A stretch of DNA of 64,000 nucleotides from Botryllus schlosseri (lineage: Eukaryota): positions 11,036,001 through 11,100,000 of the forward strand of contig CM119382.1 of NCBI GenBank assembly GCA_051294905.1, read 5' to 3'. The notes beneath the pieces were generated by a model. That model did no database searches. It saw only the letters and a program-made list of their open reading frames with translations, and was not told where the DNA came from. Both the position numbers and the translations under genes were made by a program. Of the stretch, positions 1-64,000 are shown piece by piece. Numbering within the stretch: position 1 is the first letter of the stretch; each line of letters starts with the position of its first letter.

Positions 1-2685
1 GCTGTAGTCAAAGAGGAGATAGCAGTGCCACAGATGACATTTTCGAAAGATCCAGTCTGAGCGATCCTCACTTCCTTGCCGCAGCGTTGATACTATTCAT
101 TGGGAAAGTCACGATTTCCGCCAGGCAATTCAGCAACGATCGATTATTATTAGTTAGACTGATACAGCCGTAGGAGGATGCATGTTGTATTTTATGCCCG
201 TCATGTATGTATCATTATTCAACTGTTACATATAAAATTTCAGTGAGACCGGAGGCTAGTACCAGAAATAGAGTCATTCATACGCAATATGCATACGCAT
301 ACGCCCACCCCCACCGCCAGCTCTGGTATCCTTAGGGGATTGTTGAAACTCTTTTAATATTAGTCAACTACTCTTTTTTCTCTAGATTTTGAAGTTTTCC
401 AATACGATACTGGAGTAAAGTCGAAATCAAAGTATAATCCACTCAGATCCGTATTTCTCTTGTACATGCCGGTGATATAACAAATGACAATGTTCGATAT
501 CGATTAATTATTCATAGAAAGCGCAATTTAGTATAAGCCTCTGGACTCGGATTGATATAAGTATTGAATCGATGGCCAGTGTTCTTTGAACTTGACTAGG
601 AGTTTTGTACTTTATTCCGGTGTCGGATTCCCCTTAGCCTAATACCTTTACATGACTACCCAGAGCAATTTAATACTTTTTATTCCATTATCGATATGTT
701 GTTCTATTTTTTCTGGTGCCCGAATGAAATGGAATTCCTACAGAGACTGTACTCGTGAAAGTACTCAAAGATAGCACGGGGTGTGGGTCAGTTTGCATAC
801 TTTCCTGGGTTTTTAGCATACGTCAAAATGGTTTAAATTTCGTCCAGACTCCAGAGTAAAAGGTGTGAAGACAATACCAAACTGACTCAAATCACACTAT
901 AGCGCCACGTAGAAATTGGAAACGCATTGATATACAACTTACTGCCCTCTTGATAGATGCATAAGAAAGTAAACTCTAAAAAAGCACTATTAATTAATAT
1001 TTCAGTGAAGTTGAGAGTTTGCATTCGATTCATTGTTAGCTGTCATGGGCTGATTCCCCCATCTCGAAACAGATTTATGCATCAATACGATAGGTTGTAC
1101 CAAATCAGCGCATCGCGCGAAATACAATTGCGCATTCACGGCGTTAACCGTGGGCCTCTCGAAGATCTATGTAAAATGTCACTTTGCCAATGGAAGTAAT
1201 ATGAATAATTAAAATCATTTAAAATTCAAGGGAGCGCCTCTGCTCCCTCTGATTCGCAGGCGAAGTCGAAACCAGTCATTTTACCATTCATAACAACTTA
1301 CCAATAACAAGTTTAATGGAGTGCCAGGTATATATCAGTATAATACAAACATTAAATAACACTATTAAATTATAAATTCCGGAGTCAGCACATTATTTTC
1401 GAAAATAATCCATCCCACTCTCACCCGGGTTCATTACCTTTACAGAACTGGATTGAATAGTATAAAATAAACCATAAATACCAAAATCGATTTTGTGGGC
1501 TAAATTTTGGAGAATACTTTGATCGCACAGTTTTATATCGCGCGCGATATAAAGTGCCTAGTCGCCTAACTGCTCCCCACCGGATATCAAAGAAAATCCA
1601 TATCTGGGAAGGTCCGGAAAGTTCGTAGACATTTCGATAATCCGCAGAATTCTGAAATCCTGAAGGAAGCCTGGGCTTCGCCAATACATGTAAAATCTTT
1701 TCGTGTGTATTATTGCTTTCACATCATCAACAACGTCACAATGTAACTATGACATCAATTCGCTGAGTAAGATATCTGATCTCACTATTCTCTCGTTGTT
1801 GTGAACTGTACCGGGATTGCTCTGTGACATTTTACGGTTGAGTCTGGCACACTGTTTGCTGATGTTGAAAATTATTTTGATGTTCTGTTCACGTTGCGAT
1901 GAGTCGGCAAATGCCCGCCATCAAATCAGGATATCACAATAAAATCGAAGTATTGCTGTTAATAACAATAATATCTATCGCCTTCTTATGTCTGGTCAGA
2001 AAAGTGCTTCGTAGAACTTATTTAAGAATGTACTCTTTACCGGTACTCCGGTAGGCCTGTATTCATTGACGCTTACCAGTTGCGCCGGTATGACTATTTC
2101 CTCACAGCATAAATATGTCAATCAACCGTTTTGTTGTAATGATGCTGATCATTGTGTTCTGTCAAAGTTTCTCAAAGCTAATTTGTTTTTTATACTACGT
2201 CTGTTACCGATTTTATCGCGGAAGGCTGTGGAATAATAAGTGTTATGGATTGATAGCCGCGTATACACCAGACCAACTTCACGCCATTCGGAACCTCGCC
2301 TCGTATCGAGTTGGAAACCGAGCTGACCCAGTCGCGACCTCATTACCTTTTCCTGTTAACTGCCGAAGTAGAAGAAAAAGCGTTGATACGGGAGAAAGGG
2401 TTGTGTGTACTGTTGACAGACGGCTAAGTTATCGTAGCTTAGTTGAACTACATGTCGGACTGTGTGGTTTGCAATTGTCGTGGCATAAGACAAACAGTTG
2501 AGCTTCCCCGATTACTCGATTACTTTTCGGACATAGCCTATGCGGCTATGCACCGAATCGAAGTATTGCAGTGGCGTTGTACGTGAGTTCAAGTAATATA
2601 TGTGTCATTCAGGCCGATTCAAAGTTTCTTCCGTGAGACGTAGAAAACATACCCAATAACTTGTTGGGCCGAAAGAAGTAATTAA

Positions 2686-3691
2686 GGGTGTCTTCATACT
2701 GAGTTTCGGTAACATTCTATCCGGTAAACATTTACCGAAATCACTCAATATGAACGTAACCCCTCTGGTGTGAACGTAATATTCTCCGTAAATATTTTCG
2801 AAAGATGTGCAATATGAACGCAGGTGGCGCCGTACTCATTTCACCAAACTGTCAATCATTTCATGCTTTTCGAAAGCTCGCCGTTCATATTGACTGACTT
2901 ACGGTACCGGTAGTCCGGTACTGAGTCCTGACGGTACCGGTACTGCTGGTGTCTTTCAAGGACGACATGTGATGTAAGCGGTGATCATGACACTTGATGT
3001 TAGTCATTATTATTTTGGTTACTCATGAAATTATTTTATTTATACAACAAAATGGCTAGCAATGATAATGTTCAGCAGTGGTACATGAGAGGGGGATTCA
3101 TTCGCATCCTCAAAATGATTCTGAATTCTTCGCGAATTGAATTACTGAGCTTCGTGATAATTTTAAAATAATATTATACACCTTTCCCTCACCATTTTGA
3201 AACTACAATACGTTACAAGAAACCACTCTGCAGTAGGCCTATACAAGAAGTATATATTTACGATAATAACCGGTGTATGTAATCAGATCTTTACTGGAAT
3301 TAGTAGTGCCGACACCCTACATCAAGCCATCTCTTGGTTGGGTGACCTTCTCAAAGTTTGTTCTACCTTTATCCATCCTTTCCAAAAGGCAGTATGTTAT
3401 ATCGACTTGGCGCTACGACACTACCCCGAATCGCAACCTCGTAGCTGTAACACTCTGTAACACCTCCAGTCGGTAGTTTCGTAACACTAGGAAGCCATGT
3501 TCACACTGAAGCAAATTTACGATATATTTACCGTAAGAGAGCTCAATGTGAATGAAAGTATTTCGAAAACCACCTTCAGTATGAACAAAACTGTTTTCGT
3601 AAATATTTCGGTAAATTATAGGCAGTGTGAACAGTGTTAGTTACGGTAACTGTTTCGGAATCGGTTTGGAAACTCCAGTGTGAAGACGCCC
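2686..3691. mobile_element. Possible composite MITE bounded by GGGTGTCTTCATACTG ... CAGTGTGAAGACGCCC
   Basis: 16-bp imperfect inverted termini flanked by TAA/TTA. Internal ttcacactg/cagtgtgaa and cggtaaat repeats near both ends. No exact TSD. Confidence 0.5.
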
Positions 3692-4033
3692 TTAGGCTTA
3701 TGCGTTCCAGCCTCGTACTTGACATTGGCATCATCATCACCAAAATCTTGGTGATTTGCAGAATCGATTCATGTATCAAAAAGCTGTTTTTCGGCAGTCA
3801 AATGGTCAATGCACAATTGCACATTGCACATGGTTTGCAGGAAAATGACCCGGCGCAACCCGCAACTATGTTCTACATCCCGACGATAGCGCATAGCTCG
3901 TTTATAATGCTGCAATCCAAGTAGCGAAGATCATGTGTTTAATTTACTGGAGTAAGTACTCCAAAAAATTGTGTTTTTGGTAATGGTCAGTGGTCACCTA
4001 GCTGTGGTGTGTTTCGTAAGTGTTACGAATAGG

Positions 4034-4670
4034 CAGAGGTGATCAGTAACGAGGCACTTCTACTTTTTCGCAGTATTCAAGTAGATATTGCGCACTTGCA
4101 CTAATCACTCAATTAGTTATGATTTAGTCTACTTCTACTTCTACTAAACTTTCAGTGTTTTAGGAAAAACTAGACCCAGAATACTTACTTTTGTACTTAC
4201 TTGGAAATCGTTACTTCTACTTGTACTTGAGCACAAATTTACGGCGCTACTGCTACTTCCACTTGAAGACACTCATTGAGGTACAGAATTTCAGTACACA
4301 ATTGAACAGTATATTCAATATTCATATTGAAATGAACCCGAGTATTTTCGGCTGACACTCGTCAGGGGTAATCGTCAGCAACTAGTGGAGAATTGGAAAG
4401 AACATAGCATATCAACAATCGTATCTCGAAATATGACGTCACCAGCATGGCGTCATCAGTTGCTGACGATTACCCCTGACGAGTGTCAGCCGAAAATATT
4501 CGGGTTCATTTCAATATGAATATACTATTCAATTGTATATTGAAGTTCTGTACCTCCAAGAAGCTCTACAATTGAAATATCTGAATATTTTCGGATATTT
4601 CAATATGAATGCTGTATACTATTATTCAATTGTATACTTCTACTTGAGTACCAATGATGACTACTTTGAA
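4034..4670 (+). mobile_element. Family B non-autonomous element (CAGAGGTGGCCAGTAAC... terminus, ACTTCTACTTGAGTA-rich), interrupted by family A
   Basis: Starts cagaggtgatcagtaacgaggcacttctac. About 14 related copies by eye: ~22493-22712, 25490-26185(-), 28790-29054(-), 31131-31370, 35715-36110, 37085-37380, 38885-38970(-), 51490-51670(-), 55365-55560, 55830-56515, 56775-56850, 57725-57800, 61480-61720(-). Confidence 0.75.
4278..4556. mobile_element. Family A MITE, hairpin copy (arms ~4278-4383 and ~4458-4556) nested in a family B copy
   Basis: Left arm ...aacccgagtattttcggctgacactcgtcaggggtaatcgtcagcaact is the reverse complement of right arm agttgctgacgattacccctgacgagtgtcagccgaaaatattcgggtt... 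Confidence 0.85.
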
Positions 4671-7600
4671 CAGAAATAGATCCTTGGAACAGGATGACGT
4701 CACAGGTCACATGTACACCGTGACGTAACTATCGGAAATGACGTTATAATATCCCAGTTGGCAAGGGCGAAGGTAGTGAAAAAATGAGAACTGCTTTGAG
4801 CAAGCGTGGCCGATGTCCGAATTTGAGTATCGGGCGAACGAATTGATTTGGCATTTCAGAAGCTCGCGTTAGCGTCGGTTGTCGCTGGTGCTGTTATATA
4901 TTTGAAACCCTACCAGAATATTGACATAAAAAGCAATATTATATTATCGACGCGCACGCGTGACATCGATTACAACGGCCAGATCATGAGTTCTTTTTGC
5001 GATTTCATGTAGGTACCGCACATGCTGTTGTCCCCTTTACAAATGATATCTCTGCAAAATCTCAAAGCTACGCCCGGGTGACATCTCGTTTCGTTATAGG
5101 ATAAACACATCATCCCTGGAACATGTATTTTCAAGCAGAGCTGCTCTGAATCCCGATAATGACGAGGGCTGTTGATATACGAAAGTAAATCGTAATCTCA
5201 GATCTGCCGAGCTAAGGGACAAAAGTTAAGCGTGCGTCTAACCGTTGGAAATCCTCCGACAATGATCTCAATAGCTGGGATTAAGTGGAATTGGAGTTGA
5301 AGAAAGGCAAGCTTTTGTCGCGAGTCATAACCGATCGTTAAGTTGTAATACCTTTATCCGCAGTTGTGGTCATTTAACAGTTGACAAGGCACGAATGCTA
5401 TGTGCGTGCCGTAGTGACGGCATTCGCACCACTTTGTTCGTTTGAAGTGGGAGTTGTGATTGCCCTGTGTAATTTTGTAACGCAAAAGCTGTGATTTTCT
5501 TTCGAACTGACAACGTGGGGTCTCGTAAATATATAGTTTTTTGCGAAATGTCGTACCAGGTATCGTGCTAAACTTTACGGGGTGGGATGAAAGATTTAAA
5601 ATATCAGATCCAATACGTTTATTGTAATATTGCGTCCGCCTCCGAATTTGCCCCGGCCATTCTTTGAATTAGATGACGGAGCATTTTTATCAAAGTCAAA
5701 GTTCACCTAAACTCTGGTTCCTAAAATACTTCTCTTCAGTGCAACACCGACTACGATCGCTGTGACTAAAAAGAAAACTACTTCTCTACAAATACACTTC
5801 CGTGTCAAAGTCATGTCATTTGCCCTTAAATCGAGAGCATGACTCACAAAAATGAATTTGACCCAGTATTATAATTTGTTGAAAAGCAGAAAAAGGGGGG
5901 AGAAAGTCATACTCTCCCCACCCTGTTCCCATTAGGCCTACCCATTCGTGTGATTGTAAGATCTTTGTGATTCCATATCTTCATCTAGTCTTTTGCGGCA
6001 GAAAATTTCCGGCAACCCTGAAGGAGCAAATGGATGCGGATCTCTACCCGGCCTGTCAATGATACGGGTTCCAGATCAGCCTAAACCGTTGTATTCCATT
6101 TCCGTGGTGTTGGAATAATTCTGCTTCAATCGAATTTTCACAACAAAAAGTTTTCGTTCGAAACGGACCAATTGAAATGACGAGAGATTCTGATGAATAT
6201 CGATATTTTTAAAAATGCAAATTTCGTTGTCGATGGATGATTCACTCCATTACCAGTTGTTCGATTATATGCACCACATTCAGTGCATTGTTCATGAGGA
6301 AATTTTCGAATCAATGGAATTCTCCCATCATCAGTATTCAGGGATTTGAAAAGGATGAAAATAAAATCCATCGGGGATGAAATTGTCATCTCCAATAGTA
6401 CATCCACGTGTCAAAGTCATGACTCGCGAGTCACACCTCTTACGCGTTTGGAATTGAAGTTGGCGGTTACCTTTTAGCTTTTAGCAATTATCGCAAGGTT
6501 CAGTTCACGTTATCAACCCCATGAATTCGGGTCAAAGATAGCAGTTATCTCGAGCACTTGATGCTGTCTCGCGACGTGTCCTCAGAGGGAGAGCACGTTT
6601 TCATTCCGGGTAGGAGTGAGGTGCGTATCTACTGTATATATATATGTCGTACTGAAACCGGATAGAAATCTGTTATATTTGATTTGAACGCAGGAACACA
6701 CGATAGTCGAATTGGACTAGGTATAAGACAGCGAGTATTGTTAGGGCCTCCCATGTTGTTTCATCACGTCCTATATAAGTTGTAAGTAAGATTTATCTTG
6801 TCAACATTTAGAAATGATAAAATCTTGGAGTTGAACAAATTACGTTAATATTATCTCCTCTACAACTAATGCAAACAAGCGTATCTACTACATATGTTTG
6901 CATATCGGAGCTTCTTTACGCCGTGATTTACGACCGAGTGAAAGGAATGTGTCAGACTCACAGACGGACTGTTAACTGAATGTGAACTTACTTTTGACAT
7001 TGCCCCTATCTCGATGTAAAATTGATTAAACTTCAGTGATAAAAGGCCACTTACGAGTCATGACTCCTAAGTGACATCGGGGTGGGTCACCGGGTTACGC
7101 TGTTATCACAAGCATAAACTTGTGCCAGTAAATGTTGCCTATAAACGCTGCGCTCCGAAATGACGGTGATTTGTTACTTATTCGTTTCTACCTACAAAGG
7201 TCTAGCGTTAAGTCGGCCCTTAATTCAAACAAAGCGAAGAGTTATTTCAAGGCAGGAACTGTCAAGTCGAGTCAAGTGACCCTTGGAATAGTTACAGTTC
7301 GATTTTCGGACACTTGGATTTCATAGGAAACTTGGAAGAATGCCTTTTTCTTCCCCGTTATTATTCTACGCCCGTTGAAACCGTGGGCTTACGCCTTGCC
7401 GACTGATTCACTGCTGCTTTGAAGCGAGACAATCGAGTGGGTCGCACATCTGCGCCGAAGCGAACTTGTTTGTATAAGATTTACGGGGAAAGCCTGCTAA
7501 AGTATATTATCTTGACTCATTTTTTTCGGGACGTTTTTTTTTCATCGCGGAGTTCGAATATGCCCGGTGGGCCCGTGTCTTCTTCACGATATAATCAGCC

Positions 7601-7819
7601 TGCGCTCGCCGAAATGATTTTTATTGTGCGACTCGGAATTATTGGATTTCGACGCTCCGTTATATTTGCGACGGGCATGGATGTGGCTTGGCATGGCCGG
7701 ACATAATGGCAGATGTATACCATGATTATATCAAATGCATATTTTTCGCGACAATCAAAATGGCTCCGTTAGCGGTATTATCGACAGAAGGTGACAAAAA
7801 CTGGTTGATCCCGCAACAC

Positions 7820-7950
7820 TTCAGCATGTCATATTTCAGTATATGACTTTATAACCCCAAAAGTAAACCTTGCCCCAACCATACCCAAACCTTAAATCTA
7901 ACCCAAGCCTAACTGTAACCCGCATGCTCAAGGGTCACCCTTATGTTGAA
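7820..7950 (+). repeat. Family E repeat with degenerate (TAACCC)-like core; other copies 24787-24940(-), 40478-40590(-), 52178-52317(+)
   Basis: gcatgtca...ataaccccaaaa..aaccttgcccc...aacccaagcctaac...gcatgctcaag at each locus, with short inverted ends (agcatgcgaca / tgtcgcatgct). Confidence 0.7.
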
Positions 7951-10900
7951 TTGTCGTATGCATCGTCGACGAACCGACAGAAACAAGTAGTTTTTGAACA
8001 TTTATTATATCGGTGAAATACACTTCGTATATCGGTGGAATTATTTTAGTTTTAGCACAATGCATAGCGGCCCCAGTAGTTGAAAAAAACCATCGACATA
8101 ATATTATCCAGTCGCCAATTAACCTTAACAAAACACGATTTGATTCGACCACTTGAAACGCAATGGTTCTCAGCCGTGATCAGTCAGATTTAATCCGTTC
8201 CTGGCAACAAAAGCGGCATTCCCTCGATACGTTTGAAGCAATCGTGACTTCCCCGCTTAGCGAATGCACCCGCGTTCGAAGCGCAGTCGCGTCTAGTCCA
8301 TGATTTGCGGCCGCGTCCGCTCATGCGAGAGAAAGATTTTTTCGACCCCTTGTCATTCGATGCTCCGTTACGATTCCGTCGAACGTAGAGCCTCACTGTG
8401 CGGCTGCGTCTCGCAGCACGCTTCGAGGCCGTGATAGGATTTTATCGGTGCTTTGAGATGCAAGCGCGTTGCGCTAAGTATGTTGTAAGTATCGTTGTCG
8501 AGCCACGTTGCAGTCCAGGCAAAGTTGACTGCGAGACTGTGCGAGTCGATAAATAATGAATGCGTTCGTGTAATTTGATTATTCCGAATGAAGTTTTGAC
8601 GCGGGACTCGGAACTGCGATGATGTGGCGTTTGATGCCGAATATGATTTGCCGGGTGTAGTTGGCGTCGCAGGACATCGCCGTATAAAATATAGATTACA
8701 GATGTTTTACTGTGAGATTAATTACGGTGTACGGCCGGCATTGGAGATATAGATAGCTTCCAGAATTTTAGTTCAGGAGATAATTTACGATGCAGCGACT
8801 CACTGAAATAGAATGAATCGAATAGAATGAAATGGGAAATGCGGTAATTCACTTCTTTATCGTAAACCTTCCATAATTTTTAACTTTGTCGACGTTCAAA
8901 TTGAAATCGACACTAGAGTCTATAGTCAGCGGCGAAAACTATTCTGTTACCTCAAGATTTCATTTTGGTGTGTTATGGTGACATTTTGTTCGTGATGTTT
9001 GTTATCAGTGTCATTTGCCCCCCTCAAATTTCCATCCTGGTTACGGGCCTTACGGCCATCAAATTATATACCTCTGCATACATTTGATGTGCGATTTTTG
9101 TGTGCTGTATATGTATTTTATTTCATGCGCCACCGTTTGCACGTAGTGTGGGTCGTCAGCTACGTAACAACGCGACACCTGGCATGCCCAGGACATGTTC
9201 AATTCGGCGATGCACGCGGGGAAACACTAATTTCAGATTCAGTTATGGCGTCATAATACTTTGAGTTCGTCTGAAGTGTATTTGTACACAACTCTGAACT
9301 CTTGTCTCTGTTCGTCGTTACTAGCAAAATACCAGGTCAAGCATTGGCTATTCCCAGTTACACTTGTGTTGAAAATATCCATAAATCTCTTGTACACTAT
9401 CGCGTGATTTTCACGTCCATATAAAAGTCAGTGAAATATTGGATACCAGATCTAGTATATATTTTATTGACTTTCCCGCGTTCCGCTATCTTTTCAGCCA
9501 TCGTCGTAAGTCACAGGTGGTGTTAGATATACCAGAACGAATTGCATACGGTGCAGATGTCATCCTAGCGCTCACTTGCCTTCAGGGCTTATCCAAAGAT
9601 ATTCCTCGAGTAACCTGAGTCAGTTGTATCTCTAGCGTGTACCGATATACGTTGCTGATTGCGGTTACGGGCTTTGTACCCGAATGTGAATACCGGGAGC
9701 CATTAGAAGCACTCATATGATTGATGGTTCTGTGTGGCGCTAATGCCCCAGGGCAAAGATACAGTGATTACCTAATAACCCTTTACCCGATAAAAGACTT
9801 GTGTCCTATGTGTAATACAAACAGATTTGTACCACTTACAAACTGATTATCGTGTCTCCATCCGTTGGGCATCACCTGAAAACATACTGCATACCTACTT
9901 TCATTATGGGCGAAAGATCCAAAGAGATAAGGGGCTTTTGGTGATTTTCGGGGTACTGTATACTAACTTTAATGGATAGTACTGCCAATTTTCAACAACA
10001 ATGATATTTTGTGACATGACACCCGTCATACTTAAGGTAGAAATATTCGGGTCTCCTCACGCCAGATTCCGGTGTAAATTCATTGGTAGCTATTTTATAG
10101 TAAGATCAATCAGTTATGCGCTATCGTATCCGCTACAGTGTTGTATTTAGCTGCTATCAGCGCCAGCCCAATTCACCTATAACTAGCAGGACACGTTGAC
10201 TTTGGAAGATGTTAATTTCATGATGTACTTTGAACATGGTTTTCTGCAGTTGTAGTATAGATTGGCCAGTGTAAATCAGTTTTGCATCAGTGCGGTGAAT
10301 CGATTGTTCTGTCTATTAATTCATTAATCTGATAAATCCAAATTTGATGATCCCACTTTTATTAATCCGTTCACCATTGCTATGCAATAAGCATGAGCAG
10401 AGCACAGATAATCGCGTAGCATGCAGAAACTTTTTTGACCTTATTGTCAATCGGAAATTAGGCTATTATATAGCCTATGGTAGCAAATATTCATAAGAGA
10501 ATATAATACTTTTTAATGGATCCTGATTCTAACAGCATTTTATGAGACCTGTTCTCATTCACTTCATAGTTTCAATCTCCCTTGACGAGATAAATTCAAG
10601 GTGTATGCCTTTTACTAATAAACAGTAATTTGCTTAAAAAGTTACGGTACTACGTGATTATTCAGGGATTTTAGTTATCAGTGTCAACTGTACCATAAGC
10701 ATAAGTTCATTTGTCGTATCAGCACTAAGATTTGCCTGGCGTATGTAGTAGTATCAGTGTTCTGGTATTAACCAGCATTAAATAGTTACGATCCGCAACA
10801 GGAATGTGAAACGTTATTGAAAAACGGACTGGATTTACTTCATTTACGGTATGCAAGTATCGAAATGAAAGCGTGGGCCACATATCAGTTTTCTAGTTGC

Positions 10901-11520
10901 AAGGCCTATAATTTCACTAAGAATCAGTAATAGTGATGGCGAGACTTAGTTCGAGATGGCACTACATGAAATAATCGCGAAGGCTAAGTGGAATTCCCGC
11001 GAAGCGTGACATATTTCTTCAGGGTATTGAATAAATTTAGGCAAAGATATTCATGTGCAAACTATGCATATGCAATATGCATACTGTAATGTTTTGGGCC
11101 CATCTCTTAGCTCATTTGAGATTAGCTCAAACGTATCAGACTAGCTAGATTACAAACCCATTTCGCTAACCACACACAATTTGAATGCGGCACTCCTTGG
11201 CGGGCCACAAATTGCATGCTTGCAAGTGTGGAGGCATTGGGTCGTGTGTTGTGTGCCCTTATTTTCGCTGTAGCGAGTGAAGCGACCAGAAATTGCGATG
11301 TAGATTCATTCTTTCTGCGAAATTTGACCGTTTTCAAGACGTACCTCGGGTCGTTGGAGTAGAAATTGATATAAGCTTCAACGCGGTTCCCCCTGGGAAA
11401 ATCGCGCGCTACAAGTCAAGCAGAGGTAATGAGCCCGCTTGCTTAGACCTCATACGCTATAATTATCGCTACACGGAATAACATCGCTGTCGCTGGTATG
11501 TCGAATGGGAGATATAACGC

Positions 11521-11692
11521 AACATATGTTATTGTTTCAGATTTTTAGTATTATACTGCGTCATCCGTAAATGTTGTTACTGCGTAACATGATACTGCAT
11601 ACGTAAATTCTCCGATAACACAAGTGGAAATACTCTATACATCCCGAACCGGTTTTTAATCGCGCAAGGCACGGACACACAAGGAAGGGACG
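11521..11692 (+). other. Candidate 5' UTR with unpaired acceptor (ttattgtttcag| at 11540) and short uORF 11571-11606 (MLLLRNMILHT*)
   Basis: Strong AG acceptor 152 nt upstream of the start codon; uORF read directly from sequence. Whether the acceptor is used is unknown. Confidence 0.35.
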
Positions 11693-11753
11693 ATGAGGAC
11701 AATATTCCTGTCTTCGTTGATCCTCTGCTTATCTTGTGGATCGTTGGGATTTG
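11693..11753 (+). CDS. ADGRL: Exon 1: signal peptide MRTIFLSSLILCLSCGSLGF(A), phase-1 donor
   Basis: acgATG context, basic n-region, hydrophobic core, donor TTG|gttagt. Phase 1 matches the exon 2 acceptor (G+CC = Ala). Confidence 0.8.
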
Positions 11754-14700
11754 GTTAGTAGGCTAATACGTTTCTTATTGGCCTCGTGGACATGTTTTGT
11801 CGTGTGAACAATGACTTATCGTTCGCTCACGTACGTTGTTGCTTTTGCAATGATTGATCCTTTGTTACATTATGCTAATCTCGAAATGGGTTAATACACA
11901 GTGAATCGATTTGTAGTTCCACTGTTATGATTGTATCCTAACGACCTCTATGTGATGTAATATTGCAAGCGACTCGCTACGATGCGCCTATCTGGCGTAG
12001 CAAAACTAAACAGCGTATATATTTCTTAATATTCAAAACCGGTTGTGAACCTGAACAATGAACATAGCCGGTCATGGTCGTGAATTAAGGTTTTATCATG
12101 TACGGCTGTGTATACTGTATATGCATACGGGATTAGAGACGTCTTGCCCTAGATGTAAAATGTGTTAATGAGCTTTTGTCGCACTATTGTTTACAGAGCA
12201 GTAGACTGGGTGTTGTGTTGTGGGGTATGCGTAATTAGGAATTACACAAAATCCATAATTGAATAGCCGCAATGTGCAAGCATACCGGATTTTGTGCCTC
12301 AAACAAGTTCTTTTGCCCTGGTAAAATTAATGCACAAATCACATTCAATCGATATAGTTATTACGCACACGCCGGCCGTTAGAACGACATCCTGTTTTCT
12401 CGTCCACGAAATGGCAGTTGTAATTTGAGTGCTTACCACCGCTACAACCACTAATTACTCCGTAACGATATTGTCAGCTGTTCGATATCTCCGTAATTGC
12501 GATGCTTTTGGAAAATTTGTCGACACCTCTCAATGCGATGTGCGAAGCGATAACAGAATCTGCGCTAGATGCCGGATGTGATAATGGCTGAGCAGCGAGA
12601 TGCGAAGGCCTTCAACTGTTTTAAAATTCGGACATTGGAATATCGTGTTATATGACGTCATCAAATCTGAGTATTTCCTCGCCATGAGCCCTTCGTTAGT
12701 AAATTTAGTATATATCTTTCTGGATAGTAACTCGCAAATAAGATGTCGATTGTGACCTTTGAGTACACGCTGGTATCACTGCGTACAAAAATGTACTACA
12801 AATTCACGCTCGTTAGTGGAAATGACATTAATGCAGGGTTACCATACGTCTGCATTTAGGAGCAATCTGCAATGAAATAGACATGGTCGTATAACTACCA
12901 AATCGTCTTTATGTCGTATAGAATTGGTTTTAGTTTTCTTTGCGGTCCGTAAACGGTTCATATATTGAACCTTCCATATAATACACGCTTTTATGACGTC
13001 ATCATGGGCAATACTCGAATATTCCATTCGAATCGAATCACTCTGATTCTCTAGTTCGTACCCGTGAGAGACATTGTTGCCTTATAAGCATGGCGTGACG
13101 ATTTTTACTCTGCCCCAGTATCATCAATGTCCACAACACTTCTCGTGCTGTTATATATTGTTTATCTTCCCCCTTGTCCGTTTGAATATGTCATAGTCAC
13201 CTTTCGGACACGGTTGAATCCGTTATCCGGTATGCAGTTCGTTCGTCCGTTCAGCCGTGAATGAACCTCAGCCTGTGGCGTTACGGCAGCGCATTTGAAA
13301 CGGTAATTATCCAATTTCATCCCATATTTAACTCTCGCGATGACAATATGCCGATGTAGCGAGTGGGTGCGTTAATTATTGTTTTACGGCCTGAAAGCTG
13401 TATATAATTCGATTAACGTGTGATCATTATGGTCTCCGGACTATAGGAATACTGTGGACATGGTGGGCACGGAGTATGTGGTTGCGAATTGCGACTATCT
13501 GGTAAAAATCTTCGATTCATTAGACGTCTATGATTTGACTTCGACATATTGAATCGGTTCAATTACAAATTGCCAATATCTGATTCAATGTCCCCGCTTG
13601 GTAACCCGGCTATCATCAGTTTAGAGAAGTATAGTATAAATATAGAATATGGGCAGAGCCGAACCATATCCAATCAATTGCCATGCAAAATGCATGCATC
13701 ATGCATCAATCATGATACAATTTTTTAAGAAAGTGAACTGTTTGTGAACTGTGTACAGTGTAAACTGTATACATACACCCGTGGTCATCAACCTTTTCCC
13801 TTGCGACGCACCACCTCGATCTCGATGTTCTATGGCAGGGGTCGGCGGTCGGCAGACCTGCTTCATGCGCCAGAAAAAGCAACAACACAAAAATATAATG
13901 CAATGAAATGTTACCTGTTGAATGAAGTTTATTATTGTGTGGTATACAGTGCTTAGCCACCAGGGTTGTAAGGTGTTTAAAATCAGGCTGATTTGGCCAA
14001 ACTCTGCAGTTAAAATACAAATAGGAAGAGCCGTATTCACCATTGTTAGCCCGGATATGTTCTTGACCTGCGCTACCGTGATTAATTATATATCAAGTTC
14101 ATTGCTGAACACAATGGCTTATCATTGATTGATGCACCATTGTTGCGGATGTAACGTTTACGTGAGCTTGATTCAAGAGCGCAATCGCTAAGTTCTAACC
14201 CAATAGTCCCACCTTCCCCTAAATCTTACAAGTGCTACGTAAACCATAAGGAAAGTAACAACACGAAAACAATACCCATATTGTTAATACGCGATAGAAT
14301 GCAACAATTTACAATCTGGTTAACATCTCCAGCAAAATGGCAATCATTAAAGAGCCGCAATCAAAGTGTTAAAGAGCCGCAGTTCGCCCACGCCAGTTTT
14401 ATGGTTTTGTTGCGTATGAACAAGTTAACGAAACACTCAACTTCATTCCAAATGTATATATAGGAATAGGGTTATTAACATGAGCGGAATAAAAAATAAG
14501 CCCGCCCTGAAGTTCCATAACAAATGCGGCCCGCTTGCCAATCTGACTTGTATACGTGCCATCCGCACAGAAAAATGTGCAATTTTTAGTGCCTCTGATT
14601 CTTTCAGTTGCGTATTTGTGATAATTTGCATAATTATTTTAAAACATCATGTTCCATAAAGCCGTAAATCCGTAACTTCCTTAGGTACAACCGTCCTATG

Positions 14701-15319
14701 TTCAATAGCCATTGGTATTTAACTGAGCAAAACAATGATGATCACTGACCCCCAGTGACCAACTGACCATTGACCACGCGAGGCCAGTCAGCATTTGAAC
14801 CTTGTGTTGTACTTGTAATGTTTAGAACCGAGCTTCACTATTTGAAAACTACGCAGTTGATACCGGTATCCAACTTGTGATTGCCATATTAAAACATACA
14901 TACTTAGATTGCGTGAACGTGGTATTCCAAATGAATAACTTCAACCTCGAAATTGACGCGTCGATGTATTCGCGTTCCTATGTATATAAAAGGTATAGTG
15001 TGTTTTCTGGCTACATTCTGAATAGGAAGTCAATAAATCAGGATTTTGAGAACCGTACGAGACTTCTTACAAAGTCGTGTGTTATCTACCGACAGAAATG
15101 ATCTCAGACACTAATTTTTTCCCAACGACTGTTATGAGTTGTGCGTGTTGACTGTTCGGGGCCGATTGTGCTGAAAACGCGGTCAAAATTTATTGTGCAA
15201 TTTGCGAATATCTGCGACTATATTGCGTCCTTGTTCGGCCCGAGCTTTATGATAGCGAATCCCAAACTTTATGTCTTCATCAATAAATACTCATAAAACC
15301 TTATGATAATTATCGTGAA

Positions 15320-15834
15320 TAGGGCTGGGCACAATGATTCGAGTACTCGAATCTGAATCGAGTATTAATTTTAATGATTCGAGTCGAGTAGTAAAATACG
15401 ATATTTTCGAGTACTGAAATTACAAGCTCCTCGCTACTGAAAGATAATTTATCAACGACAATTATAGTTTTGATGCTAGTTTCCAATGTGGAAGGCTTAA
15501 AACACTGATTGGCTGCCTTGAAGCATACGAAACATAGTACAAAGCTACAAAGCTTACGTGAAATAAGACATTTTCGAAGTCATAATCATCCCATAACCTT
15601 GTCACGAAGTGCAATAAAATCGGTGTGGTCGAATAAATATCAAAGCATCTTTAATGTGATGGATAACAGGCATTATATTCTTTGCTGTGGCATAAAAGGT
15701 ATACATTTGAACTTTGACATATTACATTCTGTTATGACGTCATAATGTGTGATACTCGAATACTCGACTCGACTCGAAGCATAATACGTGATTCAGAATC
15801 GAATCACTCAGGTACTCGATTTTGCCCAGCCCTA
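15320..15834. mobile_element. hAT-type MITE (family C), 515 bp
   Basis: TIR TAGGGCTGGGC...GCCCAGCCCTA. Perfect 8-bp TSD ATCGTGAA (15312-15319 and 15835-15842). Subterminal ACTCGA/TCGAAT repeats at both ends. Confidence 0.92.
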
Positions 15835-17470
15835 ATCGTGAATACGTATGTATTGAAACGGCCACAACAGTAAAACAAAGGGCTTAATTATTGTCTGTCA
15901 CTGTCCAGCCAAATTTTCACAATTAGCTTGTTATTGATGTGATATGTATATGTGAGCGCCGAGCGTATAGGCGGCGTGATAGGGATTGTAATTAGCATGT
16001 AAGGGATGCTGGAGCATTTAAGTTTAAATCAGGTTAATTTCACTTTCGTCAAATACATGCAGCCTCCATACATACCAATGACTGTGGCGCATACGTTTAT
16101 CTCGCCGTGCTACAAGATACCTGACGCCTTTTGTTTGCAAACCGAGATAACGCATTTCCATTGATGTTGTCTATCTGTCACCGCATTTTAGCCGATAACC
16201 CGAACTTGTCAAGGCACTTTATCGGTATTTTAACGGCAGTATGCATTTGCACGGTCCCAGCCTCCTGTTGGCGTTATCATTTTGTTACGTCGTGTTTGTT
16301 TGAACTTTGTCAATAGGCAAGCGGATATCTGTTGGTAACAGATCGCTGACGAATTAAAAGTATTATTGATGTAGGAGTGATTATTTCGAGGCCGCTTTTC
16401 TGTCCGCATAGCCGAAGTTTGAGTCAAACGTACTGTTCTGTTTTGCGCCCAATGCTTGACTTCGCGTGTCCGAAGTGTTCACAGTGTTTCTCGGTGCTTT
16501 CAACTGATGTGTATGGTACATAAGAATAATAATAACATGTTTTAGCGGTGCATTGCGTAGAAGGGCAGGTATTGACAAAACAAATAGATTAACATATATT
16601 GCTGTTGCTGTGGACCTCCAGTATATTCTATGACGTCATAATGTGGTGACACTTATCATCTACTATTATGCGAATATGTGTGCTTTCAAGTTAGAATTGC
16701 CCATTTCATGAACTGAAGAGGGTTGGTTCTCGCTTAGAAAGCTTGTTAAATAATGAATATGATTGAACCGTTTATTTTCACCCCTGCACCCTTATTATTA
16801 TTCACACGTTAGTGCCATAATGGACTCGGTAATGGGTAAGGAAATCAAATTCCCATCTATTAAAATCTGAAACGCCCGACTGTCGGCACAAGCCGACGCA
16901 GGCTTACAAATCGTGGTTGTCAAGCAACGTTACCGCGCAGTTGCGTATGTTGTCACTTGGTAGAGCCGTATGGATCATGCCCAGTATTACACCACCGCAC
17001 TGACCGCACCGACCCACGAATAAGTTGTTCTCTCAAAACCACACACGCTCGGCATAAATACACGGTTATATTTCCAAGCGCGTCCCACCTCAATCGCGTT
17101 AGCTGCATCTAAACATCCTCCTAATGTGTATAAATATTTATATCATACCCCAGGGGATAGAACAGACGCGACAGCCTTTCAAGTTGCTGTTCGTGATGCA
17201 GCCGGCCATTGCCCGTAATAGGGTCGTTGAATTACAATCGAATCTAAATTATACCGCGTTAACCACCAGTTAACGAGGGTAACTTGTAAGACCAAACACT
17301 CGTATTGTAGGGGAGACTAGAATAGATGTTGAAACGTATGAATCATTAAACAAATTCCACTTGAATTCGTGTCTTCAATATGTTAGTAATCGTGAAATAT
17401 ACCAATAGTTCTCAACCGCTGGTCCGAGTCACTTTTCCGGCCTGTCCGCCAAATATATTTCAACTTTGAA

Positions 17471-17646
17471 GAGCTTCTTGTAGGTACATAACTTCAATAT
17501 ACATTTGAAAAGCATATTCATATTGAATTGAACCCGAATATTTTCGGCTGACACTCGTCAGGGGTAATCGTCTGTAACTAGTAGAGAATTGGAAAGAACA
17601 TTGTATATCAACAATGGTATCACGAAATACGACGTCACCCAGCATG
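17471..17646 (+). mobile_element. Family A copy (one arm plus spacer)
   Basis: gagcttcttgtaggtac...ttttcggctgacactcgtcaggggtaatcg...ggaaagaacattgtatatcaacaat, near-identical to 4278-4450. Confidence 0.85.
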
Positions 17647-20124
17647 AAATTTCGAATAATCGGTGCGAAGAGATCGCTTAAGCTCAATGTGATATGTACT
17701 ATTATTTCAATTTTATTCACAATTGCGAAAAGGAAGAGGTTTAAGGCTTGTCTATTAATTGGAGAAATAAAATACTAAATTCATAGATTAAGAACGTAAG
17801 TTAGAACGCTTTCCGGCGTGATGTACAGTTTATGGTTCACTTTTGACCTATTCCACGTGATAATGCTGATAAAGTCGTACCGGTACAGAACTGTTTAAAA
17901 GGACCCTACAACTCGTTTTAAACCAGTAATATGTGACGGCGAAAATGACTTTTTAAACAAAATCTGGCGAAATTAGACAGTGCAATGTACTTTTTGTACA
18001 ATGTACCCACATTTAACAGAATCTATGAAACAACGAAGTCTCAATTCTTTCAAATGAAGCCCAGCTGTAAAAACCGAATCGGTGGTTTTAGCGGGACTTC
18101 AAACGAAACTTCAACAGAACCACGCGAGACCGGTGTAATATCGAAAAGACGGCTGCATGTCTCTCATTAAATTAAAGTTCCAATTATTCTTGTTGAATGG
18201 TACCTACTTTTACCGTAATTACATTTTTGGGTTGATTGATTATTACCGGTTCGAAAATTTTGTGTTTTGAAATTTGACTGGCCCGGAAGCCGATACCGTT
18301 AGGAACCACTGATCTATTTCGAAGTGAATTTCAATGGTCTATCTCGCCGCTTCAAGGTAGCGGACTATAAAGTCATAAATCGATATGGTGTAATCACCCG
18401 ATTAGTTGTAGAATTGATACGCAAACGGCCGGAATTTTTACGACAGCTTCCGTTCGTACGCGTCGCGTAAGGCTGGCGCGCTGCGATCGTTGTTATGGTA
18501 AAAGAATACGAACAAAAGCACGCTCAAACGACCCATTCCGCGTACGGACGATTTCGGTTATGCATACTTACAGCCAAAGCCAAAATTTTTCCCCGTAGAC
18601 CGCAAAGCTCTTATGTGGTACCGCGTCATCTCTTATCATATCTTCCCGCCAGAAATGGTGCGTGACTCGATGAAGGATTGGCCCTCGTTTTCATTATGCT
18701 GATCGCAGATGATCCGGGGTGGCGAAAAGTTGGCTTTTAACGGTCGGGTTCCGAGCGGATAAGTGTCGTGTTTTTCGGTTGCTTGATTGGTTTCGCGTGG
18801 TACTACACGATGGCTAATGTAGATTTTGTTCGGTGTTACTGATGAGTCGAGCGATTAATTCTTGACTTTGAGTGTGAGACAAAAATTGTCAAAATTGTCT
18901 ACAAAGTCGAAATCGTTTACAAACTGCATTGTCTCTGTGTCGTAGTGGTTGCGCTGTCTGTGAACTTTTCATTTTGCATTTTACACCTGGTAGCCAAATT
19001 TACACTGTTGTAAACGGCCTATTGTCAACTCATTTTGAATCATAAACCATTAAATGGATTATTTGATTGATATGATGTGATGACCAACACGCCTCAAAAC
19101 GTGTAACATTTTTGGTATGTCCTAAGTAATTTTGCTGTAGGTTAGGTGCAATCCAATATTTAACTGATTGAGTTTTAAAAACGTTAAAGTTTGTCAAAAT
19201 AAAGTTTTTAATGTAAAGAGTTGACAAGACCGTCAAAAATTGTAGTGACTTTGGTTGGCGTTCTCTAGTAGTGCGATGCAACTGGAACCAATACTCTGCT
19301 ATCTGCTTTTGCACATTACTGAGCACAAACTAGTTACATTTTACATATACGTGAAGGAATGTGGGGATATTTGGAACTGTTAAAGGTCATGGTCAACTAA
19401 TAGGTCGACTAGTCACTGAAGTCTGCGAAACTCAACTACAACTGCATTATGACATGTGCTTACAAGCGTGAAATCTTGTTACGAATTTCAGGTCCAAGTC
19501 CACAATATCATATCATGTGACTTGTCCAACTCCAAACAAACAGAAAGCATCTAGTCCATGCTCAACCGTTAGAATACGACATGAAATCTCAAAATCCGGT
19601 TCCCTCGGTCCGATCCCAAATCCTGGCTTAATGGCTCATCTCTGGCACCTGTTTCCGTATATTTAGGGAATTACAGATCTGCTTTTGGTGTGTTTGTGTG
19701 TGTTTCAGGGCTACCGCACCAATATGGATGCGGATCCAAAATTGACCAATGACCAATTGACCATAGATGTCGAGCCACCATGAATGCTAAACGACAAGAA
19801 CACATCTCCGTGTTATTTATTTTCTGTATTTTGGGTTCTAAAAGACAAGTGTGCAGCGTAGTGGTGGTTGTCGGTCAGGGTACCTTACTACCTTAGGTAA
19901 TTTTGAGCTTCAATCCGACTCCTATACTATAATCCCACATTGGATCCCATCCAACTGCAGATAAAAAATTGCAAAGCGTGACAGAGTAGTGGCAATATTT
20001 CCTCCGGATCCAAATGTATTCCGTTGATTCCAACATTCCAGCTCTATCGTGCCTGTTCCTCGAAGACTGACTCGCTTGGCAAAGTGATAATCGCAATGGA
20101 ATTACGTTTTTTATGTCTTTTTAG

Positions 20125-20243
20125 CCTTCTCTGATGACAACGTGCGAACCCAAAGTCAGCTTGCTTGTGAAGACTACGAAATCACGCTGAGATGCCCGGG
20201 AAGCGATATCATTACCATAAAAGGAGCTGCCTACGGCAGACAG
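20125..20243 (+). CDS. ADGRL: Exon 2: RBL/Gal-lectin part 1 (AFSDDNVRTQSQLACEDYEITLRCPGSDIITIKGAAYGRQ)
   Basis: Acceptor tttttag|CC, donor CAG|gtatat. The motif LACExYxIxLRCPGSDxIxIxxAxYGR is typical of latrophilin RBL. Confidence 0.95.
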
Positions 20244-22169
20244 GTATATACTGTTTTATATTGGCTACGATATTCGTACACATTGATACTCTTCCCACGC
20301 ATTTCGAAGATCCAATCTTTATCTCAACCATTGGTTAACAACCTATGGTACATGATGCCGGTTTCAGCGGGCCAAAAATCTTGCATCGTATATGCTATTA
20401 GGGTAGCCATACCCTCCTTATCAGATTTCTCCTTAATTTGAAGGACAATGTTCATTTTTTACAAAATGGCAGTCCAGCTGGTGGCTGAGGCTGTCACGAG
20501 GGCTTCCAACTAGCTCAGGCGAACATGATGATATCTTTCTTAGTCACCAGCTCCCCAAATGTGCCGTGATTTGGACCGAACCAAGATATTGACCGTCTTA
20601 AGTGGTCTGCTTCCCACATTTCGCCGTAGTAAGGTTTTCATTGCATGTTACTGAGCCGACGCCGTGTATTTAATAATATAGTGGGGCATGAGCAAACTAA
20701 GTTTGAAAACCCCTGATCTAAACGCATCGACCCCTAAATATATTTGTAGCTATTCATGTTATCAAGGGCACAGTCCGAAATGTCCAGAAATTTTTATGCT
20801 GGATGCAAACTCCTGTGAGGCTATCATTACGGCCACATAATTTCAGCTAAACCCTATCGCAGGTAAAAATCCAGTTTCTCTTTTTAACTAGAAGATATTA
20901 GTCGGCCGATTATAAAACGTTATCTCATGGTCCAGATCGGGCCGACACCACAACCGGTGCCTGCCATGGGCCAAAATCCGCGGCGTAGGGCACGGTACAT
21001 CCGGCCCGTTTCCCGCGCCAGGCGCGAAAGAAAAATACCGCTATCACACTGTCCTATTCCGGCGATATTTACCAAACATTAAACTATAATATCCATCCAA
21101 ATAAATAGCAAGTTGTATAAAGAGCAAGCGGGTGCGATAATATTGACGCAGTCGATTGACGTTTAATCGTTTCGTTTGTCGAGGGTTATACCTGAATACC
21201 GGCGAGGTGCCAGGGGTCAGTAACTCTGCAGGCTTGAATTTGTTTGTATGTAGAGCGTGGTATTGTTTTCTTGCCTGGTCGCGTGGAAATCTATGGTATT
21301 GACACGTGACTGATTCATCATTATGACGTGCTATTGTTTTGGGACAACGCCTTTACTGGCAACGATTCGGTAGTCCTCAAAATCTGGAATGCGTGGGTAA
21401 TGCTTTGTTTGATATAAATATCATTCTGAACGCTTGTGACACTTCAATGTCTCATCTTAATCGTCGATCACTGGATTTCCGCGTGACTGTTGCATTTTCA
21501 AGCATGGGGCGATGTTGACACCAAGCCACATCACCGTATTCGACTGCAGCAAAATGATTTCAATGAAGTTACAATATAATAATTTACGGTAGTTCGACAT
21601 ACACGAAAAATTGTGCAGTACAGTATGGATAATTAATTTTAAACATCTTATCGTTTATAAGCAGATATGCCTAATATGCCTATGAACTACGTTAGTCAGT
21701 GTTTATGAATATTAAGACTTCTTTGATCATTGCGATTATGTATGTAAACACGATCTTCCTCGTTAAAAATATCAGCAAGTACTGTAATAAATTCATAGAC
21801 CATAACCTTCTTTCATGTCGAACATAAAAAGTGGCAACCCCACATAACCCCATACCTCGAACTTCGTGTTGTTATCGTCATCGAGTATGCTAAATTACAG
21901 TCAATAGTGCTTAACCTGAAGGCGTAAGCCAAGCCCCGGCGTGCCATGCAACTTGATCTCGAGTAAGAAGGCATTTTGATCATTGATTTGAATTCTGGCA
22001 TCATGCTGGTGAAAACAATTCTTGGCGTCTGATGTAAGATTATAAGATGGCTGACTGACATTTGTGATATAGCGCTGAGCATTGTCATGGTTCAGATTGA
22101 AATTAGAGAGTCGTCCTTCCAAACGTGAGACAATTTATGCATTTTAGTAATCAATAAAAATGGTAGATA

Positions 22170-22410
22170 TGGTTTGTTTGTGGTATCCATGGTGTTTGTG
22201 GACTATGGTATGGTCATTTACACCAGGCCAATTTTCTCCATTTTTATTCCGTAACTGCCGACTTGTAGCACGGCTCACTTCTAGGCTTTTTATAAGACAT
22301 CGCTTACCCGGATGATGCGGTTAGGAGATACCTAGATAAACCTCCGACACTAGGTAGGAGGCGTAAAGATTAAGAACTTAGGTTAGCTACCACGGCTGTG
22401 ATACCTATTT
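22170..22410 (+). repeat. Family K interspersed repeat (~240 bp), second copy at 25851-26050
   Basis: Shared tgtttgtggtat...tatggtca(t/c)ttacacca...ttttataagaca...gataaacctcc(g/a)acacta between the two loci. Confidence 0.7.
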
Positions 22411-22492
22411 TTCGGGTTTGTTCACAATTATGTAATTTTACCAGTGCCTAAGTATGTTTCCTCAAAACCAATGTACTCGGTACTGAAATACT

Positions 22493-22712
22493 CGGAGGTG
22501 GCCAGTAACGAAGTACTTCTACTTTTAAAGCACCCGATTAGGTTATGCCTGCTTGCACTACTGGCTTAACTGGTGATGATGATGTTAGACTATATTATGC
22601 CTATATGAAATAATTACTTTTTACTTAGAAATCGCTATTCTAGTTGGGCTTGAGTAGAAATTTAGGACTTGACTTATACTTCTACTTGAGTGCCGACTAC
22701 TGCCGATGCTGG
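22493..22712 (+). mobile_element. Family B copy in intron 2
   Basis: cggaggtggccagtaacgaagtacttctactttt...cttctacttgagtgccgactac. Confidence 0.75.
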
Positions 22713-22902
22713 AAATAGTTTACATACCTTGGACGTGAACACATCTAACGCCGGGAATTGTCTGTCTATTGGCGGTCTATACTGAAATTTATAACAGATC
22801 CTTTCGCTTTGTATAGCATCAGTGTACGCTTTGACTCCTAGTAGGAGTTGTAGTTCGCTTTATTTTTCAAAGTTTTGTAAATTTTCGCAAATCGATTTTC
22901 AG

Positions 22903-22988
22903 GATGATATGACGTGCGTTGTCAACTCGGATCAAATGCAGGACATGCATTGTCGTCTGCCGAACGCGAAGCAAGTCGTCGCCAAAAG
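22903..22988 (+). CDS. ADGRL: Exon 3: RBL part 2 (DDMTCVVNSDQMQDMHCRLPNAKQVVAK-R); not in the ORF track
   Basis: attttcag|GAT ... AAAAG|gtgagt, phase 0 to 2. Aligns by eye to vertebrate [29 protein letters not shown]. Confidence 0.93.
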
Positions 22989-25489
22989 GTGAGTCGGTTG
23001 GCTTTGTCTGTATCGCGTCACCGATCAAAAACAGTCTTACTCACAAGGTAAACACAGCTGTCAATTGGTGACATTGATGTTGATGGATACACGGGATTAG
23101 GCGTTCGGTTCGGTAGCTTTTCCGACGACCGTATTCCAAGCGGGATACCACTTTCGGGCTCTGTGTAACCCGGCAGTAATTATTTTCGATTTTCGCGTCT
23201 ACACGAGTTGGTTGTCAGCCGCGCCGTAGTCGTTATCAATTATGATTTGCAAAAGCTGGTTCTCGGGGATTTTCGGCGAGTCACGTGTCTAAAAACGGTA
23301 TCGGAACGCGTTATAATAGATCTGAAGCAGTGGTTCTAAAATTTATATTGCTGACAGCACCCCTTGAAATCATTCCCGGTGCCGTAATCAATTGTTAAAT
23401 TTGCAAATTTAAGGATTTAAAGATCATAAGGGTTATGGTTAATTTGACTATCCTATGAAAATGATCAAAACTTGGTCAAAATTATATACTATGGAGATTG
23501 GGTTTTCCTTTGAATGTGTATTTTATCTACAAGTAAAGCAGTCGTTATGACATTTGTGAAGTTTTAGAACTACTCAATAATGGGAAACGCCACGCCTTAG
23601 ACGTGAGAGAGGTCATTTGACCTTTGAACTTGGGCATATGTTGGGTTACTATTTGGCAATTCCGTTTTTGGATTCGGATCTACATACGCGAGATAGGCGA
23701 CCAACAAAAATGTACCAACTGCCAGATGTCTTACGGGGTCTTTGGCACAGTATCGCGGTGCACCTGAAATCGCTGGTCTAAAGACAATGTACTATAAATA
23801 CATGGGTTGGAAATGGATGTATTTACGAGATTTCCACCATGGCGTAGGGTGATAATCAAATGTACCAATCCTTAAGCAGATATGTTCCAGGATTGTAGTG
23901 GGTCCTTTTCGCGCCTTATTGTGTTACACGAAAACAGATCCAACTCCAGTCCTGGGATATATCTCCATAAGAATTGGTGCATTTGATACGTTTTCACGCA
24001 TTGGAATGTGCGTGAAAAAGAAAACAACATATTGTACCAGAAAATGTCGACTACCTGATTTGCAGCCTTCACTAGGGCGGAAATAGGCGAAATACACCAT
24101 TTTCATTTACAAGGTAATAGTAGTACCATTGTACGAACGAAATTGTTTTTCTTCCATACTAAGATACAGCGTACGCATAGTTTGCGGGACTTTAGAGAAG
24201 TTCCAACTCAGCCTATAACATAGAGAGGCTTCGTTATCTCAACTGTTCATCTCCCGTAGCGGGAACATCTTCATTATCGCTCTTAATAATGTATGGAATA
24301 ACTGAAGCGAATGGAGAATAGATAAACGCGTACTTGTAATAATCTCAAATCTCGCCTATTGCCTTGTGTATGAAGTTTGGCGCGTGATGCGCCACGAAAT
24401 TGTGTTAAATTCAGCCATTATTTTAAGCGCATCTTGATATACATTCGCCGAACTCTTGGCGAGTTTATAGCGTTTATGTGTGGCGTTGCGTTGCCACAAA
24501 ACGCGCCATTTTGAGCTGTGGTGTAGTAAAAACACGATTACGATCGCAGTTCCGAATAATCGAAGAGTAATCTTGATCGATTTCCCTATATGTCACAATA
24601 ACTCCGGGGGAAAACTGAAGATAACTGAGGTAGCGCGAAGCGCAATGGAAAAAACTACAGATTTCAATTGCCCGTAAAAATACATTTGCCAAAGGCAATG
24701 TTTAATCTCAGTGGATTTGGCGGAAAATTAGTGTTTCAAGATTACGATTTTGTGTCGAATCTAAGGCCTTTGAACTGGACACAATAGCATGCGACATTTC
24801 AGCATGCGACACTTGAGCATCTGGGCATCAAAGCAGGGTTACCGATAGATTTTGGGTTACGTTCGGATTAGGGTTGCGTGCGGGCTGTTCTGTGTCGCAT
24901 TGTAAACTGTCGTTTTTTTTCATTGTGTCGCATGCTCAAACCCCGAGATATTCGAATATAGATTGCCGTTCTTTTTAGGACTAGGAGATCAATATTTAGC
25001 GGAAACATAATCAATCATAAGTTGGAGCGCAAGTCTAGGCATCGGGGAATTGTTTAGGCTACGGCGCCCGGTATACTAGCTATCGCCCCGAACAGATCGC
25101 TCTGCAAAACCGCGCGAAAACCGAAAGGGATTTTCCACGCATCGCATGATCGATATGCACGCGCCACTGTTAGTAGCAGGGGAAGAGTGGCTCAGAGCTC
25201 GGTGCGGTTTTGTAGTCGCCGCCGCGACATCTGAATGTTTAATCTCACACACCAGACAGCGTTTAGCCTAACTTCTCACACGCGCTGACATTTCCAGAGC
25301 GCTGGGCAACTGCAGTACAGATATATTGAAAATAATACATTTTCTTACGCTAGAAAGCAGGTAGCCGTTACGTGCGTGGGTAAAATCGGTTGCAGACAAA
25401 TTGACCCCATAACAAAACCTATATATGCGTATGCAGCGGGGCGTATACGCGCGATAACATTTCAACAATCGCGACCTGCGACCCACGTA

Positions 25490-26185
25490 GGGGTGGCCGA
25501 AGCAGTCATCGTTGTTTAATCGAGCAGGAGTAGAAGTAGCGTCTTAAATTTCTACCCAAGTACAAATAGAAGTAGTTACTTCGGAATAAATGAATGGGTA
25601 AGCATTCTAGGCTTGGTTTTGCATTAAAAAAAACTGAAAACGTTCAAGTAGAAGTAGTAGAAAATCGTATTCGCTTGAGAATATAGTGCAAGTTAGCAAA
25701 ACGTGCGTGAATACCCCGAAAAATATAAGTATTACCGGTAAAAGTAGCTTATTTCCGAGTATGTGAAAAAGCAAGCATTCTAGGCTTGGTTTTGCCTGAA
25801 AAACTGAAAACTGTCAAGTGGCATTAGTCTTAAAGGTACTTAGAAGTTATTGTTTGTGGTATTCGTGGGGTTTGTCGACTACTATGGTCACTTACACCAT
25901 GTCATTATCCTTCATTTTATAAGACACTGCTTACATGGATGAGATGGTGAGGAGGGGCCTCGATAAACCTCCAACACTAAGGTGGGAATCCTGGAGTCGA
26001 CTTCGGTCGGACTAAAACCAGCAACCCATTGGTGTTGCAGCTGTGGATTATACCACTGCGCTATCTCGCCGAAGTAGAAGCAAATGCGATCTAAAATCAT
26101 AACCGCTTGCGTCAGTAGTGCAATTAGGCAACAATCTACTTTGAGTACTTCGAAAACTAGTTGCTGACCAGTGACCACTTTGGGT
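25490..26185 (-). mobile_element. Family B copy (reverse) with internal duplication and a nested family K element
   Basis: gagtagaagtag/caagtagaagtag motifs. aagcattctaggcttggttttgc occurs twice (~25600 and ~25773). Confidence 0.65.
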
Positions 26186-28789
26186 TACTTTCAAATGATG
26201 CACGGTATGCGCTTACTACAATGACAGACTCTCAAGTCTCAGGCCCATTCCGAATCGTTTTCACTGACAGACAAAACCCAAACATCCGGACGCATCGCGG
26301 CATTCTCTATTCCCATTCATCCGCGGGTTCTTATCCGCGCACTCGTGGATAACCCACTTCGTTTGGAGGGCGCTCTCCGCGCAAGATCGAGTGCCATCCC
26401 AGCCGGTCTGAGAGATCGCGGTACCAACAACGCGCTCGGTAAACAATCTCAAGTGACCCTCCTGGTTATGAGTGTATCGGCCGGCTGGTTTAGTTTATGG
26501 GATTATGGGTATTTCGAATATGGAGATCGCTGGATTGTGTACGCTCCAACCGAAAACGGTGACGTAACGGAATCGCCAAGCGTGGCCGGGCGAAATTGTG
26601 TAGGCTTGCTGGTCACTTGCTTTCCAATGTCTGATTTACATAGCTGACGCGAAATCTAGAATCTGAACGTTTTTGTATTAGTCAACACAAGGGTATTTCC
26701 CGTAAATTTTTTCAAATCCCCCGTTTTTCTAGTCAGGTGATCTGTAAAAGTGCCCTCTCCCGGATCCCAAAATATGGTAACCTTATGCACTGCTCTAGTG
26801 GTGCGCGAATTCAACAGCATTAATATCGGATGCGGGTCTATGAAATTCAATCGATCGATCAGAAGTCTTCCATTATGAGGATCATCTCGTGCTCAATTTC
26901 AATGTCTCGTGTTCCGGTATCTGTTGTAGGCGAGCGATTCGTTAATCCAATTATCGACGACAGGCCAATGATCGATATTGACATGCAGCGGTGACCTTGC
27001 TATCTTACGATCGATCGTGTCGTTTTGGTAATTATTTCTTCGTCATACCTTTCTCTGTCACGTGCTGGGTTTGAATTACACCCCTAGTGGGCGATATTGA
27101 GAAACAAGGGGGCGATAATACGAAAGGGGGCGAAAATGTTAAAACGTTCAGTGAGATCTGTTTAATTAACACAGCCAAAAAATGCGCGTGAAGACGGCTC
27201 ATTCTGCATAGGACGCTAAAGTTGTCGAAAAAAGACGTGGAAAGCGGTTTTCCGAGCACCAGCTCGGAAAAATGACCTTGTTTCAGTCAATTCACCAGCG
27301 ATCAGAGTTAGCTGAATAAACTTTCCGTTTAGATATCCTCTTTTTCGTATCCGTAAATATAGGGGGGGGGGTGAAAATTTGTGTTGAGCTTGATTAGGGG
27401 GCGATGAGTCGAAAAAGGTTGTGAACGACTGAACTAAAGCATCAATTGAAATTCACGGATTTATCTGCCAAGTTCAACGTGATCTCGATGTTCTACAGTA
27501 CTATGTTGTTCGATGCGTGCACAATTTCTTGAAACATCAATCGGGCCCAATCGCAAACACGTTACGCTATCAGCAGTGTCGTCGCGCGTGCTTCCGCGTG
27601 AGACACCCGAAGATATTTGTCTACTTTACGCCTTTTAGTGATAGATACCGTACCGTTAATGTGCTGAACAAACAGGTAACAAGCACTGCTTTAATGCAGA
27701 TACGCCACCCGTGCATTATAACTAATGGCATCGAACACTTTATTCCATGACAAAAAGCCAATGACGCTGCATTCCAAGTGTCTATTATGAGTAATGTCAT
27801 CTATGATTAAGTTTAAGTCCTTCGAAGTTTATGAAAAGTGGGTATTCGTTAGTAAACAGTCTTTGGGAATCTTTGCTTTGGATTGTTAATTAAGCCTTTT
27901 ATCAATATATATGGGTGAGTGTTATGAAAAATGACCTACTTTTGAAGTGTACACGCCGCTTGGAATCGGTTACTAAGACAGCTCGCCATACCAAAGCAAA
28001 TACTGGCGTTTGGTATTGTCGGTATACCAAATGCTCTCGACACCGTCCGTGGAGTTACGTCGAATCAACAAACGGTCAATCTTCGTACCGTGGTCTGACA
28101 TGAAAAGAGCCGATGAATTCGTGAAGTACTCCTCGCCGCTTTTAGATTCAACGCCTGGCAAGCTTTATCGCAACGATCAATATCCCGCGGTGTTATTAAT
28201 CGGTTGTCGGTTGACGCTGTGGACTTGGGTGACGGCAATCGCTTTTTTTACTAAAAATCGCTCGGCGTGTGCCGTATATCGATTTTTGTAAAACTGTATT
28301 GGTGGAATCTAAAATTAGCGGGTCTTGATGGAGTGCGTTGCGTTGAATCGACCGCTGTTATCGTATTCAGAACGTGTTGACTAAGGTACAAATATAAACG
28401 GTGTATTTATACTATACACCATGTAAGGGTGGACTGTTATTCCGCCATGAAGGTGGAGACGTGCTTTCTAAAAACGTACGTTGTTGTAGCCATCGGATTT
28501 GAAATTTGAAACCCGAAATCAGGTATATTGATTGCTATATATCGCGCATGTCCATCGCTCAGATGAGCAGTCCTCAAACTGGAAATATAAATGGTGAACT
28601 TATACACCGTATACGGGCGGATTGTGATCCAACCCTGAAGATGGACGGGTCTTTTCGAAAAACATACCCTGATATAGCAGTCGGATTCGAAATTTGAAAT
28701 CCGAAATCCATTATATTGAGGTACATTTGTTTGAGCATTGCACGATTCAAAAGGTTTCTGAATAGCATTGTTTTCGACCGGAGTGTCGT

Positions 28790-29054
28790 AATCCATGGGT
28801 GAGATTACTCAGATTAGCATAGTACAGGGATTCTGACTCAACAAAAGGATTTCTACTCAAGTAGAAGTAGGAGTAGCTATACACAAGCAAGTAGAGTAGT
28901 GAGTATTCTAGGACCCATTTTGCCTAAAAACCTGCAAACTGTTAAGTACTCCAAATTCATACTCACTTGACTCTTGAGTAAGAAGCACGCTAGATCTACA
29001 TGAGTATTTCGGAAAAGTAGAAGTACTTCGTTACTGCCAGTCTCCACCTCACTG
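28790..29054 (-). mobile_element. Family B copy (reverse)
   Basis: ctcaagtagaagtaggagtag...ggaaaagtagaagtacttcgttactg...ccacctc. Confidence 0.75.
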
Positions 29055-30639
29055 CCTCAGTTCATAACAGACAGATCAAGTCTATTCCCAGAGCGTATTG
29101 TTTTCATGCCATGTCCGAGAATACGTCAATCGCCGGCTATCACAACACGCAGTTTATAATTCGATTCGAATCTCCGCGCCCGTAACGAGGCCGTGTTCGG
29201 CGAGCCGTCGGGGAAATCTATCCGCCCCATCGATTAAAGTCGTTATTGCTAGGAAAAATCGATGTTCCTTGTTCTGTAACAATCCCCACGGGGTCCGCGC
29301 CGCGTTGTTATAGACTGCGCAGTCTATAGCAGGTCTGCTTTGCAGTAGGAATGATGTGAATGTAGCTGGTAAAGTTTCGATGAACCTGTCATCCGCGGGG
29401 ATTTTAATATGGCGTGGTATATAAAGGAAAAACTGGATGTTCTTTTTATGGCTTGGGTAAATTGGCAATGGTGCCGCATTATTTAGCAGCATTTTGACCA
29501 TGCATACGTAATTATTCTGTCAGAAGTTTGCATCAGTTGCTGCCCCAAGTGTAGCATATCCCAAGACATGTCAAAAACTGCTGCAATTCGAAGTAGAAAA
29601 TGAACGATGATCAAGTTGGGGTGGAAGCACTCTAAAATATTACCACGAGAGTAAGTTATACATTTAAGCAAAACCCAATTCAGTTCTTCGAAAAAGCGGA
29701 AGTACTTTATAACTGACCATGGCGTCTCTATTTCATTCGTAATGTTGCGATAGATTGGGAAATAATGGCAGTCGCTAATCCAGCTCTTCTATACCGTTGC
29801 GTGTATCTTAGATCCTGGTTCTAAATCTATCGCATAAATCCGTCCCGGAGGAGACTGCCTCATTAAGCTTTACTTCTTAGCATTACTTCATTCTAGTAAA
29901 CATAATTCGTAATGTCAAATTCATTACGCGTTTATCCATTCCGACTAATTGTCATCATGAGCGAGTCTATAAATGCGGTACGCCGTATTTGAATTGCTTG
30001 AATAACGTTTCCGTGTGACGTAATCGTGGCATGTGAACATGACAACTCAAGAGTTATGACACAGAGACAATTTTTCTATATTACGAGCAGCTAATCAATG
30101 TCTAATCTAATTTATGAAATGTTTCTATGCTCTAGTTCCTAGTTTTCCAAATAATGCTTCTCGAGTACTGCATAGTGTGAAACGAGTCTGGATCGCTGTA
30201 CAGACATTTGCCCTTCTCACCCTTATGAGACTGAACTCTGGTTAAATATGAATTGAACTTAATTCAATTTCAAGGTTATTGCGAATTCAGTAATTATAAT
30301 CCAATTTGGAATAGACTGTGTAGCTATAATTCTAATTCTATTACAATTCGGAAAAGCTGGAAATTTTATAGCTGGCCGAAACTCCGTGTTCAGCAATAGC
30401 TACATTTTTCGTCTGTCGCTAGAGAGCTGTCGCCTCTAGTGTAGATTGGTCATAATTTAATAATTCCGCGCGGTGGCGATCGTGGGGTAATGGCAACACC
30501 GCACGTTTTGATTAGCGGGTTACAAGTCAGCTTGCGCGACATGCGGTCGCGCACCGTGTTAAGACATTGTTGTTTGATGCATGCCAGCGTTTCAACTCAA
30601 TTCAACCCATCCATTATACGTGATGCATTCCCTCTACAG

Positions 30640-30749
30640 GTGTAACGGCAACAACTCGTGCGTTTTCATCGTAGGACCGCAGGTGTTTGAAGACCCGTGC
30701 CCCGGGACGAAGAAGTACCTTAACATCATTTACGAATGCGTACCTTACA
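30640..30749 (+). CDS. ADGRL: Exon 4: RBL part 3 ([37 protein letters not shown])
   Basis: ctctacag|G ... TACA|gtgagt. DPCPGTxKYLxxxYxC motif; completes the 8 RBL cysteines. Confidence 0.96.
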
Positions 30750-31960
30750 GTGAGTGGCTTTTATTACCATCTGCAACCAAGCGCGATACAAGATATATAA
30801 ATATTAACCATAAAAATTGGCAGGAGCAGATTTTCTTACTTTTCTGCTAATTTATACCCACGGAAATTATGTGCAACGTCGAACATACGTCGCAAACACA
30901 AGATGACGTCACGTATGCAATACAAATTGAACGAATATCAACCAGACATGCCTGCAAAAGCAGATTTATAACCACGGAAAATCGGTGCATATGAAATTTT
31001 ACTGTACACTATCTAATGCGATGTGACGTCACATAAATTATGACGTCATGTTTGATATTTGAAATTATGAAATTTTATTGCGATTTTACTGTGACGTATA
31101 TAATCAACATTTCGATGTGTCTTTGATATCAGCATAGGCGGTCACTCTAGGTAACGAAGTCATCCTACTTTTTCGGAGTACTCAAATAGATTTTTACTCA
31201 ATTTGTTATGATTTGAGACTACTTGTACCTGTGAGTTTTCAGTTATTTCGGCAAATCTAGGCCTGGATTACATACTTTTATTGCGTACTTGTAAATTGCT
31301 TCTTGCATTTGAGTATATTTTAACGTAATTTCCACTGCTACTCGGGCACCGACGATGACTACACCTGGGAATCAACCTACATTATTGTTAACATTGACAA
31401 GGACATGGACCGGTAAAATATAATAACCCCGATGTCTTGCTTTAACGGTTATTAGACCCGCGTGAGTCACACGGCTGTCGAATCACACAATAACCTCTTC
31501 TCTAATCCACTACATCGTCGAGAATTTACGCTCGGTTAACCAACGCTTATCCCGGATATCGCCCCCAGCCCGCGGTCTTGATGTTAAACCTCAGGAATGC
31601 GATGCGCGGTGTTGTCGCGCTGCGCTCAATCGCGCAATTACCGGGCTTATGAGGGCTAATTTGTGTGTTTATCGCGAGGATTGCGGGCGCTATTAAATCC
31701 GTTTTGGCGTTTGATGAGTTTGGAATCGGAAGGGGGAAAGCTGCGTCGTCGATGCCAAATCGCTTTTCGCTACGCCCGCGACGGTGGTGGCTGGCATTAA
31801 TTAAAGAGGCTCACAATTAGAGGTCGGAAAATTGCGCGTACTTAATACCATTGATGCAAGGCCGAGCTAGCGCGGGCGTTCTCAATTAGAAGCCAGACAT
31901 TACAGTTGGTCAAGTATGCAGTAACTGATTCTGGTTGAAATTCGACTTGACATGAGTCAG

Positions 31961-32540
31961 TAGGGATGTTCAAAAATTACTTTTATTGTAATTGTACTGG
32001 CTATTTACCTTGAAAAACGCTGCACACCAATTTTGGTGGCAATTCCAATCTATAGAGGCATTTGCTATAAGAGAAAAAAAATGTTGGATTTATTTATTAA
32101 AAATAAATATAAAAGTTTTCAAATTTTAGTGGCGCCATGAAATTGTTACGTTGTCCGCAAAAGCGATGTGCAACTAATTTGACTCAATTCCAACCTGTAC
32201 AATAAAAGTTACTGGAGGGCAAAATTTTGGATTTGGAAAAAACAATAATTATTTATTATAGTTATACCCACCGTAAATACTATGATTTGAAATCTCAAAT
32301 TTTGAACATCAGTAACTTTGTTTCTACTGGTTCGAATTGAGTCACATTTGTTGTGCATTTCATGGGGTAGTCAGTAGAATTTGAAGAAGAAAAATTATTT
32401 GTTTTAATCAAATAAATCCAAAACCTTTTCTCTCATATCAATGCCACTATAGGTTGGAGTTGAACCAAAATTGGTGTGCAGCGGTGCAGAGGTAAGCGCA
32501 ATACAACACACTTTGTAAATACATTTCCAGAATTCCACTA
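31961..32540. mobile_element. Older, diverged foldback MITE related to family D
   Basis: Starts TAGGGATGTTCAAAAAT. Internal inverted arms (ctgcacaccaattttgg / ccaaaattggtgtgcag; ttggatttatttattaaaa / ttttaatcaaataaatccaa) share motifs with the 55971 element. No clean TSD. Confidence 0.7.
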
Positions 32541-33697
32541 TGGGGTACAGGTGGAAGATTTCCACCATAAGGTGCCAATGAGACTGTCGGCCCTTTTCGG
32601 TACCAAATTTCGAATTCACAACCATTCTAATATGTGAAAACAAGTCAAATATGCCAACTCTTATGAAGATATCATATTCCAGAGATGCTGTGAGTTCTGT
32701 GTACGCGTTACCCCTTTTATGCGGTTTCTGGGGTGGTACAGAACCCACCCCTGACTTATATCACCGTAAAATGAGTGTAGATCTGTAGAAGCAGAATTTC
32801 GTACTAGTAAATGTCGTCTACCTGCTTTCCATCCTACGCGATGGTGGAAATCAAGCGAAATACTCAGGTCACAACACTAAACCATAGAGTTTCTCCTTGA
32901 CACTAAGTCGCCCGTGTTCACTCATCCGTGACATTTAACCACCTTGCCGCAATCCGATTAAGGGTCGACACAGTGGCCGGTCGTGATTAACCTTCGATCT
33001 GCGCGAATGCGCGCAGACTCTGGGAAAGACGGTATCGCAGGGCAGATTAACAGCACCGCAGCATCTCGCCGTAACTGCGAATGACCTTTTAATCCGCGCC
33101 CAGTATCCTGCAATCAGTGTCTGAAGGGGCGAATATTTCCCATATCGCAGAAGATGTCGTGTTCCACTCGACGCGCGACGAATTGATTGCTGTAATTTGG
33201 AGATCGGGTGTATCGATACTGTGTTAATGTCGGTAGTGGTCTGGTCAACCCTTGTAAATACAGCAAGGTGTCATGTTGTTTGGAAGTATAAACTTGGTAG
33301 CTGATTCCATAACCGCCTAATATACTATTCGTAACAGAATCATACGGTATCCAAAAGAGAGCTGAATGATTGTAAACACCATGACGTCATGTGACCGTTA
33401 CGTCACAATGCAGATGCGTTAAATATCGTCCGATTCCAACATAAGAACATTCGTCTTTGGTTTGATTCGTATTACTTTTCGTAAGAAATAATTATCCCAA
33501 TTCCCGTGATTGCAGCAGTGTTTGTGAGGATAATTGTGTAATCGCCTCAAGCCGCAACAATCCTTTTCTAGTCAAGGCACGCTAACTTAACGCCTTTGGT
33601 TGTTGAGATATTTAGATTCGGCAGACTAGGTATTTACAGGCGTATTATAGACGCAAACCCATCTTTTCATCTTGAGGCTTGACGAATATGCCCTAAA

Positions 33698-33752
33698 TAA
33701 ACCCGAATATTTTCGGCTGACACTCATCAGGTTTAATCGTCAGCAACTAGTA
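33698..33752 (+). mobile_element. Family A fragment
   Basis: aacccgaatattttcggctgacactcatcaggtttaatcgtcagcaactagtag. Confidence 0.75.
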
Positions 33753-35825
33753 GCGACAATCGTATAACTAAATAACAGTTTTAACGATAACATATTTTTA
33801 GCGAAAACATTTTCGATACTTCTAACTTTGCTGTAAAGACATACTGAATTTTGAGCGCGTAAGCAATTGTGTTTCGTTTCATGGCCGATTGTAATCCGAT
33901 ATTATGTAGAGTGCATTTCGAGCTGTCACGTTCTGACGTTGTCAGGTTAGATTGCGCCGTCGTACACAGCTAAGTCGCGATTACCAGGCCCGCAATGTTT
34001 ATGAATTAAATGCGTCTACACGATTTTGATGCGGATAAGATACGACCTTTCTGGTGCTGGTAATATTGCTATCAACCTTGTAGAACTCAAAATGTCAGGT
34101 TTAGACGCGGAACAGTTTCTAATCAGATTTTCTTACGAACTGGGTCATTGGCTCATTACCAGGCGGGTTTTTATTCAAACACAAATTTGTGACTAACTGT
34201 AATTAAAGAGAGTTGATTTTTTAGGGAAAGCCGCCGTCTTATTTACGCAACCGTGCCTTGTTATTTTACCTAATCTGCTCTCGTCCCGGGCATTGTGCCG
34301 TCATAAATCACTCCTCGAAACGTCGTCCGTGACTTGGCAAGCATGAATGTTAATGCAGATCGAGAAAGTCGATGTAACCGTGGGTTATACCGTCCGATGC
34401 ATCACTCTCGGCCATCTGTCTCTATCACTGCGCGCCCGGGTGAATAGTATTCGCGATTAGCAAACAGGGTGACGTTGATTTAAGGCCGCGTGCGTCACCT
34501 AGGGTTCATGGTTAGCCTCGGGGTTAGAAACAATCGGTGTCGCTGATCACGTGAGCAATTAGTATGCTGAGTATATTTGACTGAGATTTGTACCAAGAAA
34601 CCGCTTCGATTATTTTAAGAAGTTGTGCAAATTTGTGGCAGATTTGGTGGTGAAAAAGCTGCATCTTAAAGTTGGTTGGGAATGATAGCCTCTTTCTAGC
34701 AAACCTGTATTCAAAAATTAAGAGACACATCTGTGCGTCTCACCCACGATACAGAATTTCTTTCGCGTGTGAGAGATTTATTTAGGCTCCTCATCGCAAT
34801 CTGATCCGCGTAAGCGGTGCCTCAATGAAGCCTCGAAGTGGGCCGTGCTACAAGTCAGCAGTTACGGAATCGTAATGAAGAATATAGGCTTGTAAATGAC
34901 CACTGTAATCGAAAAACACCACGAATACCGCCAACAACAACAACTAGGGCATTGCGAAAACGAGTACTTGGTTCACCCATGGGTGGTCCGAGTCGAGTCG
35001 AATAGTCGTGTTTCGTGTTTTATGACGTCATAACATCAATAATGAACTAGAAAGCTTAATCTGCATCTTAATCTGTAACGCACGTCACGAGTCATCAACA
35101 AATACTTTGTATTTCTTCACAATGACTTTTCCATAGCGCTTTATGATAATGATGCGGCTAGATCACCCTTTTCCCGGAATTTCGTTTTCGCGAACATGCT
35201 CGGATTTACGGTACAACAAGCAACGTTTTGGCTACGTTTTGGCCACTGTGATACGAGATACGACCAATCGCAGTTTCAAGGCTTCCGCAGTGAGAATAAG
35301 TTATCGCAACTACATTTCACGTTGAGAAGCAGACATAAAACATCGTATTAGCGATGTAATTGATCATCTAGTTAATTTCGATGTAATGACCAGCCGCCTA
35401 ATCGCAGTAACGAGCTCTACTGCATTCTGTTCGAAATTTAGGATCGCGTCTCCACCATTTCCTGCGCCACAATGCCAGACGCCCGAATTTGAATAGATCC
35501 GCGGATCTACCTCTGACAATGAACGCGCGCGTGCATGGTGATGTGATATCTGAATAGCGTCGGTGCGCGATGTCGCAATTGCATCATGACCATGAAAGTT
35601 ACGCATTTGAATATCATGAATAAGTGTTAAGTCCGTGGGAAGATTTCGCAGCAATGAAAAGGGTAGCGGACGATCGACAAAAGTCAATCTGAGATTCAGA
35701 TATCCCCAAATTATGCTCGTAGGTAGTCATGATCAGTACCGAATTACGTCTACTTTTGCGGAGTACTCAAGTAGGTCTTGCTTACTTCCTCAATGCATGG
35801 GTTATGATTTGAGACTAAATCCACA

Positions 35826-35960
35826 AGATGTTCTTGGAGATACATAACTCCAATGTACAATTGAATAATGTATTGATATTGTAATACACCCGAATAATTT
35901 CGGCTGGCACACGTCAGCAACTAGTAGAGAATTGGAAAGAATGTTGTGTATCAAAATCGT
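35826..35960 (+). mobile_element. Family A copy nested in a family B copy (35715-36110)
   Basis: ttcttggagatacataactc...cgaataatttcggctggcac...ctagtagagaattggaaaga, flanked by B-type acttctacttg sequence. Confidence 0.75.
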
Positions 35961-38884
35961 ATTATACTTCTACTTGAAAATGTTCATGTCTTTTTTAGCA
36001 GAACTAGGCCTAGAATACTTACTTTATAGTTACTTGGAGACCGTTACTTGTTTTTTTACACCTTTGGCCCTTACTACGTTTGCATATAGTTACTTGAGCA
36101 CTATAATCGCGTAAGACTTGAGCCGCGACATCTCCACTTCTATACCTGAGTAACTTTAGATTTACCGAAGTTATCAATAGGTTGAGGCTTTGTTTTTATC
36201 GATAGGTCGAAAAACGTCGATACCGCGCACCGGCGGGACACGTTATTGTTGTTGATACATTCTTTGATGTCAGTTATTGGTAAATTGGGTTCACCTCCAG
36301 ATTAAAGGATTCGTTCTAATGTCTGGATTACGCGCGTAATCCCTTTGATTCTTCCGACCGCGGCACTAGACCAAACTCACACTACGTAGAAGGGGGTAGG
36401 GTCCTGTTTGGGGTTGAAAATGGTAGGCGCGCGAACACATAATCCGATTTGCGGAAAGTCGCAAGTGTCGCTAATGGCATCGCTATTGAACCTTCTATTG
36501 CGCTGAGTTTGGTATAATTGCGTATCGCGCTGTGCTCAAACCCTGATGTCACGTGACCTGACACGATGCCAGGGTGAAGGTAATCTAATATCGAATGTAT
36601 CTATCGATTGACATGTATGCTGCATTCTTAGCCTGAGGTCGATGTAGTTGAAATAATACCGCGGCACTAACTCACGGATGTGCAAAAACAAATGGATCGG
36701 GCTCAGACCATTTTTGACAGATCATCTACGCCACGATTCATTGTGACGTCACTTTTTAGAGGTTTGAGTATTTGAAGCCGCCTTGGACGTGATCATGTAC
36801 GGACCACTGCATTATTTTAGAAATCAACTTGTAATGCTTTACTTGAACGGTTTGGTTTTAAGCCTATACCTCCACTTCTACAGTGACAGGTTTGTCGAAT
36901 CAGATTACTTACGCTGTGTTTTGTCAGGCTGTCGGTAGCCTCGAGATAGATTTGCAGTATTTAGATGTAGTAATCGCTGTGTCACAAATCGCGTTTAGAT
37001 ATCGGAATATAGTTTCGAAAATCAACACATCACTTATCATAGTCTTTGCTTTGGTAAGATTTAACCGCGCCACTTTGACTTGAGCAGCACAGACGATGTA
37101 TAAATCGTAATTACTTTTATGACTTCTATTTGTTACGCCACTCCAGTATTATGGGTTATCCGTAATGAAATACTTATATTTCTTTCAGAGTACTTGAGTA
37201 GTGTAGGGTGGATATGGTTTTCGAATACATCCGCTTCTAATTGACAGTTTTCAGCGTTTTAGGCGACAGCACGCCTAGAATACTACGTTTTAGTTGCTTG
37301 GAAATGACTACTTCTACTCGTACTAGCGTAAAAATGTACGATATACTTCCACTTGAGTACTAGCGTCGACCACCTCCGGTGTGTATTTTGGATTGTTAGT
37401 TGTGGAGGATGTTGCCTCAAGGAATATGCGACTCGCGTTGACGTGAAGATGTAGTTGTAACTAAAGCCCGACCGGTGTCGGATTTTCGAGCCGATAACGA
37501 TAAAAACTGATAACTAGTACGTCCACCGATAACCCAGTAATTTTTCACCGATAGTCAAAAGATACGGCATTTAGCTTTGGGCGCTTTTACAAAACTTCAT
37601 AGCATTTATTTGAACAGCTTTATATCCATTGCTATGGTCGGACATAAACTAGAAAAGACGCGTCTGTACGTACAGTGCACACCTGCAAGGTATACGAAAT
37701 ATATCGACATTCCCTTTCTACCAGTATCAGATTTTATATTTTTCACTACATGCTACCGTTTTGTGAAGTCACGAAAACTGCCGATATATTTTTATCTCCA
37801 ATGGCCGCTGCCGATATTTCTTTCGAAGTGTGATACCGACTCGATATTGTCGGCGAAGTTTGTAATCTTATGGCACCCGGGCAACCGATGACATCATTAA
37901 CTCGTAAACGTAGCCAAACCGGACCAGATGGCATCTCCTAATAAGCTTTGGGCGCACGCCGGCGTTAGTTAGGCGACCACACATGGAGCATACATTATTC
38001 CATTTGAAAATTCAGTCGCACAGTACGACGCTTCCAAAGTTCCGAACTATTCAAAACACTCCCGGTAACGAATAAATTTAGATACGTCTCTCCAATTATA
38101 GCCCGGTGACGTAACAGTCGCATCAGTCTTCAGTCACTTCGGGTTTCGCCCGTGACTCACCCTGTCGGTGGATTGACCGACTCTTCACACCCCGATAGGC
38201 TTTGTTTGGTTGGCCTTCGATGCGTGTCACCGCGAGGCTGTCTGACCTCGACTTGGAAAGTTGCGGCATGTACCGCGCCACGGTTCGCGTAGCTGGCGAA
38301 ATGCGCGCGGTTAACGGCCGGATTTGCGTTTCATATCGCCGGAAAGGTGTCGTGGCGTGGTGCGGCGTCGGGGTTGAGTGAGCGTGATGTAAATAATGGC
38401 CGTTTAGCGCTGCGCGCGAGGCCCGGTTGTTTTTAGAATGCAAGCGACTAACCTTATTAACTCTGTTTCCTGTCATGATACGCCGTAAACGGTAAATATA
38501 CAAGTCTGTGTATGCGGATTTGCGGAAGTATATCGATAGTCGTTCTTCAGTAAGTACTTTTACAATTGAATACTGAAGTTATACTGAAGTTACCCACGAG
38601 AGTCCCTTTAAAATAGGGTTTCCACACGTATGGTAACCCTACTTTTAAATACTTTTAGAACTAAAAGTAGATTTGGTCAAGAGGTCGCGTACTTTTACTG
38701 GGTAATCGGGCGTGTCTGTTTTCGATATTGCATTCGCCACTAGTAAGAATTCACTAATGGTTCCGCAAATAGGCGGATTCCTCGACAATGTATTTAGTTT
38801 CCGTGGAATATGGGCTATTTTGCGGTGTTCTATAGTGCCAATTTCAGTCGTAAAAGTCATGTAAACTTATCCCAAAATAACTTT

Positions 38885-38970
38885 TCAAAATGTAAAATAG
38901 CACAAGCAGGCAAATAACTACTTGAGTACTCCTACACGGTATATAAGTACTTCGCTACTGGCCACCTCTG
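38885..38970 (-). mobile_element. Family B terminal fragment
   Basis: gtacttcgctactggccacctctg is the reverse complement of the family terminus. It is followed immediately by a tandem 8-mer, CGTACAAG x2. Confidence 0.7.
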
Positions 38971-41900
38971 CGTACAAGCGTACAAGTGCACCATCGCAAC
39001 CGCTCACACTTACATCTTACGACCTTAACGACGCGTGACTACACGGTTCGCTACCGCCGCATTCTACGTTGTAACGTCACAAAGGAACACGACTCGTCGC
39101 CCTTGCATATCGTGCCTTGCGCAAATACGCCGAATTTCATATCCGATTTGGTGATGATAGAGCCGATGTCGCGATGGTGGCAGCATAAAAGATTCGCGGT
39201 CCATATATAATCGCTTTCGCCGGGTTTCCTGTAAAAGTGTTGACACGGTCGAGATTATATCGGGCCGTCTCTCCGCGCATTGTTAGAATTTCAAAGCGAA
39301 AAAGAGATTAGAGATCGAAATAGCTGTAAGTGGTCCGGCCGCACACAAATAACTGACAATGAAAGGCATTCGAATGCTCTCTACCAAACTGTATAGTGTA
39401 TAGGACCGCCAATTTTGTGTGTTCCCTGTGTATATCCCAGCGGTTACCTCTTTTAGTTTGTGCTCTGCGGGAATTAGGAATCTGTCATCTCCCGGTATAA
39501 TCAGGATTATTAATGTGTTTTATGCATAATTTCGCATGTCTGATGTCGATATTAACGGCATATGATGTCTGCGACAGCGTGTTTTTAGCACACAATCGAT
39601 ACGCGCCGAATAAACAAACCTAGACGCATAGATTACGCTTCGTAATTCTGAAGACAGCCCGTTTGAGAAGTCATCCGAATAGAGCGTCGCCCATTGTGAT
39701 GTATCAAACGCGCTGTATCAAATGTGCGCGCGCACTCGAGAATGGCAACGTCTCGCGATTTTCTCAAGAGCTCCATACGGGCGATACTTGAAACTGTGAA
39801 ACGAATCGTGGACATGACACATATGTTGAGTAAATCTGCGCTAAAATAGAAGCCACTGTAATACAATAAGCGGGCGGGTTTGGTGACAATTTCGATGTGA
39901 AGGACCGCTTTTTATCTTAGATACTTTGCGCGTAACGGTGTTGCGTTTCTTATGTGAGGTCGTCGATAATGCTAATGTTTGTGTTGCGCGGAACTATCCG
40001 TGGTGGCAACATATTTCGCTTTGATGACGGGTCTTATATCCCCCAGTCGAATTCCAGTTCTTAATCTAATCGAGCAGGGCTTTTTTCCATGAAAAATGCA
40101 TGACTTTACCGCGCGGGTCGACAAATTTTGTTATCCCACCGGAAAAAATGTTGTTTTTGCCTCGAAAAAATAAGACCGAGCCTTTGCATTATTTATGACC
40201 GCGAACACGGTTCGGGTGATTTAAAACGGTAGCCGTCTCTCCGTGTCCTTGCTGACAAAATCTGTTAGCGGTGACTCTGGGTTAGACTGGACAGTGTGGT
40301 AGCGTGCGATCGGATGGATCATGGTAAAAAAACGGTTTGTGGGATTTTATCGTGAAAAAAACTGGTGGGGATGAGTTTGTTGGCACTTGACAATAATCTG
40401 TACCGTGTACTCCAGAGTATGTTCAATTGTTCACTGCTTACAGTTCTTACTGCTTAGAGTTGCGTGGACTTTATTACGAGCATGTGACACTAGAGCGTGT
40501 GGGTTAAACGTAGCGTTAAGTTAGGTTTGGGGTTTGGTTAATGGATTTAATTTGGGGGTTATGGTTACTTTTTGGGTTATGAATTCACGCGGTAAAGTGT
40601 CCTATTTTGAACTGGTATTTCATTGTGTCGACTGCTTGAATGTCGGACAACAAACCTAGAATCTGGAATTCCTCATATACACCCACGTAAAAGGGAAACC
40701 CAGTTACCCACTGCCCACTACTGCATTCTCGAAGTTTTGTAACAAAAATCAAATGTAGTCGTAATCACCATCAGTCCTGTCATGCGTGCAATGTTTGCGC
40801 TCCAAAAACGAAATTTCATGGCCTCCTATATATGTTGTTCATGAATAATGTATAAGGGCTGACTGCCGGTATGAATCACATTGTTTTGATATCCGGCTAC
40901 CGTTTGTCGTGATCGAGTCGAGATCCCATTCTGAAAAATAGTCCTTGCATTCGACTGTTAATGATTCATTATCATGACTATCATGTATTGGTGTTTGTTA
41001 TGCTGTTGCGTGGTGGCATGGTCACTTTTCGAATTGGAAATGTCGGAATGCATGTTATATCGTTCGAAGTAGAGTAGCGTTTATGTAGCAGAGGTGCTGT
41101 GTTTTTTATTGGATAGTGAGTATCTACAGATTTTTCTAGTGTGATATACCATCATGCCGTTGAATACTATCCTCCCATGATACACTCCATCTCCATTTAA
41201 AATCACTGCCATGACCCGGCACTTTTGTGCGCTACCATTTTGGAGCATCACAATATTTTGTTAGTTAATTCCAGAAAAAATAGTGTCGCATTGTGGTGAT
41301 TATCGAGGGAATCCGGCGTCACCTGCGCCACGCATCGAGACTTTGTACGGTCCATAGATAGCGGCGGTGCGTTTCAAGGATAGGCGGCGTTCACAATGGA
41401 TAAAGCGATAGAGTCGCCAATCCTTTATGTTTATATCATCAATCCGCTGTATTAGCAAGATACCGTTACACAATGTTCACATCTGGCCTTAGTTATCATC
41501 ATACAATGCTGCAAATGAATGCGGTTAACTTTGTATGTGTGACGTCACATTCGTTGCGGTCAGAATGGTTGACTATGACTGTACTGTAAACTTGGAATCA
41601 GCGTGATATAGTTACGGTGTTGTATCTTTTGTACGTTGTCAAAAATTCTCGCCCGTGTTCCCGTTATTGTTTTGGCTTCACGCTCGATTATGCCTACCTA
41701 TATCTTCGTGAAAGCGCGCAAGGCATTCTCATGACTGCGAACACTGCTAGGCGTGTTTTAAGTGGACTTGTTATGGGATAAAGTGTGATTTTACCGACGC
41801 CACTTCAATATCTGCGGACACCTGGATAGCGCCACACATCGCAAGACATTGTCGATATAGACATATTTCATCGTTTATTTCAGTATGTTCGGTAGCGCAT

Positions 41901-44900
41901 TCTTTCTCTGTTCGTTACAATGAGTCGACAAGTGTGCGGGAATGATTGCATTTTTTGTGAGTTCATACGCCCTGGGCAAATTGACTTATACAATTTTTGA
42001 TAAAAACATGAAATTGGCGAAATATGCACATAATCTGCGTTAGGCTATTGTAAAATAGTGTCAACCGTGAGTCAATATATACGGAGCGCCTTTTTGATTT
42101 ACCGTATAAGGCGCGCGACCGCCGAAATAATAGAGAAAATGGTAATTGATGTCAGGTGTATTGTTTAAATCGGGACACGGCGATTTGTGTTTTGCGGCCG
42201 TGCCGAATACCTCTTTTGTTTCCCAAACATCAAACGCGCGTGGGGGTGATGCGCCGCTCGGAAATTGGGGGTAATTTCGTGCCTTAAATTGCTCCCTGAC
42301 CCGAAAATCTGATACACTGTGTCGGGGCCCGGTGTCGCGTTACTGATTTTTGGAAATGGAATCGCTATGCCGTAATAGTGTCATTAACGATTGTGTGTAT
42401 AAGCGCGATAGGTTTTGTAATGTATATCAATGCGTTAATGATATTGTATATTATTCAAAACCGGCGTCTATGCAGTCTCGCAGATGCGGTTTTGAAAAGC
42501 GCCAGTCGGTATGTCGTAAAACCGCCAACTTATTGGTCCGGTATCCACACGCTTTGCACAACTCAAAACTTAATCTCATAATGGAATCGGCAGTTTACTC
42601 TCTGTTCTGTTTGCGGATTATACTTCAGTCTCTTTGAACGCGGGAGGTTTACCTGGATGTATACAGAAAAGCTATATATATTTTCAAAACTAGCGTATTG
42701 ACGCGTAGGATATAATCCACGGTTCGGCGTGCGGGGATATGACAAACCCCAAACGACATATGTTAACAATATCGCGATTTCGGGCTGGCTTTTTAACTTT
42801 ACGTACACAGGTGGGGCTTGTTCGAGTGCTGTATTGTAAAAACACATTCAAAATAGTCCGTGTTGCCATTGCGGTTTATAAACCATTATTATCATACGGC
42901 ACTCTTTGCGCAAGAATTAGGAATCGCGGACGAATCATCGCCGCACTAAACTAGAGTTAGAGCGATCGGTCATCCGCAGTTCGGTTAAAAGTACGCGTTC
43001 CGTGCATTAAGTGGTCTCGTGTTTGCTTAGGCGATGATTCGAAGCGATGGGATCTTAGTGCGCTGGCATGGGATTGCGTAGGGAACACATCGCTCAAGTG
43101 GCCGCTATCTATATAGCTTGTGGTGTATGTATAGATTCTAACGCTTTGCTGCGCGCGGGATTGTAAAATTTCGCTTTATTTGGTCCGGCACGGACTGTAT
43201 GCGTTGTGTTCATTATTATCAATTTTACATTATACCGGTTTACGCAGTTGTAGCATTTAGCATTGTGACATGATCTGGTAGTTTCAAATATCCGTGTTCT
43301 GAGTGTTAGGTATTGTGTCGCTCGATAAGTAAATACGTTAATTGCAGGTGCCCGGCAGGCCAGCGAAGCTCTTAATTTCTGTGTGTCAATATAAATATCG
43401 TAGGGAGATTTGGGATTGGCGCTAGCCAGCGAGTCTTGCGAATGAATCGCGGTTATGGTGGCAGTGTATTGCGTGATAATCACGGCGTTACTGTATCTAA
43501 ATAAGTTCTTTGTAATTTGTACAAATGCTGTCTATAGTTAGACTGTTAGAGGATGGTGCGGTTACTGTATCGTTTCGAGTGCGCGGGCACTTCTGCGCTG
43601 TCGAATTGGAAATATATCTCACGTAAATAATTAGGTTTTGTATACAATTCGACATGGCTGTTAACTCGCCCTGTCGTTTGTCGCTTGAAAACCCGAGTAA
43701 ATTGGACGCATTCGACACGGATTAAGCTTCTAGGATTCCAGTAACCCATAAAGACATTGACAAATCGCCGGCATTAGACAGCGCCCTAGAATTTAAACTG
43801 GTGCGTAATTACGTTTCGCGTTGTGCTGCGCATTTGTGCCTCGCATTCCTTATCGGGTTGTATCTTGTAGCGGCACGTAACGCGTTTTCGGTATGAGATG
43901 ATTTTTGCGCGATAAGTTATCGTGCATGGTCGCGTAATGCATTTCCGATGGGAATTGTTATCGACCGCGTTTCGTCAACGGTGAGGGTGTATGGAGACAG
44001 AAATTAGCTCGATCTATGTTTGGATAAATACGTTATCTGTAATCTGATGCATCGCGTGTATGTCAACCAGTGATCCAGTCTGCCCGAGGCTTTTAATGAA
44101 ATATTAGACGACGAATCGTATCTTTGTCTAAGTTTACGAATATTTTAGTCGTGAAAAATATGTCCGAAAAAACAAGGAGTGTTACGTTTATGGTTTCGTT
44201 TATAGCTTTTCGAATTTCAGTAAGAGCGACCTGCAGAACAGCGCACTCTGTGCGTCCGGGGTTTAATGGGATGCTGTGAGTCACGGCGCGGTGTCTCGGC
44301 GGACCGTAAATCGCCCTAGCGCGCACATGTCACTTTTGCGGAAGACGTGATAATATTCGGAAAATGTCATTTTTACGTCTTTACCGTTCGATCGCTTGTC
44401 ACCCGTGGAAATTAACTGCTCGTGACAGCGGCGCGGGTCCGTACACCCGCACTAACGCATCGCGGGTATCGAATTCGCGCGAATTATAATCGCGACGGGT
44501 CCTGTTCCCGATAAGGACGGCGAAATGCGGGCAATTATGCGCGGATACACGCGGAAAAGTGCGCTATCTCGCAAGTGTTGTTAGCCGTATCGGATTTCCA
44601 GCGGCCCGCAACTAACATGTAATTGTAGCCGCGTGAAACATCACTCAGTCGGGCTTGAAGAAAATTGCGTTGTTGCCGTAGTCGCGCGGTGATATCACCC
44701 CTGACTTATTGTAATAGCGCGATATTATGTAGTCAGTCTGGACATGTAATAACTGGTGGAGAAAATGAAGCGATTGTGTTACGCAGTACTGTGAAATTTT
44801 TTCTAGTCCTGTCTGCCGGGTGGGTTTTACTATCAGTGGGATCAATACAGATCGAAATCGCGAGTTTTATGGCATGTTTGATCGGTTAGTAATAAGAGCT

Positions 44901-47900
44901 TCAAGTGAATAACGACACTGTGTTTGTGGCTAGTTGAGGATTCAGCGCAGTGACAGTACGGACCAAATTAGATTCTGACGGCTGATTTGATATTTTCGAG
45001 TTGAACTGCGCCGGTTTAGGATATCAGCCTCGAATTCGAGCCGCTATCGTGTCCGGATCCGGTATATTCACGTACGAAATCTAATATCTAAATCCGGCCG
45101 AAATCCACCGCTTTATTCAATCCCCGACAGCGTAGCGCATCTCGAAAATAAGAGCGATAATTGTCACTCTTGAATGAGGGTTATTAGTGAAGCGTGAAGA
45201 TATTCGGTGATGTATGTCATCCGGACTCCGTTACCGTTTTCACGGAATTAGGTTAGATTTTAGGCAGCCCCTCACCGGAGACAAATTAAATCAGCAGTAC
45301 CAGTACTATGCAAGAAGCACAGGTTCAAGTTAGTGCAAAAGTCCGACCACCGGTACGGTACACACAAGGCCTTTCTGTTAGGCAGGTGCGCTCTGTTTTC
45401 AGCGTCTGAAATTCCAGCTAGTGTTCTAGGGAGAAAGTGCGCTGACGGTGTGAACTTTTCTAGACTCCGCCGTGTAGGATGTGACTATCAACATAGCCGT
45501 ATTCACTTTCGTTCAATCAATCCCGGGATTGATTAATCCAACTATTCAATGGACCCGTCGACTAATCCAGACGGACGCGATATCCAATACTTGTTTTTCT
45601 GACGGCACTGTCGCTATGTCGTGTTGCAGCGAGCGGAAGGGATATTTGTACTGAAATAGACTTTGTCGTTGCGTCTATAGTTAGGTAGCAGGCACGGCGA
45701 AGGCCGCAATTAACGGCTATTAGCGTATAACCGTCAGTCCCGTTTGTCGAAGAAGCGTTGTTTATGACGCGTTTTAGTGTAATTGTTGGTTTGCTTCATT
45801 ACCGCGTGAAACCAATTCGGCAGTACGGCTTGGAATCTTGAATACAGTGGTCTTTAGACACTTTAACGTAACGCAGTCTTGTTGACTGTCTCTTAACCGC
45901 GGTTCTATCCTAGAGTTAGTCAATGTAATTCGGGCTTTTAGGGTATTGAATTACGGTGTCGTAAACAATTGGTTTTTGTAAACAATGTGACGTACCGTCG
46001 CGGTGTTAGTCATCGGTTGTAAATACCTTGTCGGGTCTGTGTGCGTTTGTGCGTCGGTCCGCATTACCAACGGAGCAATTGTTTTAGTAAGCAGGTATTG
46101 AACATTTTTATAGCATATGAAATCTGTGCCGGTAGCGGTTGTGTGTGAAATACGGTGACGTACGATTTGAATAATTCGATCTAATCCTCTTATATATCAC
46201 GAGTCGATGTAGCGCTTAATGAGACCATGTTTAAACTGCTACATTGTATATTTATACTTTCGATATTTGCCCTGTCGAGATATATAACGCGGTCCGTTTC
46301 CCACAGATTTGCAGACGTGAGGTGTCCGTTTGTGTGCGACTTGTCGTTGATAGCGCGTAATTCTGATTTGGACGTAGTTCTGGCTCAGGAATGATTTATA
46401 GCGCCCGATGTAGTGTAGCAGCGCGCTGTAGCAGGATATACAGGAAGATTAATGTGACTGGACTACGCCAATTGGAATTCGCAATCGGGCACGTATGCGC
46501 GCCATTTTAACGCGAAAGCTGTCGATGGATATTAAAATCGTGTTTGATAACTTGATATTAATGTGCCGGCCAGTGTTTTAGCGGGGTGTCGCTGAGTAAT
46601 TGCTCAAAATTTCCGAACACTTGAGCGAGATTGGATTAACGGATGAATCGGACCAAGTGTACAGCGGGGCGGCGTAGTGATTACAGGAGACTGTTGTTTG
46701 GGTAGCGGCGAGTAGATCCTTTTTTCTTTCCATTCCTCGCCAGATACACAATGAAGTGCCGAATATTCTGCGCTGGCTTTTGTTTTTAGCGGTATTAGAG
46801 CCGTGTCGATAGTTGAAACTTTTTTAGCGAATCCGCGCTGGTGTTTTTTCGAGAGTCATTCGACGCCGGGCAATTGTGCGATCGGGTGAGAGAACTTTGC
46901 CGCGCGGGGTCTCCGAAAATCTTTCATTCCAGATCAGTCAGTGTTGAGGTATGGCAGTATCCATAGGCGACCTTTCTGCTTGGATTAGCCCGGTTAGAGT
47001 GCAGATACACGGGAAGTTATGCGTTGTGGAAAGTTGTAACAGTAGCATAGTGGAATGCAGTCTGCGTTCTGCTACCCCGCAGCGTTTATTCAAATGTATT
47101 CCGGCCGTTCTAAATGTCGCGTCGAGCGCGCCCAGCGTGCCGCTGCCGTAATTCCGTTTTTAATCGGATAAAGGGTGAAATAAGCTAAACAGACAGGCCA
47201 TATGTTACTTTTTTATTTAAGCGATTGTTACTCTATTCCGTGTCACATCATGTTACTTCACGGTCTTTAGAGCGTACCTGATAAACTCATCGATTTGTCA
47301 GAAGAATATATTTCAGCGCTACCTCACACGATAGTAACTAACGCTTCGGTTATGCATCAGTGTAAGGTTACCGTTGGACTTATCGTGATGAAGTTCTAAG
47401 GTATATATGTAATTTGTAAGTGTCAGATAGGTTCGAGAACGCTATTAGTACCAGCGAGATAGTGCAGTTAATCTCGAGATTGTAATGCATCTATGCCACG
47501 GTCGAAGTTTTGAGGTGATAGATCTTGGGGCGGTGACAACGTTTGGTTATTTATTACGGAAGAATTGTGCTAGACTTGCCGAACCGGTGGGATGTGTTCG
47601 CTGTACACATTGCTGTAAAAACCTTGCGAAATATCACCCGGTAATCTGTCGGCGGAACATTGTATGTGCGTAGCTGTACGTAGCTCCTACCGGATTGCAT
47701 GCGAGATTAACACTGGGACGACCTCGTCGCATTGTCGCAAAGTGCCTATTAACGAAGATTTCCTGTGTTAGCAGAGTCTAATAGGATAAATACCATGGTT
47801 TAAGACTCGATTCTTTTGTAACAATCGCCGGTACGTGCAAAGACCCCACGGATATTCAACCAGTCCGGAAGTACGCATCGCATGCGATAAAAATCAATCG

Positions 47901-47941
47901 GGAACGGCCGGTTGGCTATTCTTTGTCGAGATATAATCGCC

Positions 47942-48026
47942 ATGAAATCACAATTTTTCGTCATTGTTATTTGGATATTTATTGTTAACGTCACACGAGG
48001 CGGGATATATGCGTCAGGCGCAGACG
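47942..48026 (+). CDS. ADGRL: Putative alternative first coding exon 1b: second signal peptide MKSQFFVIVIWIFIVNVTRGGIYASGAD(V), in frame with exon 5
   Basis: gccATG context, K at residue 2, hydrophobic core FFVIVIWIFIV, small residues before a likely cleavage site. Strong donor GACG|gtaagt in phase 1, matching the exon 5 acceptor (G+TC = Val). Confidence 0.7.
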
Positions 48027-49130
48027 GTAAGTTTCGTACCGATGCTTTACCCTAGGCGTATTAGCCCGCAATTTCTCCATTTATGACACGGCGGTCGAAA
48101 AATAAATAAGCCAGTTTTCGATTATATACACAGGAGCTTAACGTGTCGCGTCGGAACTGACTTCCCACGTTAATTGTAGCATGACTTGGATTAATAACGG
48201 TATTGATGACACTTGTAAACTATATCTCTGTGAGATTGCCCGGCCGAAAGCCCCATATGGCGTTAAAGTCTGTAATTTTTCCCCGCCACGTATCGATCGT
48301 AACCTAAATACGGGATCTTTTGTCTGTCGGACTATCGTAAACGGTCGTAAAGTGTGACTTGTCCCATAGTTTTTCGGTGTTTCGCCTAATGTGCGTTACT
48401 CCATACCGCGCTTTTGAAATCGTATTGATGTTAAGGCATTAAAGCAGTTAATTGGGACGCGTCGCAGTTTTTGGTGCGCGGTTTCCTTTCGCGAGAATAT
48501 TTTACGGCACGCCAAACACGCGGCAATAAAAGTGACGTCATATTGACTCTCGACTTTATGCGGGCGTGTTCGGAATTGTGGGTTTTGGCGTTTCGGTGGG
48601 AAAACACTAGCATTTTTGGTGGGAATGTGTGTTACACTGGTGGCGGTGTTTATCTTCCAAACCGTGCTTAGCCAACCTGTTCTGTTCGAGGGCGGCGCGT
48701 CTATTTGCCAATAACAACATTCTTGAATCTGTACGCGATTTGTCTCCAAGATACTCGCTACCATTCTGAAGCCGAGCCGCCCCGATGTCTGCCTTGTATT
48801 GGAAATAGGCTTCTGAATATTTTCCCTCTAAATACGTGAGTCACGCCACTGCGATATCCCGCTTCACTGTCGCAGAAATTTAGTTTGTTTCGCCTCGTAA
48901 TTCGATATGCCTCCTTTTTATTTATGCGCGGCGCGTATTAACCCATTTTTATCGACGAAAACCCGAGTTCATTCGCCGCCGCGCAGATGTCTTCAATGAA
49001 CACCACTCGAGGATCGCCGAGAGCGTGCTACGTCACAATCAAATCTGTTACGTCGCATGGTTTGCTAACGTTAATCGAAATAATGCACATGCTATAATCG
49101 ATTGAATACAATGTTTTTTGGTTCTCTGCT

Positions 49131-49231
49131 AGTTGATGAAGATTACTCAGCCGAGAATATTCGGGCTTATTTCAATATGACTATGTTAATCAATCAATTG
49201 TGTATTGAAGTTCTGTACCTCCAAGAAGCTC
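49131..49231 (-). mobile_element. Family A arm, terminus followed by TTAA
   Basis: cagccgagaatattcggg...ttgaagttctgtacctccaagaagctc|ttaa. Confidence 0.75.
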
Positions 49232-50051
49232 TTAAATGCTACAATCAAGCATAACCCCGTTTATATTCACAATGCCGCGGCGATGCGATTAATTCATTGC
49301 GCTTTTGTGCTAGTTAGCTGGTCGGTAAGCGGACACCCCGGCGAGATTGTTGACGGTCTAGCGCAAATAATTCTTCTTAATTACGATCGTTATTTGCCGG
49401 GATCAGAGAGCCGTTTGATGTCGCGGTGTTTATACGCAACAAAATATATTTGCTCAAACAAAAAGCGCTATAGCGATAGATTGTTTCATCGCCCGCCGCG
49501 GTGTATATACTGTATATGCCCCGATTCACACTCGTATGGCCCGGTTGTGCAACCGATGCATTGTGTGAATTCTTTGAGTTACAACCAGGGAAATGGACTT
49601 GGACGGGAGCCTGAAATCCAGCAATGGTTCTAGGTTTTGACATATATGTGATATAGCTATTATGAAAAATCAAGTAAGTTGTAAAATCTCTCGAAAAGTA
49701 TCAGTTTTTCGATTCATACCCCCACTGATATCAAGATGTAACTGCGCCTAAGCGTTAGCAGTCTCTCAGGGCTCCTCCTCGCCATCTGATCCGCGTAAAC
49801 GGCGTCTTAAAATGCCCAGAAGTGGACCGTGCTGCAAATCGGCAGGTTCGGAATCATAATAAAGAATATCGGCCTGGTGTAAATAACCATTGTACCACAC
49901 ACCACAAACAACAACTGCGACCATGCACGTTCCAAAATTGTACCACACACCACAGTCTGAAAGATGATAGTGGAATATCACAATCGGTGCGCGATGCGCC
50001 CTGGTCACAATCCTCATACTCGTTTATTAACTACGTTGATTTATCTTGCAG

Positions 50052-50160
50052 TCATCTCATGCCCCGGAAAATTACGCAGCGTCGCCTTACCCACGCAAAA
50101 GAAAACGCCTTTAGAGAACGACGCGGCCTGGATGAGGGACCCCTACCAAGTGTCCGAAAG
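50052..50160 (+). CDS. ADGRL: Exon 5: olfactomedin start (IISCPGKLRSVALPTQKKTPLENDAAWMRDPYQVSE-R)
   Basis: tcttgcag|TC ... GAAAG|gtaagt. CPGxL and AWxxDP motifs. Confidence 0.95.
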
Positions 50161-50417
50161 GTAAGTCGAAATCGCATATGGTCGCAGGCAACTGTCGGAC
50201 TGGTGGTAATCCTTTCAAGCGAAAACATTCGTCATCGCTTAACCTGTCTGAGGTGGCTTGGTCATGTTTATAGATGACTGATTCCCGTCGATAGACTCGC
50301 ACGAAAATTCGCGGTAACCAGCGGCACTGATTTTTTAAGTCGATCTTCCGCCAACTGCCTTTGCGTGCCACACAAGTCGACTTGCAATAACAACACGTAG
50401 GAAGCAATATATTTGGC

Positions 50418-50620
50418 GAATTTAAGTAGCTTAATATGGAACACGTTCGGAAATAACGCTGGATATTATACTGTAGAGACCGTCCGTCATGGCGGTATTT
50501 AACAATATTCCTTATTAGACACAACCTGAAATGAATTTGAGGAATTTAAGTAGCCTAATATGAACCACGTTCCGGTAAAATGCTGAATATTACTGTACAG
50601 ACCAACCGCCAGGGTGGTAT
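50418..50620 (+). repeat. Diverged tandem duplication, period ~124 bp
   Basis: gaatttaagtagc(t/c)taatatg...cacgttc...gctg(g/a)atatta at 50418 and 50542. Confidence 0.75.
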
Positions 50621-50803
50621 GTGATAATTGTCCTTGTAAGACATTAATCAACACAGCACGTGTACAGTGTGTGAATATAAAATCCACCATTTATTCGGTA
50701 TTTCATTTTGGAGCTTGTCTTGTGTTGTATATTTGACTTTGGAATTCTAATGAGCAAATAATAGTATTAGTCATAAACACAATACCGATGCAACACTATT
50801 TCT

Positions 50804-50957
50804 ATTGAAATGAACCCTACTCGAAGTTGACTAGACTAGAAGTTGCTGACGATTTCCCCTGACGAGTGTCAGCCGAAAATGTCCAGGTTCACTTCAATAT
50901 GAATAGTAGAATACACTATTCAATTGTATATTGAAGTTCTGTACCTCCAAGAAGCTC
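50804..50957 (-). mobile_element. Family A arm between two copies of a 12-bp direct repeat
   Basis: agttgctgacgatttcccctgacgagtgtcagccgaaaat...gtacctccaagaagctc. AACACTATTTCT at 50792-50803 and 50962-50973. Confidence 0.8.
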
Positions 50958-51096
50958 TTTAAACACTATTTCTGTAATGCGAATTCCCTTTTCCACCGTT
51001 TGAGGTGTAAATTGACGACCCACCCTTTTCGGTAGTCATTATTCGTTTTCTTTTGTATCAAGAGCCTGCTGGTAACACGGAAATTTCGCTTTTCAG

Positions 51097-51259
51097 AGTG
51101 TTTTATATGCCTTACATGAAATTTCAAACCGCGAATCTGTACGAATACGAGTCGTTCGGGGACATGTTCGGAGGGAAGCCTATCAACTTCTACCCCATGC
51201 CGGGACAAGTGGACGGCACCGGGTTCGTGGTCTACGACAGGAGTATGTTTTTCACGCCG
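51097..51259 (+). CDS. ADGRL: Exon 6: olfactomedin (RVFYMPY...VDGTGFVVYDRSMFFTP)
   Basis: cttttcag|A ... CCG|gtaggt. VDGTGFVVYD motif. Confidence 0.96.
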
Positions 51260-52620
51260 GTAGGTTGATTCTTCTGGTATAACGGTGACCTCGCGACTCG
51301 CGCAGACGCTGCATTGTGTGTTTTCGGGACTAGGTATGCTATTCACGGGTTCGGGTCGGTATTCCCCGTAATTTGAACTGCTATGGTTGTTGTTGGGTCA
51401 AAGCTCGAATGTGACCTGGGTCATCATATTTTTAAGCGTCCTACGCAAAAGTACACAATGATCGCGATAGTCTATTGTTCCCTAAATTTGCGTTTTGCGA
51501 GTCCAAAAGTCGGTTCTCAAGCGGGAGTAGAAGTAACGTGCTAAATTTGTACCTAAGTATCGATTTCCAAGCATTTCCGATAAGTTTTGCCTAAAAAACT
51601 GACAACTGTTGAGCAGAAGAGGAAGTAATCTGACGTCATAACCGCTTGAACAAGTATAGAAGTACGTGGTGCACATCTGGTTATTTGTTGCTAATTTGTT
51701 GGGGTTGCTAATCATTTGGCATCGCTTTTGATTACTGATTAGGCATTTCTGTGCCACCTACAGTTCTACGCTGCCGCGGATATGTTCGATTTTGCCACAG
51801 CGTAATTTATCGCGCGACGCAGTGACACTGTGGTCCTGCGGCAGTACATTTATCCTATAGGTAGCGACTCGTTCCCACAATCAAATGTTTCAATTTTGAA
51901 GTTCCTCGCCGACGATTAAATTCGGTCTTATCGCATTTACCGCGAGTTTTCTTGATAATTTCTGGGAGGTTCCGCGTCGTAATCTCCGCGATACGAATGA
52001 CCGCGCGTTTTCACGCGTGATAAAGCCGATACTCCTCGACGCGCGCACTTTTGTTCTAATATTCGAGGGCCGGCAACCGTACAAATACCCGTTTTTTCGA
52101 CCGTGATGCACAACCGAATATGCATCACTGAAACCTCTTCGGAATAATTGGGACAACACAGTCTCGGTCAACAGTCATTTGAGCATGGGACATAATGAAA
52201 AACGATAGTTGAACATGCGAAGTTTGAGCATGTCACTTTATAACCCCAAAACTAACCCTTGCCCTACCCTAAACAAACCCCGACCTCAACACACATGCTA
52301 AAGTGCCGCATGCTCATCGTCGCGGTGGAATCAAATTCAAGTTTGTAGATCCATTTTTCGAATTTATAGGAAATCAAGTAGTTCTAAAACTTCCATTTTT
52401 CGTCCGTATCGTGGTGATGTTTATCAAATTGTTTTAAAGTCAACCGTGGTGAAGACATCACTGAAAGAGAATGAACACCTTCTAAAAATATGTAAAATGG
52501 ACATCTAAGATATGGACACCACACGACCCAGAGTTTCGCCACAGCGCTAAACTAATAAACTCTCTACTTACTTCCGACACGTACTCAGACATTACAAGGA
52601 AATATTCTGAATTAAATAAA

Positions 52621-52750
52621 ATACGATTGTTGATATACGATGTTCTTTTGAAATCTCTACTAGTTGCTGACGATTACCCCTGACGAGTGTCAGCCGAAAA
52701 TATTCGGGTTCATTTCAATATGAATATACCTTTCAATTGTATAAAATTTC
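52621..52750 (-). mobile_element. Family A copy ending ~25 nt upstream of the exon 7 acceptor
   Basis: ctactagttgctgacgattacccctgacgagtgtcagccgaaaatattcgggttcatttcaatatgaatata. Confidence 0.85.
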
Positions 52751-52774
52751 ATTGATTTTTCATTCGTTTCGCAG

Positions 52775-52974
52775 ACCGGCTCAAACGAAGTGGTCCGGTA
52801 CGATCTATCGACCCTACAAACTGAAGCCAGGGTGTCGTTGCCCGAGGCCAATCACGACAACACGTCCCCGTACGGCGTGGGCCTATCCACGGACATAGAC
52901 TTAGCCGTGGACGAAAACGGCCTGTGGGCCATCTACGCCACGGAATACAACGAAGGCAAAATCGTCATCAGCAA
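52775..52974 (+). CDS. ADGRL: Exon 7: olfactomedin (TGSNEVVRYDL...DIDLAVDENGLWAIYATE...IVIS-K)
   Basis: tttcgcag|ACC ... AGCAA|gtaagt. DIDLAVDENGLWxIYATE core motif. Confidence 0.97.
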
Positions 52975-53393
52975 GTAAGTCCGCATTCCGGCGCGGTTTA
53001 TCTTATCAGGGCGAAGATTTCAAAGATACACAGTCGGTTAATATTGCGGGAGTTATCCTGGTAGTTTGCAGTAGGTTATGATATACGGATGACTTATCAG
53101 CGTCGAATTCACGGCCGTGATAAACCCTCATGGGAAAATATGTGCGTGGGGACTGTTGGTTAAAACTTGACTCCATAACAGCGACGCGGTGTCGATTCGA
53201 TACACTGCCGACGCTATGATTTTATCCCGTGATTAATTAGCTCGAATGTGTGTTCTGGAAAAGTCGCACTTTGTCAAAACGCACTTGACGCCGAAACGGC
53301 AACTGTGTAGGGCCCTTAACGTTAAGCTCTTTAATTATTCACCACTTCCCTCTTAATTCACGAGTGCCTACTTTTCCGCCGCCCCGTCTGTAG

Positions 53394-53556
53394 GTTGAAG
53401 CATCATAACTTGGAAATTGTGAAAACGTGGACCACGGACTACGACAAGCTGTCGGCGCTGAACACGTTCATGGTATGCGGAGTGCTGTATATGGTGAATT
53501 ATAAAACGCTGAAGATCGACCATATGTTCAACACCACTTCTAACGTTGGCACGGAT
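53394..53556 (+). CDS. ADGRL: Exon 8: olfactomedin (KLKHHNLEIVKTWTTDYDK...FMVCGVLY...NVGTD)
   Basis: gtctgtag|G ... GAT|gtaagt. TWxTxYDK and FMVCGVLY motifs. Confidence 0.96.
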
Positions 53557-54589
53557 GTAAGTTTTTGCGTTGTTTTCAATTTTTGTTGCCATAGCTATAG
53601 CTGTAGGCAGTGTAGATGCATTTTTTTGTAATCTCAAATCGATAACCGTTACGCCATCGCTTTGCAAAACTTATATGTAACAATGTAACACTTCTCTTGA
53701 CCTGAAAGCTTAATCAACCGGAAATTGAGGCTTTGTGTCGATTTTGACGTCACAATGTAGGGATGGCTTTGTCGAAAATTTCAAGTCCAAACATTATTTT
53801 CAGTCATCAGTCCGTTCGCAATATGCCCGCGCGCATTTATGCTTTAAAACTATTTCACTTCGTTTAAATTATTCATTTGGAAACTTTTATTATTCAAATT
53901 AGGTAAAGTGTCAAAACTATGACGGTTTACCCTCCAAATACTGTTTATGCGGTGCGATTTACGACTTCGGCCCAAAATGATACATTCTTTGGCGGAGATG
54001 CGACATATGGCTTCAGTGGTTTGAGATTACCGATTTCACGGTCCCGTATTTCGGGGGAATAATTATTCCTAAACGCATCTGCGCGGCATTCCGTTGTCAG
54101 ACAGACATGCGATTTATTGTTCCGTTTAAATTAATCAGTAATTTTTACTTGGGATGACGATATGACCTTTCAATGTCTTAATAGTTAATACTCGTCACCA
54201 CCATGGCACTGACGTGTAATGTATCTGTTCTAATAGTAAATAGCCTGCAAAGTGCAAACCATATGATAAATCAGGGAAGAAGAAACAACAAATAATTGAA
54301 TAGCTGACTCGTGGTGCAGAACTTTCGGCTTTCATCACAAAATTCTTTGCAAGAATATATATATTTTCACTTTTAAACTATATTGGGTTATCGGTACTCT
54401 AAAGGGACCCAAAACAGATTCAAAGTATGACGTAGCAATCCAAATTACAGACTACGAAATTCGCATTGATACGATTGTAACAACAATAAGCTATGAAGCA
54501 TGTGGTACATAAATATCAACCAGACAAGTAGAATCGATAGATGAATAAAATAAAACCTAATAAATTAAATAAATAATAACTTAATAAAA

Positions 54590-54755
54590 TAACGGCAGTT
54601 GTGTGTGTGTGTGGCAACAATAAAACTTTAAAGTGTATACATTACGATAATAGCAATGCTACAGGTAAAATATACAGATAATAAAATGTAGATAAATAAA
54701 ATATTAATAATAAACAAAGATAACGGCGGTTGTGTGTGTGTGGTGTGTGTGTGTG
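54590..54755 (+). repeat. Duplicated AT-rich + TAACGGC(A/G)GTT(GT)n module upstream of exon 9
   Basis: taacggcagtt(gt)6 at 54590-54612 and taacggcggtt followed by GT runs at 54721-54755. Confidence 0.8.
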
Positions 54756-54804
54756 TTTTATAGTGAATGGGTATCAAATCTTATCTCTTCACTCCCCTCC
54801 ACAG

Positions 54805-55272
54805 ATCGACATCAGAATACCTCGCCTACGAAACACAACATCTACGATTAAATACAACCCGAAAGAGCAGAAACTGTACGCGTGGGACAAAACAATGGCC
54901 ATCACGTACCCACTCAATTTCACCCCGTTAGTAAACCCGTCCATTTCCACAACAACGTCCACCCCGTCTCCGTCCCCCAGTCGCCCTACCACAACCACAA
55001 GGACACCCACCACTACCACCCATCCCAAGGTCATCACCCCTACCCCGCCACCTATACTCCCGCCCCGGAAACGGTGTCCCGCCGTGGAGTCGGGCGGCAT
55101 CATGTGGCCGGCGACTGAGTTTGGGATGGTGGTCAAGGTGCAGTGCCCGGAGCCGTCGAAGGGTAACGCGATTTGGATATGCGGGAATAACGCGTCCGAT
55201 CCGAAGTGGGTGGGCGCGACTCCCGATTTCGGGCAGTGTGTCGCGGAGTGGATACAGGACGTACAGAAACAG
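54805..55272 (+). CDS. ADGRL: Exon 9: end of OLF (YNPKEQKLYAWD), Ser/Thr/Pro stalk, HormR domain (CPAVESGGIMWP...CPEPSKG...WIC...W...PDFGQC)
   Basis: ccctccacag|ATC ... CAG|gtaggt. YNPxxxxLYxW and the HormR Cys/Trp pattern. Confidence 0.96.
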
Positions 55273-55686
55273 GTAGGTGTTACTTGTTCTGTTTTGTCGG
55301 TTATTTTAGTGGTGGACAATACAGGAGTAATTATACTTCTTTATAGTAATCAAAGTCGGTTTTGCCTACCGGTACCTAGTACTCAAGTTGTTATGTTTGT
55401 AGACTTATTTATACCTGTCAGTTTTTTGAGCAAAAGCACTTTCTCTTTAGACTTTGAATTTTGTAAATAGAAAATAGTTACACTTCTACTTGTAATTGAC
55501 TCGAAATTTGCGTTGCTACTTCAAGTTCAGTAGCAAACTGGCGACCATGACTACTATGAACTTGTCTGGCTATCAGTTACGGGAAGGGTGACTTTTTTGC
55601 CCCCCTTTCCAAGACCCGTTACGATAATCTGACCTTGACCCGTTCGGTTTTTGTTCGTTACCTAAACTGGTTTATTATTGTCACAG

Positions 55687-55813
55687 CTGGATGATAATAT
55701 CGGCAGCGCCGCGGACCTGAGCGCAAGTTATCACCGCTCCCTACAGAACAGCATCGACATCGGACTGCAGATGAGCGTTTGGGACATTGTAAAATCCGTG
55801 GAGCTTCAGAAAC
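55687..55813 (+). CDS. ADGRL: Exon 10: GAIN subdomain A (LDDNIGSAADLSASYHRSLQ...VELQK-R)
   Basis: tgtcacag|CTG ... AAAC|gtacgg. Open frame; phases 0 to 1 fit both neighbours. Sequence similarity is weak. Confidence 0.85.
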
Positions 55814-55970
55814 GTACGGTTTTAACAGTAACACACTTTGATTTTGACTGAAATCGATAATTGCCTAGAATAGTTTCTTTTTCACTCGCTTGAAAAGTTT
55901 TAATTGTGCTTGAGTAGAAATGTACCACATTTCCTCTAGTCCTTTACTATTAAATGATGGCTTTGTTCAG

Positions 55971-56491
55971 TAGGGGTTTTCAAAAATGATTTTTTTCTCT
56001 CCAATCGTACTGGCTGCTTGATAAAATTGTTGAGTTACCTAATTTAAGCATACACACCAAATTTGGTTCAATTCCAACCAGTAGCCGCATTGCTACATGA
56101 GAAGAAAGTTTCTATTTATTATATAAAAATAAATAACAAAAAATTCTAAAATTTTCTGTTCACCCCATGGAAGTGTTTGGTTGTCTATAGAAACGATGTT
56201 CACCAAATTTGGTTCAATTCCCACCAGTGGAAGCGGAGTTATTGCACAAGCCAAATTTGGTGAGCATCGTTTCTATGGACAACCTAACACTTTCATGGGG
56301 TGAACAGAAAATTTTAGAATTTTTTATTTATTTTTATATAATAAATAGAAACTTTCTCCTGTAGCAATGCGGCTCCGGCTACTGGTTGGAATTGAACCAA
56401 ATTTGGTGTGTAGGCTTAAATTAGGTAACCTAACAATTTTATCAAGTAGCCAGTATGATTTGAGAAAAAAAGTCATTTTTGGAGACCCCTA
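55971..56491. mobile_element. hAT-type foldback MITE (family D), 521 bp
   Basis: Termini TAGGGG...CCCCTA. Perfect 8-bp TSD TTGTTCAG (55963-55970 and 56492-56499). The two ~240-bp halves are near-perfect reverse complements. Confidence 0.92.
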
Positions 56492-56576
56492 TTGTTCAGT
56501 CTAACTACTTCTGTCTGCCTGTAATCAAAATGGAATAAATTTCTTTTCTTTGCTACATCGCTATTTCTGGTTGCAG

Positions 56577-56707
56577 GGATTCTGACCAAGGCGTACGACG
56601 ACAGGGCGAATGCGGCCAACGTGATGGGATCCATGTTGAAGAGCGTTAGCCTGCTGCTAAGCGACGATTTGGAAGATAGCTGGCGCGGGGTACCCCACAC
56701 TATGCAG
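56577..56707 (+). CDS. ADGRL: Exon 11: GAIN A (RILTKAYDDRANAANVMGSMLKSVSLLLSDDLEDSWRGVPHTMQ)
   Basis: ggttgcag|GG ... CAG|gtacgc. The xVSxLL...xW helix pattern of GAIN-A. Confidence 0.9.
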
Positions 56708-57114
56708 GTACGCCTGAACCGAAGTACCTGTAATTATAGGGTGTAAGCTGTCCGTATTTTAAATGTCCTGTTACCAGAGATGGTCAGTAACAAAGTATTT
56801 TAGTAATTTGGAGTACTCGAGTAGGATTCAACTACCTGGACCATGTAGCCTACTTTCAAGACTCTGAATATATTTAGGTAGATATATTTTTAAGATATGT
56901 TTTCCTTCAAGTTTACAAGTGAAATTGTCATGACAACTGGACGGAATACCCCCTTTATCACGGTGACCGAGTAAATTTTCGAAAATCGCACCAATATGTA
57001 GTCATTTAATCATTTCTATCCACTGCCAAAATTATGACTTGTCGACCAAATCTAATTTCTTTGACCATTTCTGCCTATTACGTAGTTCTGTATTGATATA
57101 ATCAATTGTTGCAG

Positions 57115-57698
57115 AACAACGTATCCAGCGAGCTAATCCGTGTTTTGGAAGACGCCGCTTTCTTCCTGGCGTATGACATGTCCATACCTGCGGCCAACAA
57201 CAGAGTAAACTGGTCCGAAACCATGGTGTCCCTGGGCATCCGCGTGTTCCCGGTGACCCGCCACTCCAAAAACGCGTACCACGACAGCGTGCTGTGGTAC
57301 CCTGGACAGGGCGATGCTGTCACCCTAGACACCAACGCGCTTTTCGCCACGGCTGACGATTACGCGTCTGAAGACACACCGATCACCGCGTCCAACCAGA
57401 CAGTCACGAAACACTTGGCTGTCGTACTGCTGTCGTTTCGCAACATGGGAAAGTATCTTCGCGATATGAATCTGCGTGAAACTGACCCTGTAGACTCGGC
57501 AGTGTTGTCTGTGACGCCGGCGTTTATCACGAGAACTACTACCCGCGAACGGGCGTCCCGGAGTGACCCTGGCGAGCTGGTGATCGTGAATAGGTTCCCG
57601 ATGGACTTGGACGAAAAGCCACTGCTGAGGATGGTGTTTAGGCACGCCAAACCCGGGAAGGAGTATCACGTCTGCGCTTACTGGGATGATAAGAACAG
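57115..57698 (+). CDS. ADGRL: Exon 12: GAIN (NNVSSELIRVLEDAAFFLA...VCAYWDDKN-S)
   Basis: tgttgcag|AAC ... AACAG|gtggga. LIxxLExxAFxLA helix and the GPS-start CxYW. Confidence 0.94.
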
Positions 57699-58640
57699 GT
57701 GGGAACTGATGGTTTTGTACAGAGATAGTCAGCACTCCTACTTTTTTGGACTATACTCGAATAAGTTTTCGTTTACTTGAAAAAACTACTTGCGTCGTTA
57801 AGCTTTTAGACAAATCCCACACGTGTCGACTTCCCATACCATCAAGTTTAACGATCCTTTCAATCTAGTATGCCTACACACTGGTTCTTACAGATTTGCA
57901 ATTTATCAAGCTCTTGTCTCAAGCTTATTGAAATAGGCCCTAATATATGGACATCTAGTAGTTTGCTGAAGCTTACAAAGTGTTCGCTGGAAAACTGAAA
58001 AAGTGCCGTCAGACGCTTAGACGACATAACAAATATAGTATCCCAAGATATGGATTGATTGTATAGCCATGCTCTCAAGTATATGTACTCGAGATGGTGT
58101 TGACAAATATGTTCCAAGATAGCGAGGCGTAATTATTGTACGCTGTGAGAAGGGTATCTTTGTTTGTGCATGAAGTGTTGGTGACTGGTGCCTTTACAAA
58201 GTATGAATTCAATAATCCGGACTGCAGCATATTCGTACTACATAGATATTAACTGATATAACCTTGGAAAGATGATGCGTATAGTTTATTTCACGAATCC
58301 AATAATGGAAAGGTTAAACTTCTCTACCTATTTCGGCTATGGAGTGACTGGTCTGTCGGGACTTCGCAGCGGCTAGCTATTTGAAAGCGTATGTCTGACG
58401 TCAAAATTCCAAGAACTTTACTTGTAGAAGGTTAAAAGACTACTTCGAGAATTAGGACTTGACACAACCAAATACTAAATGTCAAAATTCTCAGAATTTT
58501 CCTTACGGCAGATAACAGACTACAGCGGCAAATATTCACTATTTGCCTTCTCTTAGCTACACGCTCCCGTGCTTATTTGTAGTTTTGGAATTTGTGACCT
58601 TTTTGGCTAAACACTATACCGTAACAACGCTTATTTGCAG

Positions 58641-58907
58641 TGACATGACCCCGCGTTGGTGGAGAAGCGGATGCAAGGCAGTCGAGACCAACTTCACGCA
58701 CACGACTTGCCAGTGCAGCCACATGACGCCGTTCGCGGTGCTTTCGTCCGAATCGTCGTTCCCCGCCATGGGTTCGGACACCCGTCCGTCCGGGCCCTCC
58801 GGCATTTCGAACAATGACAAAGAGCGGGACCTCCCTATTTTGAGGGCGGGACTATGCATTTCGTTACTGTTTTTGCTGCTCGTCGCCGTCACTTTGTTGC
58901 CTTTGAG
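58641..58907 (+). CDS. ADGRL: Exon 13: GPS (W..SGC...TxCxCSHM/TPFAVL) and TM1
   Basis: atttgcag|T ... TTGAG|gtaagc. GPS Cys/Trp pattern, then hydrophobic TM1 AGLCISLLFLLLVAVTLL. Confidence 0.96.
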
Positions 58908-59237
58908 GTAAGCGAAGACTTGCGATTGTATATTTCAGGGTAGTATATTGGAGTATTTGAATTTACCAAGATACTGGTCATAAACAAGCATCTATGCGTA
59001 TTTATGGTTTGCCTTGTTTGTGACTTGTATCTTCATACAATCATATAATCAATACAAATGCAATGTATATTGGAGTATTTGGTTGTCTTAAGTCTATCAA
59101 AAACAAGGTAAACCAACATATTACCCTGAAATCCAATATGCCTTGGTTTATAAAACATCTAAAATTATGACTAGTATCTGTTGAGAAACGTTAAGACGTT
59201 TATCTAGCTGTTTAATTTACACATTTTGTATTTACAG

Positions 59238-59352
59238 TGCCACGAAACGCTTGCAAAGCGACATCAACACCATCCATAAAAATCTTGTACTATCATTAAT
59301 CGCCACTGAAGTCGTCTTTCTGATCGGGATCGACCAAAACGTTGTGCCTGTG
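59238..59352 (+). CDS. ADGRL: Exon 14: ICL1-TM2 (SATKRLQSDINTIHKNLVLSLIATEVVFLIGIDQNVVPV)
   Basis: atttacag|T ... GTG|gtgagt. LQSDxNTIHKNL...E..FLIGID is characteristic of latrophilins. Confidence 0.96.
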
Positions 59353-59469
59353 GTGAGTGCAATTTATTATTGATTTTGACGAAATATAGCAAGTCCGCCT
59401 TTGGGAACATTTCAAATTCATATCGATCATGTGCAATTGTATCCCAGCCGTATCGCATTTCAAGTATTA

Positions 59470-59760
59470 TGTTAGGCAATCATTTCTTATGCATGGACTT
59501 CTTGGATCGAATACTTTCTATTTTGAACTGTGTAATTTGTGCCCCAGCATTTACTGTAAGTCTTGGTGTAAACCTTAAACAATCCTCACTTGAGCAATGC
59601 ATATCCTTAGCACATGTAATACAGTATAATTGTACCCCAGCATTTACTGATCTCTTTGGAAGATTATCAACTAAATATTATTACCGTATCTTAAGCAATC
59701 CTTACTTGTGCATAATCTCCATACATCGAATAGTATCCATTTAGATGTGCCAGCATTAGT
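59470..59760 (+). repeat. Decayed tandem array, ~3 units of ~105-110 bp, in intron 14
   Basis: tta(g/a)(g/a)caatc.t.actt...gcat recurs near 59472, 59576 and 59691. ccagcatt recurs near 59544, 59637 and 59750. Confidence 0.6.
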
Positions 59761-59829
59761 TCTAAACTTCCAAGTCATAGTTATGCGACTTGAGGCCTCA
59801 TTTTATAACGCGTACCCGCTTTTTTCCAG

Positions 59830-60044
59830 GTGTGCGGAGTCGTGGCGGGGTTGCTTCATCTCGGTCTCCTGGCTACTTTCACATGGGCCGCTATTGAAGC
59901 TTTTCATCTCATGGCGATCTTGGGCGACGTGACGGACAGGCGCGATCGTTGGAGGTGGTACTACATTGTCGGATACGGAGCCCCGATTATTGTGGTCGCG
60001 GCGAGCGCCGCCGCGGACCATACCGGGTACGGAACGGGTGTTGT
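59830..60044 (+). CDS. ADGRL: Exon 15: TM3-TM4 (VCGVVAGLLH...YYIVGYGAP...GYGTG)
   Basis: tttccag|GTG ... GTTGT|gtaagt. CxxxAGLLH, W..IE and YYxxGYGxP motifs. Confidence 0.96.
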
Positions 60045-61081
60045 GTAAGTAGTGGGAAGCGATTGCATGCTTCATTTTTCATTTTAGATAGCGGGTTTTC
60101 GGTTGCATCGTAGATTTGTTTTGCGTTTCGTTTCGTTTGCGGTATCTGGCATTGCCAGCACACCGAACAACTAACACGCCTGCAAGCTTCTTGATGGAAT
60201 ACCACTTTCTCCATTTCGTCACAAAGACTAAATTCTTACCATACCTATGACTTGGTTAACCATAACCACATTTACTGACGTAAGCTCCTGATTTGTCGAA
60301 CCCATTGTTTTAATATACATATTCATAATACATTCATTATGAAAATATATTTGGGATCGGGGTTATTTGCCGTTTGCCTGCATTTTATGTTGTATTTGTT
60401 TCTATGTAACGTAGTAACACTCAAACTTTTTAAATTCTTCATTTGCCGACGATTGCCCCCAAAGAGTGTCAGCTAAAAAATCTTTGGGTTTTGATTGTGA
60501 ATATAATGTTATAAATGTATATTCATGTTTTGTACCCCAAAAAGTCTCTGCACATTTTCTTGTGTACTGTTCTGGCTGGACGTCAACGTTGGGGTAATGT
60601 GATGTCACAAATCTCATTCTGTAGTCGTGTATGCCTGCTGTGTGTGGTAGAGATGGCGCTTGTTGAAAGTATAACAAAATGATTAACGTTTTCCTTGGGG
60701 TGTACTTGAAGTTCCTAATGATGTCATTGAAATATTACCGTTCGCGGAGACACACATCAGTTATATAAACAGTGCCTCTGGTAACCAGGTAGCACTGTAA
60801 CAACATTTGATACAGTAGTGTGTCGCTAGAATTCACAAACATTTCAGAAGTAGGAATTGTGATACGTAACTCAATAACAGGATACCGAAAATTTTGATTC
60901 TCTTGCATGTGTTGATATCGTCATTTATAATAAATCTTATAGTGCGGATAACATGTTATACAACTGTTGACAGTCAAGTCCAATATTATTCACAAAGATT
61001 TTGTGTGGAACGGTAGTTTTTGTGATAGCGGTATTTGTTTGTGACTTTTTGGGTTTTAGAAACCTCATTCTTTGTTAACAG

Positions 61082-61228
61082 ATGCTGGCTCAAAACGGAC
61101 GGCAGCTTCATATGGAGTTTCATCGGGCCGTGTTGCTTCGCTATCCTCTGCTGCATCGCTTTTCTGTCGGTGACCATGTACAGGCTACATCTGTACTACT
61201 CTGACTCACCGAAACAAAAATCTGTCAG
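61082..61228 (+). CDS. ADGRL: Exon 16: ECL2-TM5-ICL3 (VCWLKTDGSFIWSFIGP...KQKSV-R)
   Basis: ttaacag|A ... GTCAG|gtaccg. CWL...FIWSFIGP motif. Confidence 0.96.
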
Positions 61229-61292
61229 GTACCGTGTTATGATGTAATTGTTAATGCCGAATCTCGGTAATGACGTTGATTTATATTTTTAG

Positions 61293-61464
61293 ATCGGGCG
61301 TTACGAGATCCTGTGTGCTGATGTTTTTACTTTGTGCCTTGTGGAGCTGCGGTGTGCTGTGGCTTAGCAACTTTCAGCCTCGGGCGACCGCGGTGTTCTT
61401 CTGCATCCTGAGCTCTTTGTACGGCATGGCCGCGTTTTTCCTGCACTGCATTTTGCCGAGCGAG
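61293..61464 (+). CDS. ADGRL: Exon 17: TM6-TM7 (RSGVTRSCVLMFLLCALWSCG...SSLYGMAAFFLHCILPSE)
   Basis: atttttag|A ... GAG|gtaagc, after a 64-nt intron. Two hydrophobic segments and the FxHC motif. Confidence 0.94.
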
Positions 61465-61832
61465 GTAAGCTGGGGATCTAGAGAATTCGGAAATTTGCGC
61501 GTAATCCTTCCAGTAGTATGGAGCCAGATTATATCTCGGTTGGATTTTTAAGATTTCAGCCAGATTCGTACTCGATTGGGGTTCACAGTATTCAAATTTA
61601 TCATTGCTACCCAAGTAGACATAGAAGTAATGTTGTATATTTCTTCTCAATTACATGTGGAAGTAGTGCTTTCCAATGTGTGTCCAAACCGCGTCAAGTG
61701 GATGTAGAAAATAAAAGGTCTAAAAATTATTAAATGAAGATGTTTCGAGAAGCAGATTTCGTCTGTAGCATAATTTTGGCCGTCAGTCGGAAGAAACGGG
61801 CCATTCTTAAACGCGTGTCATCTCCATTTTAG

Positions 61833-62019
61833 GTTCGAAAGCACTATTCTTCATGTTTCTCGCGCGTCGCTAAGCGCACGCGCCGTCGATCTGATCCGTT
61901 TACGAGCCACCGTCAATTTTCGACGAATTCGTCGCGACACGCCACTGGCATAGGACACAACGGTACCGGTAGACACGACCTTACCGGTTCGTACGGCGGA
62001 TTTTACACTCCAGGGACAG
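61833..62019 (+). CDS. ADGRL: Exon 18: helix 8 and proximal tail (VRKHYSSCFSRV...YTPGT-G)
   Basis: ccattttag|GTT ... ACAG|gtaaga. VRKxYxxC helix-8 motif. Confidence 0.93.
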
Positions 62020-62489
62020 GTAAGAGGAGTTTTGACATGATATGATAGTGGGATTAGCTGCAGTATGCTCGTTTATATCATTTTATCATTGGATATATAT
62101 GTATTGCGATTATATTGGGAAAGGCATGACCGTTATCGGAACTAGGAAAGTGTTGGCATTTCCCATGAGATTGGGCACTTAGTAACCCATACCAGCTGTC
62201 ATGGTTGTCTCATGTCTGGTTTAGCTGTCATTGACCAGGTGTTTAACCCCCACTCCCCCCACCCATGAGTATTGTAGCATCACTCTTTTTGACATAACTG
62301 TAAGGATAATGTATGAAGTGGAAATACGTTGATTTTACCCCTGTGCGAATAAAATATTCCCAGTTTTACATTGCGCTACCCGTAGTACCCGTACGTACTA
62401 AGCTCGAATTGGCCCTATAATTTTGAGTTCAACTAATCGCCAGAATCCAAATCCTCGGTACCTGCTCACTCACCGGTTTTAAATTTTAG

Positions 62490-62669
62490 GATGCACGACC
62501 ACTCTGCTGCCGATATCGTCCGCGCAAAGTGCCGCGCTGAACGTCAACCAAGGGCGATGCGTCTCGGACATGGACATCACCCGTATCACGCATATCGACA
62601 ATTCGCGTTTCGCGACACAAAGGGACCGTCACAGCGACGGTTCGGCAGTGGAGCTGGCGCGAGGTCTCG
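62490..62669 (+). CDS. ADGRL: Exon 19: cytoplasmic tail (GCTTTLLPISSAQ...AVELARGL-D); symmetric phase 1-1, 180 nt
   Basis: aattttag|GA ... CTCG|gtaagt. Open frame, GC-rich third positions. The ORF track shows a different frame. Confidence 0.88.
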
Positions 62670-63651
62670 GTAAGTTAAGCAGGCCTTTACAATGCTTGGA
62701 AATAGCGCGGTAAATACCCGTGTACTCAGCTAAATTCCGGTTGGCATTATCCATATTTTGTGGTCTCGTGACAGACGTTCAGTAAGTCTTTTTGAGTGCC
62801 TTAAAACACATCACTCATTTGTCCAAGAATGTCGCGTAATCGAACGTTTTCTTTCCATAGTAGAGAATTGTTCGAATTAATCGAACTATTCGATACAACG
62901 CATAGCTTTTTAAAGTATCGTGTGAAATTTTGTCAAAAATGAGTCCTGACAACCGCTAAAAGCTCTAATACACCGCATTAGAGTTTGAGTCACAAATCGG
63001 ACAGTCGTCTTTTTCCAGACATACTTAGATGTCGAAATATGATGCGATCAGCATTACTTATTGATGAAGACTGTTGATGTGTAGGGCACTGAACATGTAA
63101 GCCTGTACATTTGTATGTGTTCTTGTTTGCAGAACTATTTCATGTTATAGTAGCTGGAATACTAGGCCAAAAATCAAATCCAAATCTACGAAAATTGTAG
63201 TTCTAAGTTGAATAGGCTGATTAAAAACTCCTTGCTGTTCTCAAGCCAAGCTTGGCTGTCCACGATGGACCGTGCCCAAAATGTAAATCTACTAATAAAT
63301 ACCTCCTTCAATATGACTTGCTATGATATCCGAGAAGAATCAACCCGAAAATCAACTGAATCTCAAAAAGCGTAGTCCTAATCCCAATTTCTGCTAAAAA
63401 TACTCGCTTAATTTCAACAGTCCAAACGCATGCATCTTTTACGGGAGAGAAGCGTAGGCCTACAATCTACATGCAATGCCTCTTCATTCTTTCGTAGTAG
63501 GAATTCTATGTCTGACTGTGACTTTTAGACCCTGTCAAAAGTCCCAACCAATTCAAGTCCAAATATGCACACTCACACAGCTACCTGTGTCACCCACAGC
63601 AACTTTACTGTACATAAATTTTGAAATCTAAATTTTGAAATCTATTTCCAG

Positions 63652-63905
63652 ACTACAGAGACCCGCTACTGCACCACACCCACCCCGGGCACGGTGACGT
63701 GGTCAGGTGGCCGGAACACCGCTACGAACAGCCGCTGCCTCAAATCCCGCACTGTTCGACCATCGCGTCCACCGCGTCCGGGCATTACAACCACCTACAC
63801 GAGCACTACCCCAGCGGTAGCCATCACCATTTAGTGCCGCCCGGCGGTTGCAGCCACCAGCGTAACAACCACCATTACGAGACCATGGACCTGCCGCTGT
63901 GCAAG
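63652..63905 (+). CDS. ADGRL: Exon 20: His-rich cytoplasmic tail (DYRDPLLHHTH...HHYETMDLPLCK); gene probably continues past window
   Basis: tatttccag|AC ... AAG|gtaagc strong donor. Read-through would end VKHE* at 63962, with no PDZ-type terminus. Confidence 0.88.
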
Positions 63906-64000
63906 GTAAGCAGGATTGAACTATTCATAACTAACCTACAGATAGATGTGAAACACGAGTAAGTAGTAGGCTTATAGTTTCGATAAGTCGCAAGGTAAAG

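What the first reader, a model, noticed from the sequence alone, without database searches (positions are those of the whole stretch)
47942..48026. Internal signal-peptide exon predicts a lectin-less latrophilin from a second promoter
Seen in sequence: about 2 kb before the first OLF exon, inside the 19.3-kb RBL-OLF intron, gccATG opens MKSQFFVIVIWIFIVNVTRGGIYASGAD. It ends at a consensus donor (GACG|gtaagt) in phase 1, the phase exon 5 needs (G+TC = Val, giving ...GADVISCPGKL...). The product (85 + 3482 nt = 1189 codons in window) keeps OLF-HormR-GAIN-7TM but drops the entire RBL domain. Established knowledge: the latrophilin RBL domain is the main teneurin-contacting module; fly and worm latrophilins have RBL but no OLF. 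Inference: this locus could switch between an RBL+OLF receptor and an OLF-only receptor by promoter choice. I do not recall such a dedicated second leader exon in latrophilins. Caveat: a weak in-frame GAG acceptor at 47930 would instead make a 96-nt cassette exon.
Basis: partly seen in the sequence, partly recalled or inferred. Interest (0 to 1): 0.82.

Follow-up and report, generated by a model that had tools for sequence, protein, structure and literature searches.

The report
Lectin-less latrophilin from alternative first exon
An ascidian latrophilin gene carries a second, transcribed first exon inside its big lectin-to-olfactomedin intron that encodes its own signal peptide and yields a receptor without the lectin domain; it is real and shared with two other sea squirts, but the same isoform is already in their RefSeq annotation.

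Summary
ATG 47942 opens a 28-codon, strongly hydrophobic leader that ends at GACG|gtaagt (48026) in phase 1. RNA shows the predicted 48026->50052 GT..AG joint in four runs from four studies.

- **A first exon, not a cassette.** Spliced contigs run colinear upstream to 47586-47773 and none shows a join at the 47930 acceptor. In two of three contig runs the rest of the laid intron is almost silent.
- **Usage.** The leader contig has about 40% of the depth of the exon 5-6 contig.
- **Conservation.** The same design sits in the same intron, in the same phase, in Styela clava (XP_039262534 and others) and Ciona intestinalis (XP_078485420.1). No counterpart was found in Clavelina or amphioxus.
- **Gene identity.** Pfam confirms SUEL lectin, OLF, HRM, GAIN/GPS and 7tm_2.

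Three things are not shown: the transcription start, spliced-leader trans-splicing at 47930, and cleavage of the signal peptide.

Novelty is modest. The isoform already stands in RefSeq models of two relatives. Alternative promoters and lectin-less short isoforms of latrophilins are noted for mammals (PMC6629964, PMC6667449). I found no paper describing the ascidian form. The predicted vertebrate lectin-less N-termini that I inspected lack a signal-peptide-like leader.

The parts
11693..11753 (+). Candidate canonical exon 1: ATG plus signal peptide MRTIFLSSLILCLSCGSLGF, phase-1 donor G|gttagt. Inferred only.
   Evidence: Scan for an SP-like ORF with a phase-1 donor. Joined to exon 2 it reads ..SLGF-A-FSDDNVRT, which parallels S. 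clava ..SGYGFSDGNLRS, and the chain stays open. No RNA check was made.
20125..20243 (+). RBL (SUEL lectin) exon 2
   Evidence: tblastn to Ciona savignyi and S. clava latrophilins; splice sites read.
22903..22988 (+). RBL exon 3
   Evidence: tblastn; boundaries keep the frame open.
30640..30749 (+). RBL exon 4, the last lectin exon. Its phase-1 donor (TACA|gtgagt) is the canonical partner of exon 5.
   Evidence: Pfam SUEL_Lectin E=3.1e-09; sequence; its words are held fully by 8 probable-RNA runs.
47586..47941 (+). 5' untranslated part of the alternative first exon, at the longest extent seen. Spliced contigs start at 47586, 47709 and 47773. It holds short upstream ATGs (47592, 47664, 47699, 47795, 47882) and an AG at 47929-47930 that could serve as a trans-splice acceptor.
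   Evidence: read-laying table 8, records 3, 8 and 16; the only raw-read depth upstream of the ATG lies in bin 47736-47902; upstream ATGs listed.
47942..48026 (+). Leader coding part: 28 codons plus 1 nt, signal-peptide-like, consensus donor G|gtaagt, phase 1.
   Evidence: The joint 48026->50052 is seen in X24 raw RNA reads (2 reads, 2 starts) and in one contig each of X1, X2 and X5.
50052..50160 (+). Exon 5, the first OLF exon and the shared acceptor for both 5' ends. It holds the first OLF cysteine (ISCPGKL) and AAWMRDP.
   Evidence: Joints 48026->50052 and 50160->51097. Contigs begin exactly at 50052, which indicates a branch in the assembly graph (table 8).
51097..51259 (+). OLF exon 6
   Evidence: Joint in X1, X2 and X5 contigs.
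52775..55272 (+). OLF exons 7-9 (52775-52974, 53394-53556, 54805-55272). The last also carries the Ser/Thr/Pro linker and the HRM domain.
   Evidence: Pfam OLF E=2e-19, 1.7e-12 and 1.3e-07; HRM E=1.7e-07; exon chain.
55687..58907 (+). GAIN and GPS exons (55687-55813, 56577-56707, 57115-57698, 58641-58907). The GPS motif reads CSHM|TPFAVL.
   Evidence: Pfam GAIN E=3.3e-05 (23.8 bits, below Pfam's 26.5-bit cut-off for this fragment) and GPS E=4.5e-09; chain.
59238..63905 (+). 7TM and C-terminal tail exons up to the last donor inside the window.
   Evidence: Pfam 7tm_2 E=1.2e-13; tblastn to the S. clava protein; open chain of 1186 codons.

Best explanation
The stretch is the coding end of an alternative first exon of a latrophilin (ADGRL-like) gene in a stolidobranch ascidian related to Styela clava.

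- **Shown:** the splice. Exon 47942-48026 is joined to the first olfactomedin exon at 50052.
- **Inferred:** the start site. Transcripts appear to start inside the 19.3-kb intron between the last lectin exon and the first olfactomedin exon, somewhere between about 47.43 and 47.77 kb.
- **Inferred:** translation from ATG 47942 gives a 28-residue leader with signal-peptide features. It replaces the canonical signal peptide and the whole RBL domain.
- **Inferred:** after cleavage the mature receptor would begin a few residues before the first OLF cysteine and keep OLF-HRM-GAIN/GPS-7TM.

Because both 5' ends feed the same phase-1 acceptor, the choice of start decides whether the receptor carries the lectin module. 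In vertebrates that module is required for teneurin binding. The OLF-first form is therefore expected not to bind teneurin through the RBL, while keeping whatever the OLF domain binds. This functional step is inference.
For: - **Junction.** The joint 48026->50052 (GT..AG) appears in a run on record as RNA (X24: 2 reads, 2 start points, first mate on the minus strand, as expected for a plus-strand RNA). It also appears in one contig each of X1, X2 and X5, so four studies in all.
- **First exon.** The three spliced contigs continue colinear with the genome upstream of the ATG to 47586, 47709 and 47773. They carry no unmatched letters and show no join at 47930 (table 8). The only X24 depth upstream of the ATG, in bin 47736-47902, comes from read pairs of the same orientation as the two junction reads (first mate on the minus strand; the tool files each read by its own strand). 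That fits a shared fragment, though pairing was not reported (table 2).
- **Local start.** In X2 and X5 almost nothing else in the laid part of this intron is covered. The exceptions are a weak X5 contig at 47429-47591 and two repeat-like high-depth bins. Those runs are therefore spliced RNA, and the upstream cover is local, not general pre-mRNA (table 2).
- **Usage.** Leader contig depth against exon 5-6 contig depth is 11.4/28.5, 20.1/52.8 and 5.0/11.4, about 0.4 each. Exon-5 contigs start exactly at 50052, as expected if two upstream partners exist.
- **Hint of regulated choice.** Within one study, X21 holds all sampled words of lectin exon 4 and none of the leader. X2 and X3 hold 0.93 of the leader and 0.38 of exon 4.
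- **Leader features.** Lys at residue 2, a 13-residue hydrophobic core (best 11-residue Kyte-Doolittle mean 3.46), small residues at TRG|G or ASG|A, purine at -3 of the ATG, and an in-frame stop 54 nt upstream.
- **Conservation.** S. clava RefSeq isoforms start ...MAVLSNTFTLWILLLSTIMNFGYATSND-V-ITCPGKL. Ciona intestinalis isoform X2 starts MYNAILFHWIWLLLYSAAGGDNTAIS-I-ISCPGAL. In both genomes this exon lies in the 3' part of the RBL-OLF intron with a phase-1 donor, and all three leaders have Trp at residue 11.
- **Single copy.** The region occurs once in the genome, so it is not a repeat-borne promoter.
Against: - No start-site data (CAGE, 5' RACE, full-length reads) were available. Contig ends are poor markers of RNA ends.
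- The Logan runs are only guessed to be RNA, although their spliced contigs argue for it. The one run on record as RNA gave only two junction reads.
- The colinear 5' region holds two to seven upstream ATGs, depending on the start. One (47795) is in a strong context. They may depress translation unless removed.
- SignalP could not be run. No protein-level evidence exists.
- No counterpart was found in the Clavelina or amphioxus intron.
- The DNA upstream of the leader shows no clear conservation with S. clava.
- The teneurin consequence rests on vertebrate data alone.
Confidence: 0.8

Rival explanations
1. The 5' end of the mature mRNA is made by spliced-leader trans-splicing at the AG at 47929-47930, 11 nt before the ATG. 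The colinear upstream RNA would then be outron. In the mild form the outron still starts at a local promoter. In the strong form no second promoter exists, and the long pre-mRNA from the canonical promoter is trans-spliced inside the intron.
For: - The relatives are ascidians, and other first-reader notes report spliced-leader use in this genome (unchecked).
- An AG preceded by a T-rich run lies 4-12 nt before the start codon in all three species: ttctttgtcgag|atataatcgccATG here, aacaacag|aaaaATG in S. clava, gctgtag|agtgaag|caccATG in Ciona.
- Trans-splicing there would remove all upstream ATGs here, and the upstream in-frame ATGs in S. clava.
- Logan contigs would clip a 16-nt leader as a tip, so its absence from contigs says little.
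Against: - Spliced contigs in three runs are colinear across 47930 at depths close to the exon's own. The only X24 raw-read cover upstream of 47903 matches the junction reads in orientation, which fits a colinear fragment.
- For the strong form: X2 and X5 cover almost none of the laid intron upstream of about 47.43-47.7 kb, while 47709-47930 is assembled. That points to a local start.
- No leader sequence was seen. A search of the genome with the Ciona leader as I recall it gave only chance-level hits.
Confidence: 0.13
2. The transcript is real but non-productive. It would be a cryptic intronic start whose RNA, loaded with upstream ATGs, is poorly translated, so the signal-peptide-like ORF has no function.
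For: Several upstream ATGs lie in the 5' region. At loose thresholds about one such ORF per intron arises by chance. Mouse aGPCR genes show dozens of 5' start exons, many of them minor (PMC6667449).
Against: - An ORF of the same length, phase and position, with Trp at residue 11, is kept in Styela and Ciona, while the flanking DNA is not alignable.
- About 40% relative depth in three runs.
- Zero of 200 shuffles reach the leader's hydrophobicity and donor score.
Confidence: 0.05
3. It is a 96-nt cassette exon (47931-48026) spliced between lectin exon 4 and exon 5, inserting a hydrophobic 32-residue stretch between RBL and OLF.
For: The AG at 47929-47930 is in frame with the phase-1 donor of exon 4.
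Against: No contig or read shows a joint into 47931. All three spliced contigs run through it colinear with the genome. The RefSeq models of the two relatives use the exon as a first exon.
Confidence: 0.02

Closest known systems
RefSeq predicted isoforms of the orthologous gene: Styela clava XP_039262534 / XP_039262554 / XP_039262563 (1682-1688 aa) and Ciona intestinalis XP_078485420.1 (isoform X2, 1567 aa)
   Same: A separate first exon in the 3' part of the RBL-OLF intron encodes a 26-28 residue hydrophobic leader with Trp at residue 11. It ends in phase 1 and joins the exon that starts I(S/T)CPG. The RBL is absent and the rest of the protein is unchanged.
   Different: This is a different species: 64% identity to the S. 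clava isoform and 43% to the Ciona one over the window's part. The S. clava model starts at an upstream in-frame ATG, which adds 29 residues. Here a stop 54 nt upstream excludes that. These are automatic models, and I found no paper describing them.
[quoted passage not shown] 3 legend), for example predicted ADGRL1 isoform X3 of Grammomys and isoforms X3/X4 of Alligator
   Same: An alternative 5' exon replaces the signal peptide and lectin exons. The product starts just before the first OLF cysteine (..FVCPGTL).
   Different: The three N-termini I inspected (MGPPPSAFFV.., MCSVMGMGGWGG.., and the longer Alligator X3 start) have no hydrophobic core; the two I scored have best 11-residue means of 1.05 or less, against 3.46 here. 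They therefore lack an evident signal peptide, whereas the ascidian exon supplies one.
Alternative-promoter isoforms of adhesion GPCRs in general (mouse Adgrl1-3 with 22-29 5' start exons, PMC6667449; ADGRB1 intron-17 promoter, cited in PMC13197933)
   Same: Internal promoters change the make-up of the extracellular N-terminus of one gene.
   Different: The examples those papers single out give 7TM-only or N-terminal-fragment-only products. Here one adhesion domain is removed cleanly and a new signal peptide is supplied.
Alpha- and beta-neurexins (analogy of mechanism, not homology)
   Same: PMC6629964 states that each neurexin gene gives a long alpha and a short beta form. That the beta form arises from an internal promoter with its own first exon encoding a signal peptide is my own recollection.
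   Different: Unrelated protein family. The neurexin case is experimentally established; this one is not.

Membership tests
Latrophilin / ADGRL subfamily of adhesion GPCRs (the gene) | N-terminal rhamnose-binding (SUEL) lectin domain | tested here: met
   Exon 4 hits PF02140 at E=3.1e-09. Exons 2-4 align to the RBL of the Ciona and Styela latrophilins. Present in the canonical isoform only.
Latrophilin / ADGRL subfamily of adhesion GPCRs (the gene) | Olfactomedin domain following the lectin (chordate-type architecture) | tested here: met
   PF02191 is hit in three exons, covering profile positions 85-246. Exons 5-6 align to the OLF start of relatives. PMC6422961 places the RBL+OLF+HRM ensemble in tunicates, lancelet and vertebrates.
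Latrophilin / ADGRL subfamily of adhesion GPCRs (the gene) | HRM domain, GAIN domain with GPS motif, secretin-type 7TM | tested here: met
   HRM E=1.7e-07, GPS E=4.5e-09 and 7tm_2 E=1.2e-13 on single exons. GAIN is weaker: E=3.3e-05, below Pfam's cut-off for the fragment. The GPS reads H-M|T instead of the usual H-L|T; cleavage was not tested.
Alternative first exon driven by an internal promoter | The exon is spliced to a downstream common exon | tested here: met
   Joint 48026->50052 in four runs.
Alternative first exon driven by an internal promoter | No upstream exon is spliced onto it; its 5' part is colinear with the genome | tested here: met
   Three spliced contigs end at 47586, 47709 and 47773 without unmatched letters, and none shows a join at 47930. 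Contigs cannot prove an RNA end.
Alternative first exon driven by an internal promoter | Mapped transcription start (cap) and promoter activity upstream | not testable with these tools
No CAGE, 5' RACE or long reads. The prokaryote-type promoter scan is not applicable. No conserved upstream DNA with S. clava.
Cleavable N-terminal signal peptide | Positive n-region, hydrophobic h-region of about 7-15 residues, small residues at -3/-1 of a c-region | tested here: met
   K2; FFVIVIWIFIVNV (13 residues, mean hydropathy 3.46); TRG|G or ASG|A. This is my own rule-based reading. SignalP was not available.
Cleavable N-terminal signal peptide | Actual translocation and cleavage | not testable with these tools
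   Needs expression of a tagged N-terminus.

The most novel reading that the evidence does not exclude
Ascidians keep an old, regulated switch in their latrophilin gene. One promoter would make a lectin-bearing receptor that can bind teneurin. A second promoter, with its own signal-peptide exon, would make an OLF-first receptor that reaches the surface but does not bind teneurin through the RBL. The switch would date at least to the common ancestor of Ciona and Styela. The two forms would be used in different tissues or stages. Vertebrates would have lost the signal-peptide leader and turned to the small splice insert between Lec and OLF to tune teneurin binding.
Probability: 0.4. Interest if true: 0.55.

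Novelty: new member of a known kind. Interest (0 to 1): 0.4.

Why it matters
In vertebrate latrophilins the lectin domain carries teneurin binding and the olfactomedin domain carries FLRT binding. How cells choose between these partnerships is an active question.

Ascidians are the closest invertebrate relatives of vertebrates. The ones examined here show one main RBL-OLF latrophilin of this type. A natural, conserved isoform that removes only the lectin domain yet stays secretion-competent would let each module be tested in vivo, in a system where isoform-specific reporters and knock-outs are easy (Ciona electroporation).

It also warns that reagents or mutations aimed at the lectin exons leave about 40% of this gene's transcripts untouched in the three runs compared. 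The general principle, alternative promoters reshaping aGPCR N-termini, is already established, so this is a useful example and not a new kind of mechanism.

Tried and rejected
- **Cassette-exon reading** (acceptor at 47930): no joint into 47931 in any run.
- **Repeat-borne promoter:** 47500-48100 is single copy in the 495.5-Mb genome.
- **Bacterial-type promoter/terminator scan and base composition** around the exon: not informative for a eukaryote.
- **Alignment of the upstream DNA with the S. clava counterpart:** no convincing conserved block.
- **Search of the genome for the Ciona spliced leader as I recall it,** plus GT: 55 hits against 37 for the reversed control, so chance level. This says nothing about trans-splicing here.
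- **Leader-like exon in the RBL-OLF intron of Clavelina lepadiformis and Branchiostoma:** none found, even at loose thresholds. The Clavelina short model P0071 (MLHFAVV-VCPGTF) is a read-through of the intron's 3' end, not a leader.
- **The look-up of encoding contigs with the short S. clava isoform:** found nothing, because only the longest product of a gene is on record. The long isoform gave the locus.
- **Search for this genome's own protein in the protein collections:** only a 193-residue fragment at 97% identity. I therefore could not tell whether this species' annotation already lists the isoform.
- **Automatic choice of the exon 6 donor** picked 51222, which the RNA joint (51259) overrules.

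Full report
**1. The observation**

The sequence is as described.
- gccATG lies at 47940-47944. It opens a 28-codon ORF, MKSQFFVIVIWIFIVNVTRGGIYASGAD.
- The ORF ends at 48026, followed by gtaagt. One base is left over, so the exon ends in phase 1.
- The next olfactomedin exon starts after ttatcttgcag at 50052 with TC. The join therefore reads GAD-V-ISCPGKL.
- An in-frame TAA lies 54 nt upstream. The ATG has a purine at -3.

The canonical last lectin exon ends at 30749, also in phase 1 (ECVPY, then A|TC = Ile). The two 5' routes are therefore interchangeable, and the intron is 19,302 nt.

I scanned that intron for ATG-started, hydrophobic ORFs ending at a phase-1 GT donor. Only this one was returned. 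None of 200 shuffles reached its hydropathy and donor score, although at loose thresholds about one candidate per shuffle is expected. Sequence alone is therefore suggestive, and the other evidence decides.

**2. The gene**

Single exons hit these Pfam families:

| Domain | E-value | Note |
|---|---|---|
| SUEL_Lectin | 3.1e-09 | exon 4 |
| OLF | 2e-19, 1.7e-12, 1.3e-07 | three exons |
| HRM | 1.7e-07 | |
| GAIN | 3.3e-05 | below Pfam's cut-off for the fragment |
| GPS | 4.5e-09 | |
| 7tm_2 | 1.2e-13 | |

A search with the GAIN exon found a Ciona savignyi latrophilin-like protein. A search with its OLF region found the ADGRL3-like proteins of Ciona intestinalis, Clavelina, Phallusia and Styela clava.

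Guided by the Styela protein, the alternative isoform is an open chain of 1186 codons up to the donor at 63905. It is 64% identical to the Styela short isoform and 43% to the Ciona one.

The window therefore comes from a stolidobranch ascidian related to Styela clava but not that species. The genome is 495.5 Mb in 219 pieces. PMC6422961 states that the RBL+OLF+HRM ensemble occurs in tunicates, lancelet and vertebrates.

**3. RNA evidence**

Twelve probable-RNA runs from four studies hold most sampled words of 47850-48026. I laid four runs on 46400-51400. The joint 48026->50052 (GT..AG) is present in all four:
- **X24**, on record as RNA-seq: two reads from two start points. Only about 6% of the run was read.
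- **X1, X2 and X5:** one contig each.

These contigs also carry the 50160->51097 joint. X2 and X5 cover almost nothing else in the laid part of this intron. The exceptions are a weak X5 contig at 47429-47591 and two repeat-like bins of very high depth. They are therefore spliced RNA assemblies.

The three leader contigs run colinear with the genome upstream to 47586, 47709 and 47773. They end there without unmatched letters, and none shows a join at the AG at 47929-47930.

The only X24 cover upstream of the ATG lies in bin 47736-47902. It comes from read pairs of the same orientation as the junction reads. That fits a shared colinear fragment, but pairing was not reported.

The exon thus behaves as a first exon with a 5' UTR of at least 170-360 nt. 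X5 also has a weak contig at 47429-47591.

Contigs of exon 5 begin exactly at 50052, and leader contigs stop 31 nt into exon 5. That is the mark of a branch in the assembly graph, meaning more than one upstream partner.

Leader contig depth is about 0.4 of the exon 5-6 contig depth in all three runs (11.4/28.5, 20.1/52.8, 5.0/11.4). This is only a rough measure.

**4. Both 5' ends are in use**

Lectin exon 4 is held fully by eight probable-RNA runs, including X1, X5 and X6, which also hold the leader. Within one study, X21 holds all of exon 4 and none of the leader. X2 and X3 hold 0.93 of the leader and 0.38 of exon 4.

With 8 and 15 sampled words, and a polymorphic species, this is a hint of sample-specific choice and not a measurement.

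**5. The leader as a signal peptide**

- Lys at residue 2.
- A 13-residue hydrophobic core, too short for a membrane anchor. Its best 11-residue Kyte-Doolittle mean is 3.46.
- Small residues at TRG|G or ASG|A.

Cleavage would leave the mature chain starting 2-8 residues before the first OLF cysteine. No SignalP run or experiment backs this.

The 5' UTR holds short upstream ORFs, at 47795 (in a strong context) and 47882, and more if the start lies further upstream.

**6. Conservation**

The Styela clava cluster holds long isoforms (1749-1774 aa) and short ones (1682-1688 aa; XP_039262534, XP_039262554, XP_039262563). The short ones start ...MAVLSNTFTLWILLLSTIMNFGYATSND-V-ITCPGKL. Ciona intestinalis isoform X2 (XP_078485420.1) starts MYNAILFHWIWLLLYSAAGGDNTAIS-I-ISCPGAL.

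I mapped these exons on the fetched loci:

| Species | RBL-OLF intron | Leader to OLF exon | Leader length | Donor phase | Trp at residue 11 |
|---|---|---|---|---|---|
| Window | 19.3 kb | 2.0 kb | 28 residues | 1 | yes |
| Styela clava | 29.3 kb | 3.2 kb | 28 residues | 1 | yes |
| Ciona intestinalis | 3.0 kb | 0.3 kb | 26 residues | 1 | yes |

My blind scan recovers both exons. No counterpart appears in the Clavelina (3.8 kb) or amphioxus (1.1 kb) intron. The exon is thus shared by a phlebobranch and two stolidobranchs, which suggests an origin before these ascidian lineages split. Upstream non-coding DNA does not align between the window and Styela.

**7. Mechanism and open points**

- **Shown:** the splice, the colinear 5' part, co-existence with lectin-containing transcripts, and conservation of the coding design.
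- **Inferred:** a local promoter, translation from 47942, cleavage, and a surface receptor lacking the RBL.

The main open alternative is spliced-leader trans-splicing. Other notes of this scan report it in this genome (unchecked). An AG preceded by a T-rich run lies 4-12 nt before the start codon in all three species. Trans-splicing there would strip the upstream ATGs. Contigs would not show a short leader, and my one read-laying run is spent. A pattern search with the Ciona leader as I recall it was at chance level.

Even so, the near-silent intron upstream in X2 and X5 argues for a local start rather than internal trans-splicing of the long pre-mRNA.

The functional consequence is carried over from vertebrates. 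PMC6422961 states that the RBL, and the sequence between RBL and OLF, are required on the latrophilin side for teneurin binding.

**8. What is known**

- Adhesion GPCR genes are known for many 5' start exons and alternative promoters. Mouse Adgrl1-3 have 22-29 start exons (PMC6667449), and the topic is reviewed in PMC13197933.
- The legend of Fig. [quoted passage not shown]
- RefSeq holds such forms for many vertebrates. One cluster has 786 members. The N-termini I inspected have no hydrophobic core.
- The ascidian isoform itself is already modelled in RefSeq for two species. Four literature searches found no description of it.
- I could not see this species' own annotation.

**9. Verdict**

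This is a real, conserved alternative first exon that gives a lectin-less latrophilin with its own signal peptide. It is a new member of a known kind. It is of moderate interest, mainly as a natural tool to separate lectin-dependent from olfactomedin-dependent functions in a tractable chordate.

Noticed in passing
window 50742-51075, 49072-49238 and 49740-49906: Short segments inside the introns reach contig depths of hundreds to more than 10,000 in all RNA runs, with many different unmatched ends. They look like widely transcribed repeat elements, not part of this gene (tables 2 and 7).
   Followed up: no
window 58641-58907: The GPS cleavage motif reads CSHM|TPFAVL (His-Met|Thr) instead of the usual His-Leu|Thr. 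Styela (NHMTSF) and Ciona (DHMTNF) share the Met, so ascidian latrophilins may cleave differently or less.
   Followed up: no
P0081 (Branchiostoma hybrid, ADGRL2-like isoform X6): An amphioxus predicted isoform makes the opposite choice. The lectin domain is joined directly to the Ser/Thr/Pro linker and the OLF domain is skipped.
   Followed up: no
P0004 (Ciona savignyi H2Y6J5) and P0071 (Clavelina CAK8676262.1): Both models carry residues that look like the translated 3' end of the RBL-OLF intron (ECVP-LIIFSA-VISCPG and MLHFAVV-VCPG). In the window the same read-through would give LIYLAV-ISCPG. They are probably annotation artefacts.
   Followed up: partly
P0062 (Styela clava XP_077974694.1, isoform X3): A third 5' variant in Styela replaces the canonical signal-peptide exon by MRLLNFTVALNAQ and keeps the lectin domain. 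The locus therefore has at least three alternative 5' exons there.
   Followed up: no
window 46575-47329 and 48294-49479: Run X1 alone has low-depth contigs (2.5-7) over intron stretches, with 2-3% differences from the reference. This is either pre-mRNA or DNA carry-over from a different haplotype, and it shows the high polymorphism of this species (tables 3 and 8).
   Followed up: no
window 47894-47915: An 8-bp GC-containing hairpin, followed by the T-rich run, sits just upstream of the AG at 47929-47930 in the 5' UTR. No significance is known.
   Followed up: no
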